Shown here: in pieces, positions 1 through 55,134 of the stretch
How the letters are laid out: every line of letters starts with the position of its first letter
Position numbering within the stretch: position 1 is the first letter of the stretch
Assembly (NCBI GenBank): GCA_041167305.1
Contig: JBEEHI010000138.1
Location: 1 to 55,134, forward strand
Source of the DNA: Verrucomicrobiota bacterium
Lineage (GTDB): Bacteria; Verrucomicrobiota; Verrucomicrobiia; Chthoniobacterales; UBA10450
Length of the DNA stretch: 55,134 nucleotides
Reading direction: 5' to 3'
Made by a program: the position numbers and the translations under genes
Notes under the pieces: generated by a model
What the model saw: the letters and a program-made list of their open reading frames with translations, nothing else
Database searches by the model: none
What the model was told of the DNA's origin: nothing

Positions 1-970
1 CTGTTTGATTAGTTGCGTGAATGTCGGTCGTTTGTAATCGATAAGAGTCGAGTGTTCGTCGAAGCCCCTCTTTCCAACTGACTAACACGCGATAGCCAAG
101 CTCGCTTTCGATTGCGCTGATGTTGGCGCGGGAATCACGGATATCACCAACGCGGCTTGGTTCCAAGGATTGAGCCAACGGACTTCCGGTTAAATCAGCC
201 AGAGCGCCTGCCAGTTCGATCACCGAAACGGAAGTCCCGGTAGCGCAGTCAAAAGCGCAGCCGGCAATTTTTCCTTCGGGCGCTGCTGCCGCGAGAAGGT
301 TGGCCGATACCACGTTGTCAATGTAGGTAAAGTCACGTGCCTGATGGCCGTCGCCGTAAATAGTGATGGGGCGAGCGTTGAGGATGGCTTTGCAAAAACG
401 CGCGACGACGCCGGCGTAGGGCGAATCGTAATCCTGCCGTGGTCCGAAAACGTTGAAGCAGCGCAAAGTAACTACCGGCAACGCATACAAGCGGTGAAAC
501 AGCTTGGCATATTGCTCCGCCGCGTATTTCTGAACGGCGTAGGGCGAAAGCGGTTCCGGGCGTACCGCTTCCTCTCTTTCCTCTGCCTTTGCCTCGCCAT
601 AGACGGAGGATGAGGAAGCGAAAACGACGCGCCGCACCCCGGCATCGCGGGCGGCGACAAAGAGGTGCAAAGTTGTATTGAGATTCCTCCGGTTACTTTC
701 GAGAGGAGCGATAATCGACTGCTGCACGGATGGCATCGCAGCCAGGTGAAACACGCAGTCGCAGTCACTGATCAGTTTCTTGAGCAAAACGTCGTCACCG
801 GCGTCGCCCTGGACAAACTCCAGTTCGTGAGTTGGCGCGCGCCAGGCGAGATTGTCGAGCGTGCCGGAACTCAAGTCGTCCAGGATGACGACCTTGTCCC
901 CGCAGCGGCATAGCGCCTCGGCCAGATGCGATCCAATAAAGCCCGCCCCACCTGTAACGAGAGCTTTCAA
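1..970 (-). CDS. NAD-dependent epimerase/dehydratase (UDP-sugar 4-epimerase-like); 3' end runs off the window
   Basis: Absent from the ORF track because it has no stop inside the window. Reverse-complement reading from TTG at 970 gives LKALVTGGAGFIGSHLAEALCRCGDKVVILDDLSSGTLDNL...SSSSVYG...SPYAVQKY (Rossmann GxxGxxG, YxxxK) and stays open to nt 1. TTGA overlap with the stop of the upstream gene. Confidence 0.8.
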   Translation of the reverse strand, partial: MKALVTGGAGFIGSHLAEALCRCGDKVVILDDLSSGTLDNLAWRAPTHELEFVQGDAGDDVLLKKLISDCDCVFHLAAMPSVQQSIIAPLESNRRNLNTTLHLFVAARDAGVRRVVFASSSSVYGEAKAEEREEAVRPEPLSPYAVQKYAAEQYAKLFHRLYALPVVTLRCFNVFGPRQDYDSPYAGVVARFCKAILNARPITIYGDGHQARDFTYIDNVVSANLLAAAAPEGKIAGCAFDCATGTSVSVIELAGALADLTGSPLAQSLEPSRVGDIRDSRANISAIESELGYRVLVSWKEGLRRTLDSYRLQTTDIHATNQT

Positions 971-1596
971 AGGATCTCCGATTTCGCCTTTCGCGCCGGC
1001 CGAACGAGATTGCTGCCCGCCGCTGAGGCGCCAGGCCCCGCTTTGCAAATCAAGAGACTCCTGTAGTCCTCTTCTTCAACAAGACGTCCGGAGGAGAGAC
1101 AATCCTGAATGATTAAACGGGCCTTCGGGAAAGCGCTGGAATGACGGTAAAACAGAATGCGGCCTCCGGGCTTAAGTTTGGAAAGGAAGAGCTCGAGCAG
1201 GCTCTCATCATTATGGCGTGCGTAGGCGGATTTCGCCGAGTCGTAGAATTCGCAGAGATGGAAGAGCGTAACGAAATCGAAGTTAGGAAGCACCGCGGCG
1301 CTGAGCGTGTAAATATCCCCAAAAAGGACCTTGTAATATTTGGCGATCTCGGGATTGCGAATAATCAGTTCGACATAGGCAGCATGCTCGCTTTTCGAGG
1401 CGGTGATCGCCAGGATCTCGTTGCGCTTTGGCGCCACTACGTTGGCGCGCCCGAGAAGGTGATGTTCGCCGCTGCCAAAATGGAAAATGGACTTAGATGC
1501 CGCCCCGCTCTTGGTCAGGTACTCGATGAAGTGAATGTCACAGGGACACCGTTCCCGATCCAGCGGCCATGAATCCTGCCAGTAATTTAACTGCAT
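967..1596 (-). CDS. class I SAM-dependent methyltransferase-like protein
   Basis: Internal ATG (1596) of track ORF 967..1788. The region upstream of that ATG is Arg/Pro-rich junk. Motifs IFHFGSGEH (motif I-like) and LKPGGRILF (post-II-like). Confidence 0.55.
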   Translation of the reverse strand: MQLNYWQDSWPLDRERCPCDIHFIEYLTKSGAASKSIFHFGSGEHHLLGRANVVAPKRNEILAITASKSEHAAYVELIIRNPEIAKYYKVLFGDIYTLSAAVLPNFDFVTLFHLCEFYDSAKSAYARHNDESLLELFLSKLKPGGRILFYRHSSAFPKARLIIQDCLSSGRLVEEEDYRSLLICKAGPGASAAGSNLVRPARKAKSEIL

Positions 1597-1859
1597 GGGA
1601 AGCAGAAGAGAGGCGCGCGAAGTTCTCCTCGCACCGAGTCGTGCTGGATCGCGGGGCCAAGTTCGACGCGCGCCTGGGGAGCCATGCGGCCTTTCTACCG
1701 CGCGGCGCCTGGTTCCAGCAATAGCGAAATTGCGTGGCGCGCACCCGGTCGAAGCGATACCTCCGCTCGAATCGGTTCGTTTACCCATAAAAGTGGCGCG
1801 CTAATCTATTGACACACGCCATTCCTTCCTGCCATAACCCAGCTTGAATCTCCCCCCGT

Positions 1860-2444
1860 ATGCGAAAGCTGCTGATCAAGATTGTCGTCGGTTCGATCAG
1901 GCAGGGTCGAAAAAGTTTGGCGGTGGCGGAATATCTGCACGCCAGGGTCCAGGAGAAAACGGAGCTCGCGGCGCGGCTCCTCGATTTGGCCGATTATCCT
2001 TTACCGCCGCTGGAGGAACGGACCGAGGGCGAGAGCGCCTTGCCCACGGCGCGCAAGCTTTTCGAGCAGCTCGGCGAAGCGGATGGGCTGTTGATCGTGG
2101 CGCCTGAATACAAAGGAGGTGTGCCGGGCGCCTTGAAGAATGTGTTCGATTATTTTCCGCCCGGCCTGCTCCGCCACAAACCGGTGGGCATTTGCACGGT
2201 TTCCGCCGGCGGCTACGGGGGGATCAGTTGCCTCGCTCAACTGCGGCTGCTCACGCTTGCTGTGGGCGGCATTCCGATCCCTGAGTTCATCGCGGTTTCG
2301 AAAGTAAATGAAGTCGCCGGCGAGCGCACCGGTCTGGAGAGGGTCTTGGCCGGAAAGCTTGAGGCATTTTTTACAGAGTTGATTTGGCATTGCGAGGCGA
2401 TGGCGCTACAGCGAGAACGAGAGGAGGCGCGCCGGCCATCATGA
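1860..2444 (+). CDS. NAD(P)H-dependent FMN reductase (SsuE/flavodoxin-like fold family)
   Basis: 194 aa. KIVVGSIRQGRKS...LLIVAPEYKGGVPGALKNVFDY is typical of the NADPH-dependent FMN reductase family. Confidence 0.8.
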   Translation: MRKLLIKIVVGSIRQGRKSLAVAEYLHARVQEKTELAARLLDLADYPLPPLEERTEGESALPTARKLFEQLGEADGLLIVAPEYKGGVPGALKNVFDYFPPGLLRHKPVGICTVSAGGYGGISCLAQLRLLTLAVGGIPIPEFIAVSKVNEVAGERTGLERVLAGKLEAFFTELIWHCEAMALQREREEARRPS

Positions 2445-3973
2445 GCATCCCGGCGACCATCATCGCGACGATGCACGCGACGCCGGCCCGCCGCACCGGC
2501 GGTCTTGGAGATTCCAATTGGATCGAGTGGCGCGGCGATCTGTTGGGCGACGCCGCGCCGCTCGGACTCATGAAGCCCGGCCGGAAGACGCTTTATGCGC
2601 TGCGCAGCAGACTGGAAGGAGGAGAAGGTCCGATTGAGCGCGATGTGCGCCGCGCGCGATTGCTGGCGGCGGCAAAGCGTTTCGATTACATCGAGCTTGA
2701 GGGGAAGCGCGACCTCGATCACGCCATCCTTGCGGCGATTCCGCCACACCGGCGAGTCATCTCGTGGCACGGTAAGGCAACCGAGGCGGGGGCATTGCAT
2801 CAGTTGCTCGCCTCGTTTCGTCGCGCAGAAGCGCACTTGTACCGGTTCGTGACCAGGAGCGAGGAAGTCGCGGCGGCCCTCGCGCCGATCCAATTTCTGG
2901 CCGCCACGGCGCGTCGTGATGTCATCGCCTACGCCGAGAGTGCTAATGCAACCTGGACGCGGCCGCTCGCGGCCCGCTACGGCGCGCCGGTAGTTTTTGG
3001 AACTGTCGCGAACGGCCAGGGACCATCGCCGACGGACCTCTCAGCATTGGTGCGCGACTACGGTCTGCCGGATTTGCATCGGGTAACGGAACTGTGCGCG
3101 ATCGTGGGCAAACCGGTGAACGGTTCGCTCTCGCCCCAGCTGCACAACGCGGCTTACCGCGCGCAGGGCGCCTCACGGCTCTTCGTCCGATTTCCCGTGG
3201 AATCGTTCGGCGTCTTTTGGCACGGCGTGGTGAAAACGGGTCTCTTCGAGGCGATCGGCATTCGGGTGCGTGGGGTCACGGTGGCGTCGCCGCATAAAGA
3301 GTCGGCCCTTGCGGTCGCGGCGGAAATTTCGACGTTCAGCCGGACAACGGAATCGACCAACGTGATGTTCCGGCGCGGCAGTGCGTGGCACGCGGACACC
3401 ACGGACGCTGACGGCGTGTTGATGAACTTCGAGGCGGCGGGGATCGCTTGCGCAAAGCGACGGATCGCGGTCATCGGCTGCGGCGGCTCGGGCCGTCCGA
3501 TTGCCGCGGCGCTGCAGCGGGCAGGGGCGGACGTGACGCTGGTAAACCGGAGCGCCGCCCGTGGACTCTGGGCGTCAAAGCTTTTAGGACTTCCGTTCGT
3601 GCCGCTCGCGCAGTTCAATGCCGCGGAATACGACATGATCGTCAACGCCACGCCAGTGGGGAGAGAAGGAGAAGAGCTGCCCGTCGATGTTACTTCAATG
3701 CCGCGGAGGTCCGTTGTCGTAGACTTGGTTTTTGCCGCAGCCGCCACGCCGTTAAGCGCGGTGGCGCACCGCTGCGGCCACACAATCATTGACGGCCGCG
3801 ACATCCTGCTCGCCCAAGCCGCGCGCCAATACAAATTGATGACCGGCGAGGAGATGCCGCGGATCCCGGCGTGCGATCTTTTGGGCGCGAATGCAAGTCG
3901 CGTGCGGGCAGAATTTCGGGCTGGGAGAAAAACCGCGCCCGTGCCACCACTCAGCGAATCGTTCGCGCAATGA
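2441..3973 (+). CDS. AroD-like (type I dehydroquinase-like) / AroE-like (shikimate-quinate dehydrogenase family) fusion protein
   Basis: ATG 2441 overlaps the upstream stop (ATGA). N-terminal half has DYIELEG and VISWHGK (DHQase I-like). C-terminal half has GSLSPQLHNAAY, VTVASPHK, TTDADG, VIGCGGSGRPIAAAL and IVNATPVG (SDH family). Confidence 0.75.
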   Translation: MSIPATIIATMHATPARRTGGLGDSNWIEWRGDLLGDAAPLGLMKPGRKTLYALRSRLEGGEGPIERDVRRARLLAAAKRFDYIELEGKRDLDHAILAAIPPHRRVISWHGKATEAGALHQLLASFRRAEAHLYRFVTRSEEVAAALAPIQFLAATARRDVIAYAESANATWTRPLAARYGAPVVFGTVANGQGPSPTDLSALVRDYGLPDLHRVTELCAIVGKPVNGSLSPQLHNAAYRAQGASRLFVRFPVESFGVFWHGVVKTGLFEAIGIRVRGVTVASPHKESALAVAAEISTFSRTTESTNVMFRRGSAWHADTTDADGVLMNFEAAGIACAKRRIAVIGCGGSGRPIAAALQRAGADVTLVNRSAARGLWASKLLGLPFVPLAQFNAAEYDMIVNATPVGREGEELPVDVTSMPRRSVVVDLVFAAAATPLSAVAHRCGHTIIDGRDILLAQAARQYKLMTGEEMPRIPACDLLGANASRVRAEFRAGRKTAPVPPLSESFAQ

Positions 3974-4389
3974 GTACGACGAACGAGCCAATGTCTGTGA
4001 ACGGCGAAAGCCAGCCGCCATCGGGTGAGGACCTGGCGGCGAAACTTGATCTTTCCTCGCTCATCGGCCGGTGGAAGAACACCAACGGGGCGACGCGCGG
4101 CATTTCGGAAATCGTCATCAGCGAGGATGGCAAAAACCTGCGCGTGCAAACGTTTGGGGCGTGCGCCTCAGACCCGCGCGATTGGGGAGAGGAGCTCGCG
4201 ACAACCTACGCCTACAGTGTGGTCGGCGACGTCGTAGCGGGTTTCGAGCTGACCTATGATTTCGGAGCGCAGGAGACGCTGGTGACTGCCATTCACAATC
4301 GCGGCGTCCTGGTCATTCATGCGTATCACTGCTTCAAGGATGGCAGCGGCCGCTCCAACTTTATTTCCAAGGAATTTTTCCACCAATGA
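3970..4389 (+). CDS. hypothetical small protein, paralog 1 (GxWxNT beta-barrel-like motif)
   Basis: ATG 3970 overlaps the upstream stop (ATGA). 139 aa. Shares DL..L.G.W.NT...TR...GF...YDF...FKD.SGR...EFF with the next gene. Confidence 0.6.
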   Translation: MSTTNEPMSVNGESQPPSGEDLAAKLDLSSLIGRWKNTNGATRGISEIVISEDGKNLRVQTFGACASDPRDWGEELATTYAYSVVGDVVAGFELTYDFGAQETLVTAIHNRGVLVIHAYHCFKDGSGRSNFISKEFFHQ

Positions 4390-4832
4390 CTTCCTCTCCA
4401 TCGACGAACGCGATTTCCGGAATCAAACGCGACGATACGCCCTCGGGCGACGAGCCAGGCGAGACCGGCCAAGCGGGAGTCGACCTGACCCACCTCCTCG
4501 GGACGTGGGTCAATACCTACCGCGAAACGCGCAGCCTTTGCCGCTTCATCCTGGCTCCGAGCGTGTCCGGTTACTCGATTGAAACGGTGGCGGCGACGGA
4601 GAGCGGCGCTCAAACACTGGGCCAAACGGAGGTGCGTCCATTCGCGCCAAACGTAAATTCCTGGAAGGCCGACGGCTTCACCGCGAGATACGATTTTGAG
4701 TTTTTCGAAATGTCGCTTGCCGCTTATTGCGCGAAAGGTTTGATCGTCGTGTCGCAATACACGCGCTTTAAGGACTGCAGCGGGCGCCCCGATTATTTCA
4801 ATCGCGAGTTCTTTTTCAAAGAGGAGTCATGA
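4386..4832 (+). CDS. hypothetical small protein, paralog 2
   Basis: ATGA overlap at 4386. 148 aa. Colinear similarity to 3970..4389. Confidence 0.6.
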   Translation: MTSSPSTNAISGIKRDDTPSGDEPGETGQAGVDLTHLLGTWVNTYRETRSLCRFILAPSVSGYSIETVAATESGAQTLGQTEVRPFAPNVNSWKADGFTARYDFEFFEMSLAAYCAKGLIVVSQYTRFKDCSGRPDYFNREFFFKEES

Positions 4833-6118
4833 TTTCCGGCACGAGCACTGCCGCAGCCGGCCACGAGGAATTGATCGAGCGCGTAGCCGCCCTGGCGCGC
4901 GAGAAATTTGCCGGGCGCGCGGACCGCTACGACCGCGAGGCAATTTTCCCGGCGGACGATTTTGAGGATCTTTTCGCCGCCGGCCTGCATGCTCCCTGCG
5001 TGCCGGAAAGTTTCGGCGGCCAGGGACTCGGGCCAGGCCACGATGTTTACACTCTCTGGTTGATGACGAAAGAAATCGCCAAGGCGGACATGTCGATGGC
5101 GCGCTGCTGGGAGGGCCACGTGAATTCGCAGGTGCTGATCGACGCGTTTGGGATGGAGGAACAAAAGAAGCGTTGGTTTGAAGGCGTGGTGGATGGGCGG
5201 GAAATCTGGGTCGCGTGGAGCGGCGAACCGCAGTCGAGGATTCCCGGTCAAAAGGCGCGCTTCGGCACGAACGTCACGCGAGTCGAGGGCGGTTATGTGG
5301 TGGACGGGACGAAAGTGTTCGCAACCAGCGCGGGCCACGCGCGGAAGGCGATCTTGCTTGTCGACATCGCCGGGCCGGGCGGGGCGCGCCACGCGGCGGG
5401 CGCAAGCAGCGGCGTGCTGTTGCTGGTGTGCGACCTGGCGGAAAACGCAGTGACTTTCGACGATTCCTGGTGGGACCCGATCGGGATGCGCGCCACGGTG
5501 AGTTATCTCGCGCGATTCGATCGCTGTTTCATCCCCGATCGGGACGTTCTCGGTCAGCCCGGCCAATATCTGGCGGAAGGATGGCAGACCCGGTTTGCGC
5601 CGCATTATGGCGCGACTTTCCTCGGCGGCGCGGAAGCGGCGTTCGAATATGCCCACGCCTACGCCACGAAGGATGAGCGCGAGAGCGATCCGTTTGTCGA
5701 GCAGCGGCTCGGCCAAATGTCTTTGAACATCGAGTGCGCTCATCTTTATCTCGAACACGTCTCCCGGCTGTGGGACGCCGGACGCTGCCACGAGGCGATG
5801 CGCGCCGGCATCCGCGCCAGGTTCCTGGTGGAGAAGTGGGCGGCGGAAACGGTGGATTACGTAATCAAGGCGTGCGGCGCGCGCAGCCTCATCCGGCCCA
5901 GCCCGATCGAACGCATCTACCGCGACCTATCCATTTATGCGCGACATGATAACGCCGATCATCTGTTAGCAACGATCGGGCGCGAGGCGCTGGGAAAAAT
6001 CCACGACGTCTCCTTTTTTCATCTGGAAGAGCGGCCCGCTCCATCAGCATCCAGCAATGGCGAGGCGCGGGCGAGCCTGGGGGAGCCGCAACACGCCAGT
6101 GCCGATGTCGCAGGGTGA
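4829..6118 (+). CDS. acyl-CoA dehydrogenase-fold flavoprotein (possible two-component flavin monooxygenase or oxidase)
   Basis: ATGA overlap at 4829. 429 aa. ACAD-like N-, middle and C-domains (PESFGGQGLG, WVAWSGEPQ, IYRDLSIYARHD...IGREALG). Confidence 0.75.
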   Translation: MISGTSTAAAGHEELIERVAALAREKFAGRADRYDREAIFPADDFEDLFAAGLHAPCVPESFGGQGLGPGHDVYTLWLMTKEIAKADMSMARCWEGHVNSQVLIDAFGMEEQKKRWFEGVVDGREIWVAWSGEPQSRIPGQKARFGTNVTRVEGGYVVDGTKVFATSAGHARKAILLVDIAGPGGARHAAGASSGVLLLVCDLAENAVTFDDSWWDPIGMRATVSYLARFDRCFIPDRDVLGQPGQYLAEGWQTRFAPHYGATFLGGAEAAFEYAHAYATKDERESDPFVEQRLGQMSLNIECAHLYLEHVSRLWDAGRCHEAMRAGIRARFLVEKWAAETVDYVIKACGARSLIRPSPIERIYRDLSIYARHDNADHLLATIGREALGKIHDVSFFHLEERPAPSASSNGEARASLGEPQHASADVAG

Positions 6119-6139
6119 CCCGGAGAGCCGGCCGCACCC

Positions 6140-7246
6140 ATGGACCGAAGAAAGATTGCATACTGCGATTTCGGATTGAATGCCGCGATCAGCCGCAGCT
6201 TGCGACCGCGGCTCGACGCGGCGTTTCCCGAAAACCCGGTGGAAGTGATCGGCCTCGGCGAACTGGTGAGCCTCCGAAATTGGCGGAATATCGCGGACGT
6301 GCTGCTCCACTACGGCTGGGAGATATTGTCAGGGCGGAAACGGTTCAAAGATTGCCTGCTCCGCACCCGATACAGCTTCGAATCAATCCGCCGCGCCTTA
6401 CGCCGCCGCCTCACCGCCGACTCATATCGGTTCACTTTTCAGACCGGATCACGGGTCGACGGGAGCGTGCCCGGGATCCCGCACTTTGTTTACACCGACC
6501 ACACGCACCTGGCTAATCGACAGTACCCGGAACCTCCACCGGACTGGAAATTTTCGACGGAGTGGATCGAATTGGAACGCGAGATTTACCATCGTGCGAC
6601 ACGCGTCTTTACGTTCAGCTCGAATATTGGCAGATCGCTCATCGAAGATTACGGCGTGGAGCCCGCGAAAATCCGGTGCGCCTACGCCGGCGGCAATCTG
6701 CCCCGCAGGCCGGGTGCGCCCGTCAGAGTCCCCGGCGGAAAGACGATCCTGTTCGTGGGAATGGAATGGGAACGGAAAGGCGGCCCGCTCCTGGTCGCTG
6801 CGTTTCGGCGAGTGCTGCGGGAGCATCCGGACGCTAAGCTGCTCATCGTCGGATGCGCGCCCGCGGTTTCGGTGCCGAACTGTGAGATTCTTGGTTTGTT
6901 GCCGATCGAGGAAGTGGCAACTCATTTCCAACGGGCGAATGTTTTCTGCATGCCCACGCGGTGCGAACCTTTTGGGGTCGTCTTTGTAGAAGCGATGCTT
7001 GCCGGATTGCCAGTGGTCGCGACCAGACTGGGCGCCCTACCCGACATGGTGCATGACGGGGTAAACGGTTTTCTCATCGAAAGCGGCGACGAACGCGGCC
7101 TCGCTACGGCTCTAGGCACCCTGCTGGCAGATCCGAAAATGTGCGCCGCTCTTGGCGCGCGTGGAGCGGCGCTCGCCGAACAGCAATACACATGGGAAAA
7201 CAGTGTGGCGATCATGAGAGCCGAGATGGTCCGCGCGGGAGCATAG
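6140..7246 (+). CDS. glycosyltransferase family 4 (GT-B)
   Basis: 368 aa. EPFGVVFVEAMLAGLPVVATRLGALPDMVHDGVNGFLIE (E-x7-E region). Confidence 0.85.
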   Translation: MDRRKIAYCDFGLNAAISRSLRPRLDAAFPENPVEVIGLGELVSLRNWRNIADVLLHYGWEILSGRKRFKDCLLRTRYSFESIRRALRRRLTADSYRFTFQTGSRVDGSVPGIPHFVYTDHTHLANRQYPEPPPDWKFSTEWIELEREIYHRATRVFTFSSNIGRSLIEDYGVEPAKIRCAYAGGNLPRRPGAPVRVPGGKTILFVGMEWERKGGPLLVAAFRRVLREHPDAKLLIVGCAPAVSVPNCEILGLLPIEEVATHFQRANVFCMPTRCEPFGVVFVEAMLAGLPVVATRLGALPDMVHDGVNGFLIESGDERGLATALGTLLADPKMCAALGARGAALAEQQYTWENSVAIMRAEMVRAGA

Positions 7247-7494
7247 ATGCCCGTGCCGCCGATCCATAACCGGCGGTGCCGGTGAATCATGCCTAATTAT
7301 CGTTTTAGAGATCGCAAAGGGCGCTCGAACTATGTTACCAAGGAGCTCAGCGATGACCATGGCCGCCCCACCCCTGAACGAACGTTTTCCGGCGAAACGA
7401 GACCGCCAGCCCTCGGATAGTGCCGCCTGGACCAGGGTCGTGTCGACGGAGGAGGCGCGAGCTAGCTTAAGCAAACACCCACACCCCAGCACCC

Positions 7495-8637
7495 ATGTCG
7501 CAGGCTGAACGGAGTACGGGCGGCGGAGCCCCACCCCTGAGGCCGCTGCGGTTTCACTGGAGTATGTCCAGTGCCGGCAGCGAGTTGAAAGGGGCGAAAG
7601 CGCGCGCCGCGCAAAATGGGATTCCCGATCTCGCGGCGCACGTTGCATATTGCGAGGCGGCCGAGTGGTGCGGGATTGAATCGCTTTTGACGGCATTTGG
7701 TTTTCACCGGCCCGATCCAATTGCCCTGGCCGCCGCGCTGGGCGTGCTGACGTCGAAAGTAAAGTTCATGGTCGCCGTCCGCTCGGGAGTCATTTCGCCC
7801 ACGTCGTTCGTGCAGCAGGTCAACACCGTTTCCGCACTAACGCAGGGGCGAATTTGCCTGAATGTGGTCGGCGGCCACACGCCGAAAGAGCAACGCGCGT
7901 ATGGCGATTTCCTGAGCCACGACGAGCGCTATGCGCGCACAGACGAGTTCCTCTCCATTTGCCGCGCGCTTTGGGCCGAGGAAGAGCCGGTGAGCTTCAA
8001 GGGCGCCTATTATGAAATCGAAGACGCCGTGGTGAAGACGCCCTTTGTCTCGAACGAACGACGCGCGCCGGAAATTTTCCTTGGCGGCGCATCGGACGCA
8101 GCGCTGAATCTCGCGGTGCGGCACGCGGATTGTCTCTGGACGCTGCCGCGTTGTCCTGAAGAAATAGCGCCTCGATTGCAGCCTGTCCTCGAGAGCGGGA
8201 CTGAAGTCGGTCTGCTGCTTTCAATCATCGCACGACCGAGCCGCGAGGAAGCGGTCTCCGATGCCTACGCGCTCCTCGACCGCGTCGGCGGCAAGGCGCG
8301 ACAGGTGCACGAGGAATTTTCGACGCGCTCCGATTCGGTGGCCTTCACGGGAACGCTCGCGCTCGCGGAGAAGAATGGCGGCGACTGGCTGACGCCGTGG
8401 CTCTGGACCGGCGCGGTGCCGTATCTCGGTGCGCCCGCGATCGCGCTGGTCGGTTCGTACGACGAAGTGGCGGGAGCGATCCGTGCCTTCGAGGAAGTGG
8501 GCGTCAGCCAATTTCTATTTATGGGATGGCCGGACCTCGAGGAGATGAAGCGGTTCGCCGGCGAGGTGCGGCCGCGGCTCGAGTCCTCGGCGTCTCGACG
8601 CATTGCTGACAACTCGCGCGCACCCATTTTGAAATGA
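7495..8637 (+). CDS. LLM-class flavin-dependent monooxygenase (SsuD-like)
   Basis: 380 aa. KFMVAVRSGVISPTSFVQQVNTVSALTQGRICLNVVGGHTPKEQRAYGDFLSHDERYARTDEF aligns by eye with the SsuD core. Confidence 0.8.
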   Translation: MSQAERSTGGGAPPLRPLRFHWSMSSAGSELKGAKARAAQNGIPDLAAHVAYCEAAEWCGIESLLTAFGFHRPDPIALAAALGVLTSKVKFMVAVRSGVISPTSFVQQVNTVSALTQGRICLNVVGGHTPKEQRAYGDFLSHDERYARTDEFLSICRALWAEEEPVSFKGAYYEIEDAVVKTPFVSNERRAPEIFLGGASDAALNLAVRHADCLWTLPRCPEEIAPRLQPVLESGTEVGLLLSIIARPSREEAVSDAYALLDRVGGKARQVHEEFSTRSDSVAFTGTLALAEKNGGDWLTPWLWTGAVPYLGAPAIALVGSYDEVAGAIRAFEEVGVSQFLFMGWPDLEEMKRFAGEVRPRLESSASRRIADNSRAPILK

Positions 8638-9737
8638 AAATGAAATTCCATTGGCGACTCCTGCAAGGCGGGGAAACCGCGAACATGACGCGCGCAGCCG
8701 GCTGGAATCGGCGCGAGACCGGCATGCCGGATCTGGAGCGGCAGGTGGAATTTTGCCGGCGCGCCGAGGAATGCGGAATGACCGGGCTGCTCACCGATAT
8801 CGGCGCGGCGAAACCGGATCCGATCCTGCTCGCCGCTGCGCTTGGACTGGCCACGGAGAAGATCGAATTGATCGTCGCCTATCGTTCCGGGCTGATTCCG
8901 CCGACGACTTTTGTCCAGCAACTGAACACACTCTCCGCGCTCATCCAGGGCCGGTTCAGCTTGAATATCGTCGCCGGCCATTCGCCCCTCGAGCAACGCT
9001 ACTACGGCGATTTTCTTAGCCACGATGAACGTTATCCGCGGACGGAAGAGTTTCTCGCCATCTGCCACGCTTTTTGGCGCAACAACGACCCCGTCAATTT
9101 TCAGGGCAAGTATTATCAGATCGAGAACGGGCGGTTGAATACCGTGTTCGTTTCAAAATCGCGCACGAGTCCTGAGATTTTCATCGGGGGCGGTTCGGAG
9201 GCGGCACGCACCCTGGCGATTTCGCAAGGCTCGTGCTGGATGCGCCTCGCGGACACGCCGGCGAACCTGGAACCGGACGCGAAGACGGTGCTGGCGGCGG
9301 GCAAGGAAGTGGGCGTGCGCGTCTGCGTGATTTGTCGCCCCACGCGCGCGGCCGCGGTGCGAGCGGCTTACGAGCTGGTCGCCGGTCTTGATCCCGCCTT
9401 GCGCGACGCGGAGCACGAACGCGACTTCATGCGCAAGAGTGACTCAGTTTCAATCCGCCAAGTTTACGAGATGGCGGAAGGCGAATGGCCGGCTTCCTGG
9501 CTTTGGACGGGCGCGGTCCGGACCCACGGCGGCGCGGCGATCGCCGTGGTCGGCAACCCGGAGGAGGTCGCCTCGGCATTCATCGAATACAAGCGCGCAG
9601 GTGTTACGCAATTTATCCTCGCCGGTTGGCCGAAGCTCGATGAGATGATCATTTTCGGCCGCGACGTTCTGCCCTTGATCCGCCAAGAAGAGCGCGCCCT
9701 CGATGAAGTGCGCGGCGCCAGCAGCCACGATGACTAG
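8634..9737 (+). CDS. LLM-class flavin-dependent monooxygenase (SsuD-like), paralog
   Basis: ATGA overlap at 8634. 367 aa. Colinear with 7495..8637 (IVAYRSGLIPPTTFVQQLNTLSALIQGRFSLNIVAGHSPLEQRYYGDFLSHDERY). Confidence 0.8.
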   Translation: MKMKFHWRLLQGGETANMTRAAGWNRRETGMPDLERQVEFCRRAEECGMTGLLTDIGAAKPDPILLAAALGLATEKIELIVAYRSGLIPPTTFVQQLNTLSALIQGRFSLNIVAGHSPLEQRYYGDFLSHDERYPRTEEFLAICHAFWRNNDPVNFQGKYYQIENGRLNTVFVSKSRTSPEIFIGGGSEAARTLAISQGSCWMRLADTPANLEPDAKTVLAAGKEVGVRVCVICRPTRAAAVRAAYELVAGLDPALRDAEHERDFMRKSDSVSIRQVYEMAEGEWPASWLWTGAVRTHGGAAIAVVGNPEEVASAFIEYKRAGVTQFILAGWPKLDEMIIFGRDVLPLIRQEERALDEVRGASSHDD

Positions 9738-10500
9738 CGAAATCTCACGCGCGCGCTTTGAGCGGGACGGCATCGTTTTTCCAATCCCGGCTCTATCGCC
9801 GGAGAAGACCGCTGCTTACCGGACCTGCTTTGCAGAGCTCGAACAGAGTGCCGGCAGCCCGCTTTATCGGCTCCAAAATCCAACAGCACACTTCGCCTGG
9901 GCTTATCGCCTGGCGACGGAGCCGGCGGTGCTCGACGCCGTGGAGGAAGTGCTCGGACCAGACTTACTCATCGCGGGATCTCTCGTGCTCTGCAAATATC
10001 CCCGTGACCCGGCCTTCGTCGCCTGGCATCAAGACAACTATTATTCGAACCTGCATCTGACGCCCTCACTCTCGGCCTGGATCGCCTTGCTGGACAGCAC
10101 AACCGAGAACGGCTGTATGCGCGTGATTCCGGGCTCGCATCAAAACGGTGTTCTGCCGCACGACGAAATGGGGAATGCCGAAAATCTTCTCAATCAAGGA
10201 CAGGAGATTCGAGTGGAGGTGAATGAGGCCGACGCGTTGGAGGTGATCTTGCGCGCGGGCGAGATGTCGCTGCACCATACCGCCATCATTCACGGTTCGC
10301 GCCCGAATCGGTCGGACACGAAGCGGCTCGGATTTATCGTACGTTTCGTAACGAGTGCATACGATCTGGCGTCCCAGCAGACGCCATTTTTCCTCGCGCG
10401 AGGCAGTGCGGCCAACGGCAATCTCCACCTGGCGGCGGCGCCGCCTGAGCGTCCGCTGGCGGAAGCTTGGAACGAATTTGAGCAGCGGCAATCGAGCTAA
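9730..10500 (+). CDS. phytanoyl-CoA dioxygenase (PhyH) family Fe(II)/2-oxoglutarate oxygenase
   Basis: ATG 9730 overlaps the upstream gene by 8 nt. FERDGIVF, WHQDNYY (HxD) and a distal HHTAIIHGSRPN. Confidence 0.75.
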   Translation: MTSEISRARFERDGIVFPIPALSPEKTAAYRTCFAELEQSAGSPLYRLQNPTAHFAWAYRLATEPAVLDAVEEVLGPDLLIAGSLVLCKYPRDPAFVAWHQDNYYSNLHLTPSLSAWIALLDSTTENGCMRVIPGSHQNGVLPHDEMGNAENLLNQGQEIRVEVNEADALEVILRAGEMSLHHTAIIHGSRPNRSDTKRLGFIVRFVTSAYDLASQQTPFFLARGSAANGNLHLAAAPPERPLAEAWNEFEQRQSS

Positions 10501-10503
10501 GCC

Positions 10504-11544
10504 ATGAGAATTGCGCTCTGGTCGAACCAACCCTACGGCGCGTATTTCGCCAATGGCGTGGGGCGGGCGCCGCGGCAGGTGCCGTCCGGCTCCGGACATT
10601 ATCTGCACGACACCCTGGTAAAAGGCCTGGCAGAACTGGGGCATGAAGTTTTTTATCATTTGCCAGCGGGGGCCGTGACGGCGCTCCCACCAGGCGTCCG
10701 GATGATCGATAAGTTGCCGGCGGACGTGGACATCCTGCACAACTATTCGAGTTCCCGCAGCGACGCCGGGCTGATGGATCACGTGCGCGCACATGGAATT
10801 CCCTGGGTCACGACGTGCCATCTCGACATTAAGGCGCGGGGCCTGGAGCGAAACTACGCGGGATGGAATTGGATCTTTGTCTCGCAGACGTTGGCACGAC
10901 TCTATGGCCGCAGCCGATTTGTCCACAACGGGCTGGATCCGGCGGGCTATCGCTACTGCGAGCACAAAGGAGATTACTACGTCTTCATGGCGAGCATGGA
11001 CTGGGCGGTGGAAAAGGGGCTCGAGATTGCGTTGCGGCTTGCCCGGGAGATGGGATTTCGGTTGATCGTCGCGGGAACCAGTCGCGATTCTTCCGTCATT
11101 CGACAAATCGGTGTGCTGTGCCGTCGCGCCGGCGCCGAGTACGTAGGTGATGTGCGCGGCGAGGAAAAAGCCAATCTCCTGGCCAGCGCGCGCGCCTTGT
11201 TGCATCCGACGCAGCTCGAAGAGGCTTTCGGCCTCGCGATGGCGGAAGCGCTGATGAGCGGCACCCCGGTGATATGCAGCGATCGCGGCGCCTGTCCGGA
11301 GGTAATTTCGCCGGAGGTCGGCTTTGTTTGCCGTGACTTGGACGACTATCGGCCAGCAATTGAAAGAGCCGCCGAGATTCCGCCTGCAGCCTGCCGGGAA
11401 AAGGCGATGCGAGAGTACCACTATCATGTGATGGCGGCAGGGTTCGTGCGGGAATACGAGGCGGAGCTGGCCCATCCGAGTGAGGGAAACCTGGAGAGTG
11501 ATCTGGAGAGATTGTCCCTGCCGGCTGGCGCTCGCGGGTTGTAA
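10504..11544 (+). CDS. glycosyltransferase family 4
   Basis: 346 aa. EEAFGLAMAEALMSGTPVICSDRGACPEVISPEVGFVC. Paralog of 23009..24019. Confidence 0.85.
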   Translation: MRIALWSNQPYGAYFANGVGRAPRQVPSGSGHYLHDTLVKGLAELGHEVFYHLPAGAVTALPPGVRMIDKLPADVDILHNYSSSRSDAGLMDHVRAHGIPWVTTCHLDIKARGLERNYAGWNWIFVSQTLARLYGRSRFVHNGLDPAGYRYCEHKGDYYVFMASMDWAVEKGLEIALRLAREMGFRLIVAGTSRDSSVIRQIGVLCRRAGAEYVGDVRGEEKANLLASARALLHPTQLEEAFGLAMAEALMSGTPVICSDRGACPEVISPEVGFVCRDLDDYRPAIERAAEIPPAACREKAMREYHYHVMAAGFVREYEAELAHPSEGNLESDLERLSLPAGARGL

Positions 11545-11549
11545 AGATC

Positions 11550-12854
11550 ATGGCTCGAGGTGCGCACCGATTCCGTGAGATGTTTCAGCACCGTGTCTGT
11601 ATCAATCTCGATCGCAGGCCGGAGCGGTGGCAGCGCATGCAGGCGCGCTTCGCAAAAGTCGACTTGGGATCGGTGGAACGGTTCCCCGCCGTGGACGGAG
11701 CAAATTTAGAGGTGCCCGCCGAGTGGCCCGAATCGGCCGGGGCGTATGGATGTCTGCAAAGCCACCTAGCCGTGGTGCGCCAGGCACGAGCGCAAGGGCG
11801 CGAAAATGTTCTGATCGTCGAAGACGACGTGCTTTTCGCGGAAGGCTTTCATGAGGAATTCGAAAAGCGAGTGCGCGGGCTGCCGGCGGATTGGGACATG
11901 CTCTTCTTTGGTTGTCTGCATCACGATCCGCCTGCGCCGGTCGCCCCGGGGATCGGCCGGCTGCGCGCTTCGTTTTCCACTTTGATGTATGCGGTGCGAC
12001 GAACGGTTTACGACGCCTTCATCTGCCTGAACGAACGGGAAGAGTACGCCGTCGACCGAAGTAATTGGGAACTTCAGGAGCGGTTCAATTGTTACTGTTT
12101 CCTGCCGCACCTGGCCTGGGTGGATGACAGTTACTCCGACGCGCAAGGAGTGCTCTCCAACCATTGGTATATCCGCGACTCGATGGTGTTGCGCGGCGAG
12201 GAGATGAAATCGATGGAGAAGCGCACGGCAATAGTCATCCCCTACCGCGAGAACGGGAACCGCGAACGCGGTTTGAAAAACCTGCGTTTTTTGGTCCGGC
12301 ATTACGGCGCACTCTTTTCAGTGCTTATCGTGGAACAGAACGAGGAGCCTCGCTTGAACGCGAACGCGGCGCCGGTGGGGTGCGAATACATTCATCTGCC
12401 CGAGGCGCGGCAGGAGAACTATTATGCGGCAGGCTTGGAAAAATTCGGGCAAGCCAAAGACTTCATCATCATCAATGATGGAAACGTCGTGTGTTCGCGC
12501 ATGGAGATGCGGGCCAGCCTCTGCAAATGTGTCGAGCACGACGCGGTGGGATCGTTCGCCACTTTCATAGACCTGGACGACGCGGACAGCGATCGGTTGC
12601 TCAACGGCAGGGAGTATCACACGGAGCGCTATTCGGCCCGTGTGCGGCGGGGCCGGTTCCGCGAATATTTTACGGCCACGATGAAAGGACTGCGCGACCT
12701 CTGCTCCTCCGGCACACTCGCGGGCGGCGATGGGGATGCCGCGCCCAGCGCAGATTTGCGCATCTTCGATTCGCCGGGATCGGCGCTCTGCCTTTCTTCG
12801 GGCCAATCCGGGCACCAGAAATTTTGTCAAGAAAATAGTACGAATTGTGATTGA
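11550..12854 (+). CDS. two-domain glycosyltransferase (N-terminal GT25-like, C-terminal beta-1,4-galactosyltransferase/GT7-GT2-like)
   Basis: 434 aa. N-terminal INLDRRPERW...GAYGCLQSHLAVV...VLIVEDDVLF. C-terminal TAIVIPYRENGNRERGLKNLRFLVRHY...LIVEQNEE. Confidence 0.7.
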   Translation: MARGAHRFREMFQHRVCINLDRRPERWQRMQARFAKVDLGSVERFPAVDGANLEVPAEWPESAGAYGCLQSHLAVVRQARAQGRENVLIVEDDVLFAEGFHEEFEKRVRGLPADWDMLFFGCLHHDPPAPVAPGIGRLRASFSTLMYAVRRTVYDAFICLNEREEYAVDRSNWELQERFNCYCFLPHLAWVDDSYSDAQGVLSNHWYIRDSMVLRGEEMKSMEKRTAIVIPYRENGNRERGLKNLRFLVRHYGALFSVLIVEQNEEPRLNANAAPVGCEYIHLPEARQENYYAAGLEKFGQAKDFIIINDGNVVCSRMEMRASLCKCVEHDAVGSFATFIDLDDADSDRLLNGREYHTERYSARVRRGRFREYFTATMKGLRDLCSSGTLAGGDGDAAPSADLRIFDSPGSALCLSSGQSGHQKFCQENSTNCD

Positions 12855-12981
12855 CGCCCAAGGCGCGCTTCCGGCAAACTGTAGGCAATTGGCCCCTAAT
12901 TGACCCCCAGGAAGTGTTGGTGTCGCCCATTCTCGGGTGTCGGTTGGAGGTAAGAAAACCTCGATCACGAAAGGAACACCG

Positions 12982-13287
12982 ATGAGCAAGGCGAAATCAA
13001 AGTTGGGCGCAAAGGGTCCGAAAACCCCGGGACCCCTTGGGGGTGGCGGACCGAAAGGAACGAAGGGACCTGGAGGCAACAAGGGAGGCAAGGACGGCAA
13101 AGGAAAGGGCAAGGGAAAGAAGGGAGGAGGCCCGTGGTCCGGCGGCGGTCCGGTCGTAGTGGTGCTCGACGAGTACACTGCAAAGAACTTGTTCCTCGCG
13201 CTGGCACAAGCGTTGGGAGCGCCCATTAACAAGAAGAAGGGGAAGAAGGGCAAAAAAGGGAAGAAGGGCAAAAAAGGCGGGAAATAA
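12982..13287 (+). CDS. Lys/Gly-rich polycationic small protein with a short hydrophobic core
   Basis: ATG 12982 is preceded by AAAGGA. The longest ORF starts at GTG 12937. Sequence MSKAKSKLGAKGPKTPGPLGGGGPKGTKGPGGNKGGKDGKGKGKGKKGGGPWSGGGPVVVVLDEYTAKNLFLALAQALGAPINKKKGKKGKKGKKGKKGGK. Same strand as its neighbours. Confidence 0.55.
   Translation: MSKAKSKLGAKGPKTPGPLGGGGPKGTKGPGGNKGGKDGKGKGKGKKGGGPWSGGGPVVVVLDEYTAKNLFLALAQALGAPINKKKGKKGKKGKKGKKGGK
13240..13275 (+). repeat. perfect 18-nt tandem duplication (gggaagaagggcaaaaaa x2) encoding GKKGKK GKKGKK
   Basis: Read directly: 13240-13257 is identical to 13258-13275. In frame within the K/G-rich ORF. Confidence 0.95.
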
Positions 13288-13568
13288 GCCTTGAGGCGAG
13301 GTGACGTGTCAACGGCGCCGAACGTCCTGAGAGACCCGAGGACGCCCAAACCCTAAACATCAACCCATGATCAAGTAACCACTCTTGTGTGCGCGCCCTG
13401 GAAATCTTTTGGGTCCGACTGGTATTGCCGTCGGAATCAAGGGCGCGCCGCATCAGTGGGAGTCGGAATCCATCCGGCGTTCGAGCCTCCGGTGGACATA
13501 AGATGGTACCTGAAGAGGAATCACAAACTCGGCTGCGCGAGCAGCTGTTCGAACCAGAGGAAACTGCA

Positions 13569-16500
13569 ATGAGATACACCCACCTGTTCCGCCTTGGCAG
13601 CGCCGTAGCACTCCTGGCATTCGCCTTGGGCCCAGCAGCACCGGCAAAGGAAGCTCCCGTCGTGTGCAACCGCACCATCAAGGTGCAGATAGTCGCCTTC
13701 GATCAACCATGGATGTGGAATCGTCTCGGCGCAGCGCAGCCCGGCGGCATGATCTACGCGCTGGCCCGCGACGTTGTGAAGAACATGGATGGCTCGCCCT
13801 TGCCGGACGACTTGAAAGCTCTAAAGCCGGAGGATTCTAAATCGCTTTGCGGTGGCGTGCGCCTCCGCGATGGCAAACGCGCGCGTCCGCTCGTCCTGCG
13901 CGCGAACAAAGGGGATTGCCTCGAGATCACTTTCTTGAATCTGCTCCAACCGGATCCCGTGGCGGCGGACAACCGCCTGCCGGCTGCGGCTACTCGCTTT
14001 GCCGGGATCCATGCGGCGGGGATGGAGTTGGGAGACAAGTCGAGCGACTCGTCCTGGGTCGGCAACAATCCGAGCAGCCTCGCCGAAAACGGACAGACCA
14101 AGATCTATAAGTGGTACGCCGCAGAGGAAGGAACCTTCCTCATATATAGCGCCGCCGATATGGAAAGTGGTTATCAAGCCAAGGAAGGCTTGTTCGGCGC
14201 GATCCACGTCGAGCCCGAAGGGGCGGAATGGTATCGCAGCCAGATCACTCATGACGATCTGGAGCAGGCGACATTAACCGAGGCCGACTTGAAGGAGTAT
14301 TCCCAGAAATTGGTCGGAGCTTCCGTCGCAGCCGATCCACCGCCAAAGACGGCGGAAAAGATCGCGCCGGCGGCCGAGAAACCGCCGCCGGGAGCCGAAA
14401 ACTTTACCAAGAAAACGCTGGAAAGCTACGTCGCCGACAAGCGCTCCAGTGTCACCGTCTTCGTGGATGAAAAAGGCGCGGGCGGAAAACGTATCCATAC
14501 GGCCACCGGCCAGCCGCGGATCTATTATAACGCCCTGTATCCGGCGAAGGAGCAAAAGCGTGGCGTGCCTGTGCTGCAAATGCTGCAAGTAAATCCAGTT
14601 GGCGCGGCCCTGTACGACCAGCCTTTGCAGAAACAAAACCCAGCCGATTACATTGAGGAGGTGAGCGATTTGGACGCGGGCATCATTCCGGCCAAACTGC
14701 GGGCCCTCTTCAAAGATAAGAAACAGGAGCTCTCGCCCGGCGCGAAGGTGGTTGAGCAATACCGTTATAGCTGGCTGATCACCGACGAGGGCAAGGCCTT
14801 TTACGTGACGGCGAACCTTCCATCGACAGCGCAGGTAGCGCAGGCCCGTCAGCTCCAGATTTTCGCGGCCGAGCTGGAGCTGATTTATAGCGATCTCACC
14901 GCTGTGATTACCGGACCGAACGCCGGCAGGTTCTCGTACGCCAACACGAGCCCGACCTTTCGGGAGAACCCGGCTTCGCCCGATCGCCGCCAGCCGTACC
15001 GCGAGTACACGATAATTTATCATCAAGCCTTTTTCGCCACGCAAAGCTTTGCGTCTTTTGCGAACGCGAATCTGGTCAACGTCATTCAGCCTGGCGCCGA
15101 TAACTTCGCCATCAATTACGGTTCGGCCGCCATCGGCCCTGAGATAGTGGCGAATCGGCTGGGGGTGGGACCGATGGGAAATCGGGACGCGGTGGACTTA
15201 AAGTTTGAAGAATTCTTCCTCAGCGCCTGGGCGGTCGGAGATCCCGCCATGGTGGTGGATCATCCCGCGAATGCTTCCAACGCGATGGTCGGTTCTCCTT
15301 CTCTGGATGAGCACAGCGCGCTGCGGACCCAGGTTCCGCCAGGGTCCGTCGCCCAGCAACTCGCCGCCGCTCACGCGCCGCCGCTGCCGCGCCCGGCACA
15401 AGTGAGTCCGCCGGGAAGCGACGACTTCGCCCCGCTGCCGGCGCCGCCCGTCAAAGCGACGAAGGCGTTTTTTCCGGCTGATCCGTCGAACGTCTACCAC
15501 AGCTACATGAACGACCACGTGAAGTTCCGCATCCTCCATGCGGGACCCGGCCCGTCGCACGTCCATCATTTGCACGCGCACCAGTGGTTGCGCTCACCCG
15601 ATAGCGACGACGGCCATTATCTGGATAGCCAGCTCATCGTGCCGGGTTCGGCCTTCACTTTGGAGATCACCTACAACGGCAGTGGCAACCGCAATAAAAC
15701 GGTGGGGGATGCGATTTTCCACTGCCACTTTTATCCCCATTTTGCCCAGGGCATGTGGGCCATGTGGCGCGTTCACGACGTGTTCGAGGGAGGAACGCTG
15801 CTGGACAAAAACGGAGTACCGCTCAGTGGGGTCAACCGGGCGTTGCCGGATGGTGAGATCGAGCACGGCACCCCGATCCCGGCGATCGTGCCGCTGCCCA
15901 CTTTGGGCATGGCTCCGATGCCGGCGGAAGTGGAGCTCACGGACCTTTCGCCTTGGTCGCCGGGAGGGCAAGGCCGGCGAGTCCTCGTCCATAAGGAAAA
16001 GGACGGGACGTATCGGAGCCCGGGCTATCCCTTCTTCATCCCAGGAGTCGCCGGGCACCGCCCGCCGCACCCGCCGCTCGATTTTGCCTGGCTGGAGGAG
16101 CCTGATACCGGCAAGGCGATCCTGAGCCCGAGCCCATCGCCAGACCCAAGCCCTGGCAAGGATAGGAAGATTTATCTCGATGGCGGCCTGCCGCGCCACC
16201 TGGTCCTGGATGGTAAGGTGGTCAAGGAGTTCCATACGCGCTGGGACTTCAGCAAAGACACCGCGCTGCGCGATAAGGATGGAAATATTATTCCCGGCGG
16301 CGAGTTGTCGGCTTTCGAGCTCCCGGAGGAGGGCACGCCGGTAGAGCTTGCGGCCATGAAGGAACACGCCACGCGGACCCGGCCGACGACCCAGCCCAAT
16401 GGCGATCCCGGAAATTTCATCCTCAACGGTTTGCCTCCAACGCCGGGAGCGCCCTACGCCGATCCAGCGGTGACGGATGAAGGGAATGCCAACCCGCATC

Positions 16501-19500
16501 GCCGACGGTATCAAGCCGCCGTGTTTCAAATCGACACAGTTCTAAATAAGAAGGGCTGGCACTATCCCCAACAGCGAATGATTTCGCTCTGGCAGGATGT
16601 GAAACCGACGGTCGACACCACGCGCCCGCCGCAGCCCTTCTTCTTCCGCACCAATACTTCGGATAGCATCCAATACTGGCATACCAATCTGCTGCCGAGT
16701 TACTATGAGCTGGACGATTTCCAGGTCCGCACGCCAACGGACATCGTGGGGCAGCATATCCATCTGGTGAAGTTCGACGTGACTTCCTCCGACGGCGCGG
16801 AGAATGGGTTTAACTATGAGGACGGCACTTACGCGCCCGACGAGGTCCAGGAGCGGATCGCTTCCATCAATGCCAAGGGCGGTTTGTTTGCCTTCGACCC
16901 GGCGACGGGATTTGTGAATAAGGCGGCGCAACAAACACTTACCCCTAAGAAGGTCAAAGATTACTATCCGCCTCCCGACAGCAAATATGCCGGGCTGGAC
17001 GGCAATGGTGTTCCGACATGGACAAATCCGAATCCCAACGTGCTCTCCGTGTTCGGTCCGCCGACGGGCCGTTCCGATGCATGGGATGGCGCCCAGACGA
17101 CGATCCAACTCTGGGAGGTAGACGCACTCCTCAATAATGAAGGAGTCGACCGGACGCTGCGGACCGTCTTCACGCACGACCACTTCGGGCCGTCGACCCA
17201 CCAGCAGGCGGGTCTCTACGCGGGTATGATCGTCGAGCCGGAAAACTCGGAATGGTACCTGCCCGATGGTCTGCGGATGAACACGCGGCTCGATGGCGGT
17301 CCCACCAGTTGGCACGGATATATCGTGACCGACGATCCCAAAGATAGTTATCGCGAGTTTGTCCTCGAGTTCCAGGACATGCAGCTGGCCTACACCAAAG
17401 AGAGCCGGAAGAAGCCCTCGGCCAAAATGTTCGATCCCGATCTGGATCCCAAGGATTGCGGGGAGAACGGTAAGGAATGCTCCTCGCCGGCGTTCGACAT
17501 TGCGCAGGCCCATAGCATCGCCGGGATAAAGATCACCTACCTGCCCCTGTACGTCGCCGATCTGGACCAGGGCAAGCTTCCGGTGCCCCCACCGCAGGCA
17601 ATCGGCGCTGCGCCGTTCACCGAATTGTTCCCGCAGTTTGGAATTCCGCTTTCGAAAAATGCGACGGTGGCGGTCGTGACCAAAGGGGAGAAATGGACGA
17701 TCACGGAAGCGGCGAACGAAATCAACGGCAAGGCGAGCGACGGCAAGGCGACGAAATATATCGTGCGCGCCACGTTTGAAGCAAACCCCACGACGGGCGG
17801 CAAAACAATCAAGCAGCTATTGGTTTACACGCCGGATATTTCCCCGGGCTGGGCCGACGCGAAGTTTGCCCTCAATGCGCCGGGCGACAATGAAAACGCC
17901 GGGAATGGACCGCCGTTCGCGCAAATCGTGAGCCAGAACCAGAACGGCACCTATTCGCTGAATTATCGCAACGAACCGGTGCCATTCCGAGTCGCCTGCC
18001 CGCCGAATATGACCGAAAACGCCGACCTGGCGCTGGCCTTTAGCTCGATCAAGCGGAGCGATGCAGACCTAAACATCCAGCCCGACGGGAAGCCTGGCTT
18101 TCCCAAAACGCCGCTGGTGCCAAATGCAAAGGGGACGGATCCCTATACGCCACTGCTCGAAGCTTACGTGAACGATCGTGTGCAAATTCGCACGCTCGTA
18201 GGCGCGCACACGCAAGCGCACGCTTTCCAAATTCATGGAGTGAAATGGTTGTATGAGCCCGATAATCCCAACTCGGGTTGGCGCAACGCGCAACTCATGG
18301 GGCTCTCGGAACACTTCGAAATGATTTTCGACTTGCCCGGCACCACCTTCAAGCACGGGGGGCCAAACCCCGTTCCTGACCCGCAGATGCCGCCGTTCGC
18401 CGATTATTTTTATTCGCCCAGCTCCGACATCGTCGGATTGAACAATGGCCTTTGGGGAATCATGCGCTCTTATGGCGCCCCCGTTCCGGGTGTGCAGCCA
18501 TTGCCGAACAATCCGAAGCCCGCCTCCAATGTCGAAAACGACCTGTTCAAAGATGGATATGACAAGGCTCCGAAAGCCCTCCGACAGGACTTCAAAGTCA
18601 CGGCGGTGACGGCGGATGTGCTCCCGAATGGCAATCTGATTTACAACGGCCGCGATCCGGGCAGCCAGCTCTCCACCAATGAAGCGGTGCTCTTCGTTCG
18701 CACCGACGATCTGGACCCCACAACAAAGAAACTAAAATCTAGCGTGCCAGTCGAGCCTTTGATTCTTCGGGCCGCGGCGGGCCAATGGATCAAGGTGACT
18801 TTGCACAATGCGTTCGATGTGAAAAGCAAAGCGTTGACGGATATCGAGACGCTTCCTTATGGCACCCCCTTTACCGGTGGACCGGACGCTCCGGAACCCG
18901 GTCTGAAGACTTCCGCAAAGGTCGGCTTGCACCCGCAATTGGTCGGCTTCGATCCAATCAACGCAAACGGTGTCCTCGTCGGGTTCAATCCGAAAGACCG
19001 GCTGGTGGACCCAGGCCAGACGCGCGATTTCTATTGGTATGCCGGGGAGCTAAGGCGAGACGAAAACGGAAAGATTCAGGCGCAGCCGATCGAGTTTGGC
19101 GGCACGAACCTTACTTCGGCCGATCAACTGCTTCAGCCCCAGTTCGGCATGGTGGGCGCGCTGATCATTGAGCCGGAAGGCGCCACCTGGACCGAGGATG
19201 TCTCCAGCCGCGCCTCTGCCACCGTCAAGTTCCCGGGCGGCGCCGATTTCCGGGAATTCGTGGTGATCGATCAGAACATGGTGGCCAACTCGGCGGCGGA
19301 CAATAGTGTTCTGGCCAGTGTCGCGGGAAGCGCAATCGGGGCAATAAATTACCGCTCGGAGCCGTTTGGGATTCGCGGCGTGCCGAGTAACGCCCAAAAC
19401 TTTCCACAGCCTGCGCCGCAGGGGTACGCGCAAGCCTTCTCCAATAGCATGTTCAATCCGCCGGCCGATCCGCAAACCCCGGTGTTCGTGGCCGCAGCTG

Positions 19501-20105
19501 GAACGCCGACGCGTTTCCGAATGCTCGTTCCCAGCACGGCCACGAGTAATGCCATCAACGCGCCACCCGTCTTCATCGTTCACGGCCATAACTGGCTGGA
19601 AGAGCCCTACGTTTTCGATTCCTCGAAAATCGGCTCTAATCCGCTTTCCGAAACACAGGGCGCCGTGCAAGGCGGCGTAGGCCAGAAGTTCGATCTGGTC
19701 TTCCCCAGCGCCGGTGGTCGCAATAAAGTTGCGGGCGATTATCTTTACACCACGTACCAAACCGCCGGGCGGGCCGGCACCTGGGGCCTCTTCCGGGTAA
19801 CGCCGTACCAAGTGGCGATCGAGAAAGCGACTCTCGTGAAAGACACGGTCGAGGTGAGCGGAACAGTGCAGGCGGCGACGACGGTAGGCGGTGGCGTCAT
19901 GCCAAAGAATTTGCTGTTAACGATCGCCAGCGAGAAGAACGCCGGGGCCGAGGCGGGAACCCCCAGAACCATCAAGGTCAATGATGGAAAATGGTCGTAC
20001 AAGGGCACGACAAAGCTTCTCGCGCCCGCGCGCGTCCAAGTCACCGCGTTTGGAGACGACAATTTGGTTGCCGCCACCAGTTCAGCGATACTCACCGCCC
20101 GCTAG
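13569..20105 (+). CDS. giant secreted multicopper oxidase-like protein (2,178 aa; MnxG-like large MCO)
   Basis: ATG 13569 with GAGGAA 7 nt upstream. Signal peptide MRYTHLFRLGSAVALLAFALGPAAPA. Copper motifs HVHHLHAH (15558-15581), HCHFYPHFAQGM (15720-15755), HIH (16755-16763), THDHFGPSTHQQAGLYAGMIVEP (HDH at 17175-17183), HAFQIHG (18207-18236) and HGH (19581-19589). Confidence 0.85.
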   Translation: MRYTHLFRLGSAVALLAFALGPAAPAKEAPVVCNRTIKVQIVAFDQPWMWNRLGAAQPGGMIYALARDVVKNMDGSPLPDDLKALKPEDSKSLCGGVRLRDGKRARPLVLRANKGDCLEITFLNLLQPDPVAADNRLPAAATRFAGIHAAGMELGDKSSDSSWVGNNPSSLAENGQTKIYKWYAAEEGTFLIYSAADMESGYQAKEGLFGAIHVEPEGAEWYRSQITHDDLEQATLTEADLKEYSQKLVGASVAADPPPKTAEKIAPAAEKPPPGAENFTKKTLESYVADKRSSVTVFVDEKGAGGKRIHTATGQPRIYYNALYPAKEQKRGVPVLQMLQVNPVGAALYDQPLQKQNPADYIEEVSDLDAGIIPAKLRALFKDKKQELSPGAKVVEQYRYSWLITDEGKAFYVTANLPSTAQVAQARQLQIFAAELELIYSDLTAVITGPNAGRFSYANTSPTFRENPASPDRRQPYREYTIIYHQAFFATQSFASFANANLVNVIQPGADNFAINYGSAAIGPEIVANRLGVGPMGNRDAVDLKFEEFFLSAWAVGDPAMVVDHPANASNAMVGSPSLDEHSALRTQVPPGSVAQQLAAAHAPPLPRPAQVSPPGSDDFAPLPAPPVKATKAFFPADPSNVYHSYMNDHVKFRILHAGPGPSHVHHLHAHQWLRSPDSDDGHYLDSQLIVPGSAFTLEITYNGSGNRNKTVGDAIFHCHFYPHFAQGMWAMWRVHDVFEGGTLLDKNGVPLSGVNRALPDGEIEHGTPIPAIVPLPTLGMAPMPAEVELTDLSPWSPGGQGRRVLVHKEKDGTYRSPGYPFFIPGVAGHRPPHPPLDFAWLEEPDTGKAILSPSPSPDPSPGKDRKIYLDGGLPRHLVLDGKVVKEFHTRWDFSKDTALRDKDGNIIPGGELSAFELPEEGTPVELAAMKEHATRTRPTTQPNGDPGNFILNGLPPTPGAPYADPAVTDEGNANPHRRRYQAAVFQIDTVLNKKGWHYPQQRMISLWQDVKPTVDTTRPPQPFFFRTNTSDSIQYWHTNLLPSYYELDDFQVRTPTDIVGQHIHLVKFDVTSSDGAENGFNYEDGTYAPDEVQERIASINAKGGLFAFDPATGFVNKAAQQTLTPKKVKDYYPPPDSKYAGLDGNGVPTWTNPNPNVLSVFGPPTGRSDAWDGAQTTIQLWEVDALLNNEGVDRTLRTVFTHDHFGPSTHQQAGLYAGMIVEPENSEWYLPDGLRMNTRLDGGPTSWHGYIVTDDPKDSYREFVLEFQDMQLAYTKESRKKPSAKMFDPDLDPKDCGENGKECSSPAFDIAQAHSIAGIKITYLPLYVADLDQGKLPVPPPQAIGAAPFTELFPQFGIPLSKNATVAVVTKGEKWTITEAANEINGKASDGKATKYIVRATFEANPTTGGKTIKQLLVYTPDISPGWADAKFALNAPGDNENAGNGPPFAQIVSQNQNGTYSLNYRNEPVPFRVACPPNMTENADLALAFSSIKRSDADLNIQPDGKPGFPKTPLVPNAKGTDPYTPLLEAYVNDRVQIRTLVGAHTQAHAFQIHGVKWLYEPDNPNSGWRNAQLMGLSEHFEMIFDLPGTTFKHGGPNPVPDPQMPPFADYFYSPSSDIVGLNNGLWGIMRSYGAPVPGVQPLPNNPKPASNVENDLFKDGYDKAPKALRQDFKVTAVTADVLPNGNLIYNGRDPGSQLSTNEAVLFVRTDDLDPTTKKLKSSVPVEPLILRAAAGQWIKVTLHNAFDVKSKALTDIETLPYGTPFTGGPDAPEPGLKTSAKVGLHPQLVGFDPINANGVLVGFNPKDRLVDPGQTRDFYWYAGELRRDENGKIQAQPIEFGGTNLTSADQLLQPQFGMVGALIIEPEGATWTEDVSSRASATVKFPGGADFREFVVIDQNMVANSAADNSVLASVAGSAIGAINYRSEPFGIRGVPSNAQNFPQPAPQGYAQAFSNSMFNPPADPQTPVFVAAAGTPTRFRMLVPSTATSNAINAPPVFIVHGHNWLEEPYVFDSSKIGSNPLSETQGAVQGGVGQKFDLVFPSAGGRNKVAGDYLYTTYQTAGRAGTWGLFRVTPYQVAIEKATLVKDTVEVSGTVQAATTVGGGVMPKNLLLTIASEKNAGAEAGTPRTIKVNDGKWSYKGTTKLLAPARVQVTAFGDDNLVAATSSAILTAR

Positions 20106-20107
20106 CG

Positions 20108-20968
20108 ATGTGGGAAATTGGCATCCTGCGCGGCGCGTCGCCGCTGGAGTGGACGCCCGCCGCCGAGGGGAGGAACCCCATCCTCACCGCCAGCGACATC
20201 ACGGACGTGAAGGCGGAGTTCGTGGCGGACCCGTTTATGATTCGCGTGGGAGAGCTTTGGTATCTTTTTTTCGAGGTGCTGCCGGAGAAGAGTGATCGCG
20301 GTGAGATCGGGCTGGCCATCAGCCGCGACACCGCGAACTGGGAATATCAGCGGATCGTTCTGCGCGAGCCATTCCATCTCTCCTATCCGCACGTCTTTGC
20401 CTGGAACGGAGATTACTACATGATTCCCGAGACGCTCGACGCGCAGGAGGTGCGCCTTTATCGCAGCGGAAATTTTCCCTTCGATTGGGAATTCAAGCAT
20501 ACGCTCATTTCCGGTCAGTATGCCGACCCGACGATTTTCCGGCACGATGATCGCTGGTGGCTGTTCGCCTGCGACACACCGCACGCGCACCGGTCGCTGC
20601 GGCTGTTTAGTGCGCCGGACTTAACCGGGCCATGGGAAGAACATCCGTCCAGCCCCATCATCGCGGATAAACGTTCCCAGGCTCGGCCGGCCGGGCGCAT
20701 CCTGTCTCACGCGGGCCGAACGGTGCGCTTCGCCCAGGATTGCGAGGAGCAATATGGCAATCGCGTGTGGGCTTTCGAAATCACTCAACTCACCCCCGAC
20801 GCTTATCGCGAAATCCCGGCTTCGTCGCGGCCGGTGCTTGATGCGGGAAACCGGGGCGGATGGTGGACGCAGCGGATGCACCACATCGACGCTCACCATA
20901 CCGCCGGAGAAGGCTGGGTGGCATGCGTGGATGGGTGGGGTGGAAGGCCGAAGGAGAACGGCCAATGA
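20108..20968 (+). CDS. GH43-like five-bladed beta-propeller family protein (family seen in polysaccharide loci)
   Basis: ATG 20108 lies 2 nt after the MCO stop. 286 aa. FVADPFMIRVGELWYLFFEV, YPHVFAWNGDYYMIPE, ADPTIFRHDDRWWLF. Confidence 0.5.
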   Translation: MWEIGILRGASPLEWTPAAEGRNPILTASDITDVKAEFVADPFMIRVGELWYLFFEVLPEKSDRGEIGLAISRDTANWEYQRIVLREPFHLSYPHVFAWNGDYYMIPETLDAQEVRLYRSGNFPFDWEFKHTLISGQYADPTIFRHDDRWWLFACDTPHAHRSLRLFSAPDLTGPWEEHPSSPIIADKRSQARPAGRILSHAGRTVRFAQDCEEQYGNRVWAFEITQLTPDAYREIPASSRPVLDAGNRGGWWTQRMHHIDAHHTAGEGWVACVDGWGGRPKENGQ

Positions 20969-21726
20969 ACGAGCCTATTCAGAGCCTTTGGGTCGGAGGG
21001 GAGCTTTCGCCGATGGAACAGCTTTCGATCGCCTCTTTTCTCGCGCACGGGCACCAGTACCATCTTTACAGCTATGGCGAGGTCGGCAATGTTCCCGAAG
21101 GCGCGATCCTGAAAAGCGCAGAAGCGATTCTGCCGCGAGCCGCTGTCTTTCAATACAGGAAGCATCCGAGTTACGCCGCCTTCTCAAACTTTTTTCGCTA
21201 CAACCTTTTGTTGCAAAAAGGTGGATGGTGGTCCGACACCGACGTGGTTTGCCTGAAACCGTTCGCGTTCGACGAGCCCTACGTCTTCGCCTCGGAGCAA
21301 ATCCATGGCGGCGAGGTGGCCGCGAGCGCCGTTATCAAAGTACCCGCCGGGAGTGAGATTATGGCATTCAACTGGCATCTCTGCCTGGCCTCTCCCGATC
21401 CGGCCGCGGCGGCTTGGGGCCAGTTCGGCCCGAAATTGATGGCGCGCGCCATCAGCAAATTTGGTCTCAGCCCATTCCTGCTGCCCGCGAACGTCTTCTG
21501 CCCGTTCTCGTACGACGAATGGGAAACAGTGCTCGCCCCGCGCGAGATCACCTTCGGGGAAGCGACGCACGCGGTGCACTTGTGGAACGAAATGTGGCGC
21601 CGCAGCGGCCGCGACAAGCGAGCGGCGCACGACCCGGATTGCCTCTACGAACGCCTGAAACGCACCTACTTCATCGAACCTCAAATCGTCCCTAACATCC
21701 CATGCTATGAAAATACCTGCCCTTGA
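20965..21726 (+). CDS. glycosyltransferase family 32-like (DXD sugar-binding region)
   Basis: ATGA overlap at 20965. FSNFFRYNLLLQKGGWWSDTDVVCLKPF. Confidence 0.7.
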   Translation: MNEPIQSLWVGGELSPMEQLSIASFLAHGHQYHLYSYGEVGNVPEGAILKSAEAILPRAAVFQYRKHPSYAAFSNFFRYNLLLQKGGWWSDTDVVCLKPFAFDEPYVFASEQIHGGEVAASAVIKVPAGSEIMAFNWHLCLASPDPAAAAWGQFGPKLMARAISKFGLSPFLLPANVFCPFSYDEWETVLAPREITFGEATHAVHLWNEMWRRSGRDKRAAHDPDCLYERLKRTYFIEPQIVPNIPCYENTCP

Positions 21727-22201
21727 TTCGCTTCGTCTCCTTTGTCTCCTCGCCTTATTGGTTCCATTCACGGCCTGGTCGCAAGGCAGCCCGCCACCGG
21801 AAACCGATGCCTCGGCTACCGTGGAACTGCTCGCGACCGTTCCCGAAAAAGGGGCCGAGACGAAAGATCTCGGTGAAACTCTTAAGCTCAATGCTTCCGG
21901 CCCCACGTTCGTCTGGGCCAAGGTTACTTTGAACGGAGTGAAAAACGCCCAGGGACTCAGATTCTTCGTTGAATGGCAGATCAAGGATGGAAGCGACTGG
22001 CGGCCACTCCGTGCGGACCACCCGCGCAAACCGCTTGATATCAGTCTGTCATCTCCAAACTCTCCAGTTTTCCAAAAAACCAATTTGCAAAGGCTGGTTT
22101 CGCAAGAGCTGAAGCCCTCGGACAAAGGCACGCTTCGAGTACGAGTGCTATACGGGGACGACAAGGAACTGGCTCAGGACGAAGTAACGCTGGCAAAGTA
22201 A
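21707..22201 (+). CDS. secreted hypothetical protein
   Basis: 164 aa. Signal peptide MKIPALDSLRLLCLLALLVPFTAWSQG. No recognisable domain. Confidence 0.6.
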   Translation: MKIPALDSLRLLCLLALLVPFTAWSQGSPPPETDASATVELLATVPEKGAETKDLGETLKLNASGPTFVWAKVTLNGVKNAQGLRFFVEWQIKDGSDWRPLRADHPRKPLDISLSSPNSPVFQKTNLQRLVSQELKPSDKGTLRVRVLYGDDKELAQDEVTLAK

Positions 22202-22243
22202 ACGTTTGCGAGGGACCCAGGAAATCTCCCTGCCGCTCTCGGC

Positions 22244-23008
22244 GTGTCGAGAACGACCATGATCGTCCTACAATTCGACGCCGCTTATTACGAATGGGGA
22301 CTGCTTATGATCCGTTCTCTCGCCTTGCATGAGCCGCGCAAAAAGGTGCTCGCCGATACGGTGAACTTGAGCGGCGTCCAACGCGCCAGACTGAAGCAAG
22401 CGCATCCGCGCATTCTGGTCACCAGTGAAACATTGGCGAGCGAGGACTCGCTGCGCGAGGAGATGGCGCGCCGCAAGACGATGGTCTTGCAACGGGCGAT
22501 GGATACGTTCCCGGCTGAACCTTGGTTCGGGATGTTCGATGCGGACATGCTTGTGCGCCGGCCACTTCCCGACCTTTGGTCTTTGCTCGATAACCATCAG
22601 GCGGCTCTCTTCATGACCGATGGTGTTTGGCGGGGCCGTGTCTCCCCGGATGGGTTTACACCTTCCGGGATCGTGTTGGTGCGCCGCGATGGGCGGGAGC
22701 TGGTAGATAACTGGGTCAAATGGGACAGTTTTCCGAGCGAACTCTATTCGCATCAACCGGGGGATTGGTATTGGGATCAATGCACTCTGCTCCAGGCCCG
22801 GGACGAGTCGCAGGTCGATTGCGCCGTCATCCCCCTCCACCGCTTCTCTTGTAATCGTTGTTTGGGCGACGCGGCCATCTGGTCGGGCCATAGTGCAGGC
22901 AAGGAGCGCAATTACCGGTATTTTCTCATCGAGCACGAAGTGCAGCGGGTGTTCCGGTTCCATCCATCGCTCAAAGGCAGGTTTGCCTGCAATGGATCTC
23001 GAGCGTAA
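22244..23008 (+). CDS. hypothetical protein, possible nucleotide-diphospho-sugar transferase (DxD)
   Basis: GTG 22244 (alternative ATG 22259). FGMFDADMLVRRPLPDLW is DxD-like. Preferred over the antisense ORF 22268..22963. Confidence 0.45.
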   Translation: MSRTTMIVLQFDAAYYEWGLLMIRSLALHEPRKKVLADTVNLSGVQRARLKQAHPRILVTSETLASEDSLREEMARRKTMVLQRAMDTFPAEPWFGMFDADMLVRRPLPDLWSLLDNHQAALFMTDGVWRGRVSPDGFTPSGIVLVRRDGRELVDNWVKWDSFPSELYSHQPGDWYWDQCTLLQARDESQVDCAVIPLHRFSCNRCLGDAAIWSGHSAGKERNYRYFLIEHEVQRVFRFHPSLKGRFACNGSRA

Positions 23009-24019
23009 CTACGAAATGCCGACGGCAAACTGCGCTGGTCCAAGCTTCAACTTCACCCAGCGGCGGGCGTGCCGCTTTGGGACCGAAGACCAAAGCGCGA
23101 TTTCTTTCGTCAGCTCGGTCACATAATCGCGCGCCATTCTGAGGTAGTGATAATGTTCCAGGGCGAGGACGCGGCAAGCCAGCGGTGAGATGCGGCCGAT
23201 ATTTTCAACGGCACAAACGTAGTCACCGAAATTCGAACAGACAAAGCCCGCTTCAGGCGGCACGAGTTCCGGACACGCACCGCGATCGCTGCAAATGACC
23301 GGCGTCCCGGACATCAACGCTTCGGCGACCACAAGGCCAAAGGTCTCGTTGGCGAGAGTGGGAAAAAGTAAGGCGCGCGCGCCGGCAAATAGCTCCGCCT
23401 TTCTCTTGCCTGAAACGTGCCCGACATAAGTGATGCCTTCCTGCGCAAACATCTGCAAGATGGCTGGCGCCGGCGGTTGATCGGGGGAACCGCCGGCCAC
23501 CACGAGCTTGAGCCCGCAAGCACGTACCAGCGACCTCGCCACCTCGAAACCCTTAAGCTGCAAAGTAGCCATATTGGCCACGACAAAGAGAAAATAATCG
23601 CGCTTGGTTTCCGAATAAATTAGTTCGCTTGGGTCGATGCCATTGGTGACATAGCGGCGCCGATAGAACGATGACGCGTGCGCCTTGGAGACAAAAATCC
23701 AATTTCGCCGTATGTGCCGCCAGATTCGATCCCGAGGTTTACGTGGAGAATGGTAAGGACGCACCCAGGGAACGCCGCGCGTCTCCGGCGAAGTCCACGG
23801 ACTGTAGTCCTGGAGCACCATGGCATCGACGTTGTAGCGCCGCTTTCGGACGAGCTCGACACCCTCGGGCAGCCGGGTGGCGGCGCCGCCTTCGAGTTTA
23901 TAAATAACGGTGTGTCCCAGCTCGGCCAAGCCTTTCGCCAGGCAGTCTGCGATTCGGTCGGATGCCATGCCGCCGTCGCTTGCTGGATATCGGTGGCCCG
24001 AAGCGATGAGAATTTTCAT
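23009..24019 (-). CDS. glycosyltransferase family 4
   Basis: 336 aa. ETFGLVVAEALMSGTPVICSDRGACPELVPPEAGFVC. ATGA overlap with the upstream 719-aa gene. Confidence 0.85.
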   Translation of the reverse strand: MKILIASGHRYPASDGGMASDRIADCLAKGLAELGHTVIYKLEGGAATRLPEGVELVRKRRYNVDAMVLQDYSPWTSPETRGVPWVRPYHSPRKPRDRIWRHIRRNWIFVSKAHASSFYRRRYVTNGIDPSELIYSETKRDYFLFVVANMATLQLKGFEVARSLVRACGLKLVVAGGSPDQPPAPAILQMFAQEGITYVGHVSGKRKAELFAGARALLFPTLANETFGLVVAEALMSGTPVICSDRGACPELVPPEAGFVCSNFGDYVCAVENIGRISPLACRVLALEHYHYLRMARDYVTELTKEIALWSSVPKRHARRWVKLKLGPAQFAVGIS

Positions 24020-26175
24020 GCGGCCACTGCGCGCTCAGATGTGGGTGTCCCAGGCAAATACAGAAACGCGTAGCGCTTCACCACATCGCCATGTTTCTCC
24101 AGCGCGGTCAGATAATTCTCAATTACCTCCTCATCGTATTTCCGGCGCGAAAGATAGGTTTGCGTGCGCGCTTTCCATTCCGCCAGTTGAGCGCCGTCGT
24201 CGCAGGCGCCCAGATAGTCGGCCACGATCGCGTTCCAATCCCGTAGGTGGCGAAGATACGATTTCGAAAAAAGCCGCCGAACTTTCGGATCGCGCTCCAG
24301 CGCCTGGCGAGTGCGCCAGCAGGCGATCTTCATCGCTTCGTTCAGATAATCATAGCCGCGGGCGCGCTCCGCCTCCGTCACGTGATAAATCTGCGCGAGG
24401 AAAAACAGGTCGCTCCGGGCGATCTGTTTCGGGCGTCCCGGGTTGCCGCGGATGAAGCACTCGTCCAGCACCGCTGTTCTCAAGGCGCCCTGGGGCCAGA
24501 ACACCTCTTCGTCTTCCTCCGGAACAAACAGATTATCATGGTCCATGGAAAGGAGCCGCGAAGTCCATTCGCCTCGGACGAACGTGCTCTTGAGACCCAC
24601 ATTACGGCCTACGAATGATTCTCCGTAGGTAAAGCCCCCGAGGGCGAGAACCGTGCCCCAGAGCAGGCCAAGATCGGAGACCGCCCCCGCATGAAGAAGA
24701 TCCGCGCGCCGTCGGTTTTCCGGTACAGCGAAGGCCGCTGCGAGGTATTGAGCGTGATCTGCGTAGGCGACCGCGGGCGCTTGATAAATGCCCAGCACTT
24801 CATCGAGCAGCGCATCGGCGAAACGCCGCGCCTCGTCGCGGCTGTAACATTCCCGCTTCAGTCCGCGCTGAAAATAAATCTCTGCGCCTGCGTGGGAGAA
24901 ATATTTCGTGAGCGTATCGAGGCGGTAGGAAGTGGTTTGCGCGAGCAGGCCCTGGCACGGCAGAACATGGTAAAGGAAGCGGCCGGTGAGTCCCGCCTCA
25001 CCCGGCAGATGAGCGAAGTCGCGGCCGAACTGCTGGTCGAACGCGGAAATGCATTGCTTCATCTGCTGCCGCATCTCTGGATGGCCGGCGCCAAAAACTT
25101 CCGGGTCGGTAAAGTAGTCGAGCAGGTGAACGTCACGGCCCTGACACGGCACCGTTCTATAACTCGCCAGCGCGAGCAATTTGGAGATGGGGGCTTCACC
25201 GCCGTGCGCCGCGCGATAGACTTCCGAAAAGATTGCGGCGTGGTTCGATTCCCAGCGCAGGCCCGCGGTGGAAGCGCCGCCCTGTAAACGATGCGACGGC
25301 GGGACGGCTTCGCCTTTGTGGGCAAACGAAGCCGAGAGCGGGAAAGAACCGCGAAGACCCGTGCGCTTGATCTCGATTTCCAGCGAGCTGCCCGGTGGTT
25401 TCACCACGCAAACGACCGTGCCAATTGGATTCTCGAGCAGGCGATTGATCGCGGAGGAGGTCCGTTCGCAGGCCCAATAAACCCTCGCGCGCTGGCTCAG
25501 GCGCCGCACGATTTCCCGTTCATAGGCTGGCAGGTGCGACAGGTACCGCTCCGCTTCCGCCTCGCCGAGATCTTCCAGCGGGGAGGTGAGACCCGAGGAA
25601 ACTTGCAACTGCTTCCACACCCGCTCCACCACTTCCGCCGGCGTGAAAAGGTGGCGGGCGAGGGCGACTTTGCAGGGATCACGAGAGATGACGATGAAGT
25701 CGTCGAGCGCTTGGGTCGTCGTGTCAAAACCGCACAAACCGCGATGGGTTCGCTCAAGCCGGCGAAGATGGTGCCGAAATTGGACGCTGAAGGCGCGGAG
25801 TTCGGTGGAGGTGTAACCCTGCCGCAGCACGTCGGCCTGCACGCCGCGCGCGTCGGATTCCAACAATCCCAGGCTGGCGAAAAGCGAGGTGAATTCCTCA
25901 CTGGCATCGATCGGGAGCCGGAGGCATTGATTGGCCAGCATCAGGGCAGCAAACAAACGGAGGTTCCATGAAGCGCCGCCGCCGCCACGCCCGAGCCGCA
26001 CCAGCTCGAGGGCAAAACGCCGTTCGTAATGATTCAGCGCAAGGAATGCGCTGACCACATCCGCAGCGAGCGGTTCGCCGGGGAAGCGGGCGGCCACGAC
26101 CTGCGCCAAATTCGCGGGAAGCGGCGGGCCGGCCTCGCGGCGGCTGAAAATCTCGCCGGGGGGATGTGCGGGCAT
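24016..26175 (-). CDS. large hypothetical protein (719 aa), no family recognised
   Basis: Long ORF with ordinary, non-low-complexity composition, translationally coupled to the GT4. It contains only weak kinase-like strings (VVCVVKPPGSSLEIEIKRTG, SMDHDNLF). Confidence 0.6.
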   Translation of the reverse strand: MPAHPPGEIFSRREAGPPLPANLAQVVAARFPGEPLAADVVSAFLALNHYERRFALELVRLGRGGGGASWNLRLFAALMLANQCLRLPIDASEEFTSLFASLGLLESDARGVQADVLRQGYTSTELRAFSVQFRHHLRRLERTHRGLCGFDTTTQALDDFIVISRDPCKVALARHLFTPAEVVERVWKQLQVSSGLTSPLEDLGEAEAERYLSHLPAYEREIVRRLSQRARVYWACERTSSAINRLLENPIGTVVCVVKPPGSSLEIEIKRTGLRGSFPLSASFAHKGEAVPPSHRLQGGASTAGLRWESNHAAIFSEVYRAAHGGEAPISKLLALASYRTVPCQGRDVHLLDYFTDPEVFGAGHPEMRQQMKQCISAFDQQFGRDFAHLPGEAGLTGRFLYHVLPCQGLLAQTTSYRLDTLTKYFSHAGAEIYFQRGLKRECYSRDEARRFADALLDEVLGIYQAPAVAYADHAQYLAAAFAVPENRRRADLLHAGAVSDLGLLWGTVLALGGFTYGESFVGRNVGLKSTFVRGEWTSRLLSMDHDNLFVPEEDEEVFWPQGALRTAVLDECFIRGNPGRPKQIARSDLFFLAQIYHVTEAERARGYDYLNEAMKIACWRTRQALERDPKVRRLFSKSYLRHLRDWNAIVADYLGACDDGAQLAEWKARTQTYLSRRKYDEEVIENYLTALEKHGDVVKRYAFLYLPGTPTSERAVAA

Positions 26176-26272
26176 ATCCCTCTATTTCCAACAAAACGAG
26201 ATGCCGCGCCAAGCACAATTTCCGCCAGATTTAGATTGAAGCTGGAAGTGGAAACTCCCTACCCTTGCAGCC

Positions 26273-28237
26273 GTGGTTCGGAACACTCCCCAGCTCACCG
26301 GCATGATTTCGTCCTGGTCGCGCACGATGGTGATTCTCTTGGGCCTCGGGGCGCTGGCCGCCGCGGGGCCCGAACCAATCCGCGGGACATTGGAGGACAA
26401 AGGGATCCGGGTCGCGTTTGAAGTCGCGCGGGTGGCTGCGCCCGACGCGCGCGGCGAATCATTTCAGGAAGGCGACGCCGTGCGGTTTGGTTTCACCATC
26501 ACAGATTCCGCCGGAAAAGCTCCCATTCGGGGCGCGAACGCCCGCGCCTGGCTGAGCTTGCGCCGTGAGGGCGAAATCCCGGCGGCGAATGCGCCGAAAG
26601 TGAAAGCGTCGCGTTTTCTCACTGGCGGCATCTTCGGCCAGGCTGATCTCGATTTGAATTCGTTCTATGTCCTGGCTTTGAACGGTGACGCCAGCATCTC
26701 CGTGGTCGATCCGCTTTTCGGTTTTGGGAACACAAAGCTTCTCGCCCTTATTCCGCTCTCGGCAAATGGCTACGACTGGGCGCTGACGCAGGACCAGTCG
26801 AAGCTCTTCGTTTCGATTCCGGAAAAAGGGCAAATCGCAGTGATCGATACTTCCCGCTGGGAAGTGGCCAAGTACATCGAAGCGGGCCTGCGTCCCGCGC
26901 GGCTTGCACTCCAGCCCGATGAACAATATCTCTGGGCCGCCGGCAGCGAAGGCGACTCGAACACCAGCGCGGTCGCATTTCGCACCGATACTTTCGCGCC
27001 TGTGGCCCGGCTGCCCATTGGCCGCGGCAATCATGCCTTCGCGGTGACGCGCAACAGCACCTTCGTCTTCATCACCAATGGCGAAGATGATTCCATTTCA
27101 ATCATCGACACCCGGGCCCTGGCGAAAGTGAAGGAGATCAAAGTGGGCCGCGGGCCAGTGGCAGCCACCTATTCGGAGTTGGCCGATGCGCTTTATGTGT
27201 GCGTAGCCGACGCTGGTGAAATTGCGGTGGTCGATGCAAAAACCCTGACGCTGGCCAAGACCATTCGGGCGCAGACGGGCCTCGCCGACATTGCGACCGC
27301 GCCCGGCGGGCGTCATGTGCTCGCGGTGAATCGGAAAACGGACGTCGTCGAGGTGATCGATACATCGTCCAGTGAAATCATTCAGACCGGAACCGTAGGC
27401 AAGGCGCCGTTTCAAATTTCGTTTTCGCGCGACCTTGCCTACATCAACCATCTCGAAAGCACGGAAATTTTCATGCTCCCGCTCTCGCAGATCGGCCGGC
27501 GCGGCCAGCCGCTTTCGGTGGTCACCTTTCCCGCCAGTCAGCGTCCGCTCGGCGAAGCGTGGCGCGGCAGCCCCGCAGCCCGCATCGTGCCCGTGCCGGG
27601 AGAAGCCGCTGTCCTGGTGGCCGACACCCTAGATCGCGCGATCTATTTTTACAAAGAGGGAATGGCGGCACCGATGGGCACCTTCACCAATTACAAGCGG
27701 GAGCCGATGGCCGTGCAGGTGGTCGATCGCACCCTGCGCGAGCGGAGTACGCCCGGGGTTTACGATACCGTGGCCAAGCTGGGAAAGCCGGGCATTTATG
27801 ATGTCATTTTTTTTCTCGACTCGCCCAAAATCGTCGATGGCTTCGAATTAACCGTCGCGCCGAACCCCAAGCTCGAAGCCGAACGAAACGGGCCGAAAGT
27901 GGTGATCGCGCCGCTGGTTCCAACGATGCCCACGAAAGGCGGCACGACCGCGACATTTAAGTTTCGAGTAACGGACAAGCAAACCAATGAGCCGGTCACG
28001 GGTCTTCGCGATATGGTGATCGTGATCATGGCGCCGGGAAACTGGCATGAGCGCCAGGTGGCCAAAGAGGAGGGAGACGGCGTCTATGGTGTGACCGTGA
28101 CGCCGCCCGAGGCGGGAGTCTATTACGCGCACGCGCAATGCCCTTCACTTAATGTTCAATTCGGAAACCCGCATTATCCCGTCTTGCGGATTGCGCCGGC
28201 CAGCTCGGCCAGCGCCGCAGCGAAGAAGAGTGAGTAG
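26273..28237 (+). CDS. secreted YVTN-type beta-propeller repeat protein with C-terminal Ig/FixH-like domain
   Basis: GTG 26273 (alternative ATG 26303). Repeats such as KLFVSIPEKGQIAVIDTSRWEV and TFVFITNGEDDSISIIDTRALAKV. C-terminal GVYGVTVTPPEAGVYYAHAQ. Confidence 0.7.
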   Translation: MVRNTPQLTGMISSWSRTMVILLGLGALAAAGPEPIRGTLEDKGIRVAFEVARVAAPDARGESFQEGDAVRFGFTITDSAGKAPIRGANARAWLSLRREGEIPAANAPKVKASRFLTGGIFGQADLDLNSFYVLALNGDASISVVDPLFGFGNTKLLALIPLSANGYDWALTQDQSKLFVSIPEKGQIAVIDTSRWEVAKYIEAGLRPARLALQPDEQYLWAAGSEGDSNTSAVAFRTDTFAPVARLPIGRGNHAFAVTRNSTFVFITNGEDDSISIIDTRALAKVKEIKVGRGPVAATYSELADALYVCVADAGEIAVVDAKTLTLAKTIRAQTGLADIATAPGGRHVLAVNRKTDVVEVIDTSSSEIIQTGTVGKAPFQISFSRDLAYINHLESTEIFMLPLSQIGRRGQPLSVVTFPASQRPLGEAWRGSPAARIVPVPGEAAVLVADTLDRAIYFYKEGMAAPMGTFTNYKREPMAVQVVDRTLRERSTPGVYDTVAKLGKPGIYDVIFFLDSPKIVDGFELTVAPNPKLEAERNGPKVVIAPLVPTMPTKGGTTATFKFRVTDKQTNEPVTGLRDMVIVIMAPGNWHERQVAKEEGDGVYGVTVTPPEAGVYYAHAQCPSLNVQFGNPHYPVLRIAPASSASAAAKKSE

Positions 28238-28248
28238 GACCTGATGCT

Positions 28249-29319
28249 ATGTTGATAAGGCGTCTCGGAATTCTGCTAACATCGGTGCTTGTGTGGGGCC
28301 CGAGTTGGACCAACGCCGCCGCGCCGCCGCAGATCAAGGATGTCCCGGACACCATGCTGGTGGATCAGGAAGGCCGGGAGGTCCGGTTCAAAAGCGACGT
28401 GCTCGGGGAGAAGACCGTCGCCATCCAGTTCATCTTTACTACCTGCCGCGCCATCTGTCCCGTCATGGGCGCTGCTTTTGCCAAGCTGCAAGACCGGCTG
28501 GGCGATCGGCTCGACAAGGATATTTCGCTCGTCTCCATCAGCATCGATCCCGTCACCGACACGCCCGTACGGATGAAACAATGGGGCGAACAATTTGGCG
28601 CGCGCCCCGGCTGGCGTCTGCTCACCGGCGAGAAGGGGAAGATCGAAAATCTGCTCAAGGCGCTCGAAGCCACCAATCACAACGCGCCAGTGGTGCTGCT
28701 CGGAAACTTGCGCACGGGCGAATGGGTGCGCTCCTACGACGACATCACCGCGCCCGACAAACTCTACGCCCAGCTCATCGATTTGGCGGACAAGCCCTCC
28801 CAGGCGCAAGAATACTTTGCCAATACGGTTCTGACCGACCAGGACGGAAAAAAGTTACGGCTCTACGAAGATCTACTGAAGGGAAAGGTCGTAGTAGTGA
28901 ATGCTTTTTTCTCCACCTGCCGGAGCGTTTGCTTGGAGACCATGCCGACTGTGGCTGCACTTCAGGCCGTGGCAGGAGACCGCCTGGGCAAAGACGTGAA
29001 CCTTCTCTCGATCTCGGTCGATCCACTCAATGATACTCCGGCAAAACTCAAAACTTATGCGCGAGCGCTTGGGGCGAAACCGGGCTGGTATTTTCTCACG
29101 GGCGATCAGCAGGCCGTCAACGATGCGCTATACAAGTTTGGCCAGTACGTCGAAGTCAGGGAGACCCACTCGAACGTGTTCCTCATGGGAAATGACCGAA
29201 CCCGCTTGTGGAAAAAGGTGCTGGGAACTCCGCAGGTCCCAGATAAGGCGGCGAGCTTCGAAGCTATTGCGGCGATCTTCCGTTCGGTTCTGAATGATAA
29301 GGGTGAGGCTAAACCTTAG
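28249..29319 (+). CDS. tandem double SCO1/SenC-family (thioredoxin-fold copper chaperone) protein
   Basis: Signal peptide. Two copies of the SCO signature: FTTCRAICPVM...SISIDPVTDTP (CxxxC at 28444-28458) and FSTCRSVCLET...SISVDPLNDTP (CxxxC at 28918-28932). Confidence 0.8.
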   Translation: MLIRRLGILLTSVLVWGPSWTNAAAPPQIKDVPDTMLVDQEGREVRFKSDVLGEKTVAIQFIFTTCRAICPVMGAAFAKLQDRLGDRLDKDISLVSISIDPVTDTPVRMKQWGEQFGARPGWRLLTGEKGKIENLLKALEATNHNAPVVLLGNLRTGEWVRSYDDITAPDKLYAQLIDLADKPSQAQEYFANTVLTDQDGKKLRLYEDLLKGKVVVVNAFFSTCRSVCLETMPTVAALQAVAGDRLGKDVNLLSISVDPLNDTPAKLKTYARALGAKPGWYFLTGDQQAVNDALYKFGQYVEVRETHSNVFLMGNDRTRLWKKVLGTPQVPDKAASFEAIAAIFRSVLNDKGEAKP

Positions 29320-30892
29320 CCGCGTCCGGCTGGTCGTCGCGATCTTGCTCGGCGTGCTCGCACTCGCGATGGCCGGCGAGAAGACTGTCGAGCCAGAGAA
29401 GCAAGCGCCGGCCGCAGTGCGTGGACGGGAGATTTACCGGACTGGAATCCCGCTGGATGGTCCTCCCTTGACGGCGAGCGTGGGCAGTCCGGCGATGGAA
29501 GTGCCGGCCAGCATTCTAAAGTGTGTGAATTGCCACGGCCAGGATGGGCGTGGCCAGGTCGAGGGAGGCATTGCACCCGCCAATATTCGCTGGGAGGAGC
29601 TGACCAAGCCCTCCGGCAGCGGTGCGGCCGGACGCCGCCAGCGGACCGCCTATTCCAGTACGCTGCTCATTCGGGCGATCGCGTCGGGGCTGGATGCGAG
29701 CGGCAATCGACTCGATCCGGCGATGCCACGTTACCACCTCACACATGAGCAAGCGGCCGATCTGGTGGCTTACCTCGAGGTGCTCGGCCGGGAAGCAGAT
29801 CCTGGAGTGACGGAGACCAGCTTGAAGATTGGTGTTGTCCTGCCACCGGCGAGCGTCACTGGCTCCGCGCGGGCGATCCGCGAGGTCATCGCGGCCTTTG
29901 TCCTTCAAGTAAATGAGCAAGGTGGCTTTTATGGCCGGAAACTCAGGCTCTCCTTCGTCACTTCTCCGGACGATGTCGAAGCCCGCGCCGGCGCCATTCG
30001 CGACTTTGTCGAAACGGAACAGCCATTCGCCCTAATCTCCAGTTATGTGGTCGGCTGTGAAGAGGAGGTCGGCCGTTATCTTGAGGAGAACAGGATACCG
30101 CTCATCGGGCCGATCGCTCTTTACGCGAAAGACGAGCCTTCGCGGCACAGGCACGTGTTCCATTTAGTAGCGGGACTGGCGGGCCAGGGCGAAGCGCTCG
30201 GCCGCTTCGCAGCACAACTGCCCGAGTTGAGCCACTCCGCCGCCCTCATGGTGCGCCGGGAAGGCGATGACGAGATCCGCGCACTGTCGGTGACAATTGG
30301 CAAACGCCTCATGGATGGCGGATGGGTTGCAGCCCGCGACGTGGCCCTCACGGAGACTTCGACGCCAGACTGGGCCGCACTTCTACGGAGCGGGGATACT
30401 TGTTCGGTCTTTTGGTTCGCCCCGGCGAGCGGATTGGATGAGTTTTACCGCGCTGCCGTTAAGGCCGGCTCGTATCCATTTCTTTTTGCGCCGAGCGTCC
30501 TTGCCGGAAACGAACTCCTCTCAGCGCCGGCGGGCTTCGCCGGACGGATTTTTTCTTCGTTCCCGACCCTCCCCTCCGATCAGACATCCGCCGGCAGAAG
30601 CGAGCTCTTGAAGCTGGCGAGCGAAGGGCATGTTTTCGACGGCAGCTTTCCCCGGATGGCGCTCTCCTCAGCCAAACTTCTCGTGCATGGCCTGCGACAG
30701 ATGGGAAAGGAAGTCAGCCGCGAAAAACTCGTCGAAACCCTGGAGAATCTCTACGACTACAACACGGAGCAGACGCCCGCGGTTACGTTTACGCGCAATC
30801 GGCGAGTGGGCGCGGGTGGCGCACACGTGGTGGGCGTTGACGTGCAGCGAAAATCGCTTGTTCTACCCTCCACGTGGGTGCCGCTCAATTGA
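29294..30892 (+). CDS. cytochrome c domain fused to a type I periplasmic binding protein (Leu/Ile/Val-binding-like) domain
   Basis: 532 aa. Signal/anchor, then CVNCHG (29522-29536), then a PBP1-like body (KIGVVLPPASVTGSA...IPLIGP...). Confidence 0.65.
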   Translation: MIRVRLNLSRVRLVVAILLGVLALAMAGEKTVEPEKQAPAAVRGREIYRTGIPLDGPPLTASVGSPAMEVPASILKCVNCHGQDGRGQVEGGIAPANIRWEELTKPSGSGAAGRRQRTAYSSTLLIRAIASGLDASGNRLDPAMPRYHLTHEQAADLVAYLEVLGREADPGVTETSLKIGVVLPPASVTGSARAIREVIAAFVLQVNEQGGFYGRKLRLSFVTSPDDVEARAGAIRDFVETEQPFALISSYVVGCEEEVGRYLEENRIPLIGPIALYAKDEPSRHRHVFHLVAGLAGQGEALGRFAAQLPELSHSAALMVRREGDDEIRALSVTIGKRLMDGGWVAARDVALTETSTPDWAALLRSGDTCSVFWFAPASGLDEFYRAAVKAGSYPFLFAPSVLAGNELLSAPAGFAGRIFSSFPTLPSDQTSAGRSELLKLASEGHVFDGSFPRMALSSAKLLVHGLRQMGKEVSREKLVETLENLYDYNTEQTPAVTFTRNRRVGAGGAHVVGVDVQRKSLVLPSTWVPLN

Positions 30893-30898
30893 TAGGCC

Positions 30899-31852
30899 AT
30901 GCGTTTGATCGTCGCTGAGTTGGGAGCTTACTCGCATTTCGTCACGCGCGAGTTTTCCTATATTATCCGCGAGTTGATTGAGGCCTATGGATGGAGGCAT
31001 CTGGAGCCTTCTGCGTTGCGCGGGGGAGCAATGCGAGAGCGACTCGTCCGTCATTGCGGAGATTTCCCGGAGGTCATTCTCTTCTGGGGTGGCGAGGGCT
31101 TTCTGTGCGAACACGACCGTGAGGTTGAAAAGCTGCCCGCAGCCAAATGGTTCGTCGCGGATGACCTGCACCATCATGACTCAATGCCTTATCGGGAAAG
31201 AGCGTTCCTGCTGTGTGACACGGTTCTTGCGACTTATGCCTATCGATTTGCGGAGTATTTTCCAGACACGGCAAAGTCCAGGCGTTTGGTCTGGCTGCCC
31301 CACTCCGCCTCTCCTGATTTTGCGCTCCCGTTCAACTCCCGGGCACGGAACGAACTCCTTCTAAGCGGGGCGATGTGCAACGCTTATCCTTTAAGACAAA
31401 GGGTGAATGCTTTAAGGGAAAGCGGCTTCGAAGGGATCGTTCACCTGCCTCATCCCGGTTATCACTGTCAATACGAATACGAAGCCGACGTCCGGATAGG
31501 GCGCGCCTTTGCCAAGCGGATGTGGGAGCACCGAGCCGCATTTACCGATTGCACGGTTTTCCAATATGCCGTCGCCAAGCATTTTGAAATTCCCGCCACC
31601 GGCGCTCTTCTCGTCGCCGATGTTTCCATCGAGAAGCCTTTGGGCAAGCTGGGTTTTGTGCCCGGAGTTCATTACTTCCCGGTGAGCGGGGGAGATTTGG
31701 GAGACCGTGTACGATATCTTCTCTGCGAAGAGCATCATGCCGAGCTGGACCAAATCAGAAGGAATGGCCAGGCGCTGGTCTTGGAACGCCATCGAACGAG
31801 CCACCGCGCCAAGCTGATCAACGATCTCGCGCTCCAAACCGGCCGGTCGTGA
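30899..31852 (+). CDS. CgeB-like / GT-B glycosyltransferase-like protein
   Basis: 317 aa. The C-terminal FEIPATGALLVAD...HYFPV...LDQIRRNGQALVLERHRTSHRA resembles the CgeB-family C-terminal domain. Confidence 0.5.
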   Translation: MRLIVAELGAYSHFVTREFSYIIRELIEAYGWRHLEPSALRGGAMRERLVRHCGDFPEVILFWGGEGFLCEHDREVEKLPAAKWFVADDLHHHDSMPYRERAFLLCDTVLATYAYRFAEYFPDTAKSRRLVWLPHSASPDFALPFNSRARNELLLSGAMCNAYPLRQRVNALRESGFEGIVHLPHPGYHCQYEYEADVRIGRAFAKRMWEHRAAFTDCTVFQYAVAKHFEIPATGALLVADVSIEKPLGKLGFVPGVHYFPVSGGDLGDRVRYLLCEEHHAELDQIRRNGQALVLERHRTSHRAKLINDLALQTGRS

Positions 31853-31956
31853 GCATCTTTTGCATGGCAATCCAGACGGCAGCTCTCTACGATCCCTTCG
31901 CTCCCCGACCAAAGAAACAACTGCGTGCAACGCGATTGCCGCAACCTCTCCAGATC

Positions 31957-32784
31957 ATGAGAAAATTGCGCACCCTTGCCCTCGCCACCAGCCTCTTCGC
32001 GTCTGCACTATTTCCCAGCGGGTGTCGCCGGCCGCAGGCGGAGCAGGTCGTCGTCACAGGCGCTAGTACTGTTTATCCCATCGTGCAGATGGCGGCGGAG
32101 GAGTTGCGCCGTACGAAGGGGCTTAACGTGATGGCTCAAGGAGGCGGGAGCACACGGGGCTTCGAAGATTGCATCGCGGGGCGCAACAGTCTCGGAGCGA
32201 TGGCCCGCGAGCTGACCCCGGAGGAAAAGGCTCAGGTACTTGTGTTCCCGATCGCCTATGATGGGGTGGGCATCGTCGTGCACGCTTCGAATCAATTCGC
32301 CGGAGTGACAACCGAGCAGCTGCAGCAAATCTATCGCAAGCAAATCACCAATTGGTCCAGCTTCGGCGGGCAAAATGCCAGCATCGTGGTGGTCCACAAA
32401 GGCGAAGGACACGCGACTCGCGAAGTCTTCATGAAGTACACCGGGCTGACCCCGGATGAGATGACCCGCTACACAGACGTGGCCGCGGGCGACAACGCCC
32501 AGGTCATCCGCGTAATCGCCAATACCCCCAACGCCATCGGCTATGTCAGCCTGGGTGAAGTGATCAAGGCAGCCGAAGCCGGCCAGCCCGTTCGTCTGGT
32601 TAAATTCAACGGCATCGAGCCGGTGATGGAGAACGTTACGAACAAGACCTATCCCCTCTTCCACCCGCTCTCTCTAATCTCCAAAGGAGAGCCGAAAGGC
32701 GGCAGCCGCGTCCTGCTGGATTTTCTGCGTAGCCCAGAGGGAAAGGCGATCATTCGCCGGGGAAATTATGTTCCGCTGGAGTAA
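31957..32784 (+). CDS. pstS: phosphate ABC transporter substrate-binding lipoprotein
   Basis: ATG 31957. Lipobox LFPSGC. GASTVYPIVQMAAEEL...GGGSTRGF...GYVSLGEV. Confidence 0.8.
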   Translation: MRKLRTLALATSLFASALFPSGCRRPQAEQVVVTGASTVYPIVQMAAEELRRTKGLNVMAQGGGSTRGFEDCIAGRNSLGAMARELTPEEKAQVLVFPIAYDGVGIVVHASNQFAGVTTEQLQQIYRKQITNWSSFGGQNASIVVVHKGEGHATREVFMKYTGLTPDEMTRYTDVAAGDNAQVIRVIANTPNAIGYVSLGEVIKAAEAGQPVRLVKFNGIEPVMENVTNKTYPLFHPLSLISKGEPKGGSRVLLDFLRSPEGKAIIRRGNYVPLE

Positions 32785-33592
32785 GACGCGTTGGTGTTGG
32801 GCGGGCGCGATGGGACTCGGCCTCGTGCCGATCCTCGCCATTTTTGCCCTGGCCATCTTTCTTTTTTGGAATGCGGCCGGGGCGTCGGTCCAGATTGGAC
32901 TCCGGGAGTTGGCGGCCACGGAATGGTCGCCTCAACAGGGCCGGTATGGAGTGGCGCTGCTCCTTGGGGGCACTTTGGCCGTGACAGCATTCGCCTTGTG
33001 TCTGGCGGTGCCGGTCGCACTCTGCGCGGCCGGTTATCTGGCCCTGTCCGCCGGGGGAAAAGTGCGGGCGGCTGCGAACGCCGCCATCGGGCTCTTGGGC
33101 GGCATTCCTTCGGTCGTCATTGGGCTCTGGGCCATGACGTGGGTCGTGCCCGTCTTTGGCAATTCGTGGATCTCCGCCTCAGTGGTGCTCGCCTTGATGA
33201 TAGTGCCGACGATAACTCTCTTGTCCGGCGCTGCGCTTCGCCTCGTTCCGGCCGACTTGCTTGAAGCTAGCCGAGCCTTGGGCATGAGCGAAGGAATTGT
33301 CTCGCGCGTCGCATTTCATCATGCGCGGTGGGGCATTTTGGGCGCGATCGTTCTGGGAACGAGCCGCGCGCTAGGGGAGGCAGTGGCCGTGAGCATGGTA
33401 GCCGGAAACGTCGCCTCCTGGCCCTCCCTTACGCGGCCGATAGCCACTTTGACGACTACTTTGATCATCGAGCTCGATGGCGCTGCGGGCTTGCACCGCA
33501 ATGCGCTTTATCTCCTCGCTTGTATCGTGCTCCTTGCAATCAGCGCGCTCAGCATTTTCGGCCGGGCTGCGCAACGCAAAGCCGGGATATGA
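32768..33592 (+). CDS. pstC: phosphate ABC transporter permease
   Basis: 274 aa multi-TM protein. EASRALGMS EAA-loop region. Its position is between pstS and pstA. Confidence 0.75.
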   Translation: MFRWSKTRWCWAGAMGLGLVPILAIFALAIFLFWNAAGASVQIGLRELAATEWSPQQGRYGVALLLGGTLAVTAFALCLAVPVALCAAGYLALSAGGKVRAAANAAIGLLGGIPSVVIGLWAMTWVVPVFGNSWISASVVLALMIVPTITLLSGAALRLVPADLLEASRALGMSEGIVSRVAFHHARWGILGAIVLGTSRALGEAVAVSMVAGNVASWPSLTRPIATLTTTLIIELDGAAGLHRNALYLLACIVLLAISALSIFGRAAQRKAGI

Positions 33593-34395
33593 TCAAACTA
33601 CTTGGCATCATTGCGACCTTGTTCATAATGGCCTTGGTAGTCTGGATGGGTTGCGATCTCTTGTATCGTGGCGCTTCCGGTCTGCACGCGGGCTATTTGT
33701 TCGAAACTCCACGGGACCTGGGGCGCTCCGGAGGAATCGCACCAATGCTGGCCAGCACCGGCATCATTGTCGGCCTGGCGACCCTTCTCGCAGCACTGGT
33801 TAGCTTACCCTTGGCAGTTGCGTACACCGAATTGGTAGCGCCGACCGGTCTCCGCACGATTGTTCGCTCGGCCCTAGATATCGGTGTCGGCGTGCCTCGG
33901 ATCGTCTGGGGACTCTTTGGAGGCGCATTCTTCGGAGGGTACTGCGGTTTCGGGTTTTCGCTTCTCTCTGGTGTCCTGACCCTGGCGTGCCTGCTGGCGC
34001 CTATTATGACCACCGGCTTCATCACCGGGCTGGAGATGGTGGAGAACGAAATACGCGAGCAGTGCGCCGCGCTCGGTGTCGACCGCTGGCAGACGGCGTG
34101 GCGTCAGGTGGTGCCTGTGGCGCTTCCCGGTCTCACAGCTCCTCTGGCGCTGGCGGCCGGGCGCGGTTGCGGCGATGCAGCAGCGCTGCTCTTTACCGCC
34201 GGTGTGGCCATGCAAATGCCATACTCACTCTTCGATCCCGGCGCCACGCTCTCAGTCTTCGTCTTCCATCTCCTAGGCACAGTGCCCGGCGGTCAAAACG
34301 CCGCCTATTCAGCCGCCGCCGTTTTATTCATCATCACGCTCGTTATTCAATTAGCCATCACGACGCTCACGCGGGAGGAGCGCTACGCCCAGTGA
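33589..34395 (+). CDS. pstA: phosphate ABC transporter permease
   Basis: ATGA overlap at 33589. 268 aa multi-TM protein. REQCAALGVDRWQTAWRQVVP. Confidence 0.75.
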   Translation: MIKLLGIIATLFIMALVVWMGCDLLYRGASGLHAGYLFETPRDLGRSGGIAPMLASTGIIVGLATLLAALVSLPLAVAYTELVAPTGLRTIVRSALDIGVGVPRIVWGLFGGAFFGGYCGFGFSLLSGVLTLACLLAPIMTTGFITGLEMVENEIREQCAALGVDRWQTAWRQVVPVALPGLTAPLALAAGRGCGDAAALLFTAGVAMQMPYSLFDPGATLSVFVFHLLGTVPGGQNAAYSAAAVLFIITLVIQLAITTLTREERYAQ

Positions 34396-35723
34396 TTACC
34401 CTTAGCTATCAAAACTTCCGGCTGTCCGTCGGCAAGACCACGATCCTGGATGGCATCGACCTGGAGCTGCTAGGACCTGGGGTAGTCGCTCTGCTCGGTC
34501 CTTCGGGCGTCGGCAAAAGCTCGCTGCTCCGCGCCACCCAACGCTTGATCGAGCATGGCCGCGATGGGTGGAGCCGCTCTGGCGACGTCCTTTTCAACGG
34601 CCAAACCGTTTTCGGGTCCACCTTCTCGAAACAGCAGCTCGCTCGTCGCATCGGTTTCATTCATCAAAGGCCGCGCATGCTCGCGGGCTCGGTGCTGGCC
34701 AACGTGGAGTTTGCCCTCAAGCATGCCACTACGCTCAAACGTAGCGCAATTCGCCGGCTTGCCGAAGAAGCGCTCGAGCAGGTGGGGCTCACTTGGGAGC
34801 TGGCCAGCCTCGATCTTGCCGCGTGGAAACTTTCCGGCGGCCAGGCGCAACGCCTCGCGATCGCGCGCGCCATCGCATTGCAGCCGGACGTGCTTCTGAT
34901 GGATGAACCCACTTCGGCACTCGATCCGCTTAAAAGGCAGCAAGTGGAGGAGATCATTCGCGTGCAGGCGCGCGCCCGGCTGATTGTGATCGTGACGCAC
35001 GAAGTTCATCTCGCCGAACGTCTGGCCGATTTCGCCGCGTTCATGTTTCGCCAGCACGGCGGCGCCCGCATTTTTGAAGCAGGTGCCGCCGCAAAAGTGT
35101 TGCGCGATCCCGCCGAGATCGCGGTGCAAGAATTCGTGCGCACCGGACGTGCGGGACGTGAGCCGGCCCATGCCTCCGTCCCGGCCCGCCATGCCTCGGA
35201 CGACTTGGAGATGGCCGCACCTGCGACCCCCTTCGGCCTGCGCTTGCTGCAGCGCGTGTATCTCTTCGTCTGCGGCGAGAACACCAGCCGATCCCCCGTG
35301 GCCCAGGCGATCTGCAACAGCGAGGTCGCGCGCCTCTTGAAACTCCAGCCTGGCGAAGGAAAACCGAAGTTCGAGGCGCTAAGTGCCGGGCTTTCCGTTT
35401 CGGCGAGCCGTCCCATATCGGCCAAGGCCGTCAGTGCGTTGCGCGAACTCGGGTGCGAGCCTCGACCCCACGTTTCGCGCGAAGTCACTCAGGAACTTGT
35501 CGAGCGCGCCGACGCCATCTATTGCATGACTGATCAGCAATGCCGGGAACTCGCGCTCCGCTTTCCCGCCGCCACCTGGAAGCTCCAACGGCTCGATCCG
35601 GTCGGCAACGTCGAAGACTCCCGCGATTCGGAGCCCGCCGATTTTCTTCGGATCGCTACCCGCATTCGCGACCTTGTCCGCTGGCGCCTGGAAAGCCAGT
35701 TTCGTTTTCCGCTAGCGGAATAG
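34392..35723 (+). CDS. pstB: phosphate-type ABC ATPase fused to a C-terminal low-molecular-weight protein-tyrosine-phosphatase/ArsC-like domain
   Basis: GTGA overlap at 34392. Walker A GPSGVGKS, LSGGQAQRLAIARA, LLMDEPTSALD. A linker follows, then VYLFVCGENTSRSPVAQAI (CX5R(S) at 35271-35294) and LDPVGNVEDS. Confidence 0.75.
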   Translation: MITLSYQNFRLSVGKTTILDGIDLELLGPGVVALLGPSGVGKSSLLRATQRLIEHGRDGWSRSGDVLFNGQTVFGSTFSKQQLARRIGFIHQRPRMLAGSVLANVEFALKHATTLKRSAIRRLAEEALEQVGLTWELASLDLAAWKLSGGQAQRLAIARAIALQPDVLLMDEPTSALDPLKRQQVEEIIRVQARARLIVIVTHEVHLAERLADFAAFMFRQHGGARIFEAGAAAKVLRDPAEIAVQEFVRTGRAGREPAHASVPARHASDDLEMAAPATPFGLRLLQRVYLFVCGENTSRSPVAQAICNSEVARLLKLQPGEGKPKFEALSAGLSVSASRPISAKAVSALRELGCEPRPHVSREVTQELVERADAIYCMTDQQCRELALRFPAATWKLQRLDPVGNVEDSRDSEPADFLRIATRIRDLVRWRLESQFRFPLAE

Positions 35724-35782
35724 CGACGCGCTGCGGCCGTTGACCGTACCGACTGCATAACTCGCTCGGGCCGATCAGCAAC

Positions 35783-35812
35783 GATGCCGGCAGTTTTTTT
35801 CTGACTGGCATC
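35783..35812. terminator. imperfect hairpin with a T7 loop downstream of pstB (weak terminator candidate)
   Basis: gatgccggcag-ttttttt-ctgactggcatc gives about 11 bp with one bulge. There is no 3' U-tract. Confidence 0.25.
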
Positions 35813-35862
35813 GCCGCGCTCAGTATGAATTCACAAGCCTACTACCTGTTAGTCAGCATTGC

Positions 35863-35885
35863 TGTGCTAGAATTTGTGCTAGAAT
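35863..35885 (+). repeat. tandem direct repeat tgtgctagaat-t-tgtgctagaat, each copy resembling an extended -10 (TGnTAnAAT)
   Basis: Read directly at 35863-35873 and 35875-35885. No ORF lies downstream on the plus strand. Confidence 0.6.
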
Positions 35886-36007
35886 GACTGCGTTTCTGCT
35901 CACCGTTCGCGCCAGAAGCGCATTTCCCTAGGACTGGCATTTTCCCCCTCGTGAAGACGCTTAGTTTTGAAATGAAAAGCGACGCTTTGAAATCGATGAT
36001 TTCGCAA

Positions 36008-36046
36008 TCCTAAGTCTGGCGCGTCTGCCAATTTCGCCACCCTGGC
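36008..36046 (-). pseudogene. 5' fragment of tRNA-Leu (anticodon TAG): acceptor 5' arm, D-arm, 5' anticodon stem and loop only
   Basis: The reverse complement reads GCCAGGG-TG-GCG-AAATTGGCAGA-CGC-G-CCAGA-CTTAGGA, matching the bacterial tRNA-Leu 5' half. The expected TCTGG 3' stem, variable arm, T-arm and acceptor 3' strand are absent. Confidence 0.7.
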
Positions 36047-36123
36047 TTCGTCGCTTTACAGCTACAACGATTGTGAAGGAAAACTATGGAAGCAGCAAGC
36101 AGAGGACGCCGGGCGGACAGTGA

Positions 36124-37164
36124 TCAGCCCCGCGGGTGCGCGAAGATTGCAAACGTGGCCGTCGCGAAAATCGCGGGAAAGATCAGTCGGCAACAACGGT
36201 CAATTGTTTTCGCCAGGCGCGCGCGATGATTTGTCTCCAGAATTGTCGTCGTTATCACCTCGATGAGAGAAAAGAAGATGAGGACCGTCCCCATCAGAAT
36301 GAACCCATCCAGCCGCGTCATGTAAGGCAGACGAGGCAGTTGGTTGTCGGTGGCGAAACGATAGGCAATCAGGGTGAGCATTGAAGTGACCGCGATGTTA
36401 ATCTGCGCGCTGGAATGGATTGGATCCATCCAGAAGACCGCCCATGACATGATCACGATCAAAACAAGCGGAAACATTACTTTTAGAATGTAATGCGATA
36501 CATTGCGGGCTGCAGTGAATTCGAAGGCGTAACTGGAATACTGATGGCCCGGTGTCAGCGCATAGAGGAGCGGCTTGAGCTCCCATTTTTCTATGGTCCA
36601 ATCCGGCAGCGTAACTGTGGCGGCGATCCCGCCAGCCCCTTTAAATCCCTCCTGAATCCAAACCTGATCCGGGATGAATATTACTTCGTCGGACTGATAC
36701 CGAACCGCGACCAGCTGAACACGAAAAGTTTGCCGATCGAATGGGAACGATTGTAATCGCAAAGGCTGCGTGAAAGCCCCGACGTAACGTTGCCGATCAG
36801 TGACCGTGCCATCGGGATCGACTTCGACAGAGTCCGGCATTTTGCGGCTGACGGAATTTGTCTCATTCACAATCCCAACGCGCGGATGCCAAATCTGTTC
36901 GAGCGGGTAGCGCACAACTCCGTTGCCGGTGTGAACCAAACGAGGATCTTTCCAGCGCAACATGACAGCTATCTCCGCGGTGAACGTCTGTTGGGCGCTG
37001 TCGATACTACTGATATCGGCGACCCACATTCCGACCGAGATTTCGGTTGGGCCGGAGTCGGCGTTTGGCCGATCAATTAACGGAGGCGTTTCTGCACTGC
37101 TCGCCAGCTGGATCGACCTCACCAGAATGCTGACGACCAATGCCGAACAGAATCTCCTATTCAT
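36124..37164 (-). CDS. prokaryotic pentameric ligand-gated ion channel (Cys-loop receptor superfamily, GLIC/ELIC-like)
   Basis: 346 aa. Signal peptide. MLRWKDPRL, FPFDRQTFRVQL, M1-M2 YILKVMFPLVLIVIMSWAVFWMDP, and four TM segments. Confidence 0.85.
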   Translation of the reverse strand: MNRRFCSALVVSILVRSIQLASSAETPPLIDRPNADSGPTEISVGMWVADISSIDSAQQTFTAEIAVMLRWKDPRLVHTGNGVVRYPLEQIWHPRVGIVNETNSVSRKMPDSVEVDPDGTVTDRQRYVGAFTQPLRLQSFPFDRQTFRVQLVAVRYQSDEVIFIPDQVWIQEGFKGAGGIAATVTLPDWTIEKWELKPLLYALTPGHQYSSYAFEFTAARNVSHYILKVMFPLVLIVIMSWAVFWMDPIHSSAQINIAVTSMLTLIAYRFATDNQLPRLPYMTRLDGFILMGTVLIFFSLIEVITTTILETNHRARLAKTIDRCCRLIFPAIFATATFAIFAHPRG

Positions 37165-38788
37165 TGGAATGACCGAGATTCCTTTTCAAGATTCGCGCGA
37201 CTTCCCGAATGGCTTGCGGGTTGTACTGCGCTCCGTGATCTGAATTGACGATCAACTCCGAGCGCGCCCCCTCGAGGTGAGAGCTCCAGTATGGAACTAC
37301 ACCATCGGAACTGTTGGGTGTGTCGCCCCGGCCGCGGTCTCCCATGATCGAATGATAAGGAATAACCGGCGTAATCGGCACCTTGTTGACCGCTTGCACG
37401 AATCGATCGTTGGGTTCGAGCGTATCGACGCTATTCGGCATGCGATTAAGCCGCCGGGCCGCGGGATCGGTAATCAGAAGTGGCTTCGTCGAAGTGTAGA
37501 TTGATGTGAGGAACCGTGGAGTCCTGACGAAAGAGGCTCCGATGCGACCGATCCAACCCGAAGCGAGTTTGCTGCCGCGATGCGGCGTCGAGATGAAGAT
37601 TGCGCTCTCAACATCCGGGCGATGATTAAACACCAAAGTCTGTTCGAGAAGTTTGCGCGTGTCGCTCGCGAGTGGTGTTTTGGCTGGCGGCGTCGAAAAA
37701 TAATCCCGCCAGATTTTGTCGCCGGCGTCGGTGATCATTAACCGGCAGATCAGCCCGCCCATGCTGTGACCGATTAGGACGACTCGTTTGTGGTTGGGGA
37801 ACGCGCGCTTCACTCCGTCGAGCTCGCGCCGGAATAGCGCAGCCGAATAAGGGTAGGGATAACCGCTCGGATAGCTGAAAAACCAAAACTGATAATGTTC
37901 TCTTATCCAAGGATCATTGCGGAGCGTGTCGACCATTGGGGCCCAACTCGCGCCTGTTTCCTGCAAGCCGTGAACAAAAATCACCGGCGTCCGTGCGGGA
38001 TCGTACGGCTGCAGCTGATACAACCGTGCGGTGTCCGCGTACTTTTCCGGATTGAGCACGCGTGACAATCCGAGCCGCTCCGGCCGCTCACGCGCGATTA
38101 ACATTGCTGTCGGCGCGATAAGATCGCCAGCCAACGGAAAATTGCGTTTGCCTAGAGCAACTCGCTCCGACTTCATCGGATCGACAAAATCGAGTTCTGC
38201 GTTGGGGCCGGAGAATCGTATTGTTGCCGTGACCGGTGCGTAAACTCGCGGCAGCTTGTACTCTCGATGAAACCCCGGATTTTCTGAGCGAGCGACCGCA
38301 ACCAAAGGTGCGCCAAATCCGTTAATGGAAGAGCGCGTTTTGAAAAATTGCCCGCTGATCTTCAAACTGTCTGTCGGAAACAAATCGTGTCGACTCGGAT
38401 CGTGTTCCGGATCGAGAGGCTTGGGACTAGTGAGCAAGAAACTTCCTTGATTGAATGGGACATTGATCGCCTTGCGCCAGGGCTGCAGGTTCGCGCGCCC
38501 CACGTTTTCGACTGCGCGCGCAACAGAGAAGTTATAAATGCTTTGTGCCGACGAGTCGCTCGGCCGTCGTTCGAGCACGCTGAGCGATAACTTCGCGACC
38601 GAGAGATCGTTGCCCAGTGCGATCAACGGTTGTTCGCGTTCCGCGGCACTCAACTTTCGGGTTGCGACCGCAAGTTGTTCATCGCTCGCGGCAATCGTGG
38701 GAACGTGCGGCTCTGTCGTTTTCACCGTCGCGAGATGCGCACATCCGCAGAGAACCAATCCGCTGAACGCTAAGATCGACAGTTTCAT
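37157..38788 (-). CDS. alpha/beta-hydrolase lipoprotein (lipase/esterase-like)
   Basis: ATG 38788 (ATGA overlap with the FUSC stop). Lipobox LVLCGC. PVIFVHGLQETG and VVLIGHSMGGLI (GxSxG). Confidence 0.75.
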   Translation of the reverse strand: MKLSILAFSGLVLCGCAHLATVKTTEPHVPTIAASDEQLAVATRKLSAAEREQPLIALGNDLSVAKLSLSVLERRPSDSSAQSIYNFSVARAVENVGRANLQPWRKAINVPFNQGSFLLTSPKPLDPEHDPSRHDLFPTDSLKISGQFFKTRSSINGFGAPLVAVARSENPGFHREYKLPRVYAPVTATIRFSGPNAELDFVDPMKSERVALGKRNFPLAGDLIAPTAMLIARERPERLGLSRVLNPEKYADTARLYQLQPYDPARTPVIFVHGLQETGASWAPMVDTLRNDPWIREHYQFWFFSYPSGYPYPYSAALFRRELDGVKRAFPNHKRVVLIGHSMGGLICRLMITDAGDKIWRDYFSTPPAKTPLASDTRKLLEQTLVFNHRPDVESAIFISTPHRGSKLASGWIGRIGASFVRTPRFLTSIYTSTKPLLITDPAARRLNRMPNSVDTLEPNDRFVQAVNKVPITPVIPYHSIMGDRGRGDTPNSSDGVVPYWSSHLEGARSELIVNSDHGAQYNPQAIREVARILKRNLGHSNE

Positions 38789-39903
38789 TTTGCGTTTGCC
38801 GATTCGATTCGTTCGCGCTCGGGCCAAATGTATCGGAAGACGAATCCCGTGACGACGAGACCGAAGAGAATTCCAACGACACGATTGCGGACGTTATCGA
38901 GATCGGTATCGGGTGCGTAGCCTTGAAAGACGCTGTAAAAGAATGCGAACGCGATTTGGAAGCCGGCGTAGCTGGTCCGTTCGCTTCCGGTCGCAACCCA
39001 GCCCGCGATCGCAGTCGCACAAACAACAAGAACGACGAGCGACGCGATCGTCTCCATGTGCGGCGTGAGGAAAATGATGGAAGAAAGCGCGAGCGCTCCG
39101 CCGATCACGCACCCCACGATTCGCAGAGTGCCTTTGTAAAGCGTCGCCTTTGTGCTCTCCAGCGCGATGAATGTGCAGGTGATGAACGCCGTATGGATTC
39201 CCGTCCAATCGATCGACTCATAGACGATGTAGCAGAACATCGCGGCGAAAGTGACCTTAAGAGCGAAATGTAGGTGCGCCGGATTTGTGAATGCGTCCGG
39301 CACAAATAAACTATGCCCATCCGGTTCGGACTTTGGTTTGGGCAGTGCGGCGGTCTTCGGTGTGTCCGGCAAAAACAACAAGTTCAGCACGACGGTGACG
39401 GCGATGGCGTAGGCGATGGCTACCCAGAGCCATAGAAGGCCGCGAACCAATAGTTCGGGTGACCGAATCTCTTCGCCGACGGATTGGGAGATAGCCACAA
39501 CAAACCCGAGGAGGAATCCGAGTGGACCGATTACCAGGGCCCGCGACAACCACATTCCGAGAAACAGCGCGATTGCCATTCCGGGAATGCGCAATTCCGG
39601 ATGACCGTACGTGAACTTGTAAAGTAGAAGAGTGGCGCTAATGCCGACGGTCAGAACAATAATTCCACCGACCCCCGTAATTGTCGTGAGTAGCTTGCTC
39701 TCCTTCGAGATGAAGAAAACCATGTAGGCGCTTGTAGCCAGCTGCGGCACTTGGAGCGCCATCGAAATGATGACGCACAAAACCGCGCCGGCGACGATGA
39801 TGGCTGTTCGGATTTCGCGCGGGTGTGTCGGCGCCAGCTCGCTCTTTAACCAGCCGATCCAATTGGAATCAACCGCTTGGGGTTCTAGAAGTGTCGCGCT
39901 CAT
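38785..39903 (-). CDS. FUSC-family (AaeB-like) inner-membrane efflux protein
   Basis: ATG 39903, 4 nt after the HlyD stop. 372 aa multi-TM protein. ALKVTFAAMFCYIVYES...TLRIVGCVIGGALAL. Confidence 0.65.
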   Translation of the reverse strand: MSATLLEPQAVDSNWIGWLKSELAPTHPREIRTAIIVAGAVLCVIISMALQVPQLATSAYMVFFISKESKLLTTITGVGGIIVLTVGISATLLLYKFTYGHPELRIPGMAIALFLGMWLSRALVIGPLGFLLGFVVAISQSVGEEIRSPELLVRGLLWLWVAIAYAIAVTVVLNLLFLPDTPKTAALPKPKSEPDGHSLFVPDAFTNPAHLHFALKVTFAAMFCYIVYESIDWTGIHTAFITCTFIALESTKATLYKGTLRIVGCVIGGALALSSIIFLTPHMETIASLVVLVVCATAIAGWVATGSERTSYAGFQIAFAFFYSVFQGYAPDTDLDNVRNRVVGILFGLVVTGFVFRYIWPERERIESANAK

Positions 39904-39907
39904 GGAA

Positions 39908-40843
39908 TTATTTCCGAGGACCTTGGATGATCGCGACCGCGGACGCGCCCATGCGGAAGAGATCGACATCGGGATTTTGGACTTCGATGCGCACGGGGAA
40001 TCTTTGCGCTACGCGAACCCAGTTTAGTTCGCGCTTAACGTAAGGCACACCACCGGGTAGCAAGTCGATCTCGCCTTCGGGCTTCACGGCCCATCCGATT
40101 CCCTGCACTTTTCCATGAAAGCGTTGGTTAGGCACGGATGAGAGGTAGACAATCGCCTCGCTGCCCGGAGCCATATGTCGAACTTCCGCTTCGCGAAAAT
40201 TTGCGACCACGTACCATTTGCTCGTATCCAGCAACGAGAAGATGGGGACTCCGGCGGTAACATGAGCGCCGGCCGAAATGTTGAGATTGATGACACGTCC
40301 GGAAAAAGGCGCGATGACCTTGCAGTAGGAGAGATGGAGTTCCTCGAGGTTGATGGCCGCCACCGCGCCTTGCCGCTGAGCTTGTAGCGTTGTCTCTGCT
40401 GTTCGGGCTTTATCGACGATGTCGGCGGTAGTAAAGCCGTGGGGCAGGAGTGGCTCCAAGCGCTGCAGCGTGTCATGCGCTTGTGCAATCTGTTGATCCA
40501 GAGCGGCCAACTCAGCTTTAGCCTTTTCCAGGATGAGCCTGTAATCTTCCGGGTCGATTTCGAAAAGCACGTCGCCTTCTTTGACCGCCTGGTTATCCAG
40601 CGCATTCAGCTTGAGGATTTGCCCGCTCACACGCGGCGCAATTCCCACTACATTGGCGCGCGCAGTCGCATCATCCGTGCGCGGATTCCGTTCGATGATT
40701 CCCCACACGTAGAGAGTGATCAGCACCGCGCTGGCCACGATGATCAGACTGACGATCTTGCGAGCGAACTTGTGGTGCTCAATGCCGATTTTCGCTGAGG
40801 TCGAGACGCTCTCTTCGTTTGAAGGTGTGGCGGGTTGATGCAT
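39908..40843 (-). CDS. HlyD-family membrane fusion protein (AaeA-like)
   Basis: ATG 40843. One TM segment, then ARANVVGIAPRVSGQILKLNALDNQAVKEGDVLFEIDPEDY, a coiled coil and a beta-barrel. Confidence 0.8.
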   Translation of the reverse strand: MHQPATPSNEESVSTSAKIGIEHHKFARKIVSLIIVASAVLITLYVWGIIERNPRTDDATARANVVGIAPRVSGQILKLNALDNQAVKEGDVLFEIDPEDYRLILEKAKAELAALDQQIAQAHDTLQRLEPLLPHGFTTADIVDKARTAETTLQAQRQGAVAAINLEELHLSYCKVIAPFSGRVINLNISAGAHVTAGVPIFSLLDTSKWYVVANFREAEVRHMAPGSEAIVYLSSVPNQRFHGKVQGIGWAVKPEGEIDLLPGGVPYVKRELNWVRVAQRFPVRIEVQNPDVDLFRMGASAVAIIQGPRK

Positions 40844-40844
40844 G

Positions 40845-41138
40845 TCAGTTCTGGTAAAACAAAATCCAGCTCGCGAAGGTGAAGATGATCGCCAGAGACG
40901 AATAGATGAGCGGCGCCGGGCCAAGGTACGGTTTTAGGTTGCCCACCTGGACAATCCAACGGGCGATGAGCGTTAGCGTCAGTCCGCTGACGATGCAGAC
41001 CATCCAGGCCGGAAAATAAGAGCCGAGAACATCGACAGTCGGCGAGCGGAAACTCACCAAGCGCGACGCGCCGAAAAGGAGGACGAGCAGCACGAACCCA
41101 CCGGCGACAAATTTCGGAAATGTTCGATGCGTTTTCAT
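40845..41138 (-). CDS. DUF1656/AaeX-like small membrane protein
   Basis: 97 aa with 2-3 TM segments, located between the TolC-like and HlyD genes as in aaeXAB-type operons. Confidence 0.55.
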   Translation of the reverse strand: MKTHRTFPKFVAGGFVLLVLLFGASRLVSFRSPTVDVLGSYFPAWMVCIVSGLTLTLIARWIVQVGNLKPYLGPAPLIYSSLAIIFTFASWILFYQN

Positions 41139-42655
41139 CGTTCCAATGGTCTGACGGCCCCAGGTCGCAGCGGTCGGGAGGATGGCCGCGCCAGGTCGCC
41201 GGTGCTCAAGGCGAGCGCAGCTGCGCTGGTAAAAATTGTGGACTGGGTGTCGTGGCTCACACTTCGCGCGGCCGCCAGGTTTCGCTGCGCACTAACGATC
41301 TCGGGATAGGTGCCGAGCCCGTTCTTGTAGGATTCCAAGACCGCGTCGAAGGCATTTTGCGATGCCGTGACCAGCTTGGCGGCGGAATCCTGTTTGCGGA
41401 GCGCGGTCTTGAAATCCGTGTAGGCCTTCCAAACTTCGCGCACGGCGGAGTCGCGCGCGCCGGCGAGCTCGTTCTGGGCGCCGCGAAATTCGGCCTCGGC
41501 CATTTCCATTTTGTGACGGCGACCGAAACCGTCGAAGATCGGCACGTTGACAGTCAGAAAGGCGCCGAACGTTGGCTTGCGGTCCCCGAAATATTTGGAC
41601 CCGGCGATGCTAACATCGAGCTCGGTCTCGCTCACGTGCGCGTCGATGGCGACTTTCGGATAATACTCCGCGCGCACTCGTCGAATTTCGTTCTGCTTCG
41701 CGTGCACGTTTGCGAGCTTTGCCACCAGGTCGGGCCGCTGCGACAGTGCTCGGCCGATTAGTTCATCGACCGAACCGTTTGTTTGCTCCGAGGTCGATCG
41801 TTGTCCGAGGTCGACCACGTTCAGCGGCACAGTTGGCAACGCTCCGATGCTCTCCACTAACGCCACCCGTGCGTCGCTCTCCAAGCCGGTCGCTGCTTCA
41901 ACGTCGAATGCGGATTGCGCGCTTTGCTGTTGCGCCTGGAGCAGCTCGGGCTTGGTCGCGAGCCCATTGTCAACGCGCGCCTGCACCGCTTGCTCGACTG
42001 TTTGCGCGGCTTCCAGCGCGCTCCGCGCCACGAGGACTTTTTGGCGAGCGGTCCCGAGTTGATAAAAACGCTCCGTTACCTGGAAAACGATTTTCTGATG
42101 AGTGGCGTTGAAGCCCACATTCGCCATCATCAATTGTTCTCTGGCCGACGCGACCACCGCGCTTCGTTCGCCGAAATCGAGCAACAACCATTTCGCGCTC
42201 AACTCTCCGCGGTAAACCTGAGACTCGGTGACAAGCGAGCTACCACCGGTAACCGATACCGCGCCGAGACTCGGGAGTTTCTTTTGATCCACCGCCAAGG
42301 TGGGGAACGGAATGAAAGCGCGGTCGTAACCTGCGGCAGCAGACGCGACGATGAATGGATAGTAGGCGCTTTCACTCAACCCGACCGCCGCTGCCGCGTG
42401 TCGCGCGCGTTCCCAGGCCACGCGGGTTTCTGGGTTGTTGCGCTCGGCGACGTCGATCAACTCGGCGAGGTTGTAGACTTTTCGCGGATTGATCGTCAGC
42501 CGCGAGGACCCAGCCTCACTTCCGCGGAGTTCGCGTTCGTAATTCGGAAGATTCGGTGGTGCCCAAGCTCTCTCAGAGCTTGGCGGGGGATCATTCCGCG
42601 CAGTCGCGACTGCGAATGCCAGAAACAATTGCAGGAGTGAGACGCGCGCAACCAT
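41135..42655 (-). CDS. TolC-family outer-membrane efflux protein
   Basis: 506 aa. Signal peptide. Two repeated alpha/beta halves (LAELIDVAERNNPETRVAWE...; LDELIGRALSQRPDLVAK...). Confidence 0.8.
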   Translation of the reverse strand: MVARVSLLQLFLAFAVATARNDPPPSSERAWAPPNLPNYERELRGSEAGSSRLTINPRKVYNLAELIDVAERNNPETRVAWERARHAAAAVGLSESAYYPFIVASAAAGYDRAFIPFPTLAVDQKKLPSLGAVSVTGGSSLVTESQVYRGELSAKWLLLDFGERSAVVASAREQLMMANVGFNATHQKIVFQVTERFYQLGTARQKVLVARSALEAAQTVEQAVQARVDNGLATKPELLQAQQQSAQSAFDVEAATGLESDARVALVESIGALPTVPLNVVDLGQRSTSEQTNGSVDELIGRALSQRPDLVAKLANVHAKQNEIRRVRAEYYPKVAIDAHVSETELDVSIAGSKYFGDRKPTFGAFLTVNVPIFDGFGRRHKMEMAEAEFRGAQNELAGARDSAVREVWKAYTDFKTALRKQDSAAKLVTASQNAFDAVLESYKNGLGTYPEIVSAQRNLAAARSVSHDTQSTIFTSAAALALSTGDLARPSSRPLRPGAVRPLER

Positions 42656-42667
42656 CGTTGATTTCTC

Positions 42668-43747
42668 CTACGCTGCTTGTGGAATGAGGACGGTGGTCGA
42701 AAGCTGTCGTGGCGCCGATCTCCAGCGGCTCTGCGCTTCTCCGGCCTGAAGTTTCTCCGTTATCGCCGCAACGTGCGCCTTGATGATTCGATCGCACGCG
42801 GTCAACTCCCGCTTACGAGCCTGAACACCCTGCCGAGCCACTGCCTCCAGATCATCTATATTAAATAGAGAAACGTGATCGAGTCCGGTCACATCCGGAT
42901 CGATGTTACGCGGCACGGACAGATCGATGAGCAGCAGCGGGCGATTCCGCCGTGCCTTCATTAGATTCTCGATATCGTCGCAACTCAACAAGGTCTTAGC
43001 GCTGCTCGTCGCAGCGACGACAACGTCGACCTTGCGCATTTCAAAAAGGCAATAACCGAAACAGACCGCGTTTCCGCCGCATCGGTTAGCCAGATCGATT
43101 GCGCGATCGAAGGAGCGACTCGAAACGAAGATCGAGCGGACACCTTTGCGGACCAGCGATTGGACGCAGCGTTCAGCCATATCGCCGGCGCCGATTACCA
43201 TTACTGATTTGTCGGCGAGCTCGTCGCTGAAAGCTTTCTCGATCAACTCAATCGCGGTGCTCTTAATTGAAACTGTGCCGCGACCGATTGCTGTGCGCGT
43301 GCGAATCTCCTTGGCCGCCTGAAAAGCTCTTTGGAACAAACGGTTCAATACTGGCCCGGTCAGTCTGGCTTCACGCGCAGTCTCATAAGCATTCTTGATC
43401 TGGCCGGTGATTTCGGTTTCGCCGAGCGTCATCGAATCCAATCCGGCCGTGACTTTAAATAAGTGACGCGCGGCCTCGGCGTCCCTGTGAACATAGATAT
43501 ATGGATCTAAATCGATCGGCTCGGAGGACAGGAGTTTCAGAGCCGACTTAATGCGATCGATCGACTGTTGCGTCGTTCCGTAAATTTCGACGCGATTGCA
43601 GGTTGAAAGCAGGACCACTTCATCTAAATGGCGAAACCACTTCAGATAGTGCGCAACATCGACCAGTTCGTTGCGTTGCACCGCCAGTTGCTCGCGAACT
43701 TCCACCGGCGCGGTTTTGTGACTGATTCCCGCGACGAAGAATTTCAT
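42668..43747 (-). CDS. hemA: glutamyl-tRNA reductase
   Basis: MKFFVAGISHKTAPVEVREQL...LSTCNRVEIY...VIGAGDMAE. At 359 aa it has a short C-terminus. Confidence 0.85.
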   Translation of the reverse strand: MKFFVAGISHKTAPVEVREQLAVQRNELVDVAHYLKWFRHLDEVVLLSTCNRVEIYGTTQQSIDRIKSALKLLSSEPIDLDPYIYVHRDAEAARHLFKVTAGLDSMTLGETEITGQIKNAYETAREARLTGPVLNRLFQRAFQAAKEIRTRTAIGRGTVSIKSTAIELIEKAFSDELADKSVMVIGAGDMAERCVQSLVRKGVRSIFVSSRSFDRAIDLANRCGGNAVCFGYCLFEMRKVDVVVAATSSAKTLLSCDDIENLMKARRNRPLLLIDLSVPRNIDPDVTGLDHVSLFNIDDLEAVARQGVQARKRELTACDRIIKAHVAAITEKLQAGEAQSRWRSAPRQLSTTVLIPQAA

Positions 43748-43748
43748 A

Positions 43749-45143
43749 TCAATTCCTCAAAATAGATGCAGAGGTGAGAGGTTGCGGCGCTCGGTCATTC
43801 GCGACCACTATTGGTGGCGCTGCCGGATTAGCTTCGGATTCGTGATAATTCACGATCAACCGCGAACCGCGGTGTCCGGTCAGGAACAACCAGCCCCATT
43901 GTAAGAAGACGCTGACCTTCAAACTAAGCTGAGCGAGAAAAGTGATGTGAATGAAAGCCCAGCCGAGCCACACGATGAGACCGTGCAGCCGAAGTTTACC
44001 GCTCTGAAGAACTCCGTAACCCTTGCCCACGACAGCCATGGTGCCTTTGTCGAAATAGCGAAACGGTTTTGGCGCCTTCTTGCCGGCAAGTTGGCGGCAA
44101 ATCAGTTTGCCAGCGTAGCGTCCTTGTTGCATTGCAACCTGAGCGACTCCCGCCAGCGGTTTCCCGTCCTGGTCGAGCGAGGCCGTATCGCCGATCACGA
44201 AAATTTCCGGATACTTTGGAACTCGAAGATCGGGTTGAATGCGAACGCGACCAGCGCGATCGGTCTCCACCCCTAACCATTTTCCGGCAGGGGAAGGCGT
44301 GACACCGGCGGTCCAGATCACTGTCTTGCTCGCAATTCGCTCGCCTGCGACAATGACTCCTTCGCTGTCGATCTTCTCAACGGCGTGGCCCAGGTGGACT
44401 TCAACTCCCAGCTTTTGCAGATGGGACTCCACTGCCTCAGACAGACTCGGGGCAAAAGTGCCAAGGACGTTTCGAGCCGCATCGATCAAAACAATTCGTG
44501 CTGAACTCGGATCGATCCGGCGGAATTCGGAACGTAATGACGTTCGAACGAAAATAGCGAGCGCCGCCGCCATCTCGACGCCGGTTGGTCCGGCCCCGAC
44601 CAAAACGAAGGTCAACAAATCGCGGTGAAGATCGACATTTTCTTCGGCCTCGGCCTGTTCAAACGCGCTGAGGATTTTGTTCCGGATACCGACGGCATCG
44701 GCCACGCTTTTCAAGCCCGGAGCAAACTTTTCAAATTCGTTGTGTCCGAAATAACTGTGACGCGCCCCGGTGGCGAGAATGAGGTAGTCGTAAGGCACCG
44801 GCACCTGCTCGCGATCCGCATTGTTTACAAAAACGCAGCGTTGCGCTTTATCCACCCCCGTGACCTCGCCCATGATCACCGTTGTGTTTTTATGTCTTCG
44901 CAATACTTCACGAATTGGCGAACTCATCTGCGACGGCGCGAGGACTGAGGTAGCTACCTGGTAAAGAAGCGGCTGAAAAACATGATGGTTCGTCCGGTCA
45001 ATGAGAATGACTTCGACCGGCGTTTTCCCAAGGGCTTTGGCCGCAGCCAGACCACCAAAACCGCCGCCGACGATCACCACCCGCGGCGTCTTCGACGTCT
45101 GCGCATCCGCGCCATTGATAGAATTGAGATTCGAATCGTTCAT
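43749..45143 (-). CDS. ndh: type II NADH dehydrogenase (NDH-2)
   Basis: PRVVIVGGGFGGLAAAKAL, LVGAGPTGVEMA, and a C-terminal membrane-anchoring helix. Confidence 0.85.
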   Translation of the reverse strand: MNDSNLNSINGADAQTSKTPRVVIVGGGFGGLAAAKALGKTPVEVILIDRTNHHVFQPLLYQVATSVLAPSQMSSPIREVLRRHKNTTVIMGEVTGVDKAQRCVFVNNADREQVPVPYDYLILATGARHSYFGHNEFEKFAPGLKSVADAVGIRNKILSAFEQAEAEENVDLHRDLLTFVLVGAGPTGVEMAAALAIFVRTSLRSEFRRIDPSSARIVLIDAARNVLGTFAPSLSEAVESHLQKLGVEVHLGHAVEKIDSEGVIVAGERIASKTVIWTAGVTPSPAGKWLGVETDRAGRVRIQPDLRVPKYPEIFVIGDTASLDQDGKPLAGVAQVAMQQGRYAGKLICRQLAGKKAPKPFRYFDKGTMAVVGKGYGVLQSGKLRLHGLIVWLGWAFIHITFLAQLSLKVSVFLQWGWLFLTGHRGSRLIVNYHESEANPAAPPIVVANDRAPQPLTSASILRN

Positions 45144-45149
45144 TCACTC

Positions 45150-45181
45150 CTTTCTCAAGCTTTCGAGCCCCGAAATTTCAG
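45150..45181 (-). promoter_or_regulatory. conserved 32-nt leader motif, copy A (CTGAAATTTCGGGGCTCGAAAGCTTGAGAAAG), 6 nt upstream of the ndh ATG
   Basis: Read directly. 28/32 identical to copy C and 27/32 to copy B. Confidence 0.7.
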
Positions 45182-45257
45182 AGAATCTTGTTTTTCTCGC
45201 AGACCGTGATGGTCAGTTCAGCGGTACGTGTTTAGCTGCGAACAGACGGCCGCCTTA

Positions 45258-45503
45258 TCAGGCGAGCCAGAAACTGATAAGAAGAATCAGGATAAGTGTG
45301 GTTATCCCTAACCACGGGATGAGAAACAGCTCGACTCTGACATGGCGCGCGGCCGGAAAATCGTTGTCGACGTTCGCGTCGCGGTCAAAGAATCGGTGAC
45401 GATTGCGAAAGACGTATACGCCTCCCGCCAGGTAGATGAGAAAGAAGAAGGTCGCCGCGATTCGCAGAGCAGGAAGAGCTGCCGGATTAATCAGTGCGAT
45501 CAT
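45258..45503 (-). CDS. small two-TM membrane protein
   Basis: ATG 45503 forms an ATGA overlap with the CoA-transferase stop. 81 aa with two hydrophobic helices. Confidence 0.5.
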   Translation of the reverse strand: MIALINPAALPALRIAATFFFLIYLAGGVYVFRNRHRFFDRDANVDNDFPAARHVRVELFLIPWLGITTLILILLISFWLA

Positions 45504-47044
45504 TTTCCGTTCGGAAGCCACTCGGGTTTGCTAGACCCACGCGGAACCAGGACCGTGCGGTAGGCTCCCGGTGTGCGAGACATAACGATTTGGTCCATCA
45601 TTCCCTGATAAGTTCCAAGCGGCGTTTCCGCGGTGAAAAGATCTGGATCGATCAACATGTGTTCATCGCTCGAGCCAGCGGTCGCCTTTGCATACTCCTT
45701 GTTGAAGATGCCTAACGAGAGCATCCAAAGCACTGTCCTCGTCAGCGAAACTACGACGCGATAGCTACCGCCTTCGATCGCGCGCCGGCGCAAGGCAGCG
45801 AGGATTCCGGTTGTGCCTAACCAACCGACCACATTATCGCAGATGGGTACAATTGGCGGCTGCTTCGGCTGAGTTGGAGAACCTTCGATGGCAAAGAGAC
45901 CGGAAACTGCGGAGCCAATCTCATCGAAACCGGGTCGGTTCGACCACGGTCCTTTCTCACCGTGGAGAACAACGGTCGCGTGAATCAACCCGGGCTTGCG
46001 CTGGCAAAGCGCATCGGCATCCAGGTCGTGCTTCTTCAAGAATCCCGGACGCTTGTTGGCAAAAAATACATCGGCATCTTGAAGCAGCTGGTTAAACCGT
46101 GCCCGATCTTCCTTCGAATCATCGAGTATCGTTGAGCGCATGCCCACTTGGACATCCCAAGCGAAGGCTTCGATCTCCGAATCGCGCGGTCTCCAGATGT
46201 TGAGCACATCCGCGCCGTATAGAGCCAGATCTCGACCTATGGCAGCTCCGGCGATCACGTGACCCATTCCCAATGCGCGGACACCAGCAAGCGGAAGATT
46301 ATCGATCGGCTTGAGCGGAACAGGATCGCTCTCGCCAATCTTTTCCACTGTGATCAGCGGCATTTTTGAGAGAACGCCGGTGTATTGGGGTTCCCGACGA
46401 AATTCCTCATTCGTCCGCACCATTGCCAGAACCAGCCCCTCTGCCGCAGCAGCCTGTTCCAGTTCCAGAGCGTTCCATTTGAGTATGGCGGCGTTAATTG
46501 ATTCCTGGCTCGGGCTGCAGCCGAGAAAATTGAGGGTGTCTACGAGGAGTTTAGGATAGATGTCCAGAGCCAGGACGTGTCGCCCATCTCGTGTTTCGCG
46601 AAAGAACGGGCCCGTCAGGAAAGGACTAACGGCATAGCCACCTGGGGAAGGCGGCCGTCCATTGATAGTTTCCCATTTGCCGTCAAAGAATCCGTAGAAA
46701 CGTCGCAGCGCTTTGCGCACGTCGACCGAGATATCCTGTCCTTCGCCGGTGGTCTGTCTCCAAAGTGCGGCTAGAGCAACGCTTCGTGCGGCGAGACCCA
46801 CAGCGGCCATCGTCCCGAACCGCACTGGGCTTGGAAGAATCGGATCTTGCCCGTAAAAGCTAAGCCTTCCGCCGGAATCATCGGTTGTCATGCCGATATC
46901 TGTGAGGACGCCATTCACACATTCGTGCAGGTCGATATCCGGCGACGTTGCCGGATGACCTAGCTTCAGTTCCAGCGCGTCAGTCAATCGATCGGTTGCT
47001 GCGCTCGTCTCACTCGATGGTGTAGTTATCGTCGCGGTGCTCAT
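45500..47044 (-). CDS. family III CoA-transferase (CaiB/BaiF family)
   Basis: ATG 47044 is preferred over GTG 47083, which would translate the conserved leader motif. LSFYGQDPILPSP...VFFANKRPGFLKKHDLDADAL. Confidence 0.75.
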   Translation of the reverse strand: MSTATITTPSSETSAATDRLTDALELKLGHPATSPDIDLHECVNGVLTDIGMTTDDSGGRLSFYGQDPILPSPVRFGTMAAVGLAARSVALAALWRQTTGEGQDISVDVRKALRRFYGFFDGKWETINGRPPSPGGYAVSPFLTGPFFRETRDGRHVLALDIYPKLLVDTLNFLGCSPSQESINAAILKWNALELEQAAAAEGLVLAMVRTNEEFRREPQYTGVLSKMPLITVEKIGESDPVPLKPIDNLPLAGVRALGMGHVIAGAAIGRDLALYGADVLNIWRPRDSEIEAFAWDVQVGMRSTILDDSKEDRARFNQLLQDADVFFANKRPGFLKKHDLDADALCQRKPGLIHATVVLHGEKGPWSNRPGFDEIGSAVSGLFAIEGSPTQPKQPPIVPICDNVVGWLGTTGILAALRRRAIEGGSYRVVVSLTRTVLWMLSLGIFNKEYAKATAGSSDEHMLIDPDLFTAETPLGTYQGMMDQIVMSRTPGAYRTVLVPRGSSKPEWLPNGK

Positions 47045-47058
47045 TGGTTGTTCCAATT

Positions 47059-47090
47059 CTTTCTCAAGCTTCCAAGCCCGCACATTTCAG
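47059..47090 (-). promoter_or_regulatory. conserved 32-nt leader motif, copy B (CTGAAATGTGCGGGCTTGGAAGCTTGAGAAAG), 14 nt upstream of ATG 47044
   Basis: Read directly. Confidence 0.7.
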
Positions 47091-47184
47091 AAAAGCGTGA
47101 GATTTTTTTGGCGAGCCTTATGCAAAACACCGGAAAACCAGACTTCGTCGGCTAATCGCCTGGAGTGCTCAGCGATATAAGGCG

Positions 47185-48675
47185 TCAGGCGACGGCCCGT
47201 TCCTGGCGCGCCCAGGCGGCCTCACGCAAAACGCGTTTTAGAATTTTGCCGGAGCCGCTCTTCGGCAGCTCGGTCCCCGAGAACTCGATGCTCCGCGGGA
47301 CCTTGAAAGTGGCGAGCGATCGCCGGCAATAGGCGATCAACTCTTCCGCAGTTAGGGTTTCTCCCGGCTTGAGAACAACGAAAGCCTTCACCATTTCCCC
47401 CCACCTTGGATCCGGTATTCCGAAGACCGCCACTTCGCGCACCGCTGGATGCGTGTAAATCACAGCCTCGACTTCACCGGAATAAACGTTCTCCCCGCCG
47501 GTGACGATCATGTCTTTCAACCGATCGAGAATGTAGAAGTAGCCCTTTGCATCCTGATAGCCGACATCGCCGGTGCGAAAGAAGCCGTTCCGGAATGCGC
47601 CGTCTGTCTCGCCCGGGTTGTTCCAATAACCGCGCATGATATTCGCACCGCGAGCGACCAACTCGCCAGTTTTCCCAATTTCGACTTCGTTTCCTGTTGG
47701 ATCGACAACGCGCACGTCGATTCCCGTACATGGACGCCCGCAGGACGTGAGTTTGTCCTCGGTGTGCTCACCGTCTTTCAAGCCGGTGAGGAACCCGGCT
47801 TCACTCAGTCCGTAGACCTGAACAAGTTTAACCTTCGGCAAAACCTGCCTGGTGTGGTGCACGAGTTCCGGCGCCATTGGAGATCCGCCGTATCCGAAAT
47901 GCCGAAGAGTCGATAGGTCATACTTCTGCAGCTCCGGAGACTGCGTCAGCATATTGATCATGGTTGGGACCAGGACAGTGTGCGTGACCTGTTCGCGTTG
48001 GACTGTCTCGCAGAAAGTTTCAGGGCTGAACTTTGGGATCGTGACCTGACAGGTGCCGAAAGCCGCGGCGGCGAACATGAAAGGAAAATCCGCGATGTGA
48101 AAAATCGGCGCGGCATGTAAATGGACCGCGCCTTCTTTAAGCGGGAACCAGAAGTGGGTGTGATAGACGTTCTCCAGAACATTTGCGTGCCTGATCTCGA
48201 CGCCTTTCGGCCGGCCCGTTGTCCCACTGGTATAGATAAGAGCCAGGATGGCGTGTGGATCGTAAATTGGATCCGAAATGGAGTCGCTTTGAATGTCCAG
48301 CGGGTCTTGATCGAGTACCGCCTGCCATGAAACTTGCACAGTCGGGACCGGCAGCGACGAATGGCGAATCAATCCGCCCGGCTTGGCATCGTCGAGGATG
48401 CCGTCAATTTCTTTGACTGAGAGCCGCGTGTTTAATGGTAGCGCTGTGACGCCGAGCCAGGCGCACGCATAGACGAACTCGATGTAATCGGGCTCATTGG
48501 GAAGAAGAATGGCCAACCGGTCTCCCGCTTTGAAGCCATGTTTCGTCAATGCGGCAGCAATGCGCCCGACGCGATCGTGTAGCTCGCGGAAAGTTAACCG
48601 TGTTCCGTTTGCGGCAAGCGCGGCGCGTTCCGGAAAATATTGGGCAGCCCGTCCTAAAGAGTGGACGTAAATCAT
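47185..48675 (-). CDS. AMP-dependent acyl-CoA synthetase/ligase
   Basis: 496 aa. LIYTSGTTGRPKGV, GYGGSP, TGDVGYQD, SGKILKR. Confidence 0.85.
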   Translation of the reverse strand: MIYVHSLGRAAQYFPERAALAANGTRLTFRELHDRVGRIAAALTKHGFKAGDRLAILLPNEPDYIEFVYACAWLGVTALPLNTRLSVKEIDGILDDAKPGGLIRHSSLPVPTVQVSWQAVLDQDPLDIQSDSISDPIYDPHAILALIYTSGTTGRPKGVEIRHANVLENVYHTHFWFPLKEGAVHLHAAPIFHIADFPFMFAAAAFGTCQVTIPKFSPETFCETVQREQVTHTVLVPTMINMLTQSPELQKYDLSTLRHFGYGGSPMAPELVHHTRQVLPKVKLVQVYGLSEAGFLTGLKDGEHTEDKLTSCGRPCTGIDVRVVDPTGNEVEIGKTGELVARGANIMRGYWNNPGETDGAFRNGFFRTGDVGYQDAKGYFYILDRLKDMIVTGGENVYSGEVEAVIYTHPAVREVAVFGIPDPRWGEMVKAFVVLKPGETLTAEELIAYCRRSLATFKVPRSIEFSGTELPKSGSGKILKRVLREAAWARQERAVA

Positions 48676-48685
48676 GGCAGCGTCC

Positions 48686-49735
48686 CTAGTAGAAGCCTTG
48701 TATGTCGCGCCGGACGCTTACCTTTCCGGCGTAGCGTCGCGAGATGAAGACGAAATAGAATACGGCCAGCGCGAAAGCGATCGGCCACCAAAAGCCCGCG
48801 CGAAGCAAAGTGGTCGGACTGGATGCCAAGGCATAAGCGCTTAACGAATTCTCGGGCGCGAGTGTCGAATGAAGCATCACGGGAAAAATCGCGGCCGCTG
48901 CAGTAGCTAACAGACCGACAATGAGAAAGTTTGATCCCACGAAAGCTCGCAGTTCGCGACCGCTCTTCAGGGCGGTGAGCAGCGTGAACCCTGAGGCAGC
49001 AATCACGATCAATCCGAGCCACCAAAATGGATTGGACCAGGCGCGTCCTGGCAGATCGGGACGCACGATTCTCGATTCAATCAGGACTCCGGCGAGCAAT
49101 GGGAGAACCGCGATCCAAAGATATTTCGCCCATTTTTCCGAACGATCGTGCACCGGGCCTTCAGTTTTAAGCGTTAGATAGGTGGCGCCATGCGCCGCTA
49201 GCATGACAACGGCGAGAATTGCAATCGAAACGGTGTACCAGTCGAGCAGACCGACATGGCCGCGGACATTGAAGTCGGTGAAAAACGCCATCGAGAAATT
49301 CCCTTGCGCGTCCACCGGAACGCCGCGCGCGACGTTGCCCGCAGCTGCACCGAAAAGAATCGCGAGAAGAAAATTGGAAAAAACGAAATTGAAGTCCCAA
49401 TATCCCTGCCAAAGGCGATCATTGATGTGCCCGCCGACTTCGATCGAAACTCCGCGCAGAATCAAGCACCACAAAATCAGAAAGAGGGCGAGATAATAAC
49501 CGGCAAAAGCCGAAGCCATCAGGCGCGGGAAGATCGCGATCAATGTTCCGCCGAAACCGAGGAGCCATACCTCATGCCACGTCCATAACGGCCCGATCGC
49601 AGCGATGACTTGTCGGCGTTCGTCCGGAGTCTTGGCGACAAACCGCTGTAGCATCCCGGCGCCGAAGTTACGTCCGTCCAGAACGACGTAGATGATCAGC
49701 ATGAGACTAACTGCGGCGTACCATGCGGCGATCAT
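48686..49735 (-). CDS. cydB: cytochrome bd ubiquinol oxidase subunit II
   Basis: 349 aa multi-TM protein. VLDGRNFGAGML. ATGA-type overlap with cydA. Confidence 0.85.
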   Translation of the reverse strand: MIAAWYAAVSLMLIIYVVLDGRNFGAGMLQRFVAKTPDERRQVIAAIGPLWTWHEVWLLGFGGTLIAIFPRLMASAFAGYYLALFLILWCLILRGVSIEVGGHINDRLWQGYWDFNFVFSNFLLAILFGAAAGNVARGVPVDAQGNFSMAFFTDFNVRGHVGLLDWYTVSIAILAVVMLAAHGATYLTLKTEGPVHDRSEKWAKYLWIAVLPLLAGVLIESRIVRPDLPGRAWSNPFWWLGLIVIAASGFTLLTALKSGRELRAFVGSNFLIVGLLATAAAAIFPVMLHSTLAPENSLSAYALASSPTTLLRAGFWWPIAFALAVFYFVFISRRYAGKVSVRRDIQGFY

Positions 49736-51105
49736 ACGAGCACCGCCTCTCTTTGGTCGACAACTAGGGTCGCTTCTTCTTCAGGCCCCTCTGCGATCTC
49801 GCGGCCGGTTAGGCCGAGAAAAAGCAGACCGATTACAAAATATAACCCGGTGAACCCAATCAGGGTGAAGATCGCGTCCCCGTTGCTGACGACTTTGCTG
49901 TAACCATCACGCGTGTGAAACAGGCCGTAGATCAACCACGGCTGCCGTCCCAGCTCCGCGGTCATCCAACCAAGGGTGTTGGCGATGTAAGGATACGGAA
50001 ACGCCAACATCAAAATCCAAAGCAATAAGCGGCTTGATTCGAGTTTCCCACGCCAGTTCAGCAACGTGGCAAAGCCCATCAGCGCGATGAACAGCGTTCC
50101 GAGGGTGATCATGATGTGAAACGAGTAGTAGAGAAGCTCAAGATTGTCCGGCCATTGATCTTTCGGGAAATCGTTCAAACCGTGGACAAAACTTCCGAAG
50201 TGGCCGTAGGCGAGAAAACTCAGTGCGCCCGGAACTTCGATCGGATTATCGAGCCGCTGCGCGGCAACATTCGGTTGACCAATGAGCGTGACACCCGCCA
50301 TTGGTCCGCCTTCGAACTTTCCCTCCATCGCCGCAAGCGTGATCGGTTGATGATTGCCCACCATCTTGGCTTGCTGGTCACCCGTCGGAAAGGCAACGAG
50401 CAGCGATGCGATCAAACCAACGAAAGTTCCCGCGCCTAAATAAAGTTTGGCTTGGACTGGATGAAGACCGCGTAATGAGTAGAACGCTCCAATCGCAGCA
50501 ACGACAAACGAGCCGGTCACGACCGCGGCCAATTGATTATGCGCGAATTGCACAAACGCCCACGGATTTAAAAGATAGGCGCTCATGCTGGCGATGCCTA
50601 ACGAACCGTTCGCTTCGATCTGATAACCAACCGGATGCTGCATGAACGAATTCGTGACCAGAATGAAATAACCCGAGAGCCAACTCCCGAGCGCAACCGC
50701 TAACGCCGCGGCAAAATGGCCGCGCGGTCCTAATCGTTTTTCGCCCCAGATCAGGGCGCCGACGAACGCGCTCTCCATGAAGAACGCGAACATCCCTTCC
50801 ATGGCCAGCGTTTGGCCAACCGCGCCGCCGGCATACTTCGAAAAATCCGCCCAGTTCGTTCCGAACTGAAATTCCATCGGAATGCCCGTCACGACACCGA
50901 CGGCAAAATTAAGTCCGAATATCTTGGCCCAAAACCGGACGGCCTGATTGTATTTCTCGTCCCCAGTTCTGATCGCACGCCATTTCCAGTAAACGATGAA
51001 CAACGCCAGTCCCATGGTGAGCTGCGGAAAGAGGTAGTGATAGACGATCGTGAACCCGAACTGTAGCCGGTGCCAAAAGCCCGGATCGTTAAAGATCGAG
51101 TTCAC
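49732..51105 (-). CDS. cydA: cytochrome bd ubiquinol oxidase subunit I
   Basis: 457 aa. RLQFGFTIVYHYLFPQLTMGLA, GIPMEFQFGTNW, GWMTAELGRQPW. Confidence 0.9.
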   Translation of the reverse strand: MNSIFNDPGFWHRLQFGFTIVYHYLFPQLTMGLALFIVYWKWRAIRTGDEKYNQAVRFWAKIFGLNFAVGVVTGIPMEFQFGTNWADFSKYAGGAVGQTLAMEGMFAFFMESAFVGALIWGEKRLGPRGHFAAALAVALGSWLSGYFILVTNSFMQHPVGYQIEANGSLGIASMSAYLLNPWAFVQFAHNQLAAVVTGSFVVAAIGAFYSLRGLHPVQAKLYLGAGTFVGLIASLLVAFPTGDQQAKMVGNHQPITLAAMEGKFEGGPMAGVTLIGQPNVAAQRLDNPIEVPGALSFLAYGHFGSFVHGLNDFPKDQWPDNLELLYYSFHIMITLGTLFIALMGFATLLNWRGKLESSRLLLWILMLAFPYPYIANTLGWMTAELGRQPWLIYGLFHTRDGYSKVVSNGDAIFTLIGFTGLYFVIGLLFLGLTGREIAEGPEEEATLVVDQREAVLV

Positions 51106-51114
51106 GGTCGATCC

Positions 51115-52086
51115 TTACGCAGCTGCTTGTTTCGTCTTTGTCGCGCGGTTGTTGGTCTGCGCGCGCAACTGAAGAAGTCCGATGATCACCTCGTTCTCGT
51201 CCTGTGCGAGTTCGTCCACGGAACGATTGCCAGCTTCGCGCAAGACTCCGTCGACGATCGTTTGTTTGAGCTCCGGCGTAACATCTGGAGTGCCGAGAGT
51301 TTTGATCATTCCCACCAGGGGATCCATCAGATGATCCATGAAGTGTTTAATGCCGCCGGCGCCACCGCCGAGATGCCATTGTAAACTCGGCCCCATTACT
51401 CCCCAACGAGGTCCCGGGCCGTAGCTCACCGCAACGTCCGCGTCCTCGACGCTCAGCACGTCGTGCTGAATCAGATACATGATCTCCTTGTAGAGTGCCG
51501 CCTGGAGCCGGTTACCAACATGACCGGGAAGCTCCTTTTTCAATTCGATCGGTTTCTTCCCGATCGACGCGTAAAACGCGAGCGCCTGTTGAATCGCCTC
51601 CGGCGACGTCTTCGTTCCTCCGACAACTTCGACTAACGGAATGATATGCGGTGGGTTAAACGGATGTCCGACGAGAATCCGCTCCGGGTGCTTGCATTTT
51701 GATTGCATTACGCTCGGCGTAATTCCCGACGAGCTCGACGCGATGATTGAATCGACGGGAGCGGCATCGTCCATGTCCGCGAACAGCTTCATCTTGAAAT
51801 CCGGACGCTCCGGTCCGTTTTCCTGAACGAAGTCCGCTTTCGACAAGGCTTCCTTCATATCCGTCGTGAACGTGAGACGATCGCGGGATGCGCCTTTGGA
51901 AAGGCCGACGTTCGTCAGATCCTTCCACGCTTCATCAACGTATTTGCGCAAATTGGCTTCGGCGTTCGGTCCGGGATCGGTCACGATGACATCAAATCCA
52001 CGCGCCAGGTATTCGGCGGCCCAACTGGCGCCGATGACTCCAGCGCCTACAATGGCGATTCTTTTAATAGGTTTGTTGTATGACAT
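51115..52086 (-). CDS. 3-hydroxyacyl-CoA dehydrogenase family protein (L-carnitine dehydrogenase-like)
   Basis: IAIVGAGVIGASWAAEYLARGFDVIV, VQENGPERPDFK, VGHPFNPPHIIPLVEVV. Confidence 0.75.
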   Translation of the reverse strand: MSYNKPIKRIAIVGAGVIGASWAAEYLARGFDVIVTDPGPNAEANLRKYVDEAWKDLTNVGLSKGASRDRLTFTTDMKEALSKADFVQENGPERPDFKMKLFADMDDAAPVDSIIASSSSGITPSVMQSKCKHPERILVGHPFNPPHIIPLVEVVGGTKTSPEAIQQALAFYASIGKKPIELKKELPGHVGNRLQAALYKEIMYLIQHDVLSVEDADVAVSYGPGPRWGVMGPSLQWHLGGGAGGIKHFMDHLMDPLVGMIKTLGTPDVTPELKQTIVDGVLREAGNRSVDELAQDENEVIIGLLQLRAQTNNRATKTKQAAA

Positions 52087-52186
52087 GGTGAATTTTCCTT
52101 TTTTTGTATTTGGTTAGTCGCTTGAACGATGGATTTAAATTTTGTCGGATAGGGACGTTTTCTGCGTTGGTGTCATCGCGTCCATT

Positions 52187-52786
52187 TTAGGTGTGCAACC
52201 GGTTGGCAATAGTCGCGACATGTTTGCCTTGAAACCGCGCCATCGCGAGCTCGATGGCCGATGGTTTTCGCGAGCCGTCGGGCCCGGCGACGGTTGCCGC
52301 GCCGTAAGGCGAACCACCTCTGAATTCCGAGATATTGGTTAGTTCAGGACACGAATAAGGTAACCCGACGTAAATCATGCCGAGATGCAGCAGGGTCGGA
52401 ATAAAAGTGAGAATGGTGGATTCATTCCCGCCTCCGGTGCCAGTGCTGGCAAACACGCTAGCGACCTTGCCGATGAGCGAACCCTGGACCCAAAGTCCGC
52501 CCGTCTGATCAAGGAAATTGCGCATCTGCGCCGCCATGTTGCCGAACCGCGTCGGCGTACCGAAAATAATGGCGTCGTAATTCGCCAGTTCCGCCGGCGT
52601 GGCGACTGGCGCCGCCTGATCCAATTTCGCTCCCGCCTTGCGCGCGATTTCTTCAGGCATCAATTCCGTGACGCGCTTTACTGTGACCTGAACGCCTTCG
52701 ACGGACTTCGCTCCTTCAGCGATCGCGCCTGCCATCGCTTCGATATGACCATACATGGAATAGTAGAGAACTAATAGTTGGGTCAT
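52187..52786 (-). CDS. wrbA: NAD(P)H:quinone oxidoreductase, flavodoxin-like
   Basis: [22 protein letters not shown]...[27 protein letters not shown]. Confidence 0.85.
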
Positions 52787-52830
52787 GACTCGAAGTTGGT
52801 GGTTGGTTGTGAATTGTTAATGGCGTTGTG

Positions 52831-53766
52831 CTAGGACATTTCCGCGTAAGCAATTCCGGTGAGATTTCCCTGCGCGACCAGGAGCGGTTTCTTTTCCGTG
52901 CCGTCAAGCTTGGCGGAGAAAATGTTGCCGGCTAAATCGGTGATGAACATCCGGTTCCCTTTGAAATCGAGAGCGATCCCGATTCCTTCCATTAGATGCG
53001 TGAGCAAAATATCCGGTGTCGGATGTTTGGTGAAATCGGCATCCAGCGACGCGCGGCTTACCGTGTTTCCGCGCGGAGGATCTCCGCGGTCGGTCCAATA
53101 CAGGAACCGATTCTTCAGATCGAGCTCGAGATCGATCGGCTCCGGCAAACCATCGAACAACAGTTCGATATCGGTGCGGGCGGCCGCGGTCTCGCCTTTC
53201 GGGATTTCGATATTCGCCCGAAAGATGCGGCCCTTGCCCGCGTCGTCAGGACCTTTTTGCGTCCAGTAAATTTGTCCACGATCCGGATCGACCGTGATCC
53301 CGACGCACCATTTCGTCGCGTCGGTGCCTGGACGCGCGGCGCCCTTGCTGGAGTCGACCAGAGTTTCGATGTTCGAACCATCCAGGTTCGCGCGCATCAC
53401 GCGCATGCCTTCGCGATCGCACCAGTAAAGTTTGCCGCTCTTCTTCTCGAGATGAAGTTGCTTTGGCGTGAATGTCTTGCCTTCGCCGACGATGGTTGCG
53501 CGATTCTGGCCGTCTAGGTCGGCGCGCTCGATCGAACCGTCGTTTTGGCTCGGCACACCCATGTTGGTCCAGTAAATGTGTCCGGCTTCAAGATCGACGA
53601 CGACGCCATCCGGAATTCGAGCTCCGCTGAGAATGACTTTCCGGTCCGATCCATCGGCATTAGCCGAATGAATCCCGCCGCCGCTCGCTTCGAGAAAAAA
53701 TAGTCGGCCAGTCGCTGTTTTGCTGCTGGTTGGACGCTTTGCTTTTAAAGTTTCAGTTGCACTCAT
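52831..53766 (-). CDS. six-bladed YWTD (LDL-receptor class B-like) beta-propeller protein
   Basis: 311 aa. Repeated IYWTNMG, LYWCDREG, IYWTQKG, LYWTDRGD and MFITDLAG. No obvious signal peptide. Confidence 0.65.
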   Translation of the reverse strand: MSATETLKAKRPTSSKTATGRLFFLEASGGGIHSANADGSDRKVILSGARIPDGVVVDLEAGHIYWTNMGVPSQNDGSIERADLDGQNRATIVGEGKTFTPKQLHLEKKSGKLYWCDREGMRVMRANLDGSNIETLVDSSKGAARPGTDATKWCVGITVDPDRGQIYWTQKGPDDAGKGRIFRANIEIPKGETAAARTDIELLFDGLPEPIDLELDLKNRFLYWTDRGDPPRGNTVSRASLDADFTKHPTPDILLTHLMEGIGIALDFKGNRMFITDLAGNIFSAKLDGTEKKPLLVAQGNLTGIAYAEMS

Positions 53767-53772
53767 ATTTTC

Positions 53773-55125
53773 TTACCTCTTTCTCAAGTTTTCGAAGCCC
53801 GACATTTCAGAGTTTGTTAAGGCTGGGCTCGGAATTAAATCGCCCAGCTCAAATCGCCGCGCTCCTTGTGCGGAAAATTTTGGCAACACCGGCATGAATC
53901 CTTCGAGCACTTCAAGCATCGCTCCGTCATCAAAATCCATTCGGTAACGCGCCAGTTCTGAAACCGTGATCATCACCAGCTTGTGCTTCTTGCAGAAGCG
54001 GATGAGATCCGGCACGCGGGCCATCGTGCCGTCATCATTGACGATCTCGCAGATCACGCCGGCGGGAGAGAGTCCCGCAAGGCTGGCGAGATCAACTGCG
54101 GCTTCCGTTTGGCCGCGGCGCTCCAGGACGCCGCCGTCCCGGGCGCGAAGCGGGAAAACATGTCCCGGTCGCGCGAAGTCGTCCGAACAAGTGCTTGCGT
54201 CAGTGACGGCCAGAATGGTTTGCGCCCGATCGCGGGCCGAAATCCCCGTAGTCACGTCAGCTCCTTTCACGTCAATCGAAACCGTGAACGCGGTCCCGCC
54301 CAACGCGGTGTTGTCTGGCGACATCGGGGCGAGGTCCAACTCATCTAGCCTCTCGCCAGTCATGGCCAGGCAGATCAGTCCCCGTCCGTGCATGGCCATG
54401 AAGTTGACGGCCTCCGGTGTGATCATTTCCGCCGCCATCGTTAGGTCGCCTTCATTCTCACGGTCTTCATCGTCCACCACGACGATCATGCGTCCGGCCT
54501 GAAGCTCGCCAATCGCCTCCTCAATGCTTGCGAACTCGAAGTCCTCGTCATGCTCCGTGTTTTCTTGAGGACCGAGCCTTAGCGCGTGCCCCATCTTTTC
54601 CTTTTTGGTCCGCAGGTAAGCAAGGGAGTGCAGTGTTGGCGTGGCTTCGCAAGGAACTTGGGCGACGACCTCGATGCCGGAATCAACCAACGCGCGGGTT
54701 TTGCTGGGGTTATTCGAGAGAAGCCGGATTCGACTGAGGCCCAGGTCATGCAAGATCGCGGCCGGCAGACTGAAATCGCGGCAATCAGCCGCGAACCCCA
54801 GGGCACGATTTGCTTCAACCGTATCCAGACCACCGTCCTGCAGCGCGTAGGCCTGCAACTTCGCCGACAGGCCAATGCCACGGCCCTCCTGATATTCGTA
54901 GATCAGCAACCCGCGGCCCTCCTCAGCGATGGCTTGCATGGCCATCTCCAACTGGTCCCCACAGTCACACCGCATTGACCCGAGCATCTCGCCCGTAACG
55001 CATTGCGAATGGATGCGCACCAACGGAACGCCCGTGGTCACATCGCCCAGAACAAGCGCCAGCGCGGTGTCAATCTGGTGGACGCCGTTGACTATGTCGC
55101 GCTCGAACCCCAATGCTCGAAACAT
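53773..55125 (-). CDS. ribAB: bifunctional GTP cyclohydrolase II / 3,4-dihydroxy-2-butanone-4-phosphate synthase with reversed (RibA-then-RibB) domain order
   Basis: N-terminal VRIHSQCVTGEMLGSMRCDCGDQL...EYQEGRGIGL (GCH II). C-terminal GRMIVVVDDEDRENEGDLTMAAE...HGRGLICLAM (DHBPS). The start at 55125 is 9 nt from the window edge, so the N-terminus is uncertain. Confidence 0.8.
   Translation of the reverse strand: MFRALGFERDIVNGVHQIDTALALVLGDVTTGVPLVRIHSQCVTGEMLGSMRCDCGDQLEMAMQAIAEEGRGLLIYEYQEGRGIGLSAKLQAYALQDGGLDTVEANRALGFAADCRDFSLPAAILHDLGLSRIRLLSNNPSKTRALVDSGIEVVAQVPCEATPTLHSLAYLRTKKEKMGHALRLGPQENTEHDEDFEFASIEEAIGELQAGRMIVVVDDEDRENEGDLTMAAEMITPEAVNFMAMHGRGLICLAMTGERLDELDLAPMSPDNTALGGTAFTVSIDVKGADVTTGISARDRAQTILAVTDASTCSDDFARPGHVFPLRARDGGVLERRGQTEAAVDLASLAGLSPAGVICEIVNDDGTMARVPDLIRFCKKHKLVMITVSELARYRMDFDDGAMLEVLEGFMPVLPKFSAQGARRFELGDLIPSPALTNSEMSGFENLRKR
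53779..53810 (-). promoter_or_regulatory. conserved 32-nt leader motif, copy C (CTGAAATGTCGGGCTTCGAAAACTTGAGAAAG), 12 nt upstream of ATG 53766 and inside the 3' end of the ribAB ORF
   Basis: Read directly. Confidence 0.7.
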
Positions 55126-55134
55126 CCCCCATCT

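Follow-up and report, generated by a model that had tools for sequence, protein, structure and literature searches.

A gene that closes a pst-like operon in a Verrucomicrobiota bacterium joins the ATPase of an ABC transporter to a domain of the low-molecular-weight phosphotyrosine phosphatase (LMW-PTP) superfamily. Why should a cysteine phosphatase be tied to an importer? The gene lies in a stretch of 55,134 nucleotides (GCA_041167305.1 JBEEHI010000138.1:1-55134), here called the window, in which a first-pass annotation had seen a compact pstS-pstC-pstA-pstB set ending in this fusion. In our reading, 34392-35723 on the plus strand is a single 443-residue ORF, stop-free throughout. It starts at a GTG that shares bases with the TGA ending the PstA-like gene (GTGA, 34392-34395). 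The ends of the pstS/C/A/B-like genes overlap, and the ATPase gene is translationally coupled to its PstS/C/A-type partners. Pfam found both proposed domains in the one ORF. ABC_tran covers residues 20-175 (E 1.3e-22); LMWPc covers residues 291-427 and profile positions 2-138 of 144 (E 2.1e-13), its 51.1 bits lying above the cut-off of 23.2. The fused gene encodes a single polypeptide in which a linker of about 28 flexible residues joins a divergent PstB-type ATPase to a cysteine phosphatase of the YwlE/LMW-PTP type (Table 1).

Table 1. Features of the window, in order of position.
Feature	Position	Strand	Basis
Conserved module: DHQase/shikimate-DH-like, two small paralogous ORFs, ACAD-like, GT4, two luciferase-like monooxygenases, PhyH, GT1, GT25	2384..12854	+	Pfam, NCBIfam
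MnxG-like giant multicopper oxidase, 2238 aa	13389..20105	+	NCBIfam NF041487, E = 0, 1032 bits in 8 stretches, cut-off 3100
GINT1_N-like gene, glycosyltransferases, two unknown genes (254 aa; 719 aa, minus strand)	19991..26175	.	Pfam; co-occurrence matrix
YVTN beta-propeller with YtkA domain, double SCO1/SenC, cytochrome c fused to Peripla_BP_6 (mnxG-type accessory genes)	26273..30892	+	Pfam
Glyco_trans_1_2-like gene directly upstream of the PstS-like gene	30899..31852	+	Pfam; same position in Chthoniobacterales and Verrucomicrobiota loci
PstS-family lipoprotein substrate-binding protein, altered anion-binding motif, lipobox LFPSGC	31957..32784	+	Pfam PBP_like_2; TIGR02136 157.6 against cut-off 206.6
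PstC-like permease	32768..33592	+	TIGR02138 158.8 bits against cut-off 196.45
PstA-like permease	33592..34395	+	TIGR00974 142.9 bits against cut-off 193.45
PstB-like ABC ATPase with LMW-PTP/YwlE-like phosphatase, 443 aa	34392..35723	+	One ORF; ABC_tran and LMWPc; ~80 clusters with the same architecture
ABC ATPase domain, residues 1-255	34392..35156	+	Invariant motifs, NCBIfam, Foldseek
Ala/Pro-rich flexible linker, residues 256-283	35157..35240	+	Low pLDDT; length and sequence differ between homologues
LMW-PTP/YwlE-type phosphatase domain, residues 284-443	35241..35720	+	Pfam LMWPc, PDB profile search, pLDDT ~90
P-loop C294-G-E-N-T298-S-R300-S301 (CX5R-S)	35271..35294	+	Direct sequence reading
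D402-P403 of the family-specific RLDP motif	35595..35600	+	LDP in 78/81 ABC-fused members
D409, predicted general acid, aligned with YwlE D118 (LDPFGG loop)	35616..35618	+	Alignments to YwlE and Thermus LMW-PTP
Non-coding gap between convergent genes, 400 nt	35724..36123	.	No ORF
Pentameric ligand-gated channel gene, convergent, at end of gap	36124-37164	-	Pfam

The one point in favour of a frameshift or mis-assembly having joined two genes is the rarity of the architecture. On the other hand, a survey across genomes recovered the same single ORF in 81 full-length and 2 partial clusters (at 90% identity), drawn from JGI, ENA, NCBI and Logan assemblies and ranging from 95% down to 44% identity, as well as in 10 species genomes. 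Linker length differs among the homologues and the reading frame is nevertheless kept, and unfused relatives (P0084-P0086) stop exactly at the ATPase domain boundary. Because the same architecture occurs in about 80 clusters from independent assemblies, we regard the chance of an artefact as negligible. The hosts belong to Verrucomicrobiota, Acidobacteriota and Ca. Entotheonella; a neighbour-joining tree did not resolve the number of fusion origins. We found no description of the fusion in the literature searched, in agreement with the first-pass annotation, though some databases auto-label it 'ABC-type phosphate transport system ATPase subunit/protein-tyrosine-phosphatase'.

This phosphatase subfamily also occurs on a second transporter. 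In most other lineages, within the same gene module, it makes up the cytoplasmic C-terminus of a DMT transporter with 10 helices. This DMT-LMWPc family comprises more than 2,500 proteins from other phyla, with examples in Blastocatellia (P0121), Streptomyces, Planctomycetota and Calothrix, and in Foldseek searches a model of the membrane domain matched SLC35B1, Vrg4 and the triose-phosphate/phosphate translocator (TPT). LMWP-domain identity to the DMT-fused members was 40-52% in non-actinobacterial loci (L014-L029) and 30-42% in Streptomyces and other Actinomycetota. With tblastn, we detected no DMT domain in the window or in 14 ABC-fused or unfused loci (L001-L013, L033); gene calls in four further ABC-fused loci (L077-L079, L082) contained no membrane-LMWPc gene, and PstSCA-like genes were detected in no membrane-fused locus. 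Within about 10 kb either side, the PstB-LMWPc and DMT-LMWPc partners never occurred in the same locus. Both fusion classes have common flanking genes and the same LMWP clade.

We then examined the ATPase half and its partners. Walker A (G36-P-S-G-x-G-K42), the Q-loop (Q92), L147-S-G-G-Q151, Walker B (D171-E172) and the H-loop (H203) are invariant in 43 family members. The top NCBIfam family of the domain, by about 56 bits, was PstB (TIGR00972), with a score of 198.9 bits that lies below the cut-off of 343.2. Foldseek gave E. coli PstB as the best match (9k3x_C/9k3s_C, E 1.6e-23, TM 0.92, 32% identity), four orders of magnitude ahead of MetN (4.4e-20). For all four Pst-like proteins the best NCBIfam family was the corresponding PstS, PstC, PstA or PstB, each below its equivalog cut-off. 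The fusion is predicted to be the energising subunit of a Pst-family binding-protein-dependent importer, composed of a PstS-like lipoprotein and PstC-like and PstA-like permeases.

The first-pass annotation had called this system the Pi importer, a name that we cannot uphold. In the E. coli phosphate-binding protein, the canonical ligands of phosphate are T10, F11, S38, D56, R135, S139, G140 and T141. The PstS-like protein, whose best PDB match is C. perfringens PstS (4gd5, 2.7e-36), retains the N-terminal S-T and G-S motifs; in place of R-x-D-G-S-G-T, however, all 12 cluster homologues that cover the motif have K-G/A-E-G-H-A-T/L (K-G-E-G-H-A-T in the window). Taking into account the four sub-cut-off scores and a PstS motif changed in every homologue that covers it, the Pst-like importer is, as judged from these comparisons, a divergent paralogue with an altered ligand-binding motif. 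The low identity to E. coli PstB and the membership of a larger conserved cluster are likewise at odds with the simple name.

The Pst-like operon is the 3' end of this conserved cluster, which spans about 30-33 kb and consists of an mnxG-type multicopper-oxidase operon and a module of DHQase/SDH, ACAD, luciferase-like, PhyH and glycosyltransferase genes. MnxG-like homologues are present in both ABC-fused and membrane-fused loci, the GINT1_N-like gene, the glycosyltransferases and the two unknown genes at 19991-26175 recur alongside the system, and the order of the accessory genes in the window agrees with that in locus L003. The gene order of the MnxG-like set is that of the mnxG operon of P. 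putida GB-1 (PMC11409713 Table 4). The DHQase/SDH-ACAD-PhyH module adjoins the membrane-LMWPc gene in membrane-fused loci and the Pst-like set in ABC-fused loci L077 and L079. The large cluster is present in Acidobacteriota, Verrucomicrobiota and Planctomycetota; Streptomyces and other Actinomycetota have a smaller core of DHQase/SDH-like, ACAD-like and DMT-LMWPc genes, and ABC-fused locus L082 has unrelated PKS/MMPL surroundings. The source of the window is a soil bacterium, and its fusion sits in a large specialised cluster, not in the usual housekeeping phosphate system.

We next turned to the phosphatase half. An AlphaFold2 model of the fused protein had a mean pLDDT of 87.8, with each domain at about 90 or above, and the phosphatase domain showed the order of strands and helices expected for the LMW-PTP fold. 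Linker residues 257-278 fell below a pLDDT of 50, indicating disorder, and with a pTM of 0.59 the geometry between the domains is undefined in the model. The P-loop proposed earlier, CX5R-S, is present; its label VCGENTSRS was one residue longer than 35271-35294, which encodes C-G-E-N-T-S-R-S. The acid loop, proposed as DP..G..D, reads L401-D402-P403-V-G-N-V-E-D409, with Ser directly after D409. Its final Asp aligns as the general acid, whereas D402-P403 belongs to the RLDP motif, whose LDP is absent at the aligned position in YwlE and LMW-PTP. The P-loop Cys and Arg are retained in 79 of the 81 full-length class-1 (ABC-fused) members, and every one of the 117 class-2 (membrane-fused) members parsed has both. 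Among ABC-fused members, the general-acid position is Asp in 57/81, Asn in 14/81 and Glu in 5/81. The domain is predicted to be catalytically competent, as Cys and Arg are kept, the acid is Asp or Glu in most members, and the nearest solved relatives, YwlE and LMW-PTP, are active phosphatases. Two ABC-fused members (P0075 and P0082) have lost both catalytic Cys and Arg with the domain still present; together with the Asn in 14/81, these losses hint that some lineages use the domain in a non-catalytic way.

When its profile was searched against the PDB, the domain matched 4egs (1.2e-23) and YwlE (4pic, 1.5e-22), with the YwlE/LMW-PTP matches ranging from 1e-23 to 1e-20, while the best ArsC match (1y1l) reached 4.1e-8. 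A Foldseek superposition of the modelled sister domain of P0121 on YwlE 4etn gave a TM of 0.87 and an rmsd of 2.1 Å. By these measures arginine phosphatases are far nearer to the phosphatase domain than ArsC is. At the fifth P-loop position the fused protein of the window has Thr (T298), as do at least 68 of the 81 ABC-fused members, and Thr here is the determinant of arginine-phosphatase specificity (PMC7772506). The next-nearest architecture of the domain is Sua5/YrdC-LMWPc, typical for the ywlC-ywlE neighbourhood.

These relationships raise the possibility that the domain is a tethered protein phosphatase that, like YwlE, would act on a phospho-arginine (or phospho-tyrosine) protein, with fusion serving only membrane placement or stoichiometry. 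Its substrate would be the transporter or else some enzyme or regulator that the cluster encodes. The protein arginine phosphatases YwlE (4pic, 4etn, 4kk3) and LMW-PTPs as nearest solved relatives, the Thr and the Sua5/YrdC-LMWPc architecture all speak for it. Moreover, Wzb-type LMW-PTPs are common beside glycan-synthesis clusters, and the window contains at least eight glycosyltransferase-type genes. However, neither a McsB-type arginine kinase nor a BY-kinase (Wzc) nor another protein kinase was found in the window or the related loci scanned, and the proposal accounts neither for a transporter being the partner in both architectures nor for the mutual exclusion of the two partners. We consider it a realistic but doubtful explanation.

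The first-pass annotation had also suggested the detoxification of arsenate that comes in through Pst, which here would mean its immediate reduction by the tethered domain with the help of a cysteine relay. The superfamily and the CX5R chemistry are common to ArsC, and the ABC-fused class has family-specific extra Cys residues near the active site: C308 in helix 1 (79/81), C378 at the end of strand beta-3 (78/79 parsed) and C384, at +6 (68/79), none of which has a Cys at the aligned position in the YwlE, 4egs and Thermus LMW-PTP sequences. Mn oxides, the product of an MnxG-type oxidase, can turn arsenite into arsenate, so that locally high arsenate is conceivable. ACR3-ArsC fusions provide a precedent (PMC6514093). 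In spite of this, ArsC structures score at least 15 orders of magnitude worse than YwlE/LMW-PTP against the domain profile, and no ArsC is among the best 50 Foldseek matches listed for the sister domain. In DMT-fused members, whose P-loop reads CSGNTCRSP, the residue at +6 from the beta-3 Cys is Arg. Counted ungapped from the conserved A-D of beta-3, C378 and C384 would correspond to positions 80 and 86 rather than to C82 and C89 of ArsC (pI258), a soft comparison with the ArsC sequences of S. aureus and B. subtilis. The position-5 Thr and the R-S-P motif are phosphatase-like, and no arsB, acr3 or arsA-type gene was seen in window ORFs of at least 200 aa, a limit above the size of ArsR, or in related loci. 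With profile, Cys positions and gene content all pointing elsewhere, arsenate reduction seems very unlikely.

The earlier observations that the operon has no phoU and ends in a 400-nt non-coding gap both held. Pfam searches of all plausible window genes of at least 200 aa, and the precomputed Pfam lists of eight related loci, contained no PhoU, PhoB or PhoR domain. The gap contained no Rfam family and no plus-strand terminator-like or promoter-like site. A pst operon without phoU is not unusual in itself, pstSCAB1B2 of B. subtilis being an example. Taking up the coupling of transport to signalling raised by the first-pass annotation, we considered that the domain might be a regulatory sensor that replaces PhoU, its P-loop binding cytoplasmic Pi or another phospho-ligand and gating the ATPase by trans-inhibition, as in MetN C2, ModC TOBE and MalK. 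Its place, C-terminal to the ATPase on a flexible linker, is that of ABC-importer regulatory domains, and in the structural comparison of the ATPase domain MetN came second. The absence of phoU, the Asn acids and the two members that keep the domain without Cys and Arg would also suit a sensor, and LMW-PTP P-loops do bind phosphate or sulphate (Wzb complexes 2wja, 2wmy). By contrast, ligand binding alone would need no Cys, and the nucleophile is kept in about 97% of both classes. The fold is unrelated to the known trans-inhibition domains (ACT/NIL, TOBE), the analogy being confined to position in the polypeptide, and no PhoR/PhoB is nearby as a signalling partner. A sensor would also demand the same regulatory logic in the unrelated DMT carrier; since the subfamily is usually fused to this quite different transporter, signalling in place of PhoU is improbable. 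PhoU-like signalling and arsenate detoxification both have less support than the reading that follows.

Our best reading, which we hold tentatively, is that of a transporter-tethered phosphatase, predicted from sequence and model comparisons to act on a phosphorylated cargo or a pathway intermediate. One LMWP clade on two transporter types, common flanking genes and partners that are not co-located suggest a transporter swap, in which a Pst-like ABC system would have replaced the DMT transporter (non-orthologous displacement) and the phosphatase would then have moved onto the cytoplasmic subunit of the new transporter. Such a swap with the phosphatase carried over would mean that its job is tied to transport. 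Phosphoryl-bearing cargo is suggested by the functions of the three components: binding proteins of the PstS family hold a phosphate group, DMT carriers of the NST/TPT type transport Pi or phospho-organic solutes, and LMWPs cleave phosphoryl groups. Most likely, the domain would hydrolyse the phosphoryl group of a solute as this arrives on the cytoplasmic side, or that of an intermediate of the pathway located at the membrane. The bond cleaved would be P-O or, given the YwlE-type Thr, P-N, and Pi would be released and the dephosphorylated product trapped. In ACR3-ArsC, a precedent, an LMWP domain is likewise joined to the protein that transports its reaction partner (PMC6514093).

Several points count against a phosphatase acting on cargo. 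The cargo could be orthophosphate, which would leave nothing to hydrolyse, and since the cluster, with its many glycosyltransferases, looks biosynthetic, export would fit the DMT version better than import. The Asn acids, the loss of Cys and Arg in P0075 and P0082, the context of L082, the ~10-kb scope of the exclusivity, the undefined geometry and the unresolving tree weigh in the same direction. A bolder version, unlikely as a whole, would be the vectorial dephosphorylation of an imported phosphorylated solute by a domain fixed at the cytoplasmic face of the transporter; the solute might be a phosphoramidate such as a phosphoguanidine, a possibility raised by the YwlE-type active site. The module would have passed between an SLC35/TPT-like DMT carrier and a Pst-type ABC importer, in a widespread soil-bacterial pathway linked to an MnxG-like multicopper oxidase.

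If the phosphatase does act on transported cargo, the fusion would be a clear case of a bacterial importer whose ATPase subunit incorporates an enzyme that processes the cargo, and of one enzyme domain passed between two unrelated transporter families. It would also offer an experimental way into a large family, with its more than 2,500 DMT-LMWPc proteins and about 80 clusters of PstB-LMWPc, and into the gene cluster of about 30 kb, which is conserved but has no assigned function. For annotation, the locus is a warning: operons of this kind are labelled 'phosphate transport system' despite sub-equivalog scores and an altered binding motif, and for these reasons phosphate uptake inferred from such genes in metagenomes may be wrong.

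The ATPase domain shares its fold and motifs with E. coli PstB (cryo-EM 9k3x/9k3s), and its gene is coupled to PstS/C/A-type partners. The 190-residue C-terminal extension is absent from PstB, and the system described here differs further in its sub-cut-off score, the altered motif of its PstS, the lack of phoU and its specialised cluster. With YwlE/LMW-PTP (the arginine phosphatases of B. subtilis and G. stearothermophilus, Thermus TT1001 and 4egs of T. tengcongensis), the phosphatase domain has in common the fold, the CX5R-S-P P-loop, the position-5 Thr, the SAG motif and the acid loop. Its P-loop begins C-G-x-N in ABC-fused members and C-x-G-N in those enzymes, and it is set apart by fusion to a transporter, an acid Asp followed by Ser (Asn in some), the extra conserved Cys and RLDP. 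The mnxG operon of P. putida GB-1, which encodes an Mn(II) oxidase, has the same order of MnxG-like protein, YVTN propeller, two SCO1/SenC and cytochrome c-binding protein. Here there is no SurA, SCO1 is a tandem fusion, glycosyltransferase genes are inserted and the Pst-like/LMWP genes follow the set; with an MnxG score of 1032 below the equivalog cut-off of 3100, the MnxG-like protein is at most a candidate Mn oxidase. Mycobacterium ACR3-ArsC (PMC6514093) likewise carries an LMWP-superfamily domain covalently on a membrane transport system, and there enzyme and transporter handle the same oxyanion. The clade is YwlE-like here and ArsC there, the transporter a Pst-type importer or DMT carrier here and the ACR3 exporter there. 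The genomic contexts differ too: ACR3-ArsC serves arsenic resistance, and among the genes scanned here none was of the arsB, acr3 or arsA type. MetN C2, the TOBE domains of ModC/CysA and the regulatory domains of MalK resemble the phosphatase as extra cytoplasmic domains after the ATPase, placed to couple transport to the cytoplasmic state; the fold here is unrelated, with what is predicted to be the full catalytic apparatus of an enzyme. The DMT-LMWPc proteins share the LMWP subfamily, the neighbouring genes and the C-terminal cytoplasmic position of the phosphatase, with a 10-helix SLC35/TPT-like carrier as the partner.

The fusion gene, suspected from the outset to be a single gene, proved to be an uninterrupted open reading frame. 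It begins with a GTG that shares nucleotides with the TGA of the permease gene before it (GTGA, 34392-34395), and the N termini of its homologs start at the same residue, MI(T/S)L. In agreement with the first-pass annotation, Pfam searches placed both domains in this one frame, ABC_tran at residues 20-175 (E = 1.3e-22) and LMWPc at residues 291-427 (E = 2.1e-13, 51.1 bits, gathering score 23.2), and the CX5R(S) P-loop was found at the predicted position. In an AlphaFold2 model based on 43 members of the family, pLDDT exceeded 90 for the ATPase domain (1-255) and was around 90 for the phosphatase domain (285-440). The Ala/Pro-rich segment recognized earlier as a linker can be regarded as flexible, because pLDDT fell below 50 at residues 257-278.

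Coordinates of the fusion gene and its neighbors in the window
Feature	Position	Strand	Remarks
DHQase/shikimate-dehydrogenase (SDH)-like, two small paralogous ORFs, ACAD-like, two luciferase-like monooxygenases (LLM), PhyH, glycosyltransferases	2384-12854		
2238-aa MnxG-like multicopper oxidase	within 13389-30892		farther upstream of operon; no Pfam match; NCBIfam MnxG
719-aa soluble protein	24016-26175	-	
YVTN beta-propeller with YtkA, tandem SCO1/SenC, cytochrome c fused to Peripla_BP_6	26273-30892		directly upstream of operon
Fusion ORF	34392-35723	+	443 codons, no internal stop
CX5R-S P-loop, C-G-E-N-T-S-R-S	35271-35294	+	read from sequence
Pentameric ligand-gated ion channel	36124-37164	-	convergent with fusion

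Among 5.8 billion proteins searched, 81 full-length and two partial clusters (90% identity) carried both ABC_tran and LMWPc. These clusters, drawn from JGI, ENA, NCBI and Logan assemblies, span the whole query length with identities from 95% down to 44%. When each species was represented by a single genome, a scan detected the fusion in 10 genomes, from Chthoniobacterales and other Verrucomicrobiota, Ca. Entotheonella palauensis and Acidobacteriota. The phosphatase domain in the window is 96% identical to that of a Chthoniobacterales MAG. The reading frame is preserved across homologs despite differing linker lengths, and in the unfused relatives P0084-P0086 the protein ends precisely where the ATPase domain does. 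A frameshift or assembly artefact joining two genes is ruled out by this conservation across clusters and genomes, and we regard the probability of such an origin as negligible. A PstB-type ATPase and a YwlE-type phosphatase are genuinely joined in the product of this gene, and the union is conserved.

The top NCBIfam family of the ATPase domain was PstB (TIGR00972), with a score of 198.9 bits, well under the equivalog cut-off of 343.2 bits. The closest structure was E. coli PstB from the PstSCAB cryo-EM complex (E = 1.6e-23, TM 0.92, 32% identity); MetN, the second match, was weaker by four orders of magnitude. The domain is PstB-type but divergent. The three genes upstream, whose ends overlap, are PstS-, PstC- and PstA-like, each product finding the expected family as its best NCBIfam match. 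The compact pstS-pstC-pstA-pstB set described previously is indeed present as a set of genes, but all four scores lie below their cut-offs. The importer of the fusion is a divergent Pst paralog dedicated to the cluster described below.

The PstS-like lipoprotein is clearly homologous to solved phosphate-binding proteins (C. perfringens 4gd5, 2.7e-36). In the 32380-32400 region ('HKGEGHATR'), it displays K-G-E-G-H-A-T where canonical PstS has R-x-D-G-S-G-T. The canonical residues are R135, D137, S139, G140 and T141 in E. coli PstS; in the E. coli structure of Luecke and Quiocho, R135, S139, G140 and T141 are reported to contact phosphate directly. K-G/A-E-G-H-A-T/L was present in all 12 homologs from related loci that cover the motif (L003-L013, L033), across approximately 47% identity. 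Since the alteration is common to 12 of 12 homologs, the ligand may not be plain orthophosphate. The cluster proteins also harbor a six-residue insertion, within IKAAEAGQPVRLV, that the two solved PstS sequences in the alignment lack, and at the level of sequence the changed motif and the insertion together suggest a different ligand. We also observed a decayed copy of the operon in L001/L002 (9534-11341), in which a 156-aa PstA-like remnant is all that remains of the transporter genes ahead of the fusion, PstS and PstC genes being absent; a group II intron maturase gene lies upstream in one of the assemblies.

The primary structure of the phosphatase domain was examined with a profile of 27 family domains. 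The profile matched the T. tengcongensis LMW-PTP 4egs (1.2e-23), YwlE arginine phosphatases (1.5e-22 to 2e-20) and a Thermus LMW-PTP, with ArsC structures reaching only 4e-8 or weaker. Of the 81 full-length members, 79 retain the P-loop Cys and Arg, and at least 68 have Thr as the fifth P-loop residue (T298 in the window); this Thr determines specificity for phospho-arginine over phospho-tyrosine in YwlE and DARP (PMC7772506). Concerning the acid loop previously pointed out, alignment with YwlE and Thermus LMW-PTP identified D409 ('VEDS') as the predicted general acid, and the D402-P403 originally indicated belongs instead to a family-specific 'RLDP' motif. Asp occupies the acid position in 57 of the 81 members, Asn in 14 and Glu in 5. 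The family also possesses extra cysteines: C308 in helix 1 (79 of 81), C378 at the end of strand beta-3 (78 of 79 parsed members) and C384 six residues past it (68 of 79), none of which the YwlE and LMW-PTP sequences have at the aligned positions. An arsenate reductase would have its chemistry in common with these enzymes, and the extra cysteines would accord with one. However, the domain is far nearer to phosphatases than to ArsC, the cysteines appear to lie at positions other than those of ArsC, and the scanned ORFs included no ars genes; we consider this function highly improbable.

Two members, P0075 and P0082, retain the C-terminal domain with degenerate P-loops (FIGSGDNSQSP and VIGPGHNRHSL) that have neither the catalytic Cys nor the Arg, and are likely pseudo-phosphatases. 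A further protein, P0241 (1679 aa), combines PEP-utilizers and PPDK_N domains with a downstream run of five LMWPc domains in tandem, which are likewise YwlE-like.

The 400-nt non-coding gap reported after the operon was confirmed, and ends at a convergent gene. This gene encodes a prokaryotic ligand-gated channel (Neur_chan_LBD plus Neur_chan_memb) and is apparently unrelated to the cluster. A non-coding feature in the gap was rejected, as no Rfam family was matched anywhere in the window and no terminator-like or promoter-like site was found on the plus strand between 35500 and 36300. PhoU, PhoB and PhoR domains were absent from all scanned window ORFs of at least 200 aa, which upholds the earlier observation that the operon has no phoU. 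A phosphatase domain acting as a Pi-sensing gate in place of PhoU would fit this absence, as it would the position of the domain, the two members devoid of Cys and Arg, and the Asn at the acid position in some members. Taking into account that the nucleophile Cys is approximately 97% conserved, we find such a gate improbable.

The Pst-like/fusion operon is the final part of a conserved region of approximately 33 kb. The 2238-aa protein gave E = 0 and 1032 bits against the NCBIfam family 'MnxG manganese-oxidizing multicopper oxidase', whose cut-off is 3100. In the related locus L003, whose fusion is 47% identical, MnxG-like, propeller, SCO1 and binding-protein genes lead straight to PstS-PstC-PstA-fusion on one strand. 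In L077 (60% identity) the DHQase/SDH-ACAD module leads directly to the Pst-like/fusion genes, also on one strand, and in L079 it adjoins them. This module, which also occurs in L075 and L076, includes a DHQase-I/SDH-like fusion, an ACAD-like flavoenzyme closest to SfnB/DszC, two SsuD-like monooxygenases, a PhyH dioxygenase, several glycosyltransferases and the small ORFs of approximately 140 aa, which were observed in the window, L075, L077 and L079 alone. In most loci, most of the Streptomyces ones (L031-L071) among them, the transporter-LMWPc gene has DHQase/SDH-like and ACAD-like genes on its flanks. At least one cluster gene lies within 10 kb of the fusion in 12 of 16 distinct loci; the exceptions are the decayed L001/L002, L082 in a PKS/MMPL context, and two loci with little flank, L012 (a 9.8-kb contig) and L078 (contig end just upstream of the operon).

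Several other neighbors were observed. The 719-aa protein co-occurs in most Verrucomicrobiota and several Planctomycetota and Acidobacteriota loci. It was rejected as a candidate kinase partner: it had no Pfam, NCBIfam or PDB sequence match and no predicted transmembrane segment, and its gene showed no homology to the uncharacterized neighbors of DMT-LMWPc in L076 or in Streptomyces L063. In L003 (11285-13494) and L078 (3266-5421), an Octopine_DH-family gene directly follows the fusion, and is followed by a convergent Arginase-family gene. These neighbors, which belong to the most divergent ABC-fused subclade (P0077, P0083), place guanidino- or opine-type metabolism genes beside an arginine-phosphatase-like domain. 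In L080 (10125-10757) and L081 (925-1512), the unfused PstB-like gene of P0086 is followed by one for a 210-aa P-loop protein (GSACAGKTS), which resembles a small-molecule kinase and occupies the place of the phosphatase domain in other lineages. Being kinase-like and not LMWP, it was rejected as a split version of the fusion.

A genome scan with the phosphatase profile revealed the same domain at the C terminus of proteins of approximately 510 aa (class 2, DMT-LMWPc; L014-L071, L075, L076; P0121-P0240). Its identity to the window domain is 40-52% in Planctomycetota, Gemmataceae, Isosphaeraceae, Calothrix, Gammaproteobacteria, Blastocatellia and Chloracidobacterium, and 30-42% in Streptomyces and other Actinomycetota. 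The family comprises 2,573 hits at E <= 1e-5, most of which bear the label 'hypothetical'. The first approximately 340 residues form a polytopic membrane domain without a Pfam family. In an AlphaFold2 model (pLDDT 88), the C-terminal domain superposes on YwlE (TM 0.81-0.87), and the predicted 10-helix membrane domain matches human SLC35B1 (E 6e-6, TM 0.73), the Vrg4 GDP-mannose transporter and the triose-phosphate/phosphate translocator. Judged from the model, the membrane domain is that of a DMT-superfamily carrier of the NST/TPT branch, a branch that transports phosphorylated organic solutes or Pi.

Class 2 genes are found directly 3' of the ACAD-like gene, inside the DHQase/SDH, ACAD, LLM, PhyH and glycosyltransferase module. 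Outside Actinomycetota, genes for MnxG-like, propeller, SCO1 and cytochrome c-binding proteins are often close by. The Streptomyces class 2 gene usually still has DHQase/SDH-like and ACAD-like neighbors, but not the remaining cluster genes. The corresponding slot in the window (6118-6140) is empty. No DMT domain was found in the window or the ABC-fused (class 1) loci searched by tblastn, nor among the called genes of four further class 1 loci, and no PstSCA-like genes were detected in any class 2 locus. In a neighbor-joining tree, the two classes formed one joint clade separate from YwlE and LMW-PTP. Inside this clade the branching order lacked support, the ABC-fused members being monophyletic in 0 of 50 bootstraps, and the tree is taken to show the joint clade only. 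An exhaustive profile search gave 292 clusters (50% identity) at E <= 1e-30 with lengths that fit the two architectures, and the next tier consisted of Sua5/YrdC-LMWPc proteins. Sua5/YrdC are typical neighbors of YwlE. The usual partner of this phosphatase subfamily is a TPT/NST-like carrier in the same gene neighborhood.

The nearest relatives of the domain and the Thr at P-loop position 5 would fit a protein phosphatase tethered to the membrane, with pArg or pTyr as its substrate. Nevertheless, a cognate kinase was not found and the two transporter fusion partners would be left unexplained, and we consider this function rather unlikely. For the fusion we infer a mechanism linked to transport, in which a Pst-like ABC importer would have displaced the DMT carrier and the phosphatase would have moved along onto the cytoplasmic subunit of the new transporter. 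As the phosphatase would have followed the transporter swap, its role is presumably coupled to transport. That the cargo bears a phosphoryl group is suggested by three independent features: the binding protein is of the PstS family, the carrier is of NST/TPT type and the enzyme cleaves phosphoryl groups. The cargo would be imported and immediately dephosphorylated at the cytoplasmic face, through cleavage of a P-O or P-N bond, the latter being conceivable because of the Thr at position 5. Import with dephosphorylation at once is the most economical model, and one that we propose tentatively.

In the searchable literature we found no paper on a PstB-LMW-PTP fusion, in line with the first-pass annotation, and database entries bear automatic names only. 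Searches combining arsenate reductase with phosphate transporters returned only the known ACR3-ArsC and ArsR-ArsC fusions, those combining mnxG with phosphate transport only transposon hits in housekeeping pstC and phoR of Pseudomonas, and those on mnxG in Acidobacteria or Verrucomicrobia nothing relevant. By itself the fusion is a curiosity, but the apparent DMT/Pst-type swap in a widespread cluster linked to an MnxG-like oxidase offers a tractable way into new biology. The window's MnxG-like, propeller, SCO1 and cytochrome c set is a homolog of the mnxG operon in Pseudomonas putida GB-1 and has the same gene order (PMC11409713, Table 4), except that glycosyltransferase genes and two unknown genes lie between the oxidase and the accessory genes. 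As for the fusion, both of its ingredients have known counterparts, in ABC ATPases that bear an accessory domain at the C terminus and in transporters to which LMWP is fused; the union of a PstB-type ATPase with LMWP is new and its context unexpected. ACR3-ArsC, in which an LMWP domain is tethered to the transporter of its reaction partner (PMC6514093), provides a precedent for the LMWP domain on a transporter in PstB-LMWPc.

Follow-up and report, generated by a model that had tools for sequence, protein, structure and literature searches.

GLIC, the proton-gated pentameric ligand-gated ion channel (pLGIC) of Gloeobacter violaceus (PDB 3eam, 4hfi), depends for proton sensing or cation selection on a Glu at position -2' (the selectivity filter), on His11' in M2 and on Glu35, and we know of no enzyme partner for it. 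The operon of the p-hydroxybenzoate exporter AaeXAB is, to our knowledge, devoid of a dedicated outer-membrane factor (OMF). The E. coli pump MdtNOP (alias SdsRQP) makes the cell resistant to pyrrolomycin and armeniaspirol, both protonophores, and lipophilic weak acids are substrates of FUSC/MdtO pumps (PMC8672772). The gene beside that of ELIC encodes a putative amino-acid decarboxylase, and the products of this enzyme act as ELIC agonists (Zimmermann and Dutzler 2011, PMC3119659). The neighbours of bacterial pLGICs listed by Tasneem et al. 2004 comprise only PBP-II, Cache and a Na+/H+ symporter (PMC549065), and no literature report was found of a pLGIC associated with the cluster described here.

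The window analysed is a stretch of 55,134 nucleotides from an uncultured soil Verrucomicrobium. Six minus-strand open reading frames at 36124-42655 are all present and intact, and their junctions, read from the sequence, agree with the earlier description of genes joined by overlaps or by gaps of at most 4 nt. The stop and start codons overlap in ATGA at the OMF/YtcA (41135-41138) and FUSC_2/HYD (38785-38788) junctions. The TGA stop of the YtcA gene is separated by 1 base from the ATG of the adaptor gene (40845/40843), the TAA stop of the latter by 4 nt from the ATG of the FUSC_2 gene (39908/39903), and the TAG stop of the hydrolase gene (HYD) lies 8 nt inside the pLGIC reading frame (37157-37164). 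The cluster is translationally coupled. The packing extends 5' of the OMF, with 1 nt between the ndh stop and the hemA-like gene and 12 nt between the hemA-like stop and the OMF. Since these two genes are tightly packed as well, the start given to the cluster by the sequence-only reading cuts a probable eight-gene unit. We infer that all eight genes, from ndh to pLGIC, are probably co-transcribed, in the order NDH-2 paralog, short HemA-like paralog, OMF, YtcA, MdtN-like adaptor, compact MdtO-like permease, HYD and pLGIC. The first of them encodes a type II NADH dehydrogenase (NDH-2) paralog of 464 aa (43749..45143, minus; Pyr_redox_2, E 3e-51), which is retained 5' of the pump with 73-88% identity in five relatives (L012, L027, L036, L153, L154). 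The second (42668..43747, minus) encodes a glutamyl-tRNA reductase-like paralog of 359 aa with GlutR_N and Shikimate_DH matches, which retains the catalytic STCNR and is devoid of the C-terminal domain, its TIGR01035 match spanning model positions 2-339 of 416. Another hemA, 42% identical and with a 499-aa open frame, is located on contig G000:C182.

This transcription unit is probably headed by TCTGAAAT-N-AAGCTTGAGAAAG (45138..45190, minus), a motif resembling a promoter or leader that ends 5 nt upstream of the start codon of ndh. Three copies occur in the window, where the motif also heads a CoA-transferase unit and a YWTD-propeller unit, and the interval from ndh to the pLGIC stop contains none. 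The first gene behind the motif is whichever unit is there: ndh in L012, L027, L036, L037, L153 and L154, the OMF in L011, which is devoid of ndh-hemA, and HYD where HYD-pLGIC stands apart from the pump (L016/17, L031, L033, L048). Across 35.5-45.5 kb no sigma-70-like promoter was found, and terminator-like matches (9) were fewer than in shuffled sequences (12.4). A tRNA-Leu(TAG) gene reduced to its 5' half (36008..36046, minus) marks the downstream boundary, and here the GC content drops from ~0.61 to ~0.55; ARAGORN reported no tRNA in the window. In L049 the same 34 nt form part of an intact tRNA-Leu(TAG) that follows the pLGIC at a distance of ~390 nt, and in L048 they are again found as a fragment.

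The sequence-only reading had taken the small membrane protein for DUF1656 and the pump for an AaeXAB-type system. Both assignments were revised. The protein (97 aa, 40845..41138, minus) belongs to the YtcA family according to Pfam (PF17090, E 2.7e-18) and shows 34% identity to E. coli YtcA, and the pump is therefore MdtNOP/YtcA-like rather than AaeXAB-like; Pfam, NCBIfam and the E. coli comparisons all point to a YtcA-MdtN-MdtO-OMF type. The TolC/NodT-like OMF (506 aa, 41135..42655, minus) displays two PF02321 OEP matches (E 1.4e-48) and matches TIGR01844 and TIGR01845 under their cut-offs. The periplasmic adaptor, or membrane fusion protein (311 aa, 39908..40843, minus; HlyD_D23, HlyD_3, Biotin_lipoyl_2), has MdtN as its top NCBIfam match (E 1.4e-84, 283.9 bits for a cut-off of 376), ahead of EmrA/EmrK and of AaeA (145.9 bits). 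The permease (372 aa, 38785..39903, minus; FUSC_2, E 3e-9) matches the MdtO model with E 3e-79 and 267 bits for a cut-off of 821. BLASTP aligned its residues 16-179 and 203-364 to residues 15-179 and 343-505 of E. coli MdtO (683 aa), so that the two membrane bundles are retained and the two cytoplasmic domains are missing. The locus thus has in common with ytcA-mdtN-mdtO-mdtP the YtcA protein, an MdtN-like adaptor, the MdtO membrane bundles and an OMF, and a hydrolase gene, that of the alkylsulfatase YjcS, lies directly upstream in E. coli too. It differs in that the OMF comes first in the gene order, the permease is shorter, no score reaches its NCBIfam equivalog cut-off, two genes (HYD and pLGIC) are added at the end, and ndh and the hemA-like gene are found upstream. 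AaeXAB likewise combines a FUSC-family permease, a HlyD-type adaptor and a small membrane protein, the latter being AaeX/DUF1656 instead of YtcA.

HYD (543 aa, 37157..38788, minus) bears out the alpha/beta hydrolase with a lipobox proposed earlier. An uncharacterised N-terminal domain (~residues 20-260) is followed by a lipase-like alpha/beta-hydrolase domain (Pfam Abhydrolase_6/_1/PGAP1, residues 265-530). In an alignment of 18 homologs the lipobox Cys16 is almost invariant, and the triad Ser342 (GHSMGG), Asp495 and His518 is invariant, which indicates that catalysis is under selection. In the AlphaFold model (pLDDT 83) the top PDB fold matches are true bacterial lipases of family I: BlEst2 (6wpx/6wpy; TM 0.67 on target for 6wpy), A. 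baumannii LipA (9g8u), S. aureus SAL2 (8s9r) and the P. aeruginosa lipase 1ex9. The C-terminal domain matches them with Foldseek E values of 4e-9 to 1e-7 and a probability of 1.0 and displays the Ser-Asp-His triad and GHSMGG elbow, although sequence identity is just 13-17% and HYD differs from these enzymes in being a lipoprotein with an extra domain of ~240 residues. This N-terminal domain is confidently folded in the model (pLDDT 82) and, searched alone, gave no significant PDB fold match.

The last gene encodes a pLGIC homolog of 346 aa (36124..37164, minus; PF02931 Neur_chan_LBD and PF02932 Neur_chan_memb) with a signal peptide, an FPFDRQ Pro-loop and four TM helices. Its alignment to GLIC over the full length (E 2e-34) upholds the earlier description as GLIC/ELIC-like. 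The two proteins share the signal peptide, the beta-sandwich ligand-binding domain, the FPFD Pro-loop, the four TM helices, a short M3-M4 loop and the 9' Leu in M2. The -2' Glu, M2 His11' and Glu35 of GLIC are replaced by Ser, Leu and Gln, respectively, and GLIC-type proton gating and cation selectivity can therefore not be assumed.

Unbiased clustering of the neighbours at 84 pLGIC loci placed HYD as the most frequent (32 loci), before HlyD, FUSC_2, OMF and YtcA. In the close clade of the pLGIC tree, HYD lies beside the channel or within 6 kb of it in 22 of the 30 assessable loci (18 with HYD adjacent, 3 with an adjacent HYD truncated by the contig end and 1 with HYD within 6 kb). The sister clade has such linkage in 6 of 16 loci, and of the 8 loci beyond both clades 1 has it; these counts are not phylogenetically independent, and a single old linkage with vertical inheritance would give much of the pattern. 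L073 is linked too, outside the tree. HYD remnants occur in two further close-clade loci, and 6 pLGIC loci of the close clade and 10 of the sister clade have no HYD next to the channel. The hydrolase is found upstream of the channel (L059, L073) or downstream (L074, L075, L078, L068), and in L046, L068, L077 and L091 it lies 2.5-3.3 kb away with genes in between. Of the 14 genomes compared in which HYD is not next to the channel, ~10 carry a full-length HYD of 44-80% identity elsewhere, at times on the channel's contig 10-90 kb off; in the phylum sample, just 3 of the 400 other genomes give matches at this level. Of 401 genomes of the phylum, 124 carry a member of the HYD family as a whole and just 7 this pLGIC type, which implies a role of HYD independent of the channel. 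One 23-row clade of the HYD tree (SH-aLRT 89) holds 19 of the 20 linked HYDs, and the 43 rows outside are all unlinked except L077; the linkage label needs 4 changes, versus 17.3 in shuffles. Full-length conservation including the N-terminal domain marks this linked subfamily, four members of which belong to genomes without such a channel (G039, G044, G058, G140). The groupings of the HYD and pLGIC trees are mostly concordant (L059 with L091; L074 with L068). All genomes are MAGs, with frameshifts in some long-read assemblies, e.g. L031, L033, L051 and L154.

As to synteny in other genomes, the whole cluster has stayed together in many species-level MAGs from soil Chthoniobacterales and Udaeobacter-like bacteria (L011, L012, L027, L030, L036, L037, L039, L049, L053). 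The pump link is limited to a Udaeobacter-like subclade of the channel tree and runs through HYD. Other genes split the pump from HYD-pLGIC in L016/17, L029, L031 and L033, ndh-hemA-pump-HYD ends without a channel in G454 and G455, as does pump-HYD in G466, and HYD stays at the pump operon even where the channel is 44-90 kb off. Distant lineages carry HYD-pLGIC and no pump. The conserved partner of the channel is thus the hydrolase and not the pump, whose coupling to it is optional and clade-specific. The HYD-pLGIC pair is the deep link and, in our best reading, the functional core for the channel.

The explanation of the whole that we prefer, tentatively and at somewhat less than even confidence, is a mosaic operon built on this core, in which HYD would control a ligand or modulator of the channel. 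Both proteins are predicted to face the periplasm, are coupled in translation and are retained together across Verrucomicrobiota. As a putative periplasmic esterase, HYD would hydrolyse an ester, most likely amphiphilic or lipid-like, and thereby make or remove a small molecule acting on the channel as gating ligand or modulator, setting its level; the hydrolase product is a plausible ligand. Channel opening would alter the flux of ions and the membrane potential. The pair, or HYD alone, has become joined to an MdtNOP-type tripartite exporter in the Udaeobacter-like subclade, where ester hydrolysis, the pumping out of the acid product or of a toxic substrate, and the electrical response would be expressed jointly, as a single module for envelope or membrane stress. 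Gene content, coupling, synteny, co-occurrence and fold are what was observed; co-transcription, what HYD cleaves, what the channel binds and which way the effect runs are what we infer. The earlier option of the effluxed compound as ligand, taken here as an aromatic or lipophilic acid whose periplasmic accumulation the channel would report or relieve, draws on at least 10 species-level loci in which the channel gene closes the pump operon and on the weak-acid substrates of FUSC/MdtO pumps. It is weakened by the dispensability of the pump, whose link to the channel is confined to one subclade, is interrupted by inserted genes, and is absent wherever other families carry HYD-pLGIC; in the sister clade no efflux gene was found near the channel apart from stray HlyD-family matches. 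We consider it improbable.

Co-regulation only, in which all the genes would belong to one motif-marked stress regulon (redox, envelope or uncoupler) and be packed for joint expression, with hydrolase, pump and channel acting independently and sharing no small molecule, appears unlikely but has to be weighed more seriously. The motif heads many units, in the window and in relatives, the modules shuffle freely (pump-HYD without channel, HYD-pLGIC without pump, channel alone) and the HYD family is mainly found without the channel. Co-regulation in one clade leaves unexplained, however, the proximity of HYD and pLGIC in pump-less families and in either gene order, the separate linked-HYD subfamily co-diverging with the channel, and the overlap of the two genes, 8 nt in the window and 1-4 nt in L011, L012 and L059. 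A physical partnership, HYD being an auxiliary subunit, tether or assembly factor whose N-terminal domain docks on the periplasmic domain of the channel, with catalysis secondary, would suit the matched production suggested by translational coupling and the well-folded domain of no known relative that is conserved throughout the linked subfamily; we give it little credence, as the triad is invariant in 18 of 18 aligned homologs, genes separate HYD from the channel in four loci and HYD persists at the pump operon far from the channel. Fortuitous, functionally meaningless juxtaposition in compact genomes could be favoured by the compositional break beside the tRNA fragment, a rearrangement-prone site, and by the absence of the cluster from sampled same-genus genomes (channel in 0 of 36, FUSC_2 gene in 0 of 24). 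It is nevertheless very unlikely, given adjacency in many species and several families, in both orders, against a chance of ~0.001 per locus within 6 kb (estimated from ~0.35 HYD-family copies per ~3.5 Mb genome).

The recurrence of the enzyme-channel pair across the phylum offers a testable lead to what the bacterial relatives of nerve-cell channels sense. Control of a channel ligand or modulator by HYD, the explanation that we prefer, would follow the logic of ELIC beside its putative amino-acid decarboxylase, in which the neighbouring enzyme makes candidate agonists of a bacterial pLGIC. The present system differs from ELIC in that the enzyme is a predicted periplasmic lipoprotein esterase/lipase instead of a cytoplasmic decarboxylase, and in that the pairing of enzyme and channel is documented here in many genera.

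Six intact open reading frames lie head to tail on the minus strand, as the sequence-only reading had proposed. They encode an OMF protein (42655-41135; 506 aa, two OEP domains in Pfam), a small YtcA protein (41138-40845; 97 aa, PF17090), an adaptor (40843-39908; 311 aa, HlyD_D23 and HlyD_3), a permease (39903-38785; 372 aa, FUSC_2), a predicted lipase-like lipoprotein, hereafter HYD (38788-37157; 543 aa, Abhydrolase_6, Abhydrolase_1 and PGAP1 at residues 265-530) and a predicted pentameric ligand-gated ion channel or pLGIC (37164-36124; 346 aa, Neur_chan_LBD and Neur_chan_memb). The junctions are exactly those described at the time, with ATGA overlaps at 41135-41138 and 38785-38788, gaps of 1 nt and 4 nt and an 8-nt overlap at 37157-37164. 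The close packing extends upstream, where the stop codon of a hemA-like gene lies 12 nt before the OMF gene and that of the NDH-2 gene (ndh) 1 nt before hemA. A promoter-like motif of 53 nt (45138..45190, minus strand) has its end 5 nt ahead of the start codon of ndh; the window contains three copies of it, with no copy between ndh and the channel stop codon. Scanning of the 35.5-45.5 kb interval returned no sigma-70-like promoter and fewer terminator-like sites than in shuffled sequences, none of them at gene junctions. The stretch of 176 nt that follows the pLGIC stop codon folds no better than shuffles (z -0.09) and an Rfam search of 35.5-45.6 kb at E 0.1 gave no RNA family. The cluster ends with a GC drop and the 5' half of a tRNA-Leu(TAG) gene (36008-36046, minus strand), the tRNA scan of the window reporting no tRNA gene and only a fragment. 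At the corresponding place in the homologous locus L049 (6334-6416) the tRNA gene is intact, and in L048 (4228-4261) it is again only a fragment; on the channel side, the cluster borders a point of tRNA-associated rearrangement. The junction between the cluster and the convergent PstB-phosphatase gene recurs in loci L016 and L017, and an assembly chimera is therefore not involved.

The description of the last gene as a GLIC-like channel is supported. The 346-aa protein is predicted from its sequence to be a member of the pLGIC superfamily: PF02931 is matched above the gathering score (E 1.2e-18) together with PF02932 (E 2e-13), and the alignment to GLIC covers the full length (E 2e-34), the ligand-binding domain, an extracellular beta-sandwich, being aligned to GLIC residues 10-190 and the whole running through M4 to residue 338. 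Four transmembrane helices are present, M2 reads QINIAVTSMLTLIAYRF with Leu at 9', and the translation contains the Pro-loop FPFDRQ, with F140, P141 and D143 invariant in alignment A1. Proton sensing and selectivity in GLIC involve residues E35, H235 (11') and E222 (-2'). The HMMER alignment places Gln, Leu and Ser at these positions, unlike GLIC; proton gating and cation selectivity are therefore not to be assumed. The -2' to 0' segment of M2, Ser-Ala-Gln, follows neither the cationic Glu nor the anionic Pro-Ala-Arg pattern.

HYD likewise displays the lipobox attributed to it earlier, within a signal peptide (MKLSILAFSGLVLCGC-A; at least 90% of 18 homologs keep Cys16), and its assignment to the alpha/beta hydrolases agrees with Abhydrolase_6, Abhydrolase_1 and PGAP1 matches that are all above Pfam cut-offs. 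The triad composed of S342 (in the G-x-S-x-G elbow, GHSMGG), D495 and H518 is invariant in 18 homologs. Sequence comparison with the PDB gave marginal matches only (BlEst2, E 0.002) and the NCBIfam models gave none. The AlphaFold model (pLDDT 83) retrieved BlEst2, LipA, SAL2 and PAL (Pseudomonas lipase) from the PDB at E 4e-9 to 1e-7 using Foldseek, with TM values against bacterial lipases of up to 0.67 on the target. As modelled, the fold is closest to bacterial true lipases and the protein is a predicted lipase-like enzyme. Its N-terminal domain of about 240 residues, modelled alone (pLDDT 82), had no significant Foldseek match in the PDB, the best being the FrsA N-terminal region (E 0.24).

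The pump had been assigned to the AaeXAB type of exporters and its 97-aa protein to DUF1656, as in AaeX. Neither assignment could be retained: this protein matches YtcA alone in Pfam (PF17090, 66.7 bits vs a cut-off of 28.8; 34% identity to E. coli YtcA), and the best NCBIfam match of the adaptor is MdtN (283.9 bits vs an equivalog cut-off of 376), with EmrA and AaeA scoring lower. Judged by these similarities, the pump is of the E. coli ytcA-mdtNOP type. The adaptor also passes the general RND_mfp model (134.5 bits vs 94.9), the OMF protein matches PF02321 with two repeats (165.6 bits) and the permease scores 267 bits against an MdtO model whose cut-off is 821. Since all scores are below the equivalog cut-offs, the pump genes are considered relatives and not orthologs. 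Residues 16-179 and 203-364 of the permease align to residues 15-179 and 343-505 of E. coli MdtO, which form both membrane bundles, whereas MdtO residues 180-342 and 506-683, corresponding to both cytoplasmic domains, are without counterpart. The permease is thus predicted to work like the MdtO core without being its equivalog. This minimal permease (38785-39903) counts 372 aa vs 683 aa in E. coli MdtO, and its size is conserved among relatives (364-377 aa).

Upstream of the pump, the HemA-like protein (42668-43747; 359 aa) retains the catalytic STCNR motif but has no C-terminal domain. Its gene is thereby a short paralog, a second hemA being present in the genome (G000:C182:1088-2089; 42% identity, 499-aa open frame), as are further paralogs of ndh. 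In L068 and in genome G300 (L022), too, a hemA homolog was observed at a distance of at most about 6 kb from the channel. Elsewhere in the window's genome (G000:C164, L108 8739-11694) a distant HYD paralog (33-35% identity) adjoins an NDH-2 paralog (32%), and likewise in G354 (L110), another genus of the same family; both pairs echo the layout from ndh to HYD.

All comparative data originate from MAGs, the window's genome being itself a 69%-complete MAG. Related loci are recorded as soil "Candidatus Udaeobacter", Chthoniobacterales or Verrucomicrobiota. No close channel ortholog was found among sampled same-genus genomes (0/36), nor any FUSC_2 match at E 1e-20 (0/24), and among 401 phylum genomes just 7 have the channel at E < 1e-20; the cluster is consequently accessory and patchy. 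Scanning with the channel alignment, using one genome per species, yielded 80 loci at 40-81% identity. The loci were searched with the window's proteins and the neighbouring ORFs were also clustered without prior labels, from which HYD emerged as the commonest channel neighbour (32 loci), followed by HlyD, FUSC_2, OMF and YtcA. Taken as a whole, the observation made by the sequence-only reading is confirmed and its interpretation supported in part only. The co-occurrence of pLGIC, FUSC, HlyD and hydrolase genes is kept as a block in close metagenomic homologs, but the pump is found beside the channel only inside the close, Udaeobacter-like clade of the channel tree.

Pump, HYD and channel modules separate in every possible way. 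Inserted genes lie between FUSC_2 and HYD in L016/17, L029, L031 and L033, where the HYD-pLGIC pair stays joined; it has its own motif copy in L016/17, L031 and L033, as in L048. The ndh-hemA-OMF-YtcA-adaptor-FUSC_2-HYD series of genomes G454 and G455 ends without a channel, and G466 keeps OMF to HYD with no ndh-hemA match in the 19 kb examined; the channel of these three genomes is located 44-275 kb away from the pump-HYD operon. Some channels stand alone. A divergent LysR gene and an aldehyde dehydrogenase-SnoaL fusion occupy the space between pump and HYD-pLGIC in L016 (5269-8229) and L048 (406-921). L048 is the only other locus where the fusion gene of this L016-type insert recurs at high identity, and for the LysR gene of the insert there are only weak matches of 31-43% elsewhere; the inserts of L029, L031 and L033 are different genes. 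In G051 (L018 10759-11643), HYD and the channel have a gene for a SnoaL/DUF4440 protein between them. Full-length HYD paralogs in tandem pairs (43-54% identity to the window's HYD) were observed at G454:C9 (L162 7543-12075) and G466:C5 (L163 2401-7430), in genomes that also carry the pump-HYD operon.

In counts that, like those from the HYD tree and from genomes given below, are not phylogenetically independent, HYD is beside the channel or within 6 kb at 22 of the 30 assessable loci of the close clade (18 adjacent, 3 adjacent but cut by a contig end, 1 within 6 kb), with HYD remnants at 2 more; at 6 of 16 in the sister clade, mostly other Verrucomicrobiota, plus L073, which is not in the tree; and at 1 of 8 outside both clades (L077). 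Relative to the channel, HYD has an upstream position in L059 and L073 and a downstream one in L074, L075, L078 and L068. In a tree of 66 HYD proteins, 19 of the 20 channel-linked members fall in one 23-row clade (SH-aLRT 89) and 42 of the 43 rows outside it are unlinked, the exception being L077; the linkage label changes 4 times vs 17.3 in shuffles. The groupings of the HYD and channel trees largely agree, which suggests long co-inheritance. The linked subfamily also has four members from genomes that lack the channel. In a comparison of 14 genomes where the channel has no adjacent HYD, about 10 encode a full-length HYD (44-80% identity) at another site; of the 400 other phylum genomes sampled, only 3 have matches of this level. 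Short HYD remnants upstream of intact channels were located in L026 (8382-8459), L034 (9854-9937) and L098 (2481-2561 and 8965-9183, a FUSC_2 remnant included), and indicate that HYD was lost secondarily while the channel was kept. More distant channels of the phylum, of at most 36% identity (G113, G363, G300, G303, G289, G157), have no HYD or pump neighbour, which restricts the linkage to a single clade of channels; an ATP-grasp/7TM-transglutaminase set and a Na+/H+ exchanger are among the neighbours that they do have. The contexts of the unlinked HYDs L106, L107 and L109 were not informative.

In lineages without the pump, other neighbours recur. At 7-8 loci of sister-clade Verrucomicrobiota (L059 6643-7401, L046 13622-14305, L018 7718-8704, L062, L064, L069, L079, L073), the gene directly downstream of the pLGIC encodes a small two-TM K+ channel (Ion_trans_2, TIGYGD filter). 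The order is HYD, pLGIC, K+ channel, Na+/H+ exchanger in L059 and pLGIC, TraB/GumN-family protein, bestrophin-like protein, HYD in L068. Lnb_N proteins adjoin HYD in L046 (12445-13515) and L077 (4439-5488); this periplasmic domain (PF13387, formerly DUF4105) was also seen beside HYD or the channel in L057, L071 and L078. Its recurrence hints at envelope lipid or lipoprotein chemistry. Together, these neighbours point to ion homeostasis and envelope lipid chemistry and not to drug export.

The analysis shows gene content, coupling, conservation and folds, and a mechanism can be proposed from them. HYD and the pLGIC's ligand-binding domain would both face the periplasm, and HYD would hydrolyse an ester, probably amphiphilic, so as to make or remove a molecule gating or modulating the channel. 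Tentatively, and with more doubt than confidence, we interpret the two proteins as an esterase-receptor pair following the acetylcholinesterase/nicotinic-receptor logic, in which the periplasmic hydrolase lipoprotein may make or destroy an ester-derived agonist or modulator of the pLGIC. Such a pair could sense membrane-active esters or the breakdown of lipids electrically; it would be connected to an MdtNOP-type pump in Udaeobacter-like bacteria and, in other lineages, to K+ channels, to a Na+/H+ exchanger or to a channel of the bestrophin-like kind. In the Udaeobacter-like clade the exporter would be attached to HYD with or without the channel; attachment behind respiratory paralogs and the shared promoter-like motif suggest one membrane-stress module.

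Co-regulation with no further link between the products ranks first among the rival explanations, and is to be weighed with the motif copies on one side and the overlapping genes and largely agreeing trees on the other. HYD could also be a physical partner of the channel, a rival placed second. Ranked third is the possibility, raised like that of a hydrolase product by the sequence-only reading, that the pump's substrate is the channel ligand: the two are joined in the close clade and the pump-less lineages keep the HYD linkage. Chance association comes last. The HYD family is found in 124 of 401 phylum genomes, about 0.35 per genome, which puts the chance that one lies no more than 6 kb from any particular gene at roughly 0.001 per locus.

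Bacterial pLGICs (GLIC, ELIC, sTeLIC, DeCLIC) are structural models for human neurotransmitter receptors and, to our knowledge, their natural ligands and cellular roles are largely unknown. With a conserved enzyme partner that co-diverges with the channel, the candidates for a native ligand narrow to what one lipase-like esterase takes as substrate or releases as product, and the chemistry of this concrete enzyme can guide the search. The cluster also displays a minimal MdtO-type permease without cytoplasmic domains, and joins an ion channel and respiratory paralogs (NDH-2 and a short protein like HemA) to export of the MdtNOP type. For "Candidatus Udaeobacter", soil bacteria that are abundant and tolerate antibiotics, it may hint at the way in which membrane-active compounds are dealt with.

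Each part of the cluster belongs to a known family. In the literature on pLGIC gene context, we found neither a lipase-like lipoprotein described as a partner nor a pump operon of the MdtNOP type with a pLGIC gene at its end. The contexts found comprise PBP-II, Cache and a Na+/H+ symporter (Tasneem et al. 2004, PMC549065), as well as the putative decarboxylase beside ELIC, a precedent for an enzyme neighbour supplying agonists (PMC3119659). Pyrrolomycin and armeniaspirol, both protonophores, are expelled by MdtNOP in E. coli (PMC8672772). A hydrolase gene, the alkylsulfatase yjcS, is located directly upstream of E. coli ytcA-mdtNOP (L152, K-12 4304612-4306597) and provides a loose parallel to the hydrolase joined to such a pump here.

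Follow-up and report, generated by a model that had tools for sequence, protein, structure and literature searches.

A bipartite element at gene heads in soil Chthoniobacterales, tentatively read as an alternative-sigma-type promoter of a redox, stress and lipid regulon

The window analyzed here, a stretch of 55,134 nt of Verrucomicrobiota DNA, contains on its minus strand three copies of a real cis-element of roughly 45 nt that is common to the heads of genes and is under selection, as evidenced by its recurrence in metagenome-assembled genomes (MAGs) and metagenomes and by the fact that orthologues fetched by protein similarity carry it in spite of diverged flanks. We tentatively read this element as a lineage-specific promoter of the alternative-sigma type, which may define a redox, stress and lipid regulon expressed from leaderless or short-leader mRNAs.

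Three copies in the window and the genes behind them

The preliminary description of the window had reported three 32-nt sequences immediately upstream of start codons, and re-reading the window located all of them (copies A, B and C; Table 1) with the same coordinates and letters. A recount by hand again gave identities of 28/32 (A/C), 27/32 (A/B) and 25/32 (B/C), with no indels, and the interval to the downstream ATG, described as 6-14 nt, is 6 nt for copy A, 14 nt for copy B and 12 nt for copy C. When up to three mismatches are allowed, a degenerate pattern matches only these three sites in the window, for a chance expectation of 0.00 in 100 dinucleotide-preserving shuffles, and scans of both strands of the whole window with a position weight matrix and with nhmmer returned no fourth copy, in agreement with the reported absence of the motif from the left half.

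The identities first assigned to the genes behind the copies are borne out by their Pfam domains, which correspond to a type II NADH dehydrogenase (NDH-2; Pyr_redox_2), a CoA-transferase (CoA_transf_3) and a YWTD propeller (Ldl_recept_b). In each string of genes the motif is restricted to the first one, and no internal copy is present in the long unit headed by copy C, which comprises the YWTD propeller (ORF 52831..53766), a flavodoxin/FMN reductase, a 3-hydroxyacyl-CoA dehydrogenase, cydA, cydB and an AMP-binding acyl-CoA synthetase. The gene order of this unit recurs in loci L135 and L136, and the ndh-hemA order of the unit headed by copy A, which probably runs on into OEP/efflux genes, is also found in loci L132 and L102. 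The small membrane protein of the unit headed by copy B is about 80 aa long. Copy C lies, as initially noted, within the final 12 codons of an upstream ORF (53773..55125), identified as ribAB by its GTP_cyclohydro2 and DHBP_synthase domains, the TAA stop of which falls 3 nt past the copy; the A-tract flank that usually precedes the element is missing here, and the coding sequence of the ribAB 3' end takes its place. Orthologous counterparts of copy C occur in loci L098, L135 and L136. The window was also searched for tRNA genes, which were wanted for promoter comparison, and none were found.

Table 1. Coordinates of the three copies, their proposed parts and the units they head
Feature	Coordinates	Strand	Remarks
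Copy A, core	45150-45181	minus	32 nt, ungapped
Copy A, full element	45144..45201	minus	A/T-rich flank 45182-45201, core and 6 nt to the ndh ATG
Copy A, block 1 (TGAAAT)	45175..45180	minus	motif positions 2-7; proposed -35-like
Copy A, block 2 (TTGAGAAA)	45151..45158	minus	motif positions 24-31; proposed -10-like plus discriminator
Copy A, predicted transcription-start zone	45144..45147	minus	positions 35-38; predicted from geometry and start-codon clustering
ndh ATG behind copy A	45141-45143	minus	
Unit headed by copy A	42668..45143	minus	NDH-2 43749-45143 and glutamyl-tRNA reductase hemA 42668-43747 (Pfam)
Copy B, core	47059-47090	minus	32 nt, ungapped
Copy B, full element	47053..47110	minus	block 1 47084-47089, block 2 47060-47067
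CoA-transferase ATG behind copy B	47042-47044	minus	
Unit headed by copy B	45258..47044	minus	family III CoA-transferase 45500-47044 and small membrane protein 45258-45521
Copy C, core	53779-53810	minus	32 nt, ungapped
Copy C, element	53773..53810	minus	block 1 53804-53809, block 2 53780-53787
YWTD ATG behind copy C	53764-53766	minus	
Unit headed by copy C	47185..53766	minus	YWTD propeller first (Pfam and ORF spacing)

Distribution in soil Chthoniobacterales

Outside the window, the element heads orthologues of the same three genes in uncultured soil Chthoniobacterales (Verrucomicrobiota), and a total of 22 gene families carry it upstream across more than 130 contigs of this group. The exact pattern occurs at 13 sites in Chthoniobacterales/Verrucomicrobiota MAGs, and the element was found on no fewer than 120 contigs from metagenomes. 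The search with NDH-2 returned 7,972 proteins at E below 1e-100. The ndh and YWTD orthologues that were retrieved by protein, and not by motif, all have the element upstream, and the DNA beyond about -20 is unrelated among contexts though the element itself is kept.

The suggestion that the motif co-regulates respiratory and flavin-linked genes captures part of this picture, since such genes are indeed headed by the element, but the set is broader. Further families include a catalase-related protein, an SDR, a MaoC dehydratase, an acetoacetate decarboxylase, an alpha/beta hydrolase and several small membrane proteins, and the element also heads a multi-copy family of membrane peptides of 37-39 aa. 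With NDH-2, cytochrome bd, the catalase-related protein, a WrbA-like flavodoxin, the SDR and the small membrane proteins among its members, the gene set resembles a stress/redox regulon. A survey of the literature on promoters and RNA motifs of Verrucomicrobia, Udaeobacter and Chthoniobacter found nothing relevant.

The proposal of a co-regulating site would have fallen had the motif proved to be a ubiquitous dispersed repeat with no positional bias toward start codons. Instead, the copies share the orientation of the gene they precede and are followed by a start codon 3-32 nt past the motif end in 180 of about 190 cases. The abundance of copies within genomes, with as many as 7-8 in 21 kb, and the variation among genomes in the genes found behind the ndh-type copy would be natural for a selfish repeat or one prone to recombination, such as a REP-like sequence, a MITE remnant or a cassette junction, devoid of any regulatory role, but such an origin is scarcely credible: the sequences reveal neither terminal inverted repeats nor a palindrome (dyad symmetry reaches at most 5 bp), their orientation always matches that of the downstream gene, they never lie at 3' ends or within genes, save for the last codons of the upstream gene, and they are kept before the same orthologues while the flanks diverge fully. 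The earlier remark that the motif is no recognized REP element holds.

Bipartite architecture

An alignment of 48 sequences across families reduces the constants of the element to two blocks only, TGAAAT and (C)TTGAGAAA. Columns A4, A6, T7, T24-G28, A30 and A31 are invariant in this alignment, positions 2, 3 and 5 of block 1 are at least 90% conserved, and positions 10-19 are free to vary. A spacer of exactly 16 nt separates the blocks in 189 of the 191 copies, among which 108 sequences are distinct; the two exceptions have spacers of 15 and 17 nt, and no other length was found across a range of 10-24. Both blocks are preceded by an A/T-rich flank at about -20 to -1, A-rich at -17..-13 and T-rich at -4..-1. 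Some 23 positions are conserved in all, including, besides the blocks, T9, a Y-Y-Y-R-R stretch at 15-19, A20-A21, C23 and a purine-rich stretch at 33-40. Because it is bipartite and its spacer is fixed, the layout points to a promoter or an operator read at the DNA level, rather than to an RNA leader or processing site.

A candidate promoter

From sequence comparison we infer this DNA-level reading, the assignment of -35 and -10 elements, the transcription start and the involvement of a sigma factor. In the proposed promoter, the flank would act as an UP element, TGAAAT would serve as a -35-like element and TTGAGA(AA), across the invariant 16-bp spacer, as a -10-like element, the whole being recognized by a putative alternative sigma factor of the ECF-like or group-3-like kind. 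Transcription would start about 5-9 bp past block 2, at motif positions 35-38; if it starts near position 36, the A- and T-rich positions of the flank would correspond to those of an UP element. Start codons at 35-39, as in ndh and many small genes, would then yield leaderless mRNAs, and the later start codons of the CoA-transferase and of the YWTD-cydAB operon would leave leaders of 5-25 nt with their own Shine-Dalgarno (SD) sequence. Under this promoter model, the window would hold three co-regulated units: YWTD-flavodoxin-HCDH-cydAB-acyl-CoA synthetase, CoA-transferase plus small membrane protein, and ndh-hemA.

The block layout reproduces the geometry of promoters of the sigma-70 family (-35, 16-17 bp, -10), and the rigid spacer, the limited regulon of 22 families and the restriction to first genes all agree with an ECF-type promoter. 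Neither an AAC-containing -35 nor a CGT-type -10 is present, however, since the blocks read TGAAAT and TTGAGA, a mismatch that lowers the ECF claim and still leaves it standing because known ECF -10 elements are diverse. A phmmer search with E. coli RpoE as query, run against every ORF of 70 aa or longer in the window and in 663 kb of loci, detected no sigma or anti-sigma gene at E<1, and thus no autoregulated ECF operon carrying the motif was seen. The assignment of the two blocks may itself be wrong, given that block 2 (TTGAGA) matches the -35 consensus TTGACA at five of six positions and fits neither TAnnnT nor a CGT-type -10. Further points weigh against a promoter: the roughly 23 conserved positions exceed what sigma contacts need, the pairing of positions 15-19 with 24-28 discussed below would matter solely in RNA, no obvious leaderless signal is apparent in the other genes of these contigs, and such short leaders for all these genes would be unusual.

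Several established promoter classes were considered and discarded. The housekeeping sigma-70 consensus combines TTGACA and, 16-18 bp further on, a TATAAT whose second-position A lies at -11 and whose last T lies at -7; a consensus scan was empty at and beside the three copies, CTGAAA agrees with TTGACA at only 4/6 positions, and TTGAGA, located 16-17 bp on, has neither A in second nor T in sixth position. Sigma-54 promoters follow the scheme TGGCAC-N5-TTGC, in which GG occupies -24 and GC -12. In the element, G12-G13 is not conserved across families, ten nucleotides instead of eight separate GG from TTG, and the base that follows is A and not C. No match to sigma-32 promoters, to the Bacteroidetes -7/-33 motif or to integron attC sites could be read by eye.

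The similarity between CTGAAA (block 1) and TTGAGA (block 2), together with the frequent presence in the flank (-20..-10), some 21-22 bp further upstream, of a third element resembling GAAAT or GAGAAA, brings up the alternative that these are transcription-factor sites. Flank element, block 1 and block 2 would be yTGArA direct repeats some 22-23 bp apart, overlapping a weak and unrecognized promoter, and the factor bound to them would repress or activate transcription in response, for instance, to oxygen or redox state. Such an operator would account for conserved positions in excess of sigma-factor needs, and the ndh, cydAB and hemA set recalls Rex, FNR and ArcA, redox regulons with gene sets of this kind. 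We consider it unlikely, though, for the blocks are not palindromic and do not match by eye the operators of Rex, FNR/CRP, HAIR or Fur/PerR, a 23-bp spacing does not correspond to whole turns of the helix, no regulator gene is conserved beside the element from locus to locus, and the single orientation and fixed distance to the earliest starts, which a promoter would impose, exceed the needs of an operator. The HspR operator (HAIR) is CTTGAGT-N7-ACTCAAG. It was rejected as a candidate, as only a half-site-like CTTGAG is present and no copy has ACTCAAG 7 nt downstream.

Start codons and Shine-Dalgarno sequences

In none of the 22 families does the start codon precede motif position 35. In 12 of them it lies at 35-39, that is, 3-7 nt past the motif and with no SD, and in the remainder at 41-63, often behind an AGGA SD of its own; a separate AGGA or GGGAG at 37-42 is common in families starting at 45-50. 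The absence of starts before position 35 and their clustering at 35-39 fit a transcription-start zone at about 35-38, and not a fixed ribosome-binding element. The initial proposal that the 3' end of the motif feeds into the SD region did not survive this comparison in its simple form: half of the families start 3-7 nt on and others have their own SD downstream, and this variable distance and separate SD indicate that the motif is not itself an SD.

An elaborate version of the same idea would make the GAGAAAG 3' half an extended SD or translational enhancer that pairs with the 16S tail, the rest of the element being kept by common descent. The usual 3' tail of 16S rRNA is CCUCCUUUCU, although that of this lineage may differ, and copy A contains a 9-nt stretch complementary to it, AGAAAGGAG; the purine-rich region, moreover, adjoins the start codons. 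We nevertheless regard this explanation as very improbable. The gap between motif end and start codon spans 3-31 nt, the aligned spacing of 3-7 nt would not suffice for an interaction with the 16S tail, a properly spaced AGGA of their own is found in families that start at 45-50, and overall SD usage in these contigs is weak. TTGAG, and not GGAGG, forms the invariant core, and the equally invariant block 1, 17 nt upstream, is left unexplained.

Is the element read as RNA?

The possibilities initially raised, a shared 5' leader, operator or processing site, hold up insofar as a shared cis-element exists, but the RNA options find no support in structure or covariation. Consistent with the earlier remark that the motif was not recognized as a known riboswitch, Rfam models gave no match in the whole window at gathering thresholds, and in E-value mode the region 45000-47300 returned only two chance-level matches to unrelated families (E 2.6 and 9.1). 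RNAalifold proposed neither a consensus structure nor any pairs in 120 or 48 sequences, and folding energies, with z-scores from -0.9 to +0.8, equalled those of shuffles. None of the helices 1-4/9-12, 7-14/22-29 (register 36), 14-16/21-23 and 15-19/24-28 is conserved across families, nor is an outer stem between the U-rich flank and GAGAA or AGGGA; the register-36 helix is no better than shuffles. Only 15-19/24-28, among the helices tested, is compatible with most sequences: its pairing is kept in 87% of cells, by one-sided changes that wobble pairing tolerates, and sliding the partner lowers this figure to 55% or less. Its mean pairing probability is 0.10, and this hairpin shows no compensatory double changes. 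The division between ndh-type and CoA-transferase-type copies accounts for most of the mutual information. Transcript-like contigs starting at the element were also looked for; contig ends do not pile up near the motif, and two short Logan contigs considered as transcripts are ordinary genomic fragments.

Conservation begins at about -8, which might itself be a transcription start. The 40-45 nt from there on would then form a conserved, unstructured 5'-UTR, a docking site from which a trans-acting RNase, small RNA or RNA-binding protein would govern the translation or the stability of the entire regulon. An AAGWTT box at -8..-3 (with A in second and T in sixth position in 71% of copies), the extension of the roughly 23 conserved positions into the purine-rich stretch at 33-40 beside the start codon, the strict orientation with a start codon always close by, and the fact that changes at 15-19 almost always preserve pairing with the invariant U24 U25 G26 A27 G28 are all compatible with such a leader. 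We deem it possible but doubtful in view of the folding results above, of the disruption of the hairpin in several families (e.g. L102, L094 and L134) and of the replacement of the flank by coding sequence at copy C. No fixed distance upstream offers a usable promoter: TAnnnT never exceeds 3% of copies at a given offset and peaks nowhere, a -35 is lacking, and only the weak AAGWTT box is present. A start-codon distance of 3-31 nt argues against a fixed ribosome-binding role. Should the element be transcribed and act as RNA after all, which seems to us rather improbable, it would constitute a new class of unstructured leader of about 45 nt, serving a respiratory/stress regulon that includes the 37-39-aa membrane peptides and read by a dedicated regulatory protein that binds RNA, a small RNA or an RNase.

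Significance and comparison with known systems

The Chthoniobacterales concerned are very abundant in soil metagenomes and, to our knowledge, almost nothing is known about their gene regulation. Such a sharply defined element provides a computational handle on one of their regulons, which would link NDH-2, the cytochrome bd operon, heme synthesis, CoA and fatty-acid enzymes, a catalase-related protein and tiny membrane peptides, and it flags genuine small genes that were missed by gene calling. If the promoter reading is true, TGAAAT-N16-TTGAGA would represent a sigma specificity that is not known to have been described for any phylum and is associated mostly with leaderless genes and, if transcription starts as predicted, a stress regulon would be expressed leaderless in Verrucomicrobiota. 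A single sigma factor or regulator would also make a simple experimental target.

Among known systems, promoters of ECF (group 4) sigma factors, such as that of ECF11 RpoE-ChrR with consensus TGATCC-N16-CGTA (PMC5507510), likewise combine two short blocks of invariant sequence across a spacer that is fixed at 16-17 bp and variable in sequence. The limited stress/redox regulon, the strict orientation and the lineage-specific consensus are further points in common. The element departs from these promoters in the blocks themselves, TGAAAT and TTGAGAAA, with no AAC in the -35 and no CGT in the -10, in the greater length of its conserved blocks, about 11-13 nt each with their shoulders, and in that no motif-bearing sigma/anti-sigma operon was found in the 663 kb of loci and the window.

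In leaderless genes of Actinobacteria and Deinococcus-Thermus, some 7 nt separate the -10 box from the start codon that follows it. In a similar vein, 12 of the 22 families start 5-10 nt past the -10-like block with no intervening SD; unlike in those phyla, this block is not TAnnnT, the other genes of the contigs do not present a general leaderless signature, and some members have a short leader and an SD. The cold box and upstream box of the E. coli cspA family, located within mapped 5'-UTRs of about 160 nt and served by separate promoters, resemble the element as long, conserved and largely unstructured stretches directly before co-regulated coding regions, but the element has no discernible upstream promoter and is bipartite, with a fixed spacer. 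Finally, REP/BIME sequences are, like the element, short and repeated in many intergenic regions, from which it differs in being non-palindromic, located at the 5' and not the 3' ends of genes, present in one orientation and conserved before orthologues.

Motif copies and gene strings in the window

A re-reading of the window returned the three 32-nt minus-strand copies of the preliminary description, with the same positions and sequences, and a recount gave the same pairwise identities (28/32, 27/32 and 25/32), the same distances to the ATG and the same placement of copy C inside the last 12 codons of the GTP-cyclohydrolase-II/DHBP-synthase ORF, which reads through it. A degenerate pattern with up to three mismatches recovers these copies and no other site in the window (expectation from 100 shuffles, 0.00), and neither a PWM scan nor an nhmmer scan found a fourth copy on either strand.

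From position 55125 down to 36124 or lower, every gene is encoded on the minus strand. Copy A precedes ndh and hemA; next come outer-membrane efflux, membrane-fusion and FUSC genes and, at the end of the string, an alpha/beta hydrolase gene and a pentameric ligand-gated channel homologue. Behind copy B lie a CoA-transferase gene and an overlapping small membrane-protein ORF (~80 aa), and behind copy C a tightly spaced string encoding the YWTD propeller protein, a flavodoxin/FMN reductase, a 3-hydroxyacyl-CoA dehydrogenase, CydA, CydB and an acyl-CoA synthetase. No motif copy occurs at internal genes of these three strings.

The small ORF overlaps the end of the CoA-transferase gene, follows the pattern ..LINPAALPALRIAATFF..NVDNDxPA..LILILLISFWLA and matches no Pfam family; its homologues in other genomes (81-94 aa) each have their own element copy. 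The riboflavin enzyme upstream of copy C has a domain order that is the reverse of the usual RibBA arrangement. The flank of copy C, CCTTAACAAAC, resembles the boxA antitermination consensus, CTTTAACAA, which is probably a coincidence.

Features in the window and in related loci (L-numbers, fetched from other genomes or metagenome contigs, with their own coordinates)
Feature	Location	Strand	Remarks
Copy A	45150-45181	minus	
Copy B	47059-47090	minus	
Copy C	53779-53810	minus	
Copy C flank	53811-53822	minus	
NDH-2 type NADH dehydrogenase	43749..45143	minus	behind copy A, ATG 6 nt on
Family III CoA-transferase	ATG at 47044	minus	behind copy B, ATG 14 nt on
Small membrane-protein ORF	45258..45521	minus	
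YWTD/LDL-receptor-B propeller protein	52831..53766	minus	behind copy C, ATG 12 nt on
Riboflavin bifunctional enzyme	window 53773-55125; L135 7809-9149	minus in window	GTP cyclohydrolase II N-terminal, DHBP synthase C-terminal
Alpha/beta-hydrolase lipoprotein homologue	37157-38827		no element copy
Pentameric ligand-gated ion channel homologue	36124-37164	minus	Neur_chan_LBD + Neur_chan_memb; end of ndh-side string
Giant ORF, 2238 aa	13389-20105	plus	
37-39-aa single-transmembrane peptide copies	L010 rc index 3623; L135 ~2637; L136 2633; L137 5169 and 8174	minus in L010	
Tandem copies ~215 nt apart	L102 8097 and 8315; L135 210 and 425		

Distribution and downstream gene families

Scanning species-representative genomes with a 21-base pattern yielded 13 sites in 11 stretches, 12 of them in Verrucomicrobiota/Chthoniobacterales MAGs; the other, in a Rhodospirillales MAG, has no gene behind it and is a probable chance match. 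The pattern is also present in at least 120 metagenome stretches, largely JGI soil contigs. Among the 143 exact-pattern instances listed, 60 precede ndh orthologues, with the ATG always 6 nt past the motif, and 47 precede CoA-transferase orthologues, with the ATG usually 14 nt past it, the remainder lying ahead of other genes. Searching the fetched DNA with a profile added about 38 diverged copies, and ndh and YWTD orthologues fetched by protein, independently of the motif, all have the element. Three 21-kb loci (L135-L137) hold about 20 copies in total, including small-gene clusters with one copy per gene. In every real copy the orientation is that of the next gene, and a functionless repeat is a most improbable account of the element.

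The downstream proteins cluster into 22 families, which on Pfam evidence include NDH-2, CoA-transferase, YWTD protein, catalase-related protein, SDR and MaoC dehydratase, together with acetoacetate decarboxylase, an alpha/beta-hydrolase lipoprotein, a K-channel-like membrane protein, the 81-94-aa membrane protein, a multi-copy 37-39-aa single-TM peptide and several small ORFs of unassigned function. Genes for the 37-39-aa peptide (consensus MKTNxxAxDSGWxVSFWFAVSSPLLGVLVGLLAxxIFxR), often overlooked by gene callers, each have their own element copy, with the ATG at motif position 37-38. Of the tandem copies in L102 and L135, the first lies ahead of a conserved 46-47-aa ORF (MHT..SGNLTxFDRIV..YRWHLAGVWRExHPVH) and the second ahead of the alpha/beta-hydrolase lipoprotein gene. 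In five loci (L123, L001, L021, L008 and L053) an ndh-type copy with its ~45-nt upstream flank is kept behind the CoA-transferase and small genes while the genes past it vary by genome: catalase-related, K-channel-like and SulP-like genes in L123, where ndh is then preceded by a second copy, and a 115-aa ORF and a second NDH-2 gene in L001 and L021.

Anatomy of the element and RNA structure

Only two blocks are constant across families: TGAAAT at positions 2-7, accompanied by T9 and by a T-rich shoulder at -4 to -1, and (AAGC)TTGAGAAA at positions 20-31. Position 1, G12-G13 and positions 10-19 vary. Of 191 copies (108 distinct sequences), 189 have exactly 16 nt between TGAAAT and TTGAG, and the two exceptions have 15 and 17 nt. 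Upstream conservation is confined to an AAGWTTYT box at -8 to -1 and an A-rich patch at -17 to -13, and beyond about -20 the sequences are unrelated between genomic contexts; downstream, positions 33-40 are purine-rich, with T frequent at 36.

Rfam gave no match to the element in the window, RNAalifold found no consensus structure for 120 unique sequences or 48 cross-family representatives, and the three copies in the window, whether taken alone or together with their flanks, folded no better than dinucleotide shuffles (z -0.9 to +0.8), their MFE structures differing from one another. The sole helix compatible with most sequences joins positions 15-19 to 24-28. Pairing is kept in 87% of cells; slid controls reach 55% at most. 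Because its 3' arm is invariant, all variation is one-sided and provides no compensatory evidence. Its mean pairing probability is 0.10, and it is disrupted in several families. A longer helix predicted for the commonest ndh variant (register 36) did not outperform controls with shuffled partners. RNA structure is therefore treated as unsupported, though conceivable. That the element is a leader which is transcribed but unstructured, and to which a trans-acting factor binds, is possible, if rather unlikely.

Translation starts

Modal start codons of the 22 families, in motif coordinates, fall at position 35 in six families, 37 in three, 38 in two, 39 in one and, in the others, at 41, 45 (two), 47 (two), 48, 50, 55, 58 and 63, with none before 35. 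In families that start at 45-50, AGGA or GGGAG is often present at 37-42, at normal Shine-Dalgarno (SD) spacing (CoA-transferase, SDR, 73-aa and 115-aa proteins, for example), and likewise in one member (L108) of the 81-94-aa family; in those starting at 35-39 nothing lies between motif and start codon. Given these positions and separate downstream sequences, the 3' GAGAAAG, formerly thought to feed into the SD region, is thus not a general SD. The invariant core is TTGAG rather than GGAGG, and SD use is weak throughout these contigs (GGAG ahead of ~15% of unambiguous starts). That the element is purely an SD or an enhancer is very doubtful.

A putative promoter

Judging from sequence, we tentatively favor a promoter of sigma-70-family geometry, read by an alternative sigma factor. 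The element fits such a promoter in several respects: its two hexamer-sized blocks are invariant, the spacer between them is rigid (16-17 bp) but free in sequence, and the flank upstream is A/T-rich. Copies are also strictly oriented and confined to the first genes of strings, and start codons cluster 5-10 nt past the second block with a hard lower bound. TGAAAT would act as the -35-like and TTGAGA as the -10-like element, placing the transcription start zone at about positions 35-38, from which leaderless and short-leader transcripts would follow. Since the blocks do not match the housekeeping sigma consensus and only a subset of genes is involved (three copies in the 55-kb window), an alternative sigma factor would be the natural reader. 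With E. coli RpoE as query, the window and 663 kb of flanking loci yielded no sigma gene near any copy. TTGAGA is unlike known -10 elements, and the conserved positions exceed what a sigma factor would need; both points count against a promoter. It seems improbable that the element is instead a series of transcription-factor sites overlying a promoter that escaped recognition.

No description of the element was found in the literature on promoters and RNA motifs of Verrucomicrobia, Udaeobacter and Chthoniobacter. As a regulon signal specific to this lineage, it belongs to a familiar general kind. It marks out a set of redox, respiratory, lipid and stress genes, reveals small genes that gene calling had left out in a soil group that is both dominant and uncultured, and makes the regulator directly searchable. 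The closest architectural analogue of the putative promoter is provided by ECF promoters, such as TGATCC-N16-CGTA (PMC5507510).
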